NCBI GenBank assembly: GCA_965649115.1
Contig: CBFGJN010000009.1
Coordinates: 1 to 44,313 of the forward strand
DNA from: a candidate division WOR-3 bacterium
GTDB lineage: Bacteria > Hydrothermota > Hydrothermia > LBFQ01 > DSFT01
DNA: 44,313 bases
Direction: 5' to 3'
In this document: piece by piece, positions 1 to 44,313 of the stretch
Layout of the letters: each line of letters starts with the position of its first letter
How positions within the stretch are numbered: the first letter of the stretch is position 1
Program-made: the position numbers and the translations under genes
The notes under the pieces: generated by a model
Database searches by the model: none
The model's input: the letters and a program-made list of their open reading frames with translations, nothing else
Told to the model about the DNA's origin: nothing

Positions 1-119
1 AAAATACCCATATTTCGGCTTTGCCTCCCATTAAAACCCCCTATAAAATCAAGAATTTCAGAAAACTTTTCATAAATCATTGATTATCAATTACTTAACA
101 CTATTTATTGGACAAAGCA
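1..119 (+). mobile_element. MITE-like repeat, partial copy truncated by window start
   Basis: AAAATACCCATATTTCGGC module, TATCAATTACTTA site at 85-97, right TIR ...TTATTGGACAAAGCA ending at 119. Confidence 0.75.
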
Positions 120-128
120 AATGAATTC

Positions 129-295
129 TGCTTTGTCTAGTAATTCGGAAATATAGATTATTTCTTATTTTTTCCCACCCACCCTATGAATAAGGCTTTG
201 CCCCCCTTAATCCCCCCAATAAAATCCATAATTTCAAAAAACTTTTCATAAATTATTAGCTATCAATAACTTAACACCATTTATTGGACAAAGCA
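129..295 (+). mobile_element. MITE-like repeat, internally deleted copy with 9-bp flanking direct repeat
   Basis: TIRs TGCTTTGTCTAGTAATT / ATTTATTGGACAAAGCA; AATGAATTC at 120-128 and 296-304; CCCACCCACCCT at 174-185. Confidence 0.85.
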
Positions 296-341
296 AATGA
301 ATTCGGCTTTGGGGGGCAATAATTAAAGCAAAGTTTTATTA

Positions 342-1709
342 TTAACTTTCTTTCTTTTCTTTGCATTTTACAACATCAATAGATATATTAAAAAATAGTG
401 GATTTGATTTAATGTAAATTTTGTTTTCTTTTTTCTCTATAAAGGGAGCATTTATAACAACAACATAATAATCATCATAGCTTTTAGGATTAAATTTAAA
501 ATCTACTTTTTTATTAGCATAAACTTTAAAAAATGGTAAATTAAAACCTAAGCTGACAAATTCTTGATAATTTTCATAATTAGTTGTTTTATAGTAGCTT
601 GTTTCTAAATATCCAATATCATTTGAATTTAAAACCACAATTACTGCTTCCTTACTTCTTAAAATTCCAGAAACAATTTCAAAATTTACAATTAGTGTAT
701 CATATGAACTTAACTTAAACGGTCCAAACTTATAAAAAGGTAATTGCCTTTCTTCATCTAATTGAAATTTTATTGAAGAAACTTTTATCTCTTTATAATT
801 ATAATTTTCCTTCTCACAAACAAGCTCAGATTTTCTAGGAAAATCAAAACTAATTATTTTTGTTTGGGTATCCTTATCAAATTTTTTAGGTTCATAGGTT
901 TTTTGAGCTTTCTTTGTTTGGATATTTAATGTTTCGGTTCTTGTTCTTGTTGTTTCTTTGGCAAAACTTATAAATTCTTGTATTACATTAGGAGCTTGTA
1001 AAATTTCAATTTTATTTTTATTACTTTCTGAAATTAGGAAATAATAAATGAAAATTGAAAGAAGTAAAATTGAGAAAATAGATGGAATAAGAAGTTTATA
1101 AAGACTAAACTTTTTTTCTTTAAATTCATAACCACATTCTTCACAAAATTTAGCATCTGATAGATTTTCAGATTTACATCTTGGACAAATTTTTAAAAAG
1201 CTATACCCACATTCAGGGCAAAATTTAGCATTTTGTGATATTGAACTTGAACAATTTGGACAAATTTTTATATTTCTTGTTATTTGTTCAATATAGAATT
1301 TATTTCCACATTTTTCACAAAACTTTGCATCCGTAGGATTTTCAAAACCACAGTTTAAACAAACTTTTACATTTCTTATTTGAAAACCACATTCAGGACA
1401 AAAATTCGTATTAATAGGAATTTCAAAACCACAATTAGGACAACTAAATTTATACTCAATATCGGGCAAAACTTTAAGCTTTTCTATTTCTTTTTCATTT
1501 AATTCCTTAGCAATAACATTACCTTCTTTCCACTTTTTAATTTTTTCAAGCTCCTTAGAACCAACACCCCAAGTGCTATCAACTTCCTTTATTCTTCCAT
1601 CTATAAATGCCACCCTAACAACACCACCTTCTGGTCCAATAAAAATTAATCTTCCCGTCCATTTTGAATTTATGGCTTTTTGAATTTCACTATTAAAGTC
1701 AGTTTTCAT
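342..1709 (-). CDS. DUF4388/PATAN-like domain + four zinc ribbons + TM helix + C-terminal beta-sandwich domain
   Basis: N-terminal TGRLIF..VRVAFIDGRI pattern; 4x CxxC-x10-CxxC; hydrophobic LLIPSIFSILLLSIFIYYFLI. Confidence 0.7.
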   Translation of the reverse strand: MKTDFNSEIQKAINSKWTGRLIFIGPEGGVVRVAFIDGRIKEVDSTWGVGSKELEKIKKWKEGNVIAKELNEKEIEKLKVLPDIEYKFSCPNCGFEIPINTNFCPECGFQIRNVKVCLNCGFENPTDAKFCEKCGNKFYIEQITRNIKICPNCSSSISQNAKFCPECGYSFLKICPRCKSENLSDAKFCEECGYEFKEKKFSLYKLLIPSIFSILLLSIFIYYFLISESNKNKIEILQAPNVIQEFISFAKETTRTRTETLNIQTKKAQKTYEPKKFDKDTQTKIISFDFPRKSELVCEKENYNYKEIKVSSIKFQLDEERQLPFYKFGPFKLSSYDTLIVNFEIVSGILRSKEAVIVVLNSNDIGYLETSYYKTTNYENYQEFVSLGFNLPFFKVYANKKVDFKFNPKSYDDYYVVVINAPFIEKKENKIYIKSNPLFFNISIDVVKCKEKKES

Positions 1710-1736
1710 TTACGAAATTTTAAAGGATAGAAAATT

Positions 1737-1788
1737 TAATGTGTCCAAAAATAAGGCGGAGCCTTATAAATACCCCGTATTTCGGCAG
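1737..1788 (+). repeat. Degenerate fragment of the MITE-like repeat
   Basis: TIR-like TAATGTGTCCAAAAAT, hairpin ATAAGGC-GGA-GCCTTAT, AAATACCCCGTATTTCGGC module. Confidence 0.65.
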
Positions 1789-1807
1789 GAAGCTGATAAA
1801 ATGACCA

Positions 1808-2923
1808 TCATTTTTTGACAGTGGAGGCGAAAGCAAATCCAAGTAGAAAGTTATTTAAGTTTAGGTTTTTGTTTTTAAAAATTCCAAAAATTATTTTTGT
1901 TTTAAAAAAATTTTCTGAAAAATAAAATGAATAAGAATATGAACTATTTAATAATTCATCTAAATAAACTTTCACAGAAAATTGCCTAAATTGAACATTG
2001 ATTTCAAAAATATCTTCAAAATTTCTCTTTATAAAATAATAAAAAAAACCAAAATAGCTGTCTTTATAGCCGAGAGCAATAGAAAATGGAAATTTCCCAG
2101 TATTATCAAAATTATAATCTGGACTATTGAAGTAATTTAAATCAAATTTATGAATAGATAGTGATTTTAAACAAAATTGACTACAAATAAAAAATTCAAT
2201 TTTCATAATTTCAGGTGTCCATCTATTTTCAGCAGATTTTCCTTCAATATCAAAATTCAAAAAGTTATAACCAAACTTTGAGAAATAAACAACATTATAA
2301 GATGAATTTGAAAAATTTAGATTAATTAAATTATAAAATTCAAAAATATCAAATTGCTTCTTAAAGCCAAAACCAAAAAATTGGATATTCTTTTCATCTT
2401 TATTATACACTGACATCATATCCATTCTTCTTTCAAATCCATAATAAATAGGATAGTCAAATCTAATTTGAAAGTTTTGCTTAAAAATTTTATCTTCGGT
2501 TAAAATTAAAAGATAATAAATTTTAAACTGTTTATAATTACTTTTTAAGCCTAAACCAAGGAGATAATTTTGATTATCATAAGATGTTTTAAATGGCGAT
2601 ACAACGTGACCAAAAATAAATCTAAAATTATTTAAATTAAATCCAACTCCAATTAAATCCCATCTTCTGTTATCATAAGCATTTTTATCAATACCATTTT
2701 CGCAATTATGAATGTAATATATGAAAAATTTTTTAAAATAATAAAATCCCTCCCAATAAAATGAAAAATGCGATGGAGAAATATATTTAAAATCTTTTCT
2801 TCCAAAATAAATTCTATTCCAAAAATTAATTTCTAAATTTTTATTTTTATAAGCATTAGTTTCAAATTCAAAAAATAATTTATAACCTAATTCATTATTT
2901 AAAAGCAAATTAAAAAATAACAA
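1808..2923 (-). CDS. Hypothetical protein, possible outer-membrane beta-barrel
   Basis: 371 aa ORF, aromatic-rich with alternating hydrophobic strands; abuts the upstream gene. Confidence 0.5.
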   Translation of the reverse strand: MLFFNLLLNNELGYKLFFEFETNAYKNKNLEINFWNRIYFGRKDFKYISPSHFSFYWEGFYYFKKFFIYYIHNCENGIDKNAYDNRRWDLIGVGFNLNNFRFIFGHVVSPFKTSYDNQNYLLGLGLKSNYKQFKIYYLLILTEDKIFKQNFQIRFDYPIYYGFERRMDMMSVYNKDEKNIQFFGFGFKKQFDIFEFYNLINLNFSNSSYNVVYFSKFGYNFLNFDIEGKSAENRWTPEIMKIEFFICSQFCLKSLSIHKFDLNYFNSPDYNFDNTGKFPFSIALGYKDSYFGFFYYFIKRNFEDIFEINVQFRQFSVKVYLDELLNSSYSYSFYFSENFFKTKIIFGIFKNKNLNLNNFLLGFAFASTVKK

Positions 2924-4486
2924 CTATGGTTGTTGAGCGGTTTGAACACAACCACAGTCAACCTTAGGCTGAAATTGATAACTAACAGTTATAGCAACAT
3001 TTTCCTCACCACAACCACTATTGGAGAATTTATATTGAATAGGAAATGTATAAGTAAATGTTTTAAAGCTTCTTAATTTATTCAAATCAATAGGAATTAA
3101 TGAAGTTATATAAACAGGATAATCACCAAATTTAACTCTATTCCCAATAATTTTTGCTCCTATTAAATCAAATAAATCATGAATTTCATTTATTGAACTT
3201 TTCATATCAAGACCTTGAAAGAAATACCCAAGTTCAGTAATTCCTTCATTTTTATTATCAAAACCTACAACAAAAATACTATCAATTGACTTATCATTTG
3301 TCGTCCAAGGATCTAAAATTCCACAGTCAGAATACTTAACATTTAAAACATCGGCCGGTTTGATACCTATACCACTAATAAATCCATCACTAATCCAATC
3401 AGCATCAGCAACTTTCATACCTTCCATAAATATACTTTTAGAAATTTTTCTTTCACAATTTGCTTTTAAATGAAGTTGATATTTATTTGTAAATTCAAGA
3501 TTTATATTTTTGCCTTGGAATTTCCAATTTTCAACAACATCCCAAGCAAGAGGTGCTTCAACAGTAAATTTTGTTTGATTTGCTTGAACTGAACCCTCAG
3601 ATATATTTCCCCTTGGACACATATAAGCAAATTGCATATTAACATCTATTTTACCAGTAAGATCAAACTTATCACAAGACGGCAATTCAACAATAAATTC
3701 AGGATTATCAGATCTTACATAATAAAAACCATTACCAAGTTCAGGAGCATTTGTAACCTTCCCATTATCAAGTTTTATAGCAAAACCTGTATTCATTCCG
3801 AGATAGTCAAAAACATTATCACCATAATAATTGATAGCTCTTTTAACTTTAATTCTTGCAAATTTAACTTCTCTTATATTTGGCTGTTTAGGACTAACTT
3901 CAATTTCAATATTTCTTGGATATTCTGTATTTCTAATTATTACAGCTAAATAATCTCTATTTCCAGCAAAGTTTATATATTGTGTTGAAAGATTATAAAT
4001 AAGTTTTATGAGTGCTTGTATAACATTCTGTTTTGCTTCATTTGAAGGAACATAGGTTGATAGTTCTCTATATATCTTTTTAGTTCTTGTATTTATAAGA
4101 AATCCATAAATGCTAACCCCCCTAACATCTTCACCTACAATAACATCAAAAAGAAATTCAGCACTTTGAGGAATTGATAATGTACTTAAAAATGTCTCAG
4201 GATTTCTTGGATTTCTACCAACAAGTTGAACAAATTCATCTCTATCAATTCTTTTTAGATTCTTCCCAACATTAGTAAGAGACTTATCAATAAGTGTATC
4301 CATCTTTGTAAGAACAGCATTTAAACTCCTTTGAATTTCAGCTTCACCACCTCTTATACTTCTTGCTATAACACCATTAGGATCAACAAAAACCCTTAGA
4401 TTATAATATACAGAAGGTTTTGGACAAAGTTGTTGAGCATAATTTATACCAATAGCAGTTATCCAAACAAAAAGAATCTTCCTCAT
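2924..4486 (-). CDS. Secreted hypothetical protein, possible CsgG/TolB-N-like N-terminal domain
   Basis: Signal peptide MRKILFVWITAIGINYA/QQ; NLKRIDR...AEFLFDVIV...LINTRTKKI pattern; several Cys. Confidence 0.55.
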   Translation of the reverse strand: MRKILFVWITAIGINYAQQLCPKPSVYYNLRVFVDPNGVIARSIRGGEAEIQRSLNAVLTKMDTLIDKSLTNVGKNLKRIDRDEFVQLVGRNPRNPETFLSTLSIPQSAEFLFDVIVGEDVRGVSIYGFLINTRTKKIYRELSTYVPSNEAKQNVIQALIKLIYNLSTQYINFAGNRDYLAVIIRNTEYPRNIEIEVSPKQPNIREVKFARIKVKRAINYYGDNVFDYLGMNTGFAIKLDNGKVTNAPELGNGFYYVRSDNPEFIVELPSCDKFDLTGKIDVNMQFAYMCPRGNISEGSVQANQTKFTVEAPLAWDVVENWKFQGKNINLEFTNKYQLHLKANCERKISKSIFMEGMKVADADWISDGFISGIGIKPADVLNVKYSDCGILDPWTTNDKSIDSIFVVGFDNKNEGITELGYFFQGLDMKSSINEIHDLFDLIGAKIIGNRVKFGDYPVYITSLIPIDLNKLRSFKTFTYTFPIQYKFSNSGCGEENVAITVSYQFQPKVDCGCVQTAQQP

Positions 4487-4522
4487 AATGAAAATTTTAA
4501 AGGATAATAAGCAAATAATTTC

Positions 4523-4860
4523 TGCACTTGTCTAGTAATTAAGCCTTCCGCTTTAAAAAAACCCTAACTTTTGCCTTCGGAGGGGCATAGCTCCCCTTAT
4601 CCCCCATTAAAGCAATAATTTTCTTGAAATTTTAATTGATAATCAAGGACTTAACATTATTTAATGGCTTATTGCTGTATCTAATAATTCTAAAAGTATC
4701 TATTTTTCTTTATTTTCCCACCCACCCTAAATATAAGCGGATGGCTTTAAAATACCCATATTTATGCCTTGGGGGGCTTCGCCCCCCTTAATTCCTCCTG
4801 TAAAATTAATAATTCTCTTAAAATTTTTATAAGTCCTTACACTAATTACTAGACAAAGCA
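4523..4860 (+). mobile_element. Two tandem MITE-like repeat copies (about 4523-4667 and 4673-4860), further fragment to about 4930
   Basis: TIR-like TGCACTTGTCTAGTAATT and TGCTGTATCTAATAATT; end AATTACTAGACAAAGCA; CCCACCCACCCT 4717-4728; hairpin GGGGGGC-TTC-GCCCCCC 4771-4787. Confidence 0.8.
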
Positions 4861-4967
4861 ATTTTCAGCAGTGGGAGGCTTTGCCCCCATAAATTTAATA
4901 GTTTCTTTGAGATTTTTATAGGTCAATGGCATAGGATATAAATTTAAGCCTTAAAATTTTTGCTTTA

Positions 4968-7900
4968 ATGATAAGGGGTTATTTACTATCTGACTACATA
5001 ATTGATGAGATAAAGAAAAAAGATATAAGTCTCCATCAAAAATCTAAAAGTTTCTTTGATATTGTTAATGATATTAAATCTAACAATTTTAGTGAGGCAG
5101 ATATTAGAGAGAAAGTTGTTGAAATGCTTAAAATTCTTGGATATAATGAATTTATTAGAGAGTATAGTATAAGTAATTTGATGAGAATTGACATTATTGC
5201 TGATAATAAAATTGTTGTTGAATGCAAAAGGAAAGGAGTTGAATTTGATAAGAAAGAAATAAGCGGTAAAAGTCCTGCTAAACAAATTAGAAATTATTTG
5301 TTTGATGAAGAAGTTAAAAAATTTACTAACTTTGGAATTTTAACAGATGGAATAAAATTTAGAATTTATTATGCTAATAAACTTTCTGAATATGTTGAGT
5401 TTGATTTTGAAGAAATAAATGAAGACGAATTTAAAGTGTTTTATTATTTATTGAATGAAAGAGATTTTCCTGATAATTTCCTTAATGCCTTAAATGAAAA
5501 TTATTACTATCAAACAAGAGTTTCAGATGAATTATTAAAGAATGTTTTTGAGCGTATTATTCCCCTTTTAGCAAGTCAATTTTACAAAAATGAGACAAAT
5601 TTAGAAAAGCTTAAAAGATATGTTTTAATTTTTCTTTTTAGATTGTTGTTTATATTTTATGCAGAAGATAGAAATTTGATTGATTTAAGAGCTTATTCAC
5701 TAAAAGATATTAGAAGGAGAATAAATGAATTTAAGTCAGATAAAACTTGTGAAATTTTTCAGAGAATAAAAACAATTTTTAAGCTAATAAATGAAGGTGA
5801 TAAAGAGCTAAATCTACCAAGGTACAACGGTGGTTTGTTTAAAGACAATGAATTTTATAACAGTTTGGAGATTAGTGATAAGATTATGAGTGAAATTATT
5901 TATAAGCTTTCGTATTTTGAAAATAAACTTATAAACTACAAGGATATTTCAGTTAGACACTTAGGTTCAATATATGAAACTATTTTGGACTTTGATTTGA
6001 AGTTTTCTAATTACTTCTACTTAGAGAAGGGAAATGAGAGGAAAGTTGGTGGTGTTTATTATACACCTGAATTTGTTGTGAATTTTATAATTGAAAAAAC
6101 TATTGGAAGAAAGGTTGAAGAGATTTTGAGTGATTTTAAGAAAAAATTTGATGAAATTGAAAAAATGAACAAATCAGATTTGTTAAAGAAATTTAAAGAA
6201 TTAGGTTTAGACCCAAAGAAAAAAGAGGAAGATGGATATAAAGATAAAACCGAAAGAGAAATGAAAAGAGAACTTAAAAATTACTATGATCCAATTAGAA
6301 GAATTCTTAATTTGAAAATTCTTGATTTGGCAAGTGGTTCAGGACACTTTCTTGTTTCAGCTATTGATTATTTATCTAACAAAATTGAAGAAATTGAATA
6401 TATTTTAGAGAAGGACTATAACTTTAAGAGTTCATTTTTTGATGAGCTTGAAGAAATTAGAAATGAAATTGTTGAGTATAGCAAAATGTTCAATTTTAAC
6501 CTTAAAAAAGAGCAAATATATGATGAAAATCTTATTAAAAGGGTTATTCTTAAAAGATGTATTTATGGAGTTGATATAAATGAATTAGCTGTTGAATTAA
6601 CAAAAATATCTTTGTGGTTGTTTTCATTTACAATTGGAGCACCTTTATCATTTTTAGACCATCATATAAAATCTGGTAATTCAATTATTGGGACAGGAAT
6701 AAATGTGAGTAGTGATTTACTATCATCTAATCTGTTAGAGCAAGCTAAGAGAATGTTTAATGAGATAAATGGTTTTTATGATATAACTGACATTGAAAAG
6801 TCTTATGAAATTTACAGTCATTTTGAAGAGTTTATAAGTGAGAAAAGGAAAAATTTGAATTATAATTTAGGTTATAAAGAAGACCTAAAACCATTTCATT
6901 TTATCCTTGAGTTTCCTGATGCTGTTGATGGTTTTGATGTTATTATTTCTAATCCACCTTATGTCAGGCAGGAAAGAATTAAAGAATTTAAAAGCTATTT
7001 GAAGAAAGACTTTGATAATGTTTTTCTATCTACTGCTGATATTTATGTTTATTTTTATCATAGAGCTTTAAACTTATTAAAAGATGGTGGTTATTTGGGC
7101 TTTATAACTTCAAATAAGTTTTTTAGGGCAAAATATGGTGAAAAGTTAAGGGATTTTTTAAGTAAATTTAAAATTCTTGATGTTATTGATTTTGGTGGTT
7201 ATAGAGTTTTTAAGTCTGCTACTGTTGATACTGCTATTTTGATAATCAAAAAAGAAAGAAATTTATTTGATAATAAGGTTAATGCCCTGTCAGTTAGTGA
7301 TAATTCAATTGTTTTTGAAGATGGATTAACTATTGAAGAAAAGGTTAAAGTTAGAAATAAAGGCAAGAAGATATTTAAAATTGTTGATTACTTTGAAAGC
7401 AATAAAATTGTTTTAAGCCAAAGTAAAAACTTTAACAAGAACATATTTTTGATAGCTGATAGTAAAGTTATAAGTTTGAAAGAGAAGATAGAAAAAATTG
7501 GAAAGCCACTGAAAGATTGGGATGTGAATATTTATTATGGAATTAAAACCGGCTTTAACGATGCCTTTATAATAGACACGGAGACAAGAAACAAAATTTT
7601 AGCAAACTGTAAGACTGAGGAGGAAAGAAAAAGAACAGAAGAGATAATAAAGAAGGTTTTGAAAGGAAGGGATATTGAAAAGTGGAGGTATAAGTGGGCG
7701 GGACTATGGGTTATTTTGGCTAAATTTGGCTTTTATAAAGAGGCACACCTTTACCCTTCCGTTGTTGAACATTTATCAAAATACGAAAAACAACTCAAAG
7801 CAAGGGGACAATGTCGCTATACGAGGGGTGGAAAAGCCAATAAAAATAAGGATTACCCCGGCCAACACCACTGGCTTGAACTTGATAACAATCCAACAGA

Positions 7901-8363
7901 TGATTTTCTAAAAGAATTTGAAAAGGAAAAGATTGTGTGGCAAAGGGTGACTCAACAATTCGCGTTTTGTTTAACACCGAAGGGTATGTATGTTCTTGAC
8001 TCTATGGCTTTTATGGTTGGGAATAATCTTCGCTTTTTAATAGGTGTGCTAAATTCTCGCCCCATTGATTATTATGTTAAAACTTATGTTCATCAATATG
8101 CCGATAAGGGCTTTCTGCTTTCCAATCAATATGTAGAACGCATTCCCATTCCCCCCATCACTTCTCAAAACCAGCCCATAGTCAAACAAATAGAAGACCT
8201 TGTCTCTCAAATCCTTTCTATTGCTCAATCTCCTGATTACGAAAATAACTCTGAAAAACAAGCCCAAGTTAAAGACCTTGAAGAACAAATAGACAGGCTT
8301 GTTTATAAATTGTATGACTTAACGGCAGAAGAAATAAAAATAATTGAAGGAGAGATAAAATGA
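4968..8363 (+). CDS. Type IIG (Eco57I/TaqI-like) fused restriction endonuclease / N6-adenine methyltransferase
   Basis: N-terminal PD-(D/E)xK-like RIDII..VVECK and ILTDG; YYTP, motif I ILDLASGSGHF, motif IV NPPY; C-terminal TaqI_C-like TRD; LVYKLYDLT tail. Confidence 0.9.
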   Translation: MIRGYLLSDYIIDEIKKKDISLHQKSKSFFDIVNDIKSNNFSEADIREKVVEMLKILGYNEFIREYSISNLMRIDIIADNKIVVECKRKGVEFDKKEISGKSPAKQIRNYLFDEEVKKFTNFGILTDGIKFRIYYANKLSEYVEFDFEEINEDEFKVFYYLLNERDFPDNFLNALNENYYYQTRVSDELLKNVFERIIPLLASQFYKNETNLEKLKRYVLIFLFRLLFIFYAEDRNLIDLRAYSLKDIRRRINEFKSDKTCEIFQRIKTIFKLINEGDKELNLPRYNGGLFKDNEFYNSLEISDKIMSEIIYKLSYFENKLINYKDISVRHLGSIYETILDFDLKFSNYFYLEKGNERKVGGVYYTPEFVVNFIIEKTIGRKVEEILSDFKKKFDEIEKMNKSDLLKKFKELGLDPKKKEEDGYKDKTEREMKRELKNYYDPIRRILNLKILDLASGSGHFLVSAIDYLSNKIEEIEYILEKDYNFKSSFFDELEEIRNEIVEYSKMFNFNLKKEQIYDENLIKRVILKRCIYGVDINELAVELTKISLWLFSFTIGAPLSFLDHHIKSGNSIIGTGINVSSDLLSSNLLEQAKRMFNEINGFYDITDIEKSYEIYSHFEEFISEKRKNLNYNLGYKEDLKPFHFILEFPDAVDGFDVIISNPPYVRQERIKEFKSYLKKDFDNVFLSTADIYVYFYHRALNLLKDGGYLGFITSNKFFRAKYGEKLRDFLSKFKILDVIDFGGYRVFKSATVDTAILIIKKERNLFDNKVNALSVSDNSIVFEDGLTIEEKVKVRNKGKKIFKIVDYFESNKIVLSQSKNFNKNIFLIADSKVISLKEKIEKIGKPLKDWDVNIYYGIKTGFNDAFIIDTETRNKILANCKTEEERKRTEEIIKKVLKGRDIEKWRYKWAGLWVILAKFGFYKEAHLYPSVVEHLSKYEKQLKARGQCRYTRGGKANKNKDYPGQHHWLELDNNPTDDFLKEFEKEKIVWQRVTQQFAFCLTPKGMYVLDSMAFMVGNNLRFLIGVLNSRPIDYYVKTYVHQYADKGFLLSNQYVERIPIPPITSQNQPIVKQIEDLVSQILSIAQSPDYENNSEKQAQVKDLEEQIDRLVYKLYDLTAEEIKIIEGEIK

Positions 8364-8614
8364 GAAAAGAAACTTCAAGATTTAAAATTTATTCAGCTTT
8401 GAAAGAAATACTTGAGGCTAATCCATCTGGGTTGAGATATTCAGATATTGTGAAGAAGATAAAGGAAAAACTTCCAGAAATCCCTGTCAATACAATATAC
8501 GGGACATTATGGAAAATTAGGCAAAATATAGCTGAAGGTAAGGAGAAAGAAATAGCACAACGGGAAAGAGGATCTTATATTTTACATAAGTATCTTACAG
8601 AGTCCAATAAATGA
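8360..8614 (+). CDS. Small winged-HTH protein coupled to the RM gene; possibly a truncated nuclease N-terminus
   Basis: ATGA overlap and AAGGAG SD; EILEANPSGLRYSDIVKKI..PVNTIYGTL pattern. Confidence 0.6.
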   Translation: MRKETSRFKIYSALKEILEANPSGLRYSDIVKKIKEKLPEIPVNTIYGTLWKIRQNIAEGKEKEIAQRERGSYILHKYLTESNK

Positions 8615-8692
8615 TAAATTGTAGGTTTGATGGGGGGCTTATTAGGGTGAACTGCTGAAATAAAGAAAACTTTAAAATTTTAGCTACAATTT

Positions 8693-9823
8693 ATGAATAA
8701 AAAAGTTCTCGTTATTGGTTGTGGAACGATGGGAAGAGGCATAATTGCTCTATTTCTAAAAAATAATTATTTTGTTCAAATTTATGATGAAAATAAAGAA
8801 GCTATTGAAAAAACGATAAATTTTCTTAATGAAAATGTTGAAAACTATTTAAAAAATTTAAAAATTTTATCAAATTTAAACGAAATTGACAAAGAAACAG
8901 ACTTTGTAATTGAAGCAATTATTGAAAATTTTGAAGAAAAATTCAAATTATTTAAAATTTTAGAACCATTACTAAAAAGAAATGCCATTATTTCCACTAA
9001 TACTTCTTCGCTTTCAATAAATGAACTTTCCCAAGCACTAAATTATAAAGATAGATTTCTTGGTGTTCATTTTTTTAATCCACCACTTATTATGAAACTT
9101 GTTGAAATTGTTCTGTCAAATTGGACAAGTCAAAACTTTCTAGAAAAAACGATAGAGATTATTAAAAGTCTTTCAAAAGAAATTGTAATTTGTAAAGATA
9201 GTCCAGGATTTATTGTAAATAGAATTGCAAGACCATTTTATCTCTCTGCTTTAAGAATGTACGAAAGTGGAATTGATTTTAAACTAATTGATAAAGTTAT
9301 GAAAGTTATAGGTTTTAAAATGGGTCCATTTGAATTGATGGATTTAATTGGAATTGATATTAATTTTAGTGTTAGTAAAATTATTTATGAAAAGACTGGT
9401 CTTGAAAGACTTAAACCTTCAAAAATTCAAGAAGAAATGATTAAAAAAGGGTTTCTTGGTATAAAAACAAATAAAGGATTTTACGAATATCCAAGAAATT
9501 ATGAAAAGTTTAATTTCAAGATAAAATTGAAATTTTTTGGATTGTACGAAATAGAAAATTTCAAATTTTTTACAATCGGTTATGGAGCAGAAATTTTTGA
9601 TTATGAAAATGAAAATCAAGCAATAGAAAAAATTAAAAGCTTAGGATTTGAACATTTTGTTATACACAATTATAAATTCTCAATAGCAAAAAAAATTATT
9701 GATGAAATTGTCTTTGAAGCAAAAGAAGTTTATAGAAGTAATATAGCAAGTAAAGAAGATATTAATAAAGCTATGAAGCTTGGAACAAATTATCCATTTG
9801 ATGTAATAGGTGACTTTGAATGA
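8693..9823 (+). CDS. 3-hydroxyacyl-CoA dehydrogenase (PaaH/Hbd family)
   Basis: GCGTMGRGIA Rossmann motif, EAIIE, TNTSSL, HFFNP, PGFIVNR, MGPFELMDLIGID. Confidence 0.92.
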   Translation: MNKKVLVIGCGTMGRGIIALFLKNNYFVQIYDENKEAIEKTINFLNENVENYLKNLKILSNLNEIDKETDFVIEAIIENFEEKFKLFKILEPLLKRNAIISTNTSSLSINELSQALNYKDRFLGVHFFNPPLIMKLVEIVLSNWTSQNFLEKTIEIIKSLSKEIVICKDSPGFIVNRIARPFYLSALRMYESGIDFKLIDKVMKVIGFKMGPFELMDLIGIDINFSVSKIIYEKTGLERLKPSKIQEEMIKKGFLGIKTNKGFYEYPRNYEKFNFKIKLKFFGLYEIENFKFFTIGYGAEIFDYENENQAIEKIKSLGFEHFVIHNYKFSIAKKIIDEIVFEAKEVYRSNIASKEDINKAMKLGTNYPFDVIGDFE

Positions 9824-10941
9824 TAATAATTTTTTCATTTTGGATTACACAAAAATTAGATACATTCGGCAATAAATTTATATCTGATTATGAAAATGGA
9901 ATTTTTTTGGAATTTGAATCGCACAAATTTTATGGCATTACATTAAGTGAAAAAAATTTTTTGGTTCAAATTGGTGGATTTTACGAAGATGGTTCTTATA
10001 ATAAAAGAAAATTTAGGGATATTTATGCGGGATATGAAAATGCATTTTTTCTTTTAAATTTTAGTAATTTTTTTATTACAATTGGAAGAAGAAGTCCAAG
10101 AATCTCAAAAATTGTTCTTTGGGATTTATTTTCATTAGATGGCTTTTCTATAAATTACAATTCAGAATTCTTTTCGTATAGCTTTTGGATAAATAAAATA
10201 AATTCAATTATAACACCCGAAAGTGTAAGTTTAATAGGAAAAACATATCCAAACGGCTATTTAATTGATAGATATTTAACAATTAGAAGGCTTGAAATAT
10301 ACACAAAAATTGGAGAATTTTTCATTACAGATTATGGTTTATTACCTCTTCCTTATGACATTAGTATTCCCTTTAGTGCTTTAAATCCATTTATTTCAAG
10401 CTATAATTTACAATGGAATGAAGGTTATGAAACGAATACAATTTTATCTTTTACTTACAAAAATAATTCACTTTTATTTGAGTTAGCAATTGATGATTTT
10501 CAATATAGTAGCGAAACAATAACAAAAATTCCTCCCAAAATTGCTTTTTGGTCTTATTTCAAAATTAATCCTTTTAAGTTTGAAATTTTATATGCAATGC
10601 CTTATACATTTAATAATAAAAGATTTGTTTCAAAGTGGTTAATTTACGATAAATCACCTTCAATTATAAGTTCAGATGAAATGAGAACTTACCTTTCTTA
10701 TTATAAAAACAATAATTACTTGTCAATTGGGTTAAAAATTAAAGGCGATATTGATATTTATCAAAAAGAAGAAAATTATATCTTTCATCTTCCATTTATT
10801 GAACCAATTAAAACATCAGTTCTAATTGAAACCTTTAAGGATTTAAGCATTAAAAATGATATAATAAGGATTGGTCTTTATTATGACGAACAAATTCTTA
10901 TAAACATAAATTTTATTGTTTCTTTAAAGGGATTTAAGTAA
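9820..10941 (+). CDS. Putative outer-membrane beta-barrel, capsule assembly Wzi-like
   Basis: IGRR, LNPF, ELAIDDFQ, PYTFN motifs resemble the Wzi family; aromatic-rich. Confidence 0.5.
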   Translation: MIIIFSFWITQKLDTFGNKFISDYENGIFLEFESHKFYGITLSEKNFLVQIGGFYEDGSYNKRKFRDIYAGYENAFFLLNFSNFFITIGRRSPRISKIVLWDLFSLDGFSINYNSEFFSYSFWINKINSIITPESVSLIGKTYPNGYLIDRYLTIRRLEIYTKIGEFFITDYGLLPLPYDISIPFSALNPFISSYNLQWNEGYETNTILSFTYKNNSLLFELAIDDFQYSSETITKIPPKIAFWSYFKINPFKFEILYAMPYTFNNKRFVSKWLIYDKSPSIISSDEMRTYLSYYKNNNYLSIGLKIKGDIDIYQKEENYIFHLPFIEPIKTSVLIETFKDLSIKNDIIRIGLYYDEQILININFIVSLKGFK

Positions 10942-10999
10942 GCAGAAAGGCTTGTTTTAAGGCAGAATTTTTCTGCTTTAAAATTTAAAGCTTCGTTTT

Positions 11000-11072
11000 G
11001 GGGCGGTAGCTCAGTTGGGAGAGCGCCTGAATGGCATTCAGGAGGTCGGGGGTTCAAGTCCCCTCCGCTCCA
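11000..11072 (+). tRNA. tRNA-Ala(GGC)
   Basis: GGGGCGG/CCGCTCC acceptor stem with G3:U70, D arm, anticodon arm CCTGA-ATGGCAT-TCAGG, GTTCAAGTC T loop; CCA not encoded. Confidence 0.97.
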
Positions 11073-11076
11073 TTCT

Positions 11077-11628
11077 TTGATTGGTAGAAAATTATTTCAT
11101 TTTCTCTCAATTGTTTTAATTTTTCCTGTTTTGTTCTTAAATGATAATTATAGAATTGCTTTTTCAATTTTCTTTCTAATTGTTGTTTTAACAATTGATG
11201 TTTTAAAATTAAAAAATAGAAATTTTAGGAAAATTTTTTTAAGCATTTTTGGAAGTATATTAAAGAAAAATGAAATTAGCGATTGGACAGGAGCAACGTA
11301 CTTAGCAATATCATATGCTCTAATAAATGTTCTCTTTGAAAAAGAAATTGTCATTTTTTCACTTATTGTTTTAGCAATTTGCGATCCAATTGCAGCAATT
11401 TTTGGCACTTATATTAGACCAAACATAAGAATTTATAAGAAATCAATAAATGGATTAATTGGTTTCTATATATCAGGAATTATCATATCACTATTGCTTT
11501 TTGAGAATATAAGTTTATTTTCAAAAATTTTAGCAGTTTTAATAAGTGGTATTGTTGAGGTTTTTACACCAATTGATGATAATTTAAGTGTTCCTTTAAC
11601 TACTGCTTTTGTATTAAAGTTTATTTAA
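11077..11628 (+). CDS. Dolichol/phytol kinase family (CTP-dependent) membrane protein
   Basis: RKLFH, GATY, DPIAAIFG, KSING, DDNLSVP motifs; multiple TM helices. Confidence 0.85.
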   Translation: MIGRKLFHFLSIVLIFPVLFLNDNYRIAFSIFFLIVVLTIDVLKLKNRNFRKIFLSIFGSILKKNEISDWTGATYLAISYALINVLFEKEIVIFSLIVLAICDPIAAIFGTYIRPNIRIYKKSINGLIGFYISGIIISLLLFENISLFSKILAVLISGIVEVFTPIDDNLSVPLTTAFVLKFI

Positions 11629-11646
11629 TAAAAAGGAGGAGAAACT

Positions 11647-13530
11647 ATGATAACACTTCTAATGTTAAAAGCAGATGTTTATAATGATGAAGGATACATA
11701 AAGGCAAAAACTTATGAAATGAAATTTGAATATGAAAAAGCAAAAGATGAATATCTTAAACTGGCCAAAAAGTACAAAGGAAAAAATCTTGCTATTATAT
11801 ACAAGGAATTGGCTGATCTTTATTTCTTCTATTATTATCCTGATAGTATAAGTTTGGCTTACGATTACATTTCAAAGGCATATAAATTGGACAAAAATAA
11901 TGATGAGATTTTATATAGATTAGCACTTTATTCAGAAGCAAATGAAAATTTTCAATTAGCATCAAAATATTATGAAAATCTTGTTGTTAAATTTCAAAAA
12001 AGTGAGTTTTTCAATGATGCTCTTGATGGAGTGGAGAGGATATTTCCAAAGAATTATAAAGAAGAAATTGTAGCAAAGTATGATAATCAATTTATAACAT
12101 CTATGGAATTAGAAAAAGAAATTGAAAACCAACCACCCTTTACAAGAGCAAAGTATGAAAATTATGAAGGTAAAAAAGAGCTTTTAAATATGATGATTGA
12201 AAACCGCTTAGTCTATAAAGAGGCTTTAAATAGAGGATTACATAGAAATTCAGAATTTAGGGAAAAATTATATGAAAATCTCAAAGATGATTTTGCGAGA
12301 GTGTATTATACTAAGTACATAAGTGATAAAATTAAAGTTGATTCCTCTGAAGTTAAGGATTATTATGAAAAAAATAAACAGAATTACAGAATTTGGGGAT
12401 TTGTAAATTTGAAAGTTATGAAATGGGAAGATAGTTTAAATGTTCCAAAAGATAGTATATTTGATGCTCAATCAAAAATTTTAACATTTTATGAAAATTC
12501 TCCTGATAGTAATTTATATAAACAATTTTCTCAAAAGGACACTATGAAATTATTTTTGGATAAAATAAGAGACACATTATATGCTATTAAAATAATAAAA
12601 ATTCAAAAACCCGATTATGTTAAATTTGAAGAAGTTTATAGTTCAATTGAAAGCAATTTGAAATTTGAGAAAGAGAAAAATGCTTGGGAAAAATTACTTG
12701 ATAGTTTATTAAATAAATTTGGTTTTGAAATTATAAATAAAGATACCATTAGTAAGCAAATTCCAGAAACACTTGCTGTTATAAAGCTTTTAGATATTTA
12801 TCTTACAAAGAAAAATTATGAAAATTATCTAAATAAAGTTCCTCCTGTTTATAGAAAAGCTTACAGCACAAAAGATGGAGCTTATGAGCTAATTAGAATT
12901 TTTACACAAAGAGAACTATTATTTAAGGATGCAATTGTTAATAAGAGAATTTTTATAAGATCTGATGGTTATAAATCACTTACTAAAAATTTTGAGAATT
13001 TAATAATTGATGAATTAAGAAACGAAATTATAAAAGATGTATCGGTTAGTGAAGAAGAAATTAAAAATTATTATAACGATAACAAAGAAAAACAATTTAG
13101 AGTTCCTGCAAATGCTAAAATCAGAAAATTAACATTTGATGATGAAAAAACCGCTCAAGAGATATTTAACATCCTAAAAAATAACCCTCAAAAATTTGAT
13201 TCAATTGCAAAAACAATAGCAAAAGATGAGGAAGAAAAGGAGTTTGGAGGTTTTGTATTTATAACTGAAAATGATACTTCATTATTTAATGAGATTAAAA
13301 ATTTAAAAGTTGGAAAACCAACATTAATTAAAAAAGATAATAAATGGCTTATAATAAGTGTTCAAGAATTTAATCCTTCAAAATATAGAAGTTTAGATGA
13401 AGTAAAGGAGCAAATAAATAATGTTTTATTGAATAATAAAAGAAATGAAAAGTGGGAAAGTTTCAAAAACAATTTAAAGTCAAAAGTTTCTGTTGAAATT
13501 TTATTAAAGGAAGAAAAGCAAGGGGGCTAA
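11647..13530 (+). CDS. TPR + duplicated SurA/PrsA-like peptidyl-prolyl isomerase chaperone
   Basis: N-terminal TPR-like helices; two modules with ITSMEL..LLNMMIE..LVYKEA and VSEEEIKNYY..F; AGGAGG SD. Confidence 0.8.
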   Translation: MITLLMLKADVYNDEGYIKAKTYEMKFEYEKAKDEYLKLAKKYKGKNLAIIYKELADLYFFYYYPDSISLAYDYISKAYKLDKNNDEILYRLALYSEANENFQLASKYYENLVVKFQKSEFFNDALDGVERIFPKNYKEEIVAKYDNQFITSMELEKEIENQPPFTRAKYENYEGKKELLNMMIENRLVYKEALNRGLHRNSEFREKLYENLKDDFARVYYTKYISDKIKVDSSEVKDYYEKNKQNYRIWGFVNLKVMKWEDSLNVPKDSIFDAQSKILTFYENSPDSNLYKQFSQKDTMKLFLDKIRDTLYAIKIIKIQKPDYVKFEEVYSSIESNLKFEKEKNAWEKLLDSLLNKFGFEIINKDTISKQIPETLAVIKLLDIYLTKKNYENYLNKVPPVYRKAYSTKDGAYELIRIFTQRELLFKDAIVNKRIFIRSDGYKSLTKNFENLIIDELRNEIIKDVSVSEEEIKNYYNDNKEKQFRVPANAKIRKLTFDDEKTAQEIFNILKNNPQKFDSIAKTIAKDEEEKEFGGFVFITENDTSLFNEIKNLKVGKPTLIKKDNKWLIISVQEFNPSKYRSLDEVKEQINNVLLNNKRNEKWESFKNNLKSKVSVEILLKEEKQGG

Positions 13531-13531
13531 T

Positions 13532-15520
13532 GTGCTCCCTTTTCTATATTGGACTAATTTAAGTGGGGTTTATGATGGAATTGTATTTAAAGATACGATT
13601 TATTTAGCAACATTTGGGGGAATTTTACTATTAAACAAAAATTTGGAAAAAATTAAAGTTTATAATTTTTCTGATGGGACAAATTCAAACATTATTGTTT
13701 CAGTAGATACATTTAAAGGAAAAATTTACTATCTAACAAAAAATAATGGTTTTGGATATATAGAAAATAATAAGGTTTATCATTATCCAAAAAGTCAAAT
13801 TCCGATAAGTGATTTAAGTAATGGTAAAGGATTATTCTCTTATAAAAATTATCTTTTTATTTATGGTAAAAATTGGATTTTGTTTTTTGTTGGTAATAAT
13901 TTGAAATTTATTGACATAAATGTTTATCAAATTAAGCCTGATATTGGTTGTATTTTCGTTTATAATGATACAATTTATATAGGTGATAGTCTTGGTTATT
14001 TGAAAACTTATATAAATTTTGTAGATATTCCTGCAAGTTATCAAAGGGTTAATGTACCAAAGGTAAATTTTATAAATGTTTATAATGGAAATGTTATTTT
14101 TGGAACAGTAAATGGCATTTACGATAAGAATGGGAATGTTTTAGCTAATGGATTTTCAGCAGTTTATTTTGAAACATTTAAAGACACATTATTTATTTCT
14201 TCACGAAATTTAAATAGTAGTGAAATTTATTCAGATGGAATTTTAAAAAAATTTAAGGATAATAACTTGATTGACGAGCCAAATTATAAGGAGCCTTATT
14301 TTATAATGAGAATTGACACTTTTTTAATTATTTCAAGATTTCATCGCAATAACCTTTCAATATATGTAGATAATTTAGCTTGGGGCATTTATACATATCC
14401 AAGCTTTAAAAATTATAGATTTGGATTTCCTTTCAATTTTATTTCAAATATATACACTTTAAAAAGCAACATATTCTTATGGACACATACGGATTATGAC
14501 TATAATCCAAATAATTTAAATTATGCAGGTTATCTTGTTAACAAAAATAAAATTATTGAACTTGGTGATAGTGTTTATCGGATAACGAAAGTTATTAGAA
14601 TAGATGATGGTTTAATAGGTGTTTCTTCATTTTTCTCATTTTTTTTCGTTGATACATTATCTAATGTTATTTATTGTAGGGCTGTTCCAGTTTTTCCTGT
14701 AAATCCTGATATGGCTTTAACAAGTTTAACAATTTATAAGGATACAATTTTCATTTCAAGTTTTAGTGGAATTGTTTATAAAACAGATAAGAATTGCTCA
14801 ATTTTTACAAATTCATTTTATAGTTATCAGGTTGGAAGTGTTAGCGATATTGAAGCTAATGGGGATTTTTTAGCAATTGGTGGAAGTGGAGGGTTTGTGG
14901 TATTTCAAGGAGAAAATTTAGTTTTTAAGGATATTAATGTCATTCCAACTTCAATTAAAAAATATAAAGATGGCTTTTTGGTAGGGACAAATAATGGGCT
15001 TTATTTTTATAATGGAAATTTAAATAAGGTTCAAGTTCTTTCAAATAAATCTATAACTGATGTAATTATAGATAAATTTAATAGTGTTTTTGTTTTGACA
15101 AATGATGGACTTTATAGATTAAATGAAAATTTAGATAATATATTGGAGTTTTATTTAATTTCAGGGAAAACATTCATTCAAACAACAAATTTTCCAATTC
15201 TTCACCCACTATCAATTTATAACGATACGCTTTTGCTTGTAGGTTCAAGTGAGGGAACAGCACTAATTAGAATAAATAGCTTAATTGAAGAAAATATTTT
15301 CTTATATCCAAATCCTGCAAGGGATTTTATTAGAATTAAGAATTTAAAGGGTTCTTATGAATATAAAGTTTATATTTTAACTCTATCAGGTAAATTGAAG
15401 AAGAATTTAAATGTCAAAAGTTCAAGTAGTGGAGAAGTAATTATTGATATTAGTGATTTAGAAAAAGGTTTATATATTTTAAGAATTTCAAATAAAAACT
15501 TGAAATTTGTAAAGAATTGA
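13532..15520 (+). CDS. Beta-propeller protein (PorZ-like) with T9SS type A C-terminal sorting domain
   Basis: Repeated LAT.GG / FGT.NG / VGT.NG blades; C-terminal LYPNP...SGK...DISDLEKGLYILRI..KFVK. Confidence 0.75.
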   Translation: MLPFLYWTNLSGVYDGIVFKDTIYLATFGGILLLNKNLEKIKVYNFSDGTNSNIIVSVDTFKGKIYYLTKNNGFGYIENNKVYHYPKSQIPISDLSNGKGLFSYKNYLFIYGKNWILFFVGNNLKFIDINVYQIKPDIGCIFVYNDTIYIGDSLGYLKTYINFVDIPASYQRVNVPKVNFINVYNGNVIFGTVNGIYDKNGNVLANGFSAVYFETFKDTLFISSRNLNSSEIYSDGILKKFKDNNLIDEPNYKEPYFIMRIDTFLIISRFHRNNLSIYVDNLAWGIYTYPSFKNYRFGFPFNFISNIYTLKSNIFLWTHTDYDYNPNNLNYAGYLVNKNKIIELGDSVYRITKVIRIDDGLIGVSSFFSFFFVDTLSNVIYCRAVPVFPVNPDMALTSLTIYKDTIFISSFSGIVYKTDKNCSIFTNSFYSYQVGSVSDIEANGDFLAIGGSGGFVVFQGENLVFKDINVIPTSIKKYKDGFLVGTNNGLYFYNGNLNKVQVLSNKSITDVIIDKFNSVFVLTNDGLYRLNENLDNILEFYLISGKTFIQTTNFPILHPLSIYNDTLLLVGSSEGTALIRINSLIEENIFLYPNPARDFIRIKNLKGSYEYKVYILTLSGKLKKNLNVKSSSSGEVIIDISDLEKGLYILRISNKNLKFVKN

Positions 15521-15521
15521 G

Positions 15522-15536
15522 GGGGGCAATGCCCCC
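15522..15536. terminator. GC hairpin between convergent genes
   Basis: GGGGGC-AAT-GCCCCC fills the 17-bp gap between two stop codons. Confidence 0.6.
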
Positions 15537-15537
15537 A

Positions 15538-16050
15538 TTATTTTAGAAGGTCAAATGCAAATGGGTCTTTGTCTACTTCAATTTCGTTAGCTCCTATGAA
15601 AATATGATGTGTTTTATGCTTTTCTAATTCTAAATTAAATACAAGAAACTTTCCATTCTCAATTTTGAATTTTATTCCATCAGTTTTTTCACCAGTATTG
15701 AAATGGAACTTTATTTCCTTATCTCCTACCATTTCAAAATAATCACCCTTTTTCTCTGAAAAATTTCCATTTTCAAGATGTACTCCACTGACATCACTTA
15801 TTTTTGCTCCCTTACCTATAATCCTTATTCTACCTGTAAATAGCTCTCCTTTATCACTTTCAGAAGTTGTTATTAGATATACTGTTCTTCCTTCATGCCA
15901 TATGAAGAAACCAACTGATCTACCAGGAACGATATTTTTCGGTCTGCCTTCTGCTTTTGACCAAGGGATAGCATTTTTTATGGCGGATTTTATTTTATCC
16001 GCTTTCTCTTCAATTTGCTGTTGTAATGTCAAAATTGTCAAGAGCATCAT
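15538..16050 (-). CDS. Hypothetical exported protein (start reassigned to ATG 16050)
   Basis: ORF track 15538..16065; in-frame ATGATG gives MMLLTILTLQQQ; beta-rich body. Confidence 0.6.
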   Translation of the reverse strand: MMLLTILTLQQQIEEKADKIKSAIKNAIPWSKAEGRPKNIVPGRSVGFFIWHEGRTVYLITTSESDKGELFTGRIRIIGKGAKISDVSGVHLENGNFSEKKGDYFEMVGDKEIKFHFNTGEKTDGIKFKIENGKFLVFNLELEKHKTHHIFIGANEIEVDKDPFAFDLLK

Positions 16051-16112
16051 ATTATTAATTGACAATTTTTTCTTAAAAAAGGTTGCATATCCATTCCCTT
16101 AAAATTTTCATT

Positions 16113-17837
16113 ATGACTAAAATAAAAGAGCACGATGTGATTATAATGGGTAGCGGATTGGCAGGTTTAAGATGTGCATTACAATTAGTAATGGAAAGTA
16201 AAGGTGAAATTGATTTAGCAATTGTTTCAAAAGTTCAACTTATGCGCTCTCATTCTGTTTCTGCTGAGGGAGGAACAGCAGGTGCTATTAGGCAAGATGA
16301 AGGAGATAGTCTTGAACTTCATGCATGGGACTTAATAAAAGGTTCAGACTTTCTAGCAGATCAGGATGCTGTTTGGAAATATGTAAATAGAATGCCTTAT
16401 GAGATACTATTTTTAGACAGACTTGGAATGCCTTGGAGTAGAAGGCCAGATGGTAAAATAGCAACACGACCATTCGGAGGTCAAGCATTTCCAAGAACTG
16501 CTTATGCAGGTGATAAAACAGGCTTTTTTGCAATGCAAACACTTTATGATGCCCTTCAAAAATATACTGATAAATTTACAAGATATGATGAATTTTTTAC
16601 CACTCATATAATTATAGGAGAGGATAAATCATTTAGAGCAATTTTAGGAATTTATTTACCAGAAGGTGAAATTTACGTTTTAAGAGCAAAAGCCCTTGTA
16701 ATTGCAACAGGTTCTGCTATTAGAATGTACGGATTTACAACAATGGCCTATTCAGGAACAGGTGATGGTGTTGCTATGGCTTATAGGATTGGCATTCCTA
16801 TAAAAGATATGGAATTTATGCAATTTCATCCAACAGGTTTAATTCCATCTGGAATTCTATTAACCGAGGGAGCAAGAGGTGAAGGAGGTTATTTAATAAA
16901 TAATAAAGGTGAAAGATTTATGAAGAAATATGCTGAAAAATTTATGGAATTAGCACCAAGAGACATTACATCAAGAGCAATAATGACTGAAATTGAAGAA
17001 GGAAGAGGATTTAAAGGTCCAAATAACTTGGATTATGTTCTCTTGGATTTAAGACATTTAGGAAGAGAAAGAATTATAACAAGACTTCCACTTGTAAGAG
17101 AATTATGTATAAAACTAATAGGAATTGATCCTATAAACGAACCAGTTCCTATTAGACCTGTTGCTCACTATATGATGGGAGGAATTGATGTTGATTTGGA
17201 AGGTAGGACAATATATGAGGGTATATGGGCTATTGGTGAATGTGCTTGCGTTTCAGTCCACGGTGCTAACAGACTTGGTTCTAATGCAACTGCTGAATGT
17301 TTGGCTTGGGGTTATTTCGCAGGTGTAGATGTTAGTAATTTTGTTAAGGAAAAAACACTAAAAGATTTGCCAATAAGTGAAGTTGAAAATGCTGAAAAAG
17401 AAATTTATCATTTATTAAATAAAGATGGAAATGAAAATCAATATAAGATAAGAAGTGAGCTTTGGGAAATAATGGATAAATATGTTGGTGTTTTTAGAGA
17501 TAGAGATGGACTTGAAAAAGCTTTAAGTAAAATAAGGGAATTGAAGAGTAGATGGAAAAATATAAAAATAAACGATAAATCATTAATTTACAATACTGAA
17601 CTTATGAATGCAATTGAATTAAAAAATATGCTTGACTTGGCAGAAGTTGTGATTGAAGGTGCTTTATTAAGAGAAGAAAGTAGAGGGGCACATTATAGGA
17701 GAGATTTTCCAAAAAGAGATGATGAAAATTGGTTAAAACATACACTTGCTATATATGATAAAGAAAATGATAAACCGAGATTTAGTTATAAACCTGTTAA
17801 AATTTTATACTGGAAACCTGTTGAAAGAAGATATTAA
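16113..17837 (+). CDS. sdhA: Succinate dehydrogenase/fumarate reductase flavoprotein subunit (start likely ATG 16113)
   Basis: GSGLAG, RSHSVSAEGG (covalent FAD His), QFHPTG, EGARGEGG, HYMMGG, HGANRLGSN, ESRGAH. Confidence 0.95.
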   Translation: MTKIKEHDVIIMGSGLAGLRCALQLVMESKGEIDLAIVSKVQLMRSHSVSAEGGTAGAIRQDEGDSLELHAWDLIKGSDFLADQDAVWKYVNRMPYEILFLDRLGMPWSRRPDGKIATRPFGGQAFPRTAYAGDKTGFFAMQTLYDALQKYTDKFTRYDEFFTTHIIIGEDKSFRAILGIYLPEGEIYVLRAKALVIATGSAIRMYGFTTMAYSGTGDGVAMAYRIGIPIKDMEFMQFHPTGLIPSGILLTEGARGEGGYLINNKGERFMKKYAEKFMELAPRDITSRAIMTEIEEGRGFKGPNNLDYVLLDLRHLGRERIITRLPLVRELCIKLIGIDPINEPVPIRPVAHYMMGGIDVDLEGRTIYEGIWAIGECACVSVHGANRLGSNATAECLAWGYFAGVDVSNFVKEKTLKDLPISEVENAEKEIYHLLNKDGNENQYKIRSELWEIMDKYVGVFRDRDGLEKALSKIRELKSRWKNIKINDKSLIYNTELMNAIELKNMLDLAEVVIEGALLREESRGAHYRRDFPKRDDENWLKHTLAIYDKENDKPRFSYKPVKILYWKPVERRY

Positions 17838-18422
17838 ATGAAAATTACAAGGGGAGAAGGTTTATTAGAAAATTTTTTAGCAGAACAAAGGTACAGAATT
17901 GTAAAAAGAATTTTAAGTAGTTTTAAAGGAAGGAATAGAATCCTTGATATTGGTTGTGGTTCTTATCCAAAGTTTTTAATGAGTTTGGATTTTAAAGAGA
18001 AGTTTGGAATTGATAAATATGACTATGATTTTAATAATTATGGAGTTAATTTTGTAAAGTTTGATTTAGAAAAAAATAAAGTTCTTCCATTTGAGGACAA
18101 TTTTTTTGATGTAATAACTGCTCTTGCATTAATTGAACATTTAGAAAAAAATGTAGTTGAAAATTTATTTTTTGAAGCTTTTAGAATTCTTAAAAATAAA
18201 GGAATTTTTATAATAACTACTCCTTCAAAAATCTCAAAACCAATTTTAGAGTTGTTTTCAAAGATAAAAATTGTAAGTATGGAAGAGGTTGAAGAACATA
18301 AATATTACTATGAGGTTTCTGAAATTTATAAGTTATTTGAAATGGCAAATTTTAAAAATATAAATGTTAAATTGTTTGAATTAGGTTTTAACATTATTGG
18401 TTATGGTTATAAACTTCTATAA
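17838..18422 (+). CDS. Class I SAM-dependent methyltransferase
   Basis: ILDIGCG, LPFEDNFFDVI, IEHL, RILK..G. Confidence 0.9.
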   Translation: MKITRGEGLLENFLAEQRYRIVKRILSSFKGRNRILDIGCGSYPKFLMSLDFKEKFGIDKYDYDFNNYGVNFVKFDLEKNKVLPFEDNFFDVITALALIEHLEKNVVENLFFEAFRILKNKGIFIITTPSKISKPILELFSKIKIVSMEEVEEHKYYYEVSEIYKLFEMANFKNINVKLFELGFNIIGYGYKLL

Positions 18423-19581
18423 GTGTTGCAATACCTTGTCCTACTCCTATACATAAACTTGCTATTCCAAGTCCTCCACCTCTTCTTCTTAATTCATATA
18501 TTAAGGTTGTTAAAATTCTTGCGCCCGAACATCCAAGAGGATGACCAAGAGCAATAGCACCACCATTAACATTTAATTTTTCCTCTTCAATTTCAATTTC
18601 CCTTAATACTGCTAAAACTTGCGCTGCAAATGCTTCATTTATTTCAAATAATTTAATATCATTTAATTTTAGATTAAAACGTTTGAGGAGTTTTTTAATA
18701 GCAAATGCAGGTCCAATCCCCATAATATCTGGATTAACACCTACAACACTTGTTCCTATAATTCTTGCAAGGGGTTTTAAATTTAATTCTTTTAATTTTT
18801 TTTCAGATACTAAAACTAATGCACATGCTCCATCATTTAGTGAAGATGAGTTTCCAGCAGTGACTGTTCCATTTTCTTTAAATGCTGGTTTTAATTTTGA
18901 AAGTTTTTCTAAGCTTGTATCCCTTCTTGGTCCTTCATCAATTTCAAAAATTTTACCATCAGGTAATGGAACAGGAACAATTTCTTCTTTGAATTTTCCT
19001 TCATCTATTGCTTTAATTGCTTTTAAATGACTTTTATATGCAAATAAATCTTGTTCTTCTCTTGAAATTTTATATAATTCTGCTAAGTTTTCAGCGGTTT
19101 CACCCATAGAGTAAGGATAAAATGGAAATTTTGGATTTATAAATCTCCAACCAAGTGATGTATCATAAACTTCAAAATTCCCTCTTTTAAATGCTTGATC
19201 AGGTTTTGGCATTACATAAGGTGCTCTTGTCATACTCTCAACACCACCTGCAACAACAATTTCTGCTTCACCAGATAATATACTTTTGAATGCTATATTT
19301 ACTGCTTCAAGACCTGAACCACATAATCTATTAACTGTACAAGCTGGAATTGTCCAAGGAAGGCCTGCAAGTAAAACAGCCATTCTTGCTACATTTCTAT
19401 TATCTTCCCCCGCTTGATTGGCACATCCAATATAAACATCGTCAATTAAATTTGGATCTAAATTTATTCTATTTATTACTTCTTTTATTACTAATGCACA
19501 TAAATCATCAGGTCTAACATCTTTTAATGCTCCTCCATATTTTCCAATAGGTGTTCTAACTGCTGAAACGATGTAAACCAT
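18394..19581 (-). CDS. Acetyl-CoA C-acyltransferase (thiolase), PaaJ/PcaF-like
   Basis: RPDDL, ANQAGEDNRNVARM, NRLCGSG, NEAFAAQ, GHPLG, CIGVGQG. Confidence 0.95.
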   Translation of the reverse strand: MVYIVSAVRTPIGKYGGALKDVRPDDLCALVIKEVINRINLDPNLIDDVYIGCANQAGEDNRNVARMAVLLAGLPWTIPACTVNRLCGSGLEAVNIAFKSILSGEAEIVVAGGVESMTRAPYVMPKPDQAFKRGNFEVYDTSLGWRFINPKFPFYPYSMGETAENLAELYKISREEQDLFAYKSHLKAIKAIDEGKFKEEIVPVPLPDGKIFEIDEGPRRDTSLEKLSKLKPAFKENGTVTAGNSSSLNDGACALVLVSEKKLKELNLKPLARIIGTSVVGVNPDIMGIGPAFAIKKLLKRFNLKLNDIKLFEINEAFAAQVLAVLREIEIEEEKLNVNGGAIALGHPLGCSGARILTTLIYELRRRGGGLGIASLCIGVGQGIATLIEVYNHNQ

Positions 19582-19583
19582 GA

Positions 19584-20507
19584 TTAAAAGTTATTTTGAA
19601 TATATTCAACAGCAAGCGTTCCAGCATAAGCACCATCACTAACAGCAGTTGTTATTTGCCTTAAATGCTTACTTCTTAAATCACCTGCAACAAATAATCC
19701 TTCAACCTTAGTTTTTGTTGTTTCATCAGCAATTACAAAACCACTTTCATCATATTCAATTCCTTTAAAGTTTTTAAGTAGTTGATTTTGTGGAACCATT
19801 CCTATATAAATAAAAATTCCATCTAACTCTAATCTAAATAATTCATTTGTTTTAACATTTTCAATTAAAATTTCTCTAACTTTTCTATCGCCCCTTATTT
19901 CTTTAACAACACTATTTAAAATAAATTCAACATTTTTCTTTTCTTTAAGTTTTTGAACATAAAGAGGTTGTGCTCTAAATTGATCCCTTCTATGTATTAA
20001 ATATAATTTTGAAACGATATTGGAAAGATATAAACCTTCTGTAAATGCTGAATCTCCACCTCCTATGACAGCAACAACTTTATTTTTAAAAAATGCCCCA
20101 TCGCAAACTGCGCAATAAGAAACACCTCTTCCGTAAAATTCATTCTCTCCTGGAACATTTAGCTTCCTTGGACTTGCTCCCGTTGCCAATATAACAGCTT
20201 TTGATTTTAGAATTCTTTCATCTGAAAGTTTTATATAAAAAAATTTTCCTTCTTTCCATAAATCAATAGCTTCTGAATATTCAATTGGAACTTCAAATTT
20301 CATAACATGTTCAAGCATCTTTTGACTTAACTCAGAACCTTTTATTTCAATGAAACCTGTATAATTATCTACAATATCTGAAATAGCTACTTGACCACCT
20401 GGTGCGCCTTTCTCAATAATCAGAACTTTAAACATTGCTCTTGCGACATAGATACCTGCGGTAAATCCCGCCGGTCCTCCCCCAATTATAATTACATCAT
20501 ATTCCAT
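19584..20507 (-). CDS. trxB: Thioredoxin-disulfide reductase
   Basis: GGGPAG, GVSYCAVCDG, GGGDSA, HRRD, FVAGD. Confidence 0.96.
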   Translation of the reverse strand: MEYDVIIIGGGPAGFTAGIYVARAMFKVLIIEKGAPGGQVAISDIVDNYTGFIEIKGSELSQKMLEHVMKFEVPIEYSEAIDLWKEGKFFYIKLSDERILKSKAVILATGASPRKLNVPGENEFYGRGVSYCAVCDGAFFKNKVVAVIGGGDSAFTEGLYLSNIVSKLYLIHRRDQFRAQPLYVQKLKEKKNVEFILNSVVKEIRGDRKVREILIENVKTNELFRLELDGIFIYIGMVPQNQLLKNFKGIEYDESGFVIADETTKTKVEGLFVAGDLRSKHLRQITTAVSDGAYAGTLAVEYIQNNF

Positions 20508-20545
20508 AAGTATGATAATTTTAAAGTTTCTTGTTATATTCTTCG

Positions 20546-20652
20546 TGCTGTGTCCAAAAATTCTGGAATTATTTATTTTTCAAAAGCCTTCGGCTTTAAA
20601 ATACCCATTTTTTGCTTTGGGGGGCAGAGCCCCCCTATTACTAGACAAAGCA
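20546..20652 (+). mobile_element. MITE-like repeat, 107-bp deletion derivative with 8/9 flanking direct repeat
   Basis: TGCTGTGTCCAAAAATT ... ATTACTAGACAAAGCA; flanks TATTCTTCG (20537-20545) and TATTCTTTG (20653-20661). Confidence 0.82.
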
Positions 20653-20661
20653 TATTCTTTG

Positions 20662-20725
20662 GACTGTGTCCAATAATTCTAAAAATATATATCTTTCTAT
20701 ATTTTTAGAATTACTGGACATAGAA
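20662..20725. repeat. Foldback mini-element made of two element left ends
   Basis: CTGTGTCCAATAATTCTAAAAATATA ... TATATTTTTAGAATTACTGGACATAG, near-perfect inverted repeat. Confidence 0.8.
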
Positions 20726-20751
20726 ATTTTCTCATACTTTAAACTTTCAAA

Positions 20752-21138
20752 ATGAGATTTCTAATGTTAATAACTTTTCTACTTTCATGTGCTTTATTTA
20801 GTCAATCAAGTGAAAAAGTAGGCGATGAAAAAGAAATAACCGCAGGTCTTATAAAAAAAGAAATAAGAGTTGGATTATCAGGAGCAGATGTTATAAATAT
20901 CTTAGGGAGTCCAAATATTATAACAAGAGATAGTAAAGGCAAGGAAGTTTGGGTTTATGATAAAATTTATGCACAAGCAGAATGGACCAATTCATCTCAA
21001 TATGGAACAATTTTAATCCTTGGTTTTTTTAAAGAAACAAAAAAATTTAAAATTTCACAAAAAACATTAACTTTGATTATTACTTTCGATAATGAAGGAA
21101 AAGTTGAAAGTTTTTCTTATCACTATTCAAGGTTTTAG
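20752..21138 (+). CDS. Lipoprotein, SmpA/BamE-like domain
   Basis: Lipobox LLSC; IRVGLSGADVINILGSP..EVWVY..ITFDNEGKV. Confidence 0.7.
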   Translation: MRFLMLITFLLSCALFSQSSEKVGDEKEITAGLIKKEIRVGLSGADVINILGSPNIITRDSKGKEVWVYDKIYAQAEWTNSSQYGTILILGFFKETKKFKISQKTLTLIITFDNEGKVESFSYHYSRF

Positions 21139-21141
21139 ACT

Positions 21142-21750
21142 ATGAAAAGTTTGTTAAGATACTTAACAACTATTCTGTTTTTTAATGCTTGTGCCACTTC
21201 CACGCAGATGCCAAGGAGTCAATTGGAAATTAGAGAATTTCAAACAAAATATTTTGAAGTTAAAGATAAGATAATTATTACAAAGGCAATTATAAATGCT
21301 TTGCTTGATGAAGGATTTATTATTAATAACGCCAACAATGAACTTGGTATTATTACTGCTGAAAAAGGATACGAAATAAGCAAAAACTATGAAAGTGAAA
21401 AATCAAACAATATATTGGGTTTAATAATTGTGGGTACCGTTATTATTTTAACCCTAGGTTTAATTCTTTTAATTTCAAAAAATAAGGAATCAGATGGTAA
21501 TTCAAACAATAAAACAAATTATAACTCAAATGAAACAACTTATGAAAAAAATAAAATTATTCAAGCAACAATAAGTATAAGTGAATTTTCAAATGGATTT
21601 AAAGTCAGAGCAGTTTTCCAATCAAAAACCCTTAATAATAAAGGAGAAATAGTAAAAATTGAACAAATTGAAGATATAAATTTCTATCAAAAATTCTTTG
21701 AAAAACTTGACAAAAGTATATTTCTACAAAAAGAACTTGAAAGTAAGTGA
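21142..21750 (+). CDS. Lipoprotein of unknown function with an internal hydrophobic segment
   Basis: Lipobox FNAC; ILGLIIVGTVIILTLGLILLI segment. Confidence 0.65.
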   Translation: MKSLLRYLTTILFFNACATSTQMPRSQLEIREFQTKYFEVKDKIIITKAIINALLDEGFIINNANNELGIITAEKGYEISKNYESEKSNNILGLIIVGTVIILTLGLILLISKNKESDGNSNNKTNYNSNETTYEKNKIIQATISISEFSNGFKVRAVFQSKTLNNKGEIVKIEQIEDINFYQKFFEKLDKSIFLQKELESK

Positions 21751-21753
21751 AAT

Positions 21754-22881
21754 TTATCTAATAACTTCTAATTTTATTTTGCTTATATAATCACCTTCTT
21801 TACTTAAAATTGTAATTTTCAAATTTCCAATTTCAATTTCATCACCTTCCTGAATATCAGTGAAATTTTTTTCCATCAAAAATTGATTTAAATTCATATT
21901 AGGCTCACCAAGATGAATACCTGTCAATTCCTCTATTAGTCCTAAATCTATTGGCTTATCAATTATATAAACATTTTCAGAAATTTTTCTTATATTTGGA
22001 CTATATACATTGAATATATTTTTTAAAATTTCCTTTCTCGTTATAATCCCAAGAAAATTTCCAAACTCATCATAAACAACTGCAAATTTATAATTTTTTC
22101 TTAAAAATTCAAGTGCAGGAAATTTATCTATCAAAACAATGGGGTTTTTTACAAATTTGAAAATTTTATCATCTTTATTAGCATTTATTAAATCATTAAC
22201 ATCAACAATCCCAATAATATTCTCTTTTGAATGCTTATAAACAGGAAAAAATCTATAATTTGTTATTTTAAACAGCTCAATAACATCAGCAATTTTACTA
22301 TCATAACTAATCATTTGAACTTCGTTTTTTGGTTTTATAAATTTTCTAATATCGGATTTTATAAAGCTAATAATTTCTTGAATTATTAATGCTTTCTCTT
22401 GCCTCCAAAATTCCTTCTCAACTATGTATCTCAAAGGTAATAAAATATCTCTTGTTGCAATTATCCTTTCAGAAAACTTTGTTCTATTTTTAAAAAATTT
22501 CTCAAACAATTTAAAAAATGGATAAAATATATAACTTAAATACCAATAAATAGAACTTAAAAATCTATTGTAAAAAAATGTTGGATAATAAAATGCTATA
22601 CTTTTGGGAATTGTTTCACAAAAAATAAGAACAATAGAAGTGAATAAAAAAATTTCAAGAAAAGTTTTTAAACTTTCACTTATTTGAAACTTATCAATAA
22701 ATAGAGAAAAGAATATAGCACCAAAATTAATAGCAAAATTATTTACAAAGAGTGTCGTAGTTAAGAAAACATTGTCTTTTGAAAAATTCTGTAATTTTTC
22801 ATATTTTAAATATCCAGCTTCAATGCCTGAACTCAAAAACGCAATCAATAGCATTAAAAATACGAAAATTAAAATTTCCAT
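21754..22881 (-). CDS. CNNM (DUF21) + CBS domain protein, TlyC/CorC family
   Basis: LSSGIEAG, NN motif, IFCETIPKS, FPVY..NIIGIV, VVYDEFG. Confidence 0.85.
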   Translation of the reverse strand: MEILIFVFLMLLIAFLSSGIEAGYLKYEKLQNFSKDNVFLTTTLFVNNFAINFGAIFFSLFIDKFQISESLKTFLEIFLFTSIVLIFCETIPKSIAFYYPTFFYNRFLSSIYWYLSYIFYPFFKLFEKFFKNRTKFSERIIATRDILLPLRYIVEKEFWRQEKALIIQEIISFIKSDIRKFIKPKNEVQMISYDSKIADVIELFKITNYRFFPVYKHSKENIIGIVDVNDLINANKDDKIFKFVKNPIVLIDKFPALEFLRKNYKFAVVYDEFGNFLGIITRKEILKNIFNVYSPNIRKISENVYIIDKPIDLGLIEELTGIHLGEPNMNLNQFLMEKNFTDIQEGDEIEIGNLKITILSKEGDYISKIKLEVIR

Positions 22882-23255
22882 AATTTCATATATTTTTCTT
22901 GCTTATCAAACATTTCTTTTTCTTTACTTTTAATTTTATGTTCATAGCCCATTAAATGTAGCAGTCCATGAAGTGAATAAAATGCAACATAATAAGAAAA
23001 ATTTCCAAGCCTCTTAGCAAAATCAACATTAACATATATTTCTCCAATTTCATTAATTTGAAATGAAAGAACATCTGTCTTTTCATCTTTATTTAAAAAT
23101 TTTTTATTTAACTTTCTGATTTTATTATCATTTGTAAAAATTATAAAAATTTTTTTAACTTTAGAATTTTTTTCTTTTTTTAGAATAAAATTCAAAAAAT
23201 TTTTTAAAGCTTTTTTATATCCCTTTAAATTACAAGAACCATAAATTTCAATCAT
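22869..23255 (-). CDS. ybeY: rRNA maturation endoribonuclease YbeY
   Basis: LNKKFL..TDVLSF, GEIYV, HGLLHLMGYEH. Confidence 0.95.
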   Translation of the reverse strand: MIEIYGSCNLKGYKKALKNFLNFILKKEKNSKVKKIFIIFTNDNKIRKLNKKFLNKDEKTDVLSFQINEIGEIYVNVDFAKRLGNFSYYVAFYSLHGLLHLMGYEHKIKSKEKEMFDKQEKYMKLWKF

Positions 23256-25131
23256 ATGAAACTCTTGGATGATATATGCTTTCTAAAACTTTTATAAAAA
23301 CCTCTTCAATTTTCTCTAAGTCTTTCCTTTTTAAGTCAGTCAATTCAAGATAACCACCTTCCCATCTATCATTTATAATACCTCTAACAATTCTTTTAAT
23401 ACTTTCCTTATCTTTTTCTTTTAAACTTCTAACACTTGCTTCAACAGAATCTGCAAGCATTACAATAGCTTCCTCCTTCGTCCTAGGATTAGGTCCTGGA
23501 TATTGAAAGAGTCTTTTATCAATATCAGGATTTTCAAGTATAGCTTTTTTATAAAATGGCTCTAAAATTGTTGTGCCATGATGAGTTTTAATGATGTTTA
23601 TAATAGCATTTGGAAGTCCATATTTTTTAGCAAGTTTAACGCCATTTTCAACATGAGAAATTATTATTTTAGCACTTTCTATTGGATTTAATTCATCATG
23701 AGGATTATAACCAGTTTGATTTTCAATGAAGTACTGAGGGTTTTCTATCTTACCAATATCATGAAAATATGCTCCAACCTTACATAACAATGCATTAGCT
23801 GACAATTCTTCTGCTGCCTCTTGTGCTAAAATAGAGACATTGATTGAATGATTGTAAGTTCCAGGTGCCTTTTCTCTCAACATTTTAATTAATGGATGCT
23901 CTAAACTCGCAATGTCAAGAAGATTAAATGTAGTTGTCAATCTTGTTGTTTTCTCTATGATATAAATTACAATAGCACAAAGACTAAAAGAAACTATTAT
24001 TGAACTTAAAATTTCAAGAATTTCTTGTAGGTTTGGAATTTCTTGTTTTAATGAAAAAAGAACTAAAATGGCTATTGGTATTAAAATAATTGAAAAGAGA
24101 ACAATTTCAAATCTTCGTTTTATAAAATTTGAAACAAAAACTGAAAATATTGAAATTACCAAACTATATACAAATGCAGAAAAATTCAAATCATAATATA
24201 TTCCAAGAATAATTGAAGAAGTTGTTGCAAAGTTTATCGCTATGCTCTTTGGAATTATAAATGATAATAAAAGACTAAAAAATGGAGAAAAATTAAAAGA
24301 AAAATTAAATCCATAATTTACTAAAAAGCTATGTAGAATAGAAAAGAAAATAATTGACATATTTAGGATAATATTATTTGAAAGCGAAGGTTTTTTCCTT
24401 GTTATATTTAATCCTGCCCAAATAAAAAATAAAACAGATACTAAAATAAAAACAAAAAATTTATTTCTACCTCCATAAATTGCTTTAATTTTCTCATATG
24501 TTTCCTTATCAACAATATCACCTCTTTTTACTATTAATTCTCCTTTATTAATTTCAAATTTTTCTTTTTTAATCGTTTTTAAGGCGCTTCTTCTGTTTTC
24601 ATTTGTAATTCTTAAATCAAGTTTCAAGTTTGGTTTTAAATTTTCAAGTAAAAATAATTTTATTTTTTGAAGTGAATCAGGATAAATTAAATTGATTTTT
24701 GAAACAATTTCATCATAAGCCTTTGAAAATGAGTATATTGAATTTTTATTTTTCTCATATATTTCACCATTTATATAAATTGCTACTTTCTCGGAAGGGT
24801 CATCTTGTAAAATTCTGTAATCTTCATCTGAAATTATACCAAACTTTTGAATTCTTTCAATTTCATCAGCCAAAATACTCTCAAAACGACTTTTACTATT
24901 TTTGTACATTCTTGACTCATCATAAATAAGAACGGGAAATGTTCTTGAAATAACATTTAAGCTTTCAGCTTTTAATTCTTCCTTACTTTTAAAAACTTTT
25001 ACATTATAAGGAGAATAAATATCAAAATTTGACCTTTCATTTAATTTTACATTATTATAAGGGTTAGGAACAAAAATTGAACAAATAATTGCAGATAGAA
25101 AAAATAGTAGAAAACTAACTATATTTTTCAT
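23248..25131 (-). CDS. 7TM-HDIG phosphohydrolase (PgpH/YqfF-like); start likely ATG 25131
   Basis: [35 protein letters not shown]; multi-TM; lies between phoH and ybeY. Confidence 0.92.
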
Positions 25132-26041
25132 AAGCTTCAATAATAAGTCTAACGAGAGGATGTCTTACGACATCTTCCTTATTAAATTCTACAAATTCAA
25201 TTCCAGGAATACCTTTTAAAATTCTTCTTGCTACTACAAGACCTGATTCTTTATTTTTTGGCAAGTCAATTTGTGTAATATCACCCGTTATTACAACTTT
25301 TGAACGCATACCTATTCTCGTTAAAAACATTTTCATTTGTCCATTAGTAGTGTTTTGTGCTTCATCAAGAATAATAAAAGCTTCTGAAAGTGTTCTGCCC
25401 CTCATGTAAGCAAGAGGAGCTATTTCTACTACTCTTGATTCTATTAATTTTTGAACTTTTTCGGCAGGTAAAAGATTAAATAAAGCGTCATAAAGTGGTG
25501 TTAAATAAGGTGATATTTTTTCTTCAAAGGTTCCAGGTAGGTATCCTAAGCTTTCTCCCGCTTCAACAGCTGGCCTTGTTAAAATAATTCTTTCTACTCT
25601 TTCTTCTTTTAAATACTTAACTGCCATTGCAACGGCTAAAAATGTTTTTCCTGTTCCCGCTGGTCCTATACCAAAAACAATATCATTTTCTTCAATAGCT
25701 TTTATATATTTCAATTGATTTGGTGTATGTGGTATAACCTTCTTCTTAGGTGTTATAATTTCATAAGTTTCAAATTTACCTATTTTTTTTCTTGCTTTCT
25801 GAACAGTTTCTATAACATCAATTTCCTCAATTTTATTTAGTTTGTGATAACTATTTATCAGCATTTTTATAACCATTTCAAATTCATATATATCTTCTTC
25901 ATTTCCTTCTGCGACAATGTTTAAATCATCAGTCCATATTTTCAAATTTGGAAAGAATTTTCTTAATGACTTTAAATTCGTATCATTATATCCTACAAAT
26001 TTTTGAATATCAATATCCTTTAAGCTAATTTCTAACTTCAC
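25115..26041 (-). CDS. phoH: PhoH-like ATPase
   Basis: [43 protein letters not shown]. Confidence 0.95.
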
Positions 26042-26427
26042 TCTGAAATTTTCTTAATATACTCAATTATTGCTTTTGCTTCTTCTATACTAACATTTTG
26101 ATTTGGCATAGGTGTTCCATATTCTTTTAATAATCTTTGGGCTTCTTTATCATATTTTAACATTGAATCAGGTTTTGTAATCATAGCAATTAACCATTCT
26201 TCACTTCTTTCTTTGTGAATATTTTTTAGACCAGGTCCTACAAGTTTTACATTCCTTTCTTTATCAGGATAATGACATGCTAGACAACCTTTTGTTTTAA
26301 AAAGTTCTTCACCCTTTTTAGCTAAATCAACTTGTTCGGTTCTCATTTCAGGAGCTTGTTTTTTTTCTTCTTTACTTCCCCCACAAGCTAAAAGTAAAAG
26401 CATTATTAAAATAGTTATGTTTTTCAT
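26038..26427 (-). CDS. Monoheme cytochrome c lipoprotein (true start ATG 26427)
   Basis: [15 protein letters not shown] lipobox; CLACH; VGPGL; distal PMP Met; the longer ORF runs through the tRNA. Confidence 0.9.
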
Positions 26428-26441
26428 ATCTAAAATTTTAA

Positions 26442-26514
26442 AGCGGGCGACGGGATTTGAACCCGCGACCCCCAGCTTGGGAAGCTGGCGCTCTACCAAC
26501 TGAGCTACGCCCGC
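26442..26514 (-). tRNA. tRNA-Gly(CCC)
   Basis: Minus strand GCGGGCG..TAGCTCAGTTGGTAGAGC..CCAGC-TTCCCAA-GCTGG..GGTTCAAATCC..CGCCCGCT; CCA not encoded. Confidence 0.97.
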
Positions 26515-27230
26515 TCAAGACCATATATAAAGAATTTGGCTCCTCCAACAGTTTCAGTTTCTACAAGAACAACATAAATTTTATTTTCTTTCCTTTGAAT
26601 GTACAAGGTCAAACCTTTTAACTTGAGATGAAAACTATCAAAACCATTTAAATCTAATCCTAAAATTGACCATAGATTTGATATTGTTTCAATAAGTTTA
26701 TTAATGTTAGGTTTATAATCAGTTTCCTTTGAAATCATAAATTTTTCAACTTTTCCATCTGATAAAACAATAGCCATTCTAACACCTTTTATATCTGAAA
26801 TTTTCGTTTTTGGTTCTTCTTCTGCTAAACTAAAAGCAAGCTCCCTTAATTCTTTTTCAAGACTTTCATCTACGGGTTTAATTTTTTCAACCTCTTCAAC
26901 TTCTTCTCCGCCAGACAACAAATTCATTAACATTTCAAGCTCTTTTTCCAAATCATCACCAACACCCTCACTCTTAAATTCTTCAATTGAAAATTCAGGA
27001 ATTTCAATAACTTCCTCCTTAAACTCAGAGATTTTGGACATAACATTAGGAAATGTTGATAGCAGTTTATTCACAATATCAATATCAAAAGGTGTATTTT
27101 CATTTATGGATTTTACATCAATGCCAGAGATTTCTGACCAATAGGTTATAGCTTTTTGAATAGCAGATTCATCCAATCCTTTACTTTTCATTTCCTCAAT
27201 AGCATTATCTATTATAAGTTTAACTTCCAT
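26505..27230 (-). CDS. Hypothetical protein with acidic linker and C-terminal Roadblock/LC7-like domain
   Basis: ISDIKGVRMAIVLSDGK..helix..three beta strands..helix pattern; Glu-rich middle. Confidence 0.6.
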   Translation of the reverse strand: MEVKLIIDNAIEEMKSKGLDESAIQKAITYWSEISGIDVKSINENTPFDIDIVNKLLSTFPNVMSKISEFKEEVIEIPEFSIEEFKSEGVGDDLEKELEMLMNLLSGGEEVEEVEKIKPVDESLEKELRELAFSLAEEEPKTKISDIKGVRMAIVLSDGKVEKFMISKETDYKPNINKLIETISNLWSILGLDLNGFDSFHLKLKGLTLYIQRKENKIYVVLVETETVGGAKFFIYGLERA

Positions 27231-27259
27231 AATTTGAAAATTTTAAAGGATAATTTTTG

Positions 27260-27365
27260 TGCTTTGTGCATTGTCTAGCAATTCGGGAATTATATTTATT
27301 TCTTTATTTTTCCCACCCACACTACAAAATAAGCCTTCCCGCTTAAATTCCCCCGAAAAATCTAT
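27260..27365 (+). repeat. Partial MITE-like repeat (left part)
   Basis: TGCATTGTCTAGCAATTC, CCCACCCACACT 27312-27323, AATAAGCCTTCC, TTAAATTCCCCC. Confidence 0.75.
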
Positions 27366-27382
27366 AAATATTAAATAAAAAT

Positions 27383-29101
27383 TCAATAACCAAAGTATTC
27401 TAAAAATGTCCATTTATCTTTTAATCTACGTAGTAATTTTTGGGGTTTTGGGAAATTTCTGTTTTTCATAAATTCTAATAAATCTAAATAAAATGGACAA
27501 TTAACATAAATAAAGTTATTTTTAATTTTTAAAATCCTATAACCAAGTCTATAATTTATAGAATAAATCAGACTTTTTATATTTTTGCTTATATATTCAC
27601 TTCTTAAAGCACCTATTCCAACTTTACCACCTAACAACAAAATATAAACCAAAAGTGCTATCCATCTAAAAGCACCTGCTATATTAAATTTCTTTGAATT
27701 CACTTTTAAAAATGGTTTTCTATACAACAGATAAATGCCTATAAATTTTAATTGTCTTAATTTCAAAATTTTTAAGACATTTTTAAATTCAAGATATTTT
27801 GATAAATGCCTTACTGATTTATTCAAAAGAATAGAATATAAGTGAAGATTATATAAATTACCATATCTTCTTGCTACTTCTACTGCTCTTTTTATATTAC
27901 CCTTAACAAGGTATTTTAAAATTAATTCTTGTTTTCTATATTTTGAAAGATTATCAAAATTGCCTTCACCTATTGCCCTTAATGTCTTCGTCTTACAACT
28001 TCTTAAAATTTTTTTTGAATTTTCAAAATCACCATCAATAGCATATTTTAAAGCCTTAACAACATTTAAGTTCTCCGACGATGATTTCATATAATTTATA
28101 TCATTTTCAACTTTTTTAGTAAATGTTTCAAAATTGTAAAGTTTGCCCAGAAACAATTGAGATATTGCTACATTACATTCAATAACAATTTTATTGCCTC
28201 TCAGAACTGAATTATAGTTTTTTATACTTTTAAGATAATTTTTATAATTTCCTGTTGAAAATTCATAGGCTATATCATCAAAATAGTTTTTTGATTTATA
28301 AACATAACCCATATTATAAAGCAATATGTTCATAACCTCTCTTAAAGCCTCATCTTCAATTTTAAATGACTTTAATTTTCTTAAAGCCTTAATAGCAATT
28401 TCAGGATATTGAGATTGGATATTAGCAAATGATAAATAAAAATTTCTCCTGTTTTCTTTTGGAAGATGTTCAATTTCTTTAATGTATTTTTCGTATATTT
28501 GCTTTACAATATCAAATTCCAACAAAACAGAATGAAGATAAATCTTCGCTTCAAGTAAAATATAGAAACTAAATTTGTTTTTTCTACTTTCAAGCATTTT
28601 ATCAATTTTTTCAAGATAAATTCGTTTTTCCTCATTAGTTAATTTGAAATTTTCAGATAATCCTATAATTTTTTCAACAAAATTATCTTCATCTAAATAA
28701 TTATCAGGAATTTTTTCTAATAAATGAAAGTACTTACTTTCAAATTTATAAAATTTTACAATTTTTTTAATTTCGTCAAATTTCCCATCTTCAATTAACA
28801 TTTCAATTAATTTTGCAGTTCTATCGTCAATTGATTTTTTCTTCAATTTGTAATGAATTTTTGATAAGGAAGTTATTATGTTATACTTCTCCTTTAAGTA
28901 ATTCTGAAAATCTTTCAATTTAAAAAATGGATTATTTTCTCTTATTTCAAATAATAATTCCTTTAATTTATCAATTTTAAAAAAACCCTCCCTTTTAATT
29001 TTCATAACTTTATTTGGTGAGCACTTATAAACTTTACAAATTTCACGAATTTTTTTACCATTCTTTAACGATTTTTCAATTAAATAATTTTTTGTTATCA
29101 T
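27383..29101 (-). CDS. Putative DNA-binding regulator: transposase-like HTH pair + helical/TPR-like region + C-terminal wHTH
   Basis: KIREICKVYKCSPNKVMK; LKEKYNIITSLSKIHYKLKK; C-terminal LLVYILL..IKSLIYSINYRLG..LDLLEF. Confidence 0.6.
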   Translation of the reverse strand: MITKNYLIEKSLKNGKKIREICKVYKCSPNKVMKIKREGFFKIDKLKELLFEIRENNPFFKLKDFQNYLKEKYNIITSLSKIHYKLKKKSIDDRTAKLIEMLIEDGKFDEIKKIVKFYKFESKYFHLLEKIPDNYLDEDNFVEKIIGLSENFKLTNEEKRIYLEKIDKMLESRKNKFSFYILLEAKIYLHSVLLEFDIVKQIYEKYIKEIEHLPKENRRNFYLSFANIQSQYPEIAIKALRKLKSFKIEDEALREVMNILLYNMGYVYKSKNYFDDIAYEFSTGNYKNYLKSIKNYNSVLRGNKIVIECNVAISQLFLGKLYNFETFTKKVENDINYMKSSSENLNVVKALKYAIDGDFENSKKILRSCKTKTLRAIGEGNFDNLSKYRKQELILKYLVKGNIKRAVEVARRYGNLYNLHLYSILLNKSVRHLSKYLEFKNVLKILKLRQLKFIGIYLLYRKPFLKVNSKKFNIAGAFRWIALLVYILLLGGKVGIGALRSEYISKNIKSLIYSINYRLGYRILKIKNNFIYVNCPFYLDLLEFMKNRNFPKPQKLLRRLKDKWTFLEYFGY

Positions 29102-29147
29102 ATTTTTGAAAATTTTAAAGTTTTGTTAAAAAAATTCAAAAATTATT

Positions 29148-29174
29148 ATAAGTTATTGACTATCAATAATTTAT
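29148..29174. promoter_or_regulatory. 27-bp palindrome containing an IHF-consensus site in a divergent promoter region
   Basis: ATAAGTTATTGA-CTA-TCAATAATTTAT; TATCAATAATTTA at 29161-29173. Confidence 0.55.
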
Positions 29175-29217
29175 TTTTAACAAACTTAATTTTAGATATA
29201 ATAAACTTTCAAGCACT

Positions 29218-30435
29218 ATGAGAAAACTCTTAACATTAGCAATTGCCCTTTGGGCAATAGGTGCATGTGGAAAGAAAGGTAGCGGTAGCTCATCGTCTGA
29301 ACCTGTTCGTGAAATTGCTGTTGGTGGTGATCTTGCTATGAATAGAGCAGTCCAAAGAGTAAAACCCTCACAAACAAATCCCACCTTATTATATCAAAAG
29401 CTTAAAGAGTTCAATAATTCTATAAACGGAAATTGTCCAATTAGTGGTTCCTACCAAACTGGAGGAAATACATCTGATAACGATGTTGATGGGGTATATC
29501 CTGGTGGATATTACCTTTTCTCAAGTTGTATAGTTCAAGTTCCAAATGAATATGCAGTTCCAGTTTATGTTTATGTAGATGGATATTTTATAGGTCTTGA
29601 TCCAAATGATAACAATCCTTACATATACAAAGCTGCCCTGCAAGATTTGTTTTTCCTAATTTATATTCAAGATCCATATTCTGGAAATGCTTATTTCTTT
29701 GCTGACTATTATCCTCATGATACTTTATATGTAAGTGGTAATGAAAGTGGTGTTTCATCGGATGAGAGTTTTGGTGAGGATTTAAGTTGGGGATACGATA
29801 ATGGTTCTCCTGGTGATACAATAACATTTTGTGAATATATGAGTAATAGTTCGGATACGCTTGGAGCAAGTTATAATCCAGATGATAATCAGTTTGATCC
29901 AAATCAAGATGAAAATGCTGATTATTATGCTGGTGGATATTATTTATATAGCTATGAGAATTATCAGCAAAATAACACTTGTAATGATAACCAACCTGTT
30001 GATTCAGTTGGTGCATCTATTGATGTTAATCCAAGTGGCTCAGAAGGAACACCTTTACATGATGATGTAAATTGTAAATATGACCCTTCAAATGGTGGTC
30101 AAAGTGGAACAAAAGAGTTTAATAGCGGTAAAGCAAGATTGAAAAATAGAGCAAGCGGTGCTATAAATGAAATAAATTATGGTTCTGATTGTAAATCTTC
30201 ATTCTCTTCTGGAAGTTTATATGGTTATGTTCCGAATTTTGGTCCAAATGGAGGAATTTTAGGTATTGAAAAAATGATAAATTATAAATTGAAAACAGAA
30301 CCTGCTTATAAATTATTCTCTAATCAAAATGTAAATTCTGAAATTATAAGTAAATTCCAAAAAATAAAGAATAAAGTTATTGTTAAGAATGCTCAAATGA
30401 AAATAAAACTTGAAAAACTAAAAGCTATGTACTAG
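29218..30435 (+). CDS. Acidic, Cys-containing surface lipoprotein of unknown function
   Basis: Lipobox IGAC followed by a G/S linker; D/N/Y-rich body; Lys-rich C-terminal tail. Confidence 0.75.
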   Translation: MRKLLTLAIALWAIGACGKKGSGSSSSEPVREIAVGGDLAMNRAVQRVKPSQTNPTLLYQKLKEFNNSINGNCPISGSYQTGGNTSDNDVDGVYPGGYYLFSSCIVQVPNEYAVPVYVYVDGYFIGLDPNDNNPYIYKAALQDLFFLIYIQDPYSGNAYFFADYYPHDTLYVSGNESGVSSDESFGEDLSWGYDNGSPGDTITFCEYMSNSSDTLGASYNPDDNQFDPNQDENADYYAGGYYLYSYENYQQNNTCNDNQPVDSVGASIDVNPSGSEGTPLHDDVNCKYDPSNGGQSGTKEFNSGKARLKNRASGAINEINYGSDCKSSFSSGSLYGYVPNFGPNGGILGIEKMINYKLKTEPAYKLFSNQNVNSEIISKFQKIKNKVIVKNAQMKIKLEKLKAMY

Positions 30436-30458
30436 GGGGCTCTTGCCCCTTATTTTTT
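30436..30458 (+). terminator. Rho-independent terminator-like hairpin
   Basis: GGGGC-TCTT-GCCCC followed by TTATTTTTT directly after the stop codon. Confidence 0.6.
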
Positions 30459-30479
30459 CATAAAGGAGAAAGTAAGATT

Positions 30480-32030
30480 ATGTTAAGGTTACTAATAACA
30501 ATAACCCTTTTTATAAGCATAGGATATGCTCAAACAAGCAAAATTGTTTGGATGAATTATAGTGCAACAGGATGTATAACCTGTCATAGGATAGCATCCG
30601 TGAAAATGAATGATACACTATATATCTTTGGAACTTTTCATTATAATAATAAACTTAATCCATTTCTTATTGCAGTTGATAGTGCTTTAAATATCAAATG
30701 GTATAAGGCTTTTAGTCATAATTTGGATAATTTGGCAATTGATAAAATTGTAAAAATTAATGATAGCTTAATTGCTATAAGTGGAGGACATTCTCCTTTG
30801 GATGGTAAATGCCCAAACTATAATTGTTCATTTGTAGGTTTATTCAATGTCAAAAATCAAAATTTCATATGGTCTAAATATAGAGTTGGTGGCAGTGGAG
30901 TTGGATTATCAGTTGTAGGATTGGACTTTGATGGTAAAAACTTAATTTTTTCTGCTCAAAGTAATACTAATAATAATGGTTCTTGGATTTTTAAAACTGA
31001 TTTAAGTGGAAATATACTATGGCAGAAATTAATTTGGACAGGTTGGGAATTTAATACGATGGATATAGCCTTTGATGGTTCTAATTATGTATCACTATTT
31101 TATACCTATTCCTCTGGAAATCCTACTATTATAAAATTTGATACATTAGGCAATTTTCTATGGGCAAAAAGTTATGAATTTGGATATAGCGAAAGTGCTT
31201 ATAGAATTATTGCTGATAATAATAGTTATGTTGTCGTAGTTCTTGGTTGTAATAATCCCTGTGGAGGAGATCTTAATATAATTGTTTTTAAAACTGATAC
31301 AAGTGGAAATATCTTATGGTCAAAGTCATATTCTTCAAATGTTGCTGGATGGGCTAGTGAGGATAGAGCTTATAACATAGCATTTGATTATGATGGGAAT
31401 TATCTTGTTAGTGGTTTTATAAGGGCAAGTTCAAGTTCATCTTATCCAATTGTCTTAAAAATAAATAGAAATAATGGAAGTTTAATATGGTCAAGAGTTT
31501 GGAATACACCACCACCGAATACATCTTCAAATGAAGCAAAAGGCATAATATCCATTGGACAAGGAAAATTCTATTTATTGACATTTGTTGGAAATGGAAC
31601 TGATGCAAGTGGAGGATTTGCAATTATTAGAGAAGATACTTCTTTGAGCTCAGCTTGTACTTCTTCCTCATCTACCTTTAATGAAAGTTCAATAACACCT
31701 AGTGTATCAAATTTAACTCCCTCTTTACAAGATGCTAATTATTCTTTAAATGATTTAGCATTTTCTTCTTATATACCTAACATCAACCAACAATCTGGTT
31801 GTGAGATAACTTCCAACTACGAATTTTATAAATCTTGTTCATTTGAAATTAAAGGCAATAGGGGTTATATTGATATAAAACTTAAAGAAAGGAATAGTGT
31901 TATTATTTATGACATAGTTGGAAATGTTGTTTATAGTGAATTTTTTGAAGGTGAAAGGAAAGTTAAGGTAAAGAATGGGATTTATATTATTAAAGTAGGA
32001 AGAGAAAAAGTGAAAATTATTGTAAAATAG
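30480..32030 (+). CDS. Secreted beta-propeller repeat protein with T9SS-like C-terminal domain
   Basis: Signal peptide ..SIGYA/Q; repeats K(T/F)DxxGN(I/F)LWxK; S/T linker; IYDIVGNVV..NGIYIIKV..KIIVK; AAGGAG SD. Confidence 0.8.
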   Translation: MLRLLITITLFISIGYAQTSKIVWMNYSATGCITCHRIASVKMNDTLYIFGTFHYNNKLNPFLIAVDSALNIKWYKAFSHNLDNLAIDKIVKINDSLIAISGGHSPLDGKCPNYNCSFVGLFNVKNQNFIWSKYRVGGSGVGLSVVGLDFDGKNLIFSAQSNTNNNGSWIFKTDLSGNILWQKLIWTGWEFNTMDIAFDGSNYVSLFYTYSSGNPTIIKFDTLGNFLWAKSYEFGYSESAYRIIADNNSYVVVVLGCNNPCGGDLNIIVFKTDTSGNILWSKSYSSNVAGWASEDRAYNIAFDYDGNYLVSGFIRASSSSSYPIVLKINRNNGSLIWSRVWNTPPPNTSSNEAKGIISIGQGKFYLLTFVGNGTDASGGFAIIREDTSLSSACTSSSSTFNESSITPSVSNLTPSLQDANYSLNDLAFSSYIPNINQQSGCEITSNYEFYKSCSFEIKGNRGYIDIKLKERNSVIIYDIVGNVVYSEFFEGERKVKVKNGIYIIKVGREKVKIIVK

Positions 32031-32034
32031 TGAT

Positions 32035-32153
32035 TTTATTGGGGGCATAGCCCCCATAACCGAAATATGGGCATTTTAAAGCCGAAGGCTTAAATTTAGG
32101 GTGGATGATAAAATAAAGAAAAGTAAATGATTTCAGAATTACTAGACAAAACA
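32035..32153 (-). mobile_element. Partial MITE-like repeat copy
   Basis: GGGGGC-ATA-GCCCCC, AAGCC-GAA-GGCTT, end AATTACTAGACAAAACA. Confidence 0.78.
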
Positions 32154-32162
32154 TTTTGCCTT

Positions 32163-32367
32163 TGCTTTGTCCAATAAATAATGTTAAGTGCTTGATAGTC
32201 AATAACTTATTAAAAATTCATTAAAATTCTTGAAATAATGGGGGAATTTAAGGGGGGCGAAGCCCCCCAAAGCATAAGAATGGGTATTTTAAAGCCGAAG
32301 GCTTATATTCAGGGTGGGTGGGAGAAGTATAGAAATAATTATATTTTCAGAATTACTAGACAAAGCA
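32163..32367 (-). mobile_element. Most complete MITE-like element (205 bp) with perfect 9-bp flanking direct repeat
   Basis: TIRs TGCTTTGTCCAATAAAT / AATTACTAGACAAAGCA; TTTTGCCTT at 32154-32162 and 32368-32376; all internal modules present. Confidence 0.88.
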
Positions 32368-32384
32368 TTTTGCCTTAAACCTTA

Positions 32385-32395
32385 TCCTTTAAAAT
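32385..32395 (+). promoter_or_regulatory. Representative -10-like motif (TCCTTTAAAAT) 7 nt before the ATG
   Basis: The same motif recurs 6-11 nt upstream of 14 start codons in the window. Confidence 0.65.
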
Positions 32396-32402
32396 TTGAA
32401 AT

Positions 32403-33476
32403 ATGTCAATCGGTTTCTTAAAAGGTGATATAATTCCATTAATGCCAAACACAATAAATGAAATTAAAAAATTAAATTTAGAAATTTTCTTTGAAAAGAA
32501 TATAGCTCAAAATATATACATAGATGACGAAGAATTTGAAAAATTAGGAGCAAAAGCTTTAAATAAAGAAGAAATTTTAAATAGTTGTGATATTCTTGTT
32601 TATTATAAATTTAACTATAACGATATTGAATATATTAGGAGAGGTTCAATTCTAATTGGCTTATTTGACCCATTTGTAAATAAAGAAAAATTAAAATTAC
32701 TTTTGGAGAAACAATTAACAATTTTTTCATTAGAACTAATACCAAGAATTTCAAGAGCACAAAGTATGGATGTTTTAAGTTCATTAGCAACAATAGCAGG
32801 TTATAAAGCTGTAATTATATCAGCATATTATTTCAACAGGATTTTTCCATTACTTATGACATCTGCTGGAAATTTGCTTCCCGCGAAAGTTTTCATAATT
32901 GGTGCTGGCGTAGCAGGTTTGTCTGCTATTGCTACTGCTAAAAGACTTGGAGCATATGTATCCGCTTATGACGTCAGGATAAGTGTTAAAGAACAGGTTG
33001 AAAGTCTTGGAGCAAAATTTGTAGATTTGGGATTATTTAGTGAAGAAGAAAAGTACGGATATGCAAAAAAGATGGATGAAGAATTTTACAAAAGACAAAG
33101 AGAAGCATTAAAAGAGTATTTAAAAGACATTGATATTGTTATAACAACAGCATCTGTAATAGGAGCAAAAGCACCAATTCTAATTACAAAAGATATGGTT
33201 GAAGTAATGAAAAAAGGTAGTATAATAGTAGATTTGGCTGTTGAAAAAGGTGGAAATTGTGAATTAACGAAATATAACGAAATATATGAATATAATGGTA
33301 TTAAAATTATTGGAATTCCAAATCTACCAGCACTTGTTCCTTATCATTCAAGTTTTATGTTCTCAAATAATATAAAGAATTTTCTAAAAATCATTATTAA
33401 AGATGGCTCTTTAAATTTGAACTTCAACGATGAAATTATAAGAGAAACACTTATAAGCAATGAAAAAATTACTTAG
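32403..33476 (+). CDS. pntA: NAD(P) transhydrogenase subunit alpha, soluble domain I
   Basis: IPRISRAQSMDVLSS, AGYKAV, GAGVAGL, EQVESLGA, DLAVEKGGNC. Confidence 0.92.
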   Translation: MSIGFLKGDIIPLMPNTINEIKKLNLEIFFEKNIAQNIYIDDEEFEKLGAKALNKEEILNSCDILVYYKFNYNDIEYIRRGSILIGLFDPFVNKEKLKLLLEKQLTIFSLELIPRISRAQSMDVLSSLATIAGYKAVIISAYYFNRIFPLLMTSAGNLLPAKVFIIGAGVAGLSAIATAKRLGAYVSAYDVRISVKEQVESLGAKFVDLGLFSEEEKYGYAKKMDEEFYKRQREALKEYLKDIDIVITTASVIGAKAPILITKDMVEVMKKGSIIVDLAVEKGGNCELTKYNEIYEYNGIKIIGIPNLPALVPYHSSFMFSNNIKNFLKIIIKDGSLNLNFNDEIIRETLISNEKIT

Positions 33477-33879
33477 TTTTCTTATAATTGCCTTTATTTT
33501 CTCCTGTAATAAAAATCCAAACCAACCCGAGCAAAATAAACAATTTTATCTAATAGATATATATCATGGAACTATTGGTTTAGGTCCAAGAAGTTATTGG
33601 TCGGTTAAGTTTTATACTGAGGAAGGTGATTCAATATACTTTGAAGCAGTTGTTAATAATGGTAATGATATTAGTTATGCATTTTGGTGCGATAGTATCA
33701 ATTTTGAAAGATGGAAAAATAATGAGAATGCCCAATTAAGAAATTATCAAGAAGCAATTTTAAATTATTCAATTAATTCAATTGTTTCAAAAGGAACTTA
33801 TTATATTGTTTTAGGAAATAGTGCTTATTTTAATTCTAAAATATATTGGGCAAGAGGTTATATAAAGGGTTTAAGATGA
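33460..33879 (+). CDS. Small lipoprotein, beta-sandwich
   Basis: Lipobox IFSC; GDSIYF..GTYYIVLGN. Confidence 0.7.
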   Translation: MKKLLSFLIIAFIFSCNKNPNQPEQNKQFYLIDIYHGTIGLGPRSYWSVKFYTEEGDSIYFEAVVNNGNDISYAFWCDSINFERWKNNENAQLRNYQEAILNYSINSIVSKGTYYIVLGNSAYFNSKIYWARGYIKGLR

Positions 33880-35180
33880 TAACATTATTTTTATCTTTAA
33901 TAAATTTTCAGGATTGGGATGGAAAAAGCATCATAATCAAAACAAAAAATGATTATATTCCAAATGTTTTAAGCAATTTTAGAATTGAAAAATTAAGAAT
34001 AAAAAATGCTTATAAAGTTTATATTGGAAACAATAAGCAAATTCTTGAATATCTTCAAAGTGATAAAAATATCATTTATGCTGAACCAACCATTAAATTT
34101 AAGTTATCTTATGAGCCTAATGACCCATATTATAGTGAGCTTTGGGGGTTATATGTAATGTACTTAAATTACGCTTGGAATATAAGTAGAGGTTCTTCAA
34201 ATGTCAAAGTTTGCGTTATAGATACGGGAATTGATATTTATCATGAAGATTTAAATGAAAATTTCTTAGCGGGATATGATGAAGTTGATAACGATAATGA
34301 CATTTCTCCACCTTCTTCATCAGAAGAACACGGAACACATGTTTCTGGAACAATTTTAGCAATAATGGATAATAATAAAGGCATTGTTGGAATTTCTCCT
34401 AATAGTAAATTACTTGGTTGTAGAGCTTTAACGAATAATGGAGGAACAAGTGATGATATTGCCAATTGTATAATGTGGTGTATAAATAATGGAGCAAGAG
34501 TTATAAATATGAGTCTTGGTTCTTCTTCACCAAGCTTAATTATTAAAGAAGCAATAGATAGTGCTTATAGTAAAAATGTTATAGTTGTCGCAGCTGCTGG
34601 AAATGATGGACATTATGGTATAGATTATCCTGCTGCTTATGATAATGTAATAGCTGTTGGAGCATTAGATAAGAATGGACAAAGAGCAAGTTTTAGTAAT
34701 TATGGACCTGAACTTGACTTTGTAGCTCCTGGTGTTGATATTCTATCAACAGTTCCATATAATAATCAATATGCCAAACTTCAAGGAACATCTATGGCAA
34801 CACCTCATATTACTGGAACAATTGCTTTAATCCTTTCAATAAATCCAAACTTAAATTTTAATGATATTTATAATATATTAAAATCTTCTGCTATTCAAAT
34901 TGGACAGCTACCAAGAAATGATTATTATGGTTGGGGACTTGTTAATGTTTATAGAGCATTATTAAATACACCACAACCTACCTTTTCAAATTTTGATATT
35001 AAATCTCCTGAAATTAAAATTTTTGGTAAATTTGTTAAAATTAAATCAGAAAAGAAATTTGAAATTTATTCAATAAATGGCAATAAAATTATTTCTACTA
35101 ATAATTTTGAAGGCTTTTTGAATAGTGGTATTTATTTTTTGAAATATGAAGGAAATTTAAAAAAGTTTTTGATTCCTTAA
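33876..35180 (+). CDS. S8 subtilisin-family serine protease with short T9SS-like C-terminal domain (start likely ATG 33876)
   Basis: VIDTG, HGTHVSG, AAAGN, GTSMATPH; C-terminal IYSING..SGIYFLK; ATGA overlap with the upstream gene. Confidence 0.92.
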   Translation: MITLFLSLINFQDWDGKSIIIKTKNDYIPNVLSNFRIEKLRIKNAYKVYIGNNKQILEYLQSDKNIIYAEPTIKFKLSYEPNDPYYSELWGLYVMYLNYAWNISRGSSNVKVCVIDTGIDIYHEDLNENFLAGYDEVDNDNDISPPSSSEEHGTHVSGTILAIMDNNKGIVGISPNSKLLGCRALTNNGGTSDDIANCIMWCINNGARVINMSLGSSSPSLIIKEAIDSAYSKNVIVVAAAGNDGHYGIDYPAAYDNVIAVGALDKNGQRASFSNYGPELDFVAPGVDILSTVPYNNQYAKLQGTSMATPHITGTIALILSINPNLNFNDIYNILKSSAIQIGQLPRNDYYGWGLVNVYRALLNTPQPTFSNFDIKSPEIKIFGKFVKIKSEKKFEIYSINGNKIISTNNFEGFLNSGIYFLKYEGNLKKFLIP

Positions 35181-35191
35181 TATGATTATTC

Positions 35192-35947
35192 ATGAAGAAA
35201 CTATTCAATTTAAGCATTTATGAATTTGATTTTATTTTAAGGGAAGTTTTGAATAAAACATATTCGGATTATTTAATAAATGGCATTAGTAATCAGGAAT
35301 TTGAAAAGATAAAACCTTATATTGAAATTGCTAAATATAAGCCTGTTGAATATATTTTCAATAAAGCTTTTTTTAGAAATTTAGAACTATATGTAGATGA
35401 AAATGTACTTATTCCAAGAAATGAAACTGAACAACTTGTAGATATTGCCATTAAAATAATCAAAGAAAAAAATTATTTTAAAATTTTTGAAATTGGAATA
35501 GGAAGTGGAGCGATTAGTATTAGTTTGGCAAAAGAAATTGATAAAATCAAAATTTTTGCTAATGATATTTCATTTAATACCTTAAAAGTTGCTCAAAAAA
35601 ATATAAAAAAATATCAAATTGAAAGTAAAATTTTTTTATTTTGTGGAGATACAATAAAATCAATAAAATCAAAATTTCACTTAATTATTTGGAACATTCC
35701 TTATATCCTTGAAGATGAATATATTTATTTAGATAAGAAAGTAAAAGCAGAACCAAAATTAGCATTGTTATACAAAGAAGAAGTTTTTAGTCAATTTCTA
35801 AATAACTTTAAAAATTTCTTATTTGAAAACGGAAGCTGCCTTTTAGAAATATCACCAAAATTATCAGAAAAATTAAAAAATTATGGATTTGAAATTTTAA
35901 ATGATTTTTATGGTACTCAAAGATTTGCTTTATATACGAATTCTTGA
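35192..35947 (+). CDS. prmC: Release factor glutamine methyltransferase (HemK/PrmC)
   Basis: KPVEYI, VLIPRNETE, EIGIGSGAI, NIPY (NPPY variant), EPKLAL. Confidence 0.85.
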   Translation: MKKLFNLSIYEFDFILREVLNKTYSDYLINGISNQEFEKIKPYIEIAKYKPVEYIFNKAFFRNLELYVDENVLIPRNETEQLVDIAIKIIKEKNYFKIFEIGIGSGAISISLAKEIDKIKIFANDISFNTLKVAQKNIKKYQIESKIFLFCGDTIKSIKSKFHLIIWNIPYILEDEYIYLDKKVKAEPKLALLYKEEVFSQFLNNFKNFLFENGSCLLEISPKLSEKLKNYGFEILNDFYGTQRFALYTNS

Positions 35948-36039
35948 TTTAAAGAGTTTTAATAGTTGAGATTTTTAAAGCCAAAAATAAGGCTTAAATC
36001 TCCAATTTTCGCTTTGGGGCAAAGCCCCTAAATTAGGCT

Positions 36040-36191
36040 TGCTTTGTTCAATAATTATTGTTAAGTTGTTGATAATCAATTATTTATTGGAGGATTTTAA
36101 GGGGGGAAAGCTTTTAAGGCGAAGCCTTATTTTCAGGGTGGGTGTGAAAAATATAATAAAATAAGGACTTCCAGAATTTTGGGGCACAACA
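36040..36191 (-). mobile_element. MITE-like repeat copy, diverged
   Basis: TGCTTTGTTCAATAATT, IHF-consensus 36062-36074, TAAGGC-GAA-GCCTTA, AGGGTGGGTGTG, end ..GGGCACAACA. Confidence 0.78.
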
Positions 36192-36200
36192 TTTAGACTT

Positions 36201-36282
36201 AACTTTGACTTATAAAAATTTTATTAGAATTATTTATTTAAGGGGGGCTTTGCCCCCCATAGCAAAATTACTAGACACAGCA
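36201..36282. mobile_element. Short MITE derivative with 9-bp flanking direct repeat
   Basis: TTTAGACTT at 36192-36200 and 36283-36291; GGGGGGC-TTT-GCCCCCC; end AATTACTAGACACAGCA. Confidence 0.72.
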
Positions 36283-36289
36283 TTTAGAC

Positions 36290-37576
36290 TTAAAAGTTAG
36301 GTTTTACAATATAAACCTTTCCTAAATATGGAGCATTTAAAGAATCAATAACATTTTCAGCTTTTATATGACTTACAATATAATTACAATTTACATTCAA
36401 ATTTAAAAGATTAAACTGATTGTCTCTTGAATAAAATTTATAAAATCCAATAGGTTTTTTAAGATAAAAGTAAAGTTCAGATGCTAATTGATAATTCGTA
36501 GCACATAAATTCTCGTTTTTTACAATTTTTTTAACTTCTTTAGAAAATAATTCCCAATTTCTAAATTGACTTGTAGGGTCATTTTGAAAATTAAAAATTG
36601 GAAATAAAATGTGAATTTTTAAGATAAAAATTAAAATTGAATTTATAATTGAAACAACTATGAAAATTCTTCTTAAAAAATTTTTTTCAATTAAATAATG
36701 ATATGAAAGATAAATTAAAGGGAAGATAATTGGACATGTCCAATTCGCCTCTATTTTATTTCTAAAACTCATAATCAAGAAAAATAACAATATGCCTATT
36801 AAATTAAATTTTAAGACATTTTCAAAAGCATCTCTTGGCTTATAAAGAAATGATGAAATAATTGTTATAAATCCCACAAGAGGACCATAAACAAGAAACT
36901 GACCTAAAACATAATCAAAAACATTGTTAATTTCAAAGCCTAAACCTTCCCTTTTAAATAATTGATATTTTATCGTTATAAAATCATTTTCAAATTGCCA
37001 AATTATATGAGGCAGATAAAACATTAAACTTAAAGCAAAAATAAAATAAAATGATTTTCTCTTAAAAATAATTTCTCTAATTGCAAAAATTGTAAAAAAA
37101 ATTATTAAAATTGAATGATACTTTGAATAAAGCATTAGTGCTATTGAAATTGAAACAAAAAAAGCATCTTTAAAACTATCTTTCATTAAATAATTTCTTA
37201 AAAAATAAAAAAATAAACTTTCTGAAAAAACTAACAATCCATCTGGAACTGCAATAAATCCACCTGCATTTAACAATAAATTTGATAAAATTAATAATGA
37301 AAATAAAATTTCATCTTTTTGCTTTAACATTTTATAAAGAATTATTATGGAAGTTGCGCTTAAAATAATTGTTAAAAGTCTAACACCAAGTTCATTTTTA
37401 AAAATTAAATAACCAATTTTAATTGAAAGTGCAATTAATGGAGGATGATCAAAATACCCAAAACTTAAATAATTTGACCAAACCCAATAGTATGCTTCAT
37501 CAGGTGCCAAGTCTAAAAAATAACTTAAAATGACATTTGAAATAACCCAAAATAAAATTAAACTACTGAATAACAC
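36290..37576 (-). CDS. ArnT/PMT-family (GT-C fold) glycosyltransferase
   Basis: PDEAYYWVWS..GYFDHPPL, GVRL, PDG, SKY; multi-TM. Confidence 0.88.
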   Translation of the reverse strand: MLFSSLILFWVISNVILSYFLDLAPDEAYYWVWSNYLSFGYFDHPPLIALSIKIGYLIFKNELGVRLLTIILSATSIIILYKMLKQKDEILFSLLILSNLLLNAGGFIAVPDGLLVFSESLFFYFLRNYLMKDSFKDAFFVSISIALMLYSKYHSILIIFFTIFAIREIIFKRKSFYFIFALSLMFYLPHIIWQFENDFITIKYQLFKREGLGFEINNVFDYVLGQFLVYGPLVGFITIISSFLYKPRDAFENVLKFNLIGILLFFLIMSFRNKIEANWTCPIIFPLIYLSYHYLIEKNFLRRIFIVVSIINSILIFILKIHILFPIFNFQNDPTSQFRNWELFSKEVKKIVKNENLCATNYQLASELYFYLKKPIGFYKFYSRDNQFNLLNLNVNCNYIVSHIKAENVIDSLNAPYLGKVYIVKPNF

Positions 37577-38510
37577 GTGAAAGATAATCTATTATAGGCT
37601 TTATATTAGCAATAGGTGAAAAATTCCTATTATAATTTTTTTCAACAATCATACTTACAAAAGCAAATTTTGGATTATCAACGGGAAAAAATCCAACAAA
37701 CCATTTTATATAACCATTATGAAGTCTATCATATAATGAACCTGTTTTTCCACCAACATCATAACCTTTTAAAAATTTCTTAGCAGTTCCATTATTTACT
37801 GTTTCTCTAAATAATTCTTTTAATTTATAAAATGTTTCTTCTTCAAAAACTCTTCCTTCAATTTTCGGTCTATAATAATAAAAATTACTAATTGAATCAA
37901 TTAGAGTAATTGATTTTACAAGTCCTTTATTTGAAATAGTATTGACTAATTTTAAGGCATCTATTGGTCTTATTTTAGCATTTACAAATCCTGCACCCAT
38001 AAGTGCTAATGAAAAGTCATTTTGTGGAAATAATACATCAAAAAACAATTTTTTACCATAAATATATAAATTATAACTTCCAACAAGAATAGCTAATCTT
38101 CCAAATGCAGGATTATTAGATAAACCAAAAGCTAACTTGAAAGATTGCTTTCTTTCAGTATAATTACTTAACCAAATATATGGCTTTTCACTATAAATTC
38201 TCCCTGAATAATAAATTTCATCATCAGGATTTAAGTTTAGAATTTCAATACTTGCTATTGCTGTTGCTATTTTGAAAATTGATGCAGAAGGAAATTTTTC
38301 ATTTAAACAAACATTATAATTAAATTTATAGCCTTCATAACAACTCATAGCTATTATTCTTCCTTTTTCAATATCTGATACTAAAATTGCTGAAAATTTA
38401 TAAAATTTTGAATTTTTAATTAAAATGCTATCTGCTATTTTTTGAACTTCGTTATCTATCGTTAAATAAACATTTTTCAAATTAAAAATTAAAATAGGAA
38501 ATAAAAGCAC
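37563..38510 (-). CDS. Penicillin-binding protein, transpeptidase domain only
   Basis: LTIDNEVQ, SxxK (SIFK), SxN (SNN), KTG motifs. Confidence 0.85.
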   Translation of the reverse strand: MLLFPILIFNLKNVYLTIDNEVQKIADSILIKNSKFYKFSAILVSDIEKGRIIAMSCYEGYKFNYNVCLNEKFPSASIFKIATAIASIEILNLNPDDEIYYSGRIYSEKPYIWLSNYTERKQSFKLAFGLSNNPAFGRLAILVGSYNLYIYGKKLFFDVLFPQNDFSLALMGAGFVNAKIRPIDALKLVNTISNKGLVKSITLIDSISNFYYYRPKIEGRVFEEETFYKLKELFRETVNNGTAKKFLKGYDVGGKTGSLYDRLHNGYIKWFVGFFPVDNPKFAFVSMIVEKNYNRNFSPIANIKPIIDYLSRVIQ

Positions 38511-39413
38511 TTATAAGCTTTGTAATGACCTTATAAAGCTCTCATTCCTCCTCCAATGTTCTTTAACCTTTACCCATAGTTCAAGATAAACAGGTTTTCC
38601 AATTAACTTTTCAATTTCTTTTCTTGAAATTGTTCCAAGTTCTTTAATTCTTTTTCCATTTTCTCCAATAATTATGCCTTTTTGTGAATCTCTTTCAACA
38701 TAAATAACTGCTCTAATATAAACCTTATCTCTTTTTTGCTCAGGATGTTCTTCTGGATCCACATATTCTTCAACTTTTACAGCAGTCGCATATGGTATTT
38801 CATCTTTATATAATAAATAAATTTTTTCTCTTATAATCTCTGCGACTAAAACTCTTAAAGGTTTATCAGTTATAACATCATCTTCATAATAGGGTTTTTC
38901 TAAATCAGGCAAAAATTTCCTTATACTTTCAATTAAAATATCAATTCCATCCCTATAAATTACACTTATTGGTATCACTTCTTTAAAGTCATGTAATTTT
39001 GAGTAGTTCTCAATTATTGGAAGAAGTTCCCTCTTGTCCTTTACCAAATCAATTTTATTTATAGCAAGAATTATTGGTTTATTTTTATTTTTTAAAATTT
39101 CTATAATTCTTAAATCTTCCTCATCAGGTAATTTTGGTTCTACCAATAAAACAATTACATCAGCATCTTCAATTGCTTTTTCTATTTCAGATAGTGAAAA
39201 TTCGTCAAGTTTATCTTTAACTTTTTTCATAATTCCTGGTGTATCTATAAATATAAATTGTGCATCTTCATAGTTTAAAATTCCAAGTAAATTAAACCTT
39301 GTAGTTTGTGGTTTTGGACTAACAGAAGATATTTTTTCTTGTACTAAAACATTTAAAAGACTTGATTTTCCCACATTAGGCTTTCCCACAATTGCTATAT
39401 ATCCACCCTTCAT
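38511..39413 (-). CDS. era: GTPase Era
   Basis: GKPNVGKS, PQTTR, DTPG, NKID, KH domain SQKGIIIG, LELWVKV. Confidence 0.97.
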   Translation of the reverse strand: MKGGYIAIVGKPNVGKSSLLNVLVQEKISSVSPKPQTTRFNLLGILNYEDAQFIFIDTPGIMKKVKDKLDEFSLSEIEKAIEDADVIVLLVEPKLPDEEDLRIIEILKNKNKPIILAINKIDLVKDKRELLPIIENYSKLHDFKEVIPISVIYRDGIDILIESIRKFLPDLEKPYYEDDVITDKPLRVLVAEIIREKIYLLYKDEIPYATAVKVEEYVDPEEHPEQKRDKVYIRAVIYVERDSQKGIIIGENGKRIKELGTISRKEIEKLIGKPVYLELWVKVKEHWRRNESFIRSLQSL

Positions 39414-39503
39414 AAAACTTTAAAATTTTAAAGGCTGATTTAAAATACTCCAATCACTTTGGGAGGATTATAGGTGTCAATAGCCCCCAAGACAAAAAAT
39501 AAG

Positions 39504-39831
39504 TGCTTTGTCTAGTAATTATTTATAAAAGCTTTTCAGCTATTTATAAGCCAAAGGCCTATTTATAGCGTAAAATAAAATTCTTTGTCTTATCGGGGGT
39601 TCTTAAAGGGGGCGAAAGTCCCCTCCCCAAAACAGGGACAGCACAAGACTTGTGCTTTGTTCAGTAATTATTGTTAAGTCCCTGATCATCAACAACTTAT
39701 AAAAGCTTTGAGGAAATTATAGATTTTTCGGGGGGATTATGGGGGGCTCCGCTAAAAGCCAAAGGCTTATTTTCAGGGTGGGTGGGCAAAATATAAAAAA
39801 ATAAATAGTTTTAGAATTACTAAAAACAGCA
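39504..39831 (-). mobile_element. Two tandem MITE-like copies (39504-39643 degenerate; 39653-39831) separated by 9 bp
   Basis: TGCTTTGTCTAGTAATT at 39504; spacer CAAGACTTG; TGCTTTGTTCAGTAATT at 39653; AGGGTGGGTGGG 39775-39786; end AATTACTAAAAACAGCA. Confidence 0.8.
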
Positions 39832-39859
39832 AAAAATTTCTGCTTTAAAATTTTAAAGC

Positions 39860-40234
39860 TTGGAATTATCTCATTATATTAGAAAAGTTTTAATTGATAA
39901 ACTTAAACCAATTGAAAATTTAGAGCTTGTAATTGTTTCAAATCTATCTGAAAATGTTCTTGTAATTGTTCCAACTGAAAATGATAAAAATATAATTTCA
40001 GGAGAAAAAATTAGCTATTTAGTTTATAGAATTTGGAAGTTCTTAAAAGATAGTAATTGGGGAAATATGGAAGAAATTTACATAAAGGGTGAAAGTAAAG
40101 GTATTATTGCAGTTCCTTTTCATAATAATGAGTTTTTTATTGGAGTTATATTTAAATATCCTATAAATCTTTCAGTTATTATCTCTGCTATTAAGGAAAC
40201 ATTAAAAGAATTAAATATAATTTTGGTTGGATGA
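39860..40234 (+). CDS. Roadblock/LC7 (MglB-like) domain protein
   Basis: 124 aa; [15 protein letters not shown]..helix..[25 protein letters not shown] pattern; TTG start. Confidence 0.6.
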
Positions 40235-40713
40235 AAGTAGGGATTATCATGGGAAGCCTATCAGATTTTGAATATATGAAAGAAGCAATTGAAGTTCTAA
40301 AAGAATTTGGGATTGATTATGAGGTTGAAATTGTTTCAGCTCACAGAACTCCTGATAGAATGTACGAGTACGCTAAAACTGCAAGAGAAAGAGGAATTGA
40401 AGTAATAATAGCAGGTGCAGGTGGTTCTGCTCACCTTCCTGGTATGACAGCAAGTCTAACTGACCTACCTGTAATTGGTGTTCCAATTCCTACAAAATAT
40501 TTAAATGGCTTAGATTCACTATATTCAATTGTCCAAATGCCAAAAGGAATTCCCGTTGCCACTGTTGCAATTGGGAATAGCTATAATGCAGGAATTCTAG
40601 CGGTTAGAATTCTTTCAATAAAATATAAAGAACTTGAAGAAAAATTGAAAAATTATTCACAAAAATTAAAAGAGCAAGTAGAGGAAATGAATAAAAATGT
40701 TCCTAATCTATGA
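40231..40713 (+). CDS. purE: N5-CAIR mutase
   Basis: [46 protein letters not shown]. Confidence 0.97.
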
Positions 40714-41542
40714 AACTTTTAGATATTTATTTTCAAGAAAGAGTTTAACATTTTTTGTTATAGCTTCTACATTTCTTCTATTTTCAATTCTTGGGATTAC
40801 AATTTTATTTACTTACCAATCGTTTCAATATCTTAATAAAATTAGAAAAGAGATTAAAATTCAAGCTTACTTGAAACAAAACATTAATAGTATTGATAGT
40901 TTGAAAATTTTAACAATTTTAAATTCAATTAGTGGAATTGATTCAATATATTATAAATCAAATAAACAGGCTTATGAGGAACTACTAAATAATTACAAGG
41001 AATATAAAGATATTTTCGCAAGCATTGATGTTAATGAACTTCCAAATTCTTACATTATTAAGCCGAAATTTTATTGGACAAAAGGCTTATTATTAGAAGA
41101 AATTTCAAAAAAAATTAAAATGATTGATGGAATTGAGGATGTTTATTATGGAAAAGAGTGGATTCTTTCACTTGAAAAAATTTCAAACGCTTTTATTTTA
41201 ATTAGCATTTTTGTAATTATTATTATATTCTTAACATTTATTTTCATTAGCTCCTATGCTATAAAAATTGCGATAAATGATCATAAACTTGCAATTGAAA
41301 TTTTAAAACTTTCAGGAATTAGTTATTTTAAAATATATTTTCCATTTAGATTAATGGGAATTTTTTATGGCTTAATTCCCTCAATTCTAACATTTATTTT
41401 CTTAAATGCTTTCATATTTATTTTAAAATTATTTAATTTCAAAGTTTTCCCATTTCCTAATGCTTTTCTTTTTTTAATAGTTGTATTTGGTATTTTAATC
41501 GGATTTTTATCATCTGAAAATGCTTTAAGAGAGAATTCTTAA
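40697..41542 (+). CDS. ftsX: Cell division permease FtsX-like
   Basis: TM1, periplasmic loop ([22 protein letters not shown]), three further TMs, IEILKLSG. Confidence 0.78.
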
Positions 41543-42358
41543 AATTTTTGATATTGTTTGTTTTAATTCATTTCTATTTACAACTAAATCTAATTGTCCT
41601 TTTTGAAGTAAAAATTCACTTCTTTGAAATCCTTCAGGTAGTTTTTGTTTTATTGTTTGTTCAATAACCCTTGGACCTGCAAAACCAATTAGTGCTCCTG
41701 GTTCAGCTATTAATATATCTCCAAGTGCAGCAAATGATGCCATTACTCCTCCCATAGTAGGATCAGTTAAGATATTTATATATAAAATTGAATGCTTTTT
41801 CAATTCAAGAACAGCAAGTGTTGTCTTAGCCATCTGCATTAATGAAACAATACCTTCGTGCATTCTTGCTCCCCCTCCTGACGAAGTAAGAGCAATATAA
41901 GGAATTTTTTTCTCTATTGACTTTAAAGCCCCAAAGAAAAATTTTTCTCCAAGGACAGCACCCATTGAACCTGCTAAAAATCTAAAATCAGTTATGAAAA
42001 AAACCACATCAAAATTGTCTATTTTTGCGTATCCAACTCTTGCAGATTCATTTAATTTTGTTTTTTCTTTAAGCTCCTTTATTTTTTCTTTATAACCAGG
42101 AAAATTCAAAAAATCAATTGTTTCTAAATTTGTAAGATACTCTTCAATAAAAGTTCCACCATCTAATAAATAATTCATATATTGTTCAGATGTTATACGA
42201 AAATGATAATTACAATTTGAACAAATCCAAAAATTCCTTTCCAAGTGCTTTTTATATAAAATTTCAGAACAATTTTCACACTTAATCCATAGATTATCAG
42301 GAGTTTCTCTTTTTTCAGTAACTTGAGGAATTTTTTTATCTTTTTTACCAAATAACAT
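41525..42358 (-). CDS. accD: Acetyl-CoA carboxylase carboxyltransferase beta subunit
   Basis: WIKCENC..CSNC zinc finger, FLAGSMG, GGARMHEG, GFAGPRVIEQT. Confidence 0.96.
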   Translation of the reverse strand: MLFGKKDKKIPQVTEKRETPDNLWIKCENCSEILYKKHLERNFWICSNCNYHFRITSEQYMNYLLDGGTFIEEYLTNLETIDFLNFPGYKEKIKELKEKTKLNESARVGYAKIDNFDVVFFITDFRFLAGSMGAVLGEKFFFGALKSIEKKIPYIALTSSGGGARMHEGIVSLMQMAKTTLAVLELKKHSILYINILTDPTMGGVMASFAALGDILIAEPGALIGFAGPRVIEQTIKQKLPEGFQRSEFLLQKGQLDLVVNRNELKQTISKILRILS

Positions 42359-42383
42359 AGTTTAAAAGTTTAAAGTAGATACT

Positions 42384-42992
42384 TTAAATAATGCCCAAAA
42401 TTCTTTTAAGAGCAATTATTTCTTCTTCGGTCATTTTTCTGTATTTTCCTGGTTTTAAATCCACTGGTAGAACAATAGGTTCAGTTTCAATTCGTTTCAA
42501 TTTTTTAATTGTAGGAATAATTTTCTTTAATTGATTAACTTTCATTTTGATAGTTGTTATAACTGCTTTATTTCTTGAAATTTGAGAAATTTTTATATTT
42601 TGAACATTAAAGTTTTCGCTAATTGGGACGGAAAGTTCAACTAAATACTTATTTTTTATAAATACTTTATGATAAGCTCTATGAACTTGACCATCATTTG
42701 TTAAAATAATTAATCCTTCATCACTTTTTGGAAGATTTTCAAGTGGAATTAAATACTTTATTTCCTTTGGAAAATAAGTGCTATTTGGGGGTTTGTAATA
42801 AATAATGTAATCTATTGGCATATTCATTTTTATTTCAAATCCTTTGAATGTTATTTTATCTCTTTCACTAACATCAAACCAAGGCTCCTTTATTATTTTA
42901 CCATTAACTTTAATTAATCCATATTTTATTGCTCTAATAGCACTTCTTCTTGAAAAATAGCCTGTTCTTTGTAAAAATTTAAAAAGCATCAT
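42384..42992 (-). CDS. S4 + RsuA/RluB-like pseudouridine synthase homologue, catalytic motif degenerate
   Basis: S4 SRRSA..IKYGLIKVNG; YYKP; EGLIILTNDG; LKPGKYRKMTEEEI; GRLD replaced by ENLP. Confidence 0.8.
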   Translation of the reverse strand: MMLFKFLQRTGYFSRRSAIRAIKYGLIKVNGKIIKEPWFDVSERDKITFKGFEIKMNMPIDYIIYYKPPNSTYFPKEIKYLIPLENLPKSDEGLIILTNDGQVHRAYHKVFIKNKYLVELSVPISENFNVQNIKISQISRNKAVITTIKMKVNQLKKIIPTIKKLKRIETEPIVLPVDLKPGKYRKMTEEEIIALKRILGII

Positions 42993-44227
42993 TTTATTGT
43001 TGCAATTATGTTGCCTTCACAGCAAATCCCATTTTCAGTCCAAGCTTTTGCCAACATTTTAATAAATTTGCTACCACTTCTTAAAATTTTTATCTCTAAA
43101 TATAATCTATCACCAGGAAAAACTGGTTTCTTAAATTTTATATCCTCAATACCAACGAAAAGAGGAATTTTTCCATTTATTGGATTAAATTTAGAATATA
43201 AAATTGCTCCTGTTTGTGCTAATGCTTCAACAATCAAAACACCAGGCATAATTGGATAATTAGGAAAATGCCCATTAAAAAAGCTTTCATTTATTGATAC
43301 ATTCTTATACGCAACAATTCTGTTTTTTTCAAGATGGATAACTCTATCAACAAATAAAAAGGGATGTCTATGAGGTATTAATTTTTTAATTTCCTCAACT
43401 TCCAAAATTGGACCTCCTATGCCTTCTTCAATAAGTTTCTTAACAAATTCAATATGAAGTGTATGACTACCTTTTATACAAAAAATTTCTCCTATAAAAG
43501 GTCTATTAAGAAACATTAAATCTCCAATTAAATCTAATATCTTATGTCTAACAGGTTCATCTAAAAATTTTGGCTTGTTTAAATATCCATTTTTTGAAAT
43601 AATTAATGTATTTTCAAGATTACCACCTCTTCCAAAATTATTCTCTATTAAATTATCTATCTCTTCCTCAAAGGCATATGTTCTTGCTTTTGATATTTCT
43701 TCATAATAGCTAACTTCATTAACCTCAATTCTAAAAAATTGTGATTTTAAAAATTCGTGTTCATAAATAATTGCATAGTTTATAATAAATTTTTCAGATG
43801 GTTTAGCATATATATAACTATCTCCAATTTTAATTTCAATAGGCTCTAATAATTTAAATGGTTCTATTTCTTTATCAAGCTCTAAGAAACCTACTTTTTT
43901 AATTTCTTCAAAAAATGTCTCACTTGAACCATCTAATATAGGAATTTCATTACCTTCCAAAATAATTTTAATATCGTATATTCCAAGAGCATTTAAGGCA
44001 GAAAGAAGATGTTCAACTGTTTGAATTTCAATATTTTCTTTTTTTAAAACTATTCTTCTTTTTGTTTGTGAAATATACTCATAATTTAAGGGAATCTCAA
44101 TACCATCTTTTATAAATAAAATTCCATCATCATAAGGTTCTAAAATTACTTTTGAAAACTTTCCTGTGTGAATACCAATACCTTCAAAGGATAATTTTTG
44201 TTTTATTGTTTTTGCTTTTAAATTCAT
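42989..44227 (-). CDS. lpxC: Bifunctional LpxC / FabZ fusion
   Basis: GIGIHTG, TVEHLLSA, PILDGS, HKILDLIGDL; then PHRHPFLFVD and GHFPNYPIMPGVLIVEALAQ. Confidence 0.95.
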   Translation of the reverse strand: MNLKAKTIKQKLSFEGIGIHTGKFSKVILEPYDDGILFIKDGIEIPLNYEYISQTKRRIVLKKENIEIQTVEHLLSALNALGIYDIKIILEGNEIPILDGSSETFFEEIKKVGFLELDKEIEPFKLLEPIEIKIGDSYIYAKPSEKFIINYAIIYEHEFLKSQFFRIEVNEVSYYEEISKARTYAFEEEIDNLIENNFGRGGNLENTLIISKNGYLNKPKFLDEPVRHKILDLIGDLMFLNRPFIGEIFCIKGSHTLHIEFVKKLIEEGIGGPILEVEEIKKLIPHRHPFLFVDRVIHLEKNRIVAYKNVSINESFFNGHFPNYPIMPGVLIVEALAQTGAILYSKFNPINGKIPLFVGIEDIKFKKPVFPGDRLYLEIKILRSGSKFIKMLAKAWTENGICCEGNIIATIK

Positions 44228-44257
44228 AAGTTTTAAATTTTAAAGCTTGAAGTAAAT

Positions 44258-44313
44258 TGCCTTGTCCAATAATTCTAAAATTATTTATTTTACTATATTT
44301 TCCCACCCACCCT
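44258..44313 (+). mobile_element. MITE-like repeat left end, truncated by window end
   Basis: TGCCTTGTCCAATAATTCTAAAA ... TTTTCCCACCCACCCT. Confidence 0.78.

Follow-up and report, generated by a model that had tools for sequence, protein, structure and literature searches.

The short repeats analysed here are, on the evidence that follows, real miniature transposons (MITEs), cut-down copies of an IS903-like insertion sequence (IS) in a hot-spring bacterial genome, and the right terminus of MITE and IS alike lies 18 to 19 nt (in a minor class, 11 to 12 nt) upstream of the motif CTTTAAAATTT. We consider it very probable that they are non-autonomous deletion derivatives of an IS903-like IS of about 1.05 kb that insert in one orientation, at a fixed distance from a promoter motif or from the terminus of a resident copy, and so stack. 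In these stacks, the promoter-proximal copy is the younger one.

The element family and its partner insertion sequence

With one MITE copy as the query, we obtained 545 matches genome-wide, and an nhmmer profile of the 205-bp element recovered 730 copies or fragments, whose matches total 95,250 bp (~95 kb), or 5.15% of the 1.85-Mb genome. The genome is ~88% coding by a rough estimate, and the MITE share of the equally rough non-coding DNA is ~42%. Units with paired terminal inverted repeats (TIRs) numbered 281 genome-wide; the 17-nt TIRs, TGCTTTGTCCAATAATT and (as reverse complement) TGCTTTGTCTAGTAATT, were at least 90% conserved in most columns of 119 aligned copies. Unit sizes span 64 to 215 bp, with a main class of ~205 bp and shorter classes near 180, 165, 107 and 64 bp. 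The lengths of full copies differ by single bases (203 bp in 9 copies, 204 in 34, 205 in 37, 206 in 25 and 207 in 7), and therefore no reading frame is kept; the units are small, present in high copy number and apparently without coding capacity. Copies are only ~77% alike overall; close twins (≥97% identity) exist for 56 of 266 units.

The 9-bp flanks of 198 full copies were identical in 86 cases and differed at one base in 13, against 0.6 and 0.5 expected from permuted flank pairs, and shifting the right flank by 9 left 0 copies with one mismatch or fewer. Among TIR-paired units, 126 of 271 (106 exact and 20 with one mismatch) had such a target-site duplication (TSD), where ~1 was expected; 135 of 266 units had none (3 or more mismatches). 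The genome-wide tabulation of flanks that the initial annotation had proposed thus gave a large excess of fixed-length duplications over chance.

The window, a stretch of 44,313 nt that makes up the whole of contig C9, holds the following features:

2..119, minus strand: partial MITE (model 1-128), truncated at the start of the contig; left terminus (119) next to the 9-mer 120-128 (profile E 3e-22)
120..304, minus strand: complete 167-bp MITE at 129-295 with a perfect 9-bp TSD, AATGAATTC (120-128/296-304), head-to-tail with copy 2-119
1737..1788, minus strand: degenerate remnant with TIR-like GTGTCCAAAAAT, a small hairpin and AAATACCC, recognised by eye only, upstream of the promoter motif of gene 342-1709
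4523..4667, minus strand: degraded MITE, left TIR truncated (profile match 4535-4667, E 3.4e-20); the right TIR, beginning at 4523, is 20 nt away from CTTTAAAAT in the gene 2924-4486 promoter
4673..4860, minus strand: complete 188-bp MITE without TSD (7/9 mismatches), from profile and TIR pairing
4859..4930, minus strand: internal MITE fragment (model 36-121; profile E 7e-5)
20537..20661, minus strand: MITE shortened to 107 bp by internal deletion (20546-20652), both TIRs present, TSD TATTCTTCG/TATTCTTTG (20537/20653), from sequence and TIR pairing; right terminus at 20546, 19 nt from CTTTAAAAT of the gene 19584-20507 promoter
20662..20725, minus strand: 64-bp mini-derivative (TIR, T-rich tract, TIR), the distal unit of this array, without a TSD of its own; the profile matches at this array are 20546-20639 and 20664-20705
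27267..27338, minus strand: right-end MITE fragment (model 136-206), terminus at 27267, 18 nt away from the gene 26505-27230 promoter motif
32033..32153, plus strand: older right-half MITE (model 84-205), distal array unit (profile match 32033-32152, E 4.8e-25); its right terminus adjoins the 9-mer 32154-32162
32154..32376, plus strand: the focal copy, a complete 205-bp MITE at 32163-32367 with perfect TSD TTTTGCCTT (32154/32368)
32387..32397, plus strand: promoter-like motif of the host, CTTTAAAATTT, located 16 nt upstream of the start codon (ATG at 32403)
36040..36191, plus strand: 152-bp MITE between convergent genes, no TSD (profile E 1e-19)
36192..36291, plus strand: 82-bp MITE derivative at 36201-36282 with perfect TSD TTTAGACTT (36192/36283), inserted against the right terminus of copy 36040-36191 (profile match 36206-36267)
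39434..39840, plus strand: MITE-derived block (partial 39504-39637, complete 179-bp 39653-39831, 9-mer AAAAATTTC at 39832-39840), immediately upstream of the gene 39860-40234 promoter, TGCTTTAAAATTTT (phase 11)
44258..44313, minus strand: right-end MITE fragment cut by the contig end, terminus at 44258, 12 nt away from the gene 42989-44227 promoter motif

The profile HMM detected copies at eight of the nine loci listed in the initial annotation; the ninth, 1737-1788, escaped it at E ≤ 1e-3 and is a degenerate remnant by eye. The module order described there is the reverse complement of the family consensus, and all four pairs of 9-bp direct repeats were found in place. Each of these four cases is a head-to-tail junction with a neighbouring copy, which went unnoticed there, as did the fixed phase upstream of a promoter-like motif. 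Both ends of the window do fall inside copies (2-119 and 44258-44313), and the suspicion that the assembly broke at repeats is borne out genome-wide, since MITE copies account for 74 of the 198 contig ends and the partner IS for 26 more.

As noted at the outset, the window contains no transposase, and mobilisation in trans had been proposed. A partner with the same TIRs occurs elsewhere in the genome, at these 26 contig ends: end A at 16, all 100% identical, and end B at 10, both bearing the family TIR, with at least 16 near-identical copies of the IS in all. End B encodes a 56-amino-acid N-terminus that is 92% identical to a 300-amino-acid metagenome protein (P0002), and the reading frame closing in end A matches the last 14 residues of that protein, so that the IS ends hold the start and stop of the transposase gene. 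From both ends and the length of P0002, the IS would measure ~1.05 kb (67 nt + 903 nt + 82 nt). The transposase sequence that we used is that of P0002, from another metagenome; this assembly holds N-terminal fragments only, at contig ends, and the IS interior was not found in it. P0002 matches NF033579 (IS5-family transposase) at 245 bits against a cut-off of 140, as well as PF01609 (4.8e-25) and PF13737 (2.3e-20), a DDE_Tnp_1 domain with an N-terminal DDE_Tnp_1_5 region. In tblastn, its residues 4-290 of 300 aligned with features annotated as "IS5-like element IS903B family transposase" (~26.5% identity, E ~1e-13), a similarity that is distant and runs over the full length.

Searches for further relatives of the IS gave little. 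The P0002 query found no transposase in the relatives G001 to G004, which are incomplete MAGs, and the IS ends matched these genomes through the TIR only. An exact 34-mer of end A had 0 matches in genome contigs and 0 in metagenome contigs, and close patterns found no P0002 relative in genome contigs. P0002 had eight loci in metagenome contigs, of which only one (L026) carried both TIRs; this degraded IS relative, with 922 bp between the TIRs and no TSD, is the sole full-length one fetched.

Judged from these matches, the partner appears to be an IS5-family, IS903-like IS with a transposase collinear with that of IS903B. Because of this assignment, the 9-bp duplication points to the IS903 group and not to IS10 or IS1, the examples named in the initial annotation; the TSDs of other IS5 groups are 2 to 4 or 8 bp. 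The proposal of a MITE family mobilised in trans is supported by the same-TIR IS with its IS5-family transposase.

The system resembles IS903 and IS903B in its DDE transposase of ~300 amino acids (PF13737 plus PF01609), 9-bp duplication and short TIRs, and may do so in its length (~1.05 kb by estimate), and it differs in TIR sequence, in a transposase only ~26.5% identical, and in its host, a WOR-3/Hydrothermia bacterium instead of an enterobacterium. Table 1 of PMC2577343 gives the flank preference of IS903 as YA-N9-TR, of which the left flanks of the MITEs show a hint (C at -2 in 25 of 43, A at -1 in 23 of 43); this "CA" signal may stem partly from remnants of older copies. The IS903 target given in that source is a degenerate palindrome, whereas the one described here is asymmetric, fixes orientation, keeps a constant distance to a promoter motif and includes the element's own ends. 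MITEAba12 is likewise a non-autonomous IS-derived TIR element moved by an IS resident in the same genome (PMC6382973, whose text mentions "9-bp" and "target site duplication"). Compared with MITEAba12 and other IS5-family-derived bacterial MITEs, the load here is far higher (~730 pieces, which take up 5% of the genome and 42% of its non-coding part), and insertion is specific in phase and orientation and builds head-to-tail stacks, while the abstract of PMC6382973 states no positional rule.

Structured repeats kept because they serve the host, as terminators, insulators, small-RNA genes or protein-binding sites, would make the hairpins functional and the mobility incidental. The hairpin at model positions 129-145 does covary: at positions 134 and 140, 164 copies have CG and 70 have GC, and the two bases can pair in 238 of 249 against 141 expected under column independence. 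Moreover, the GC-rich 7-bp hairpin, the palindrome TTGATTATCAA and an internal promoter-like motif (CTTTAAAATACC) are conserved across copies that are otherwise ~77% alike. However, the covariation may reflect one event inherited by a subfamily, deletion derivatives of 64 to 107 bp that lack the hairpins occupy the same sites, and the TSDs, the TIRs held in common with a transposase-bearing IS, the empty sites in a relative and the near-identical twins all show transposition. No Rfam family matched the element: at gathering score, only two tRNAs were found in the window, and at E ≤ 1 two sub-threshold hits appeared (20.9 bits against a gathering score of 34, and 20.4 against 58.6). Nor did a simple scan of 31900-32500 find an intrinsic terminator, which leaves the small hairpin and T-tract of copy 32163-32367 unsupported in that role. 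We therefore regard maintenance for a host function as very improbable.

REP/BIME, ERIC and Correia elements are also abundant short intergenic hairpin repeats, some of which influence neighbouring genes. REP/BIME sequences lack TIRs and TSDs and depend on a Y1 transposase, and Correia elements duplicate TA; to our knowledge, none of these families has been described with a fixed 19-nt phase to a -10 region. The element had no blastn match in plasmid or phage collections.

Phase and orientation relative to a promoter-like motif

The motif CTTTAAAATTT occurs 910 times in the genome against 149 expected, and 367 copies have an ORF start 15 to 20 nt downstream; it also lies 15 to 28 nt upstream of 29 of 45 tRNA genes. 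As it precedes start codons and tRNA genes, the motif is probably the host promoter, a reading drawn from its position. It is conserved at orthologous promoters free of MITEs, and at such promoters we found no conserved sequence upstream of position -5.

Measured from the right terminus of 264 units, the core CTTTAAA lay at a distance of 19 nt in 67 and of 18 nt in 25, with a minor class at 11 nt (18 units) and 12 nt (6 units); offsets 20 to 60 held 3 units in all. On the left side of 266 units, no offset held more than 4. Of the 193 units without a following copy, 90 were in phase 18-19 and 36 in phase 10-12, and the left-side control showed no motif in 168. Seen from the genes, 164 of 391 gene-start motifs (42%) were occupied, with a terminus at 18 to 20 nt in 131 and at 10 to 12 nt in 33. 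Sixty-two of 266 units were classed as "other context", a few of which are regex misses. The focal copy, whose twins are 99% identical on contig C66 and 98% on C22, has its right terminus 19 nt short of CTTTAAAATTT (32387); an alanine dehydrogenase/PNT-family gene (AlaDH; PF01262, PF05222) begins with the ATG at 32403.

The same phase was found in the partner IS. Among its 16 identical right ends, the motif stood at offset 19 in 11 (one at 18) and degenerate variants at 19 in 2, and in the remaining 3 a MITE TIR adjoined after 9 nt, so that all 16 lay in a target context; none of 10 IS left ends had the motif. Of the youngest MITEs (perfect TSD and a twin at ≥97%), 27 of 29 lay in one of the three contexts, with some flanks judged by eye. 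We infer chiefly from these 16 IS copies and the youngest MITEs that insertion is targeted, and that the phase reflects site- and orientation-specific insertion set at integration and not by later selection.

The alternative is that insertion is random or weakly biased, as for IS903 (YA-N9-TR), and that purifying selection made the pattern afterwards by sparing harmless copies upstream of promoters. The genome is indeed compact, at roughly 88% coding; DNA beyond about -19 may be dispensable, given the lack of conservation upstream of -5 at MITE-free promoters; and Table 1 of PMC2577343 records for IS903 only the degenerate palindromic target WTTYA-N9-TRAAW. Yet selection predicts a boundary followed by a tail, whereas the counts fall from 67 and 25 units at offsets 19 and 18 to 3 across offsets 20 to 60. 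Left-side and 3'-end intergenic space should be equally harmless and is unphased, and the IS copies, to judge by their identical ends, are of too recent an origin for much sorting to have taken place, yet all 16 lie in a target context. These observations make later selection an unlikely source of the phase, and we retain targeted insertion.

Two further ideas were set aside. CTTTAAAAT on its own is not a sufficient target: where it occurs inside MITEs (followed by ACC or GCC, not TTT), only 1 of 126 copies has a terminus in phase. We also rejected the right TIR as the source of a -35 box in the main class, in which its TAGACA would lie 27 nt from the -10-like hexamer, too far for that role; in the minor class, the spacing would be 19 nt, and the TIR may act in this way there.

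Related genomes bear on both the phase and the mobility. In the congeneric G002, free right termini lay at 18 to 20 nt in 12 of 25 cases and at 11 to 13 nt in 4 of 25; in a public Ca. Hydrothermia MAG, the figures were 18 of 36 at 18 to 20 nt and 7 of 36 at 11 to 12 nt, with 3 of 36 adjoining a TIR. Single chance matches in other genomes were in phase or adjoining a TIR in 0 of 44 cases. The empty orthologous sites that had been proposed as a check were present in G002. It lacks a block of ~400 bp corresponding to 39434-39840, with AAAAATCTC+TGCTTTAAAAT where the window has AAAAATTTC+TGCTTTAAAAT, and its promoter orthologous to that of gene 26505-27230 has no MITE (the copy at 27267 is absent); these empty sites differ from the window 9-mers by at least one base, and some coincide with rearrangements. 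At AlaDH, CTTTAAAATTT is conserved upstream of the orthologues in G002, G004 and G001, with the MITE absent. Logan contigs from 4 public runs gave higher summed depth over the MITE bins of 30500-40500, many short-sided joints that resemble repeat cross-matches, and no contig bridging an empty site there, and a single RNA run gave no contig over 32170-32503; these data count neither way.

Head-to-tail stacks and their order

Where one unit follows another, the spacing from TIR end to TIR start was exactly 9 nt at 132 junctions; 8 nt came next (12 junctions), and every other spacing occurred 5 times or fewer. Orientation was the same at 107 of 109 junctions. Selection acting on harmless positions predicts neither of these regularities.

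Arrays would also form if a single inserted copy were multiplied on the spot, by tandem duplication or unequal crossing-over, and 12 of the 41 oriented arrays do have identical 9-mers throughout (AAA or AAAA), as duplication of an element with its TSD would produce. However, array neighbours were no more similar to each other than random members of the family (mean similarity 0.771 vs 0.774, P = 0.55; 47 pairs, maximum 0.88), and the units of one array are usually of different length classes. Proximal units are, furthermore, systematically younger. Since neighbour similarity is at the level of random pairs, we rejected local duplication as the origin of the arrays; it strikes us as barely credible.

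The order of insertion is visible in the duplications themselves. Across the 41 oriented arrays, the TSD was on the proximal unit in patterns AAA (10), ABB (10), AAAA (2), ABCC (1) and ABBCC (1), and on the distal unit alone in AAB (2). Best-twin identity was 0.936 for proximal and 0.850 for distal units (Wilcoxon P = 1.3e-4). Five arrays had the pattern ABA, that of dimers with an outer TSD of their own, and two dimers at different sites had the spacer AGAGTTAGT in common.

Insertions next to an element's own or similar ends are known from IS30, IS911, IS21 and IS231A (into Tn4430 ends), in which a few-bp spacer derives from circle or dimer intermediates or the element inserts into ends. The arrays here are alike in that the target resembles or abuts a transposon terminus, with the 132 junctions exactly 9 nt from a resident one, and differ in that the spacer is the TSD, the neighbours are unrelated and the arrays are anchored at promoters.

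Proposed mechanism and significance

We propose that the DDE transposase binds the common terminal inverted repeats (17 to 26 nt) and so moves the MITEs in trans, and that a 9-bp staggered cut would yield the 9-bp duplication. The element would enter with its right end (the transposase-3' end) towards the gene. Its target would be either a 9-mer upstream of the -10-like CTTTAAAATTT, at 10 nt from it in the main class and at 2 nt in the minor class (N9+TGCTTTAAAAT), or a 9-mer directly abutting a resident terminus (...GCA, N9, TGC...). Recognition of the site by the transposase may be direct or may depend on RNA polymerase or sigma bound at the promoter. After insertion, the promoter-side 9-mer would keep its distance to the motif and remain a target, and later arrivals would therefore enter between the older copy and the promoter. 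The expected outcome is head-to-tail stacks with exact 9-bp spacers and the newest unit nearest the gene; dimers could move as composite units via their outer ends.

Safe-haven integrators, namely Ty3 and Ty1 of yeast, TRE5-A and DGLT-A of Dictyostelium and Tf1 of fission yeast, are retroelements guided by contacts with transcription factors. By analogy, the family described here would be comparable in its compact genome, its fixed short distance upstream of transcription start regions, its sparing of coding DNA and its high copy number; the element here is a bacterial DDE cut-and-paste IS, and the analogy is one of mechanism and not of membership. On balance, we lean towards the view that an IS903-like DDE transposon and its MITEs home to one exact nucleotide position, in one orientation, upstream of promoters, reading the -10-like motif or bound polymerase/sigma, as a prokaryotic counterpart of Ty3/Ty1/TRE-type integration.

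Taken by itself, the finding is of another IS5-family-derived MITE, a sort already known. What stands out, in a thermophile whose genome is streamlined, is the load (~5% of that genome and about two fifths of the non-coding DNA), together with the positional rule and the stacks. The promoter phase, the head-to-tail 9-bp stacking and the younger promoter-proximal copy are new results. Our literature search found no account of the family, of any MITE in WOR-3/Hydrothermia or of bacterial IS insertion in phase with promoters, and the main text of two WOR-3 genome papers contains no "transpos*", "MITE", "repeat" or "insertion sequence".

The family explains the fragmentation of these MAGs (here, 100 of 198 contig ends lie in a MITE or IS), and it also marks synteny breakpoints between species. 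The data also suggest that, in this WOR-3/Hydrothermia lineage, CTTTAAAATTT is a dominant promoter and starts are leaderless. The positional rule, of one orientation and one or two exact phases, is common to the MITEs and the autonomous IS and is reproduced in a second species. If homing is true, it would explain how 42% (164 of 391) of the exact-motif promoters and 5% of a 1.85-Mb genome came to be occupied, and the promoter-anchored, chronologically ordered stacks would record the order of insertion. Should integration itself fix the phase, the family would show how a cut-and-paste transposon can become very dense in a compact bacterial genome while sparing its genes. It would then also offer a simple system for studying promoter recognition by a DDE transposase, and perhaps a means of inserting DNA close to promoters.

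A genome-wide repeat family and its partner insertion sequence

The source genome (1.848 Mb, 99 contigs, 27.6% G+C, 94.5% complete) has as its nearest named relative Candidatus Hydrothermia bacterium, a public MAG of the WOR-3/EM3 lineage whose LpxC-FabZ is 90% identical, and the window, which is the complete contig C9, contains ordinary chromosomal genes. A single nhmmer query with window positions 32163-32367 matched 545 places in this genome; the whole element was spanned in 214 matches, and 119 were 198 to 210 bp long. A profile built from these 119 copies matched 730 places that together cover 95,250 bp (5.15% of the genome), MITE DNA accounting for some 42% of what lies outside rough ORF calls. 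The repeat family proposed in the initial annotation is real, and its module order is that of the consensus (TIRs of 17 nt) on the opposite strand. The loci assigned to it in the window belong to the family, except for 1737-1788, which escaped the profile and can be no more than a remnant. The DNA repeats D9 and D13 (1115-1443) are not members; they derive from the repeated zinc-ribbon modules of a 455-aa protein encoded at 342-1709 (reverse strand). Genome-wide, 74 of 198 contig ends fall inside a MITE copy.

We then tabulated the 9-bp flanks across the genome. They were identical in 86 of 198 full copies and differed by one mismatch in 13, against 0.6 exact and 0.5 one-mismatch cases among permuted flank pairs; when the right flank was shifted by 9, no pair had one mismatch or fewer. 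Among 271 paired-TIR units, the repeat was exact in 106 and had one mismatch in 20. The TIR pattern used for these units matched 1,129 times in the real genome and 103 times in the reversed one, so about one-tenth of single TIR calls may be due to chance. The four 9-bp repeats originally reported in the window are present where they had been placed.

Some TIR matches outside the MITE hits, about 100 to 127 nt from contig ends, proved to be the termini of a longer element: end A, in 100% identical form, at 16 contig ends, and end B at 10, in two variants. End B consists of the TIR, 67 nt, an ATG and an open frame, and its encoded 56-residue N-terminus is 92% identical to P0002, a 300-aa metagenome protein. 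The ORF end in end A encodes exactly the last 14 residues of P0002 and is separated from the right TIR by 82 nt. P0002 scored 245 bits against the IS5-family transposase model NF033579 (cut-off, 140), also matched PF13737 and PF01609, and aligned collinearly (residues 4-290, about 26.5% identity) with transposases that carry the annotation IS903B. The suggested search for the same TIRs around a transposase found them beside the start and the end of this ORF. We place the family with the IS903-like IS5 elements. We infer a length of about 1.05 kb for the partner IS. Its interior is absent from the assembly, whose contigs are all at least 2.8 kb long; this and the contig-end overlaps of about 127 nt (e.g., C71:1-127, C50:14008-14223 and C93:1-236) explain why some 1 kb is missing despite at least 16 copies. 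A related, degraded IS with both TIRs is carried by a metagenome contig. The MITE matches the IS over the first ~26 nt at the left end and the right TIRs are alike, indicating that the orientation of the MITE corresponds to that of the IS. The target-site duplications (TSDs) and an IS partner with the same TIRs support the MITE interpretation.

Insertion upstream of promoter-like boxes

The motif CTTTAAAAT occurs in 910 copies (149 expected), 367 of them with an ORF start 15 to 20 nt downstream. It lies 15 to 28 nt upstream of 29 of 45 tRNA genes, with several others inside tRNA clusters, and is kept at orthologous promoters lacking a MITE. This dominant box reads as any base but T followed by CTTTAAAATTT, and no conserved -35 was seen in the MITE-free promoter cases. 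Its position suggests a host -10-type promoter, possibly of the extended -10 type, and mostly leaderless mRNAs in the lineage. The window contains the following boxes.

Promoter-like boxes in the window
32387-32405, forward strand: promoter-like box
1725, 4502, 20526, 27248, 39433 and 44245, reverse strand: promoter-like boxes

In the targets reconstructed from 43 solo copies with perfect TSDs, CA immediately precedes the 9-mer and CTTTA follows it at a distance of 10 nt. Among 264 units, CTTTAAA stood 19 nt from the right terminus in 67, 18 nt in 25 and, as a minor class, 11 to 12 nt in 24; there was no CTTTAAA peak on the left side. The minor class corresponds to N9+TGCTTTAAAATTTT, in which the hexamer after the 9-mer is the same as the element's first hexamer. 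When the motif was relaxed, one of the two phases held for 126 of the 193 units without a following copy. At the 16 identical IS right ends, the motif was at offset 19 in 11 (one at 18), degenerate variants were at offset 19 in 2, and a MITE TIR followed after 9 nt in 3; the motif was absent from all 10 IS left ends. The IS transposase gene has a motif-like box 6 nt before its own ATG. Of the 29 youngest MITEs, 27 were in one of the three contexts, namely either phase or a position against a resident TIR (some flanks were read by eye), and the other two were nested inside another copy's TIR. A terminus lay 18 to 20 or 10 to 12 nt from 164 of 391 gene-start motifs. Only 1 of 126 MITE-internal copies of CTTTAAAAT had a terminus in phase, the next bases being ACC/GCC and not TTT, which indicates that the 9-mer motif alone is insufficient as a target. 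The reverse strand of each MITE also contains CTTTAAAATACC, a promoter-like box that almost never serves as an insertion target. The phases recur in G002, a genome of the same genus, and in the named Hydrothermia MAG, although these two may be one genome.

The main rival explanation is random insertion followed by selection. Selection predicts a boundary, whereas we saw single-base peaks, and identical IS copies already follow the positional rule; we therefore regard it as unlikely.

Head-to-tail arrays

All four TSDs of the initial annotation mark places where a copy meets its neighbour, an arrangement general to the family. The gap between one unit's closing TIR and the opening TIR of the next was exactly 9 nt in 132 cases and 8 nt in 12, with other values from 0 to 60 occurring at most five times each, and 107 of 109 close junctions were head-to-tail. 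Array neighbours were no more similar than random family members (0.771 versus 0.774, P = 0.55), which rules out local duplication as the origin of the arrays. We oriented 41 arrays by element and gave equal 9-mers the same letter, obtaining the patterns AAA (10), ABB (10), ABC (9), ABA (5), AAAA (2), AAB (2) and three longer ones. The TSD was carried far more often by the model-right unit than by the other unit. The model-right unit also had a closer twin elsewhere in the genome (identity of 0.936 versus 0.850, P = 1.3 × 10−4), indicating that it is the younger. ABA arrays are dimers with an outer TSD of their own; the presence of the inner spacer AGAGTTAGT in two dimers from separate sites shows that dimers move as composite units.

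In the simplest model, a 9-bp staggered cut would fall either a set number of nucleotides from the promoter motif or right beside a terminus-like TGC/GCA. The asymmetric site would fix the orientation of insertion, and after duplication the 9-mer on the promoter side would remain a perfect target, which would account for the exact 9-bp spacers, single orientation, unrelated neighbours and age polarity. For IS903, a YA-N9-TR preference is given in Table 1 of PMC2577343, and the TG...CA termini of the present element fit it.

Related genomes and conserved structures

Among 41 genomes searched, element matches were confined to the genus: first-look candidates numbered 549 in the source genome and 321 in G002. 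There were just three matches in G003 and another three, all marginal (E value 8 × 10−5 at best), in G004, and none was found in G001 or in the 36 genomes outside the genus. The right-TIR pattern had at least 79 matches over 185,579 species; among those listed, 35 came from one Ca. Hydrothermia MAG and the other 44 were single hits elsewhere.

Synteny with G002 extends over window 28.8-42.4 kb, and this genome provided the empty orthologous sites that had been proposed as a check. It is without the ~400-bp block 39434-39840, reading AAAAATCTC+TGCTTTAAAAT where the window, after the element, reads AAAAATTTC+TGCTTTAAAAT, and its promoter of gene 26505-27230 is MITE-free. Gene 30480-32030 and two MITEs upstream of the AlaDH gene are missing from G002, and at two further sites its copies differ from those of the window. 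Synteny is interrupted exactly at MITE sites (20535/20546, 27258/27267 and 30453-32380), so the repeats may mediate rearrangements. An inversion or relocation relative to G002 adjoins 20546, and beyond 27267 the neighbouring gene differs. A 1131-aa MmeI/Eco57I-like type IIG restriction-modification enzyme (4968-8363, forward strand; PF07669, PF12950, PF20465 and PF20473) has its G002 counterpart on a different contig.

Conserved structures of the MITE (model positions; window example)
91-107 (32251-32267): 7-bp G/C hairpin, almost invariant
129-145 (32291-32305): small hairpin AAGCC-GAA-GGCTT, 70 of 249 copies with a compensatory CG/GC exchange
24-46 (32186-32208): conserved palindrome of TTGATTATCAA type
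152-162 (32313-32323): GGGTGGGTGGG run

Further G-runs lie beside the palindrome and the GGGTGGGTGGG run, and these sequences may represent a site for protein binding and a G-rich structure. A solitary hairpin, GGGGGGCAATGCCCCC, at 15515-15546, where genes 13532-15520 and 15538-16065 converge, resembles the G/C hairpin, with no other MITE sequence around it. A host function of the elements is possible though unlikely: the compensatory change in one hairpin (CG 164, GC 70) speaks for it, while the proposed comparison with Rfam gave no family match and a simple scan found no terminator. Our literature search, which took in the main text of WOR-3 papers, found no paper describing the family. What is new over known IS903-like IS5 elements is its promoter-phased, self-stacking behaviour.
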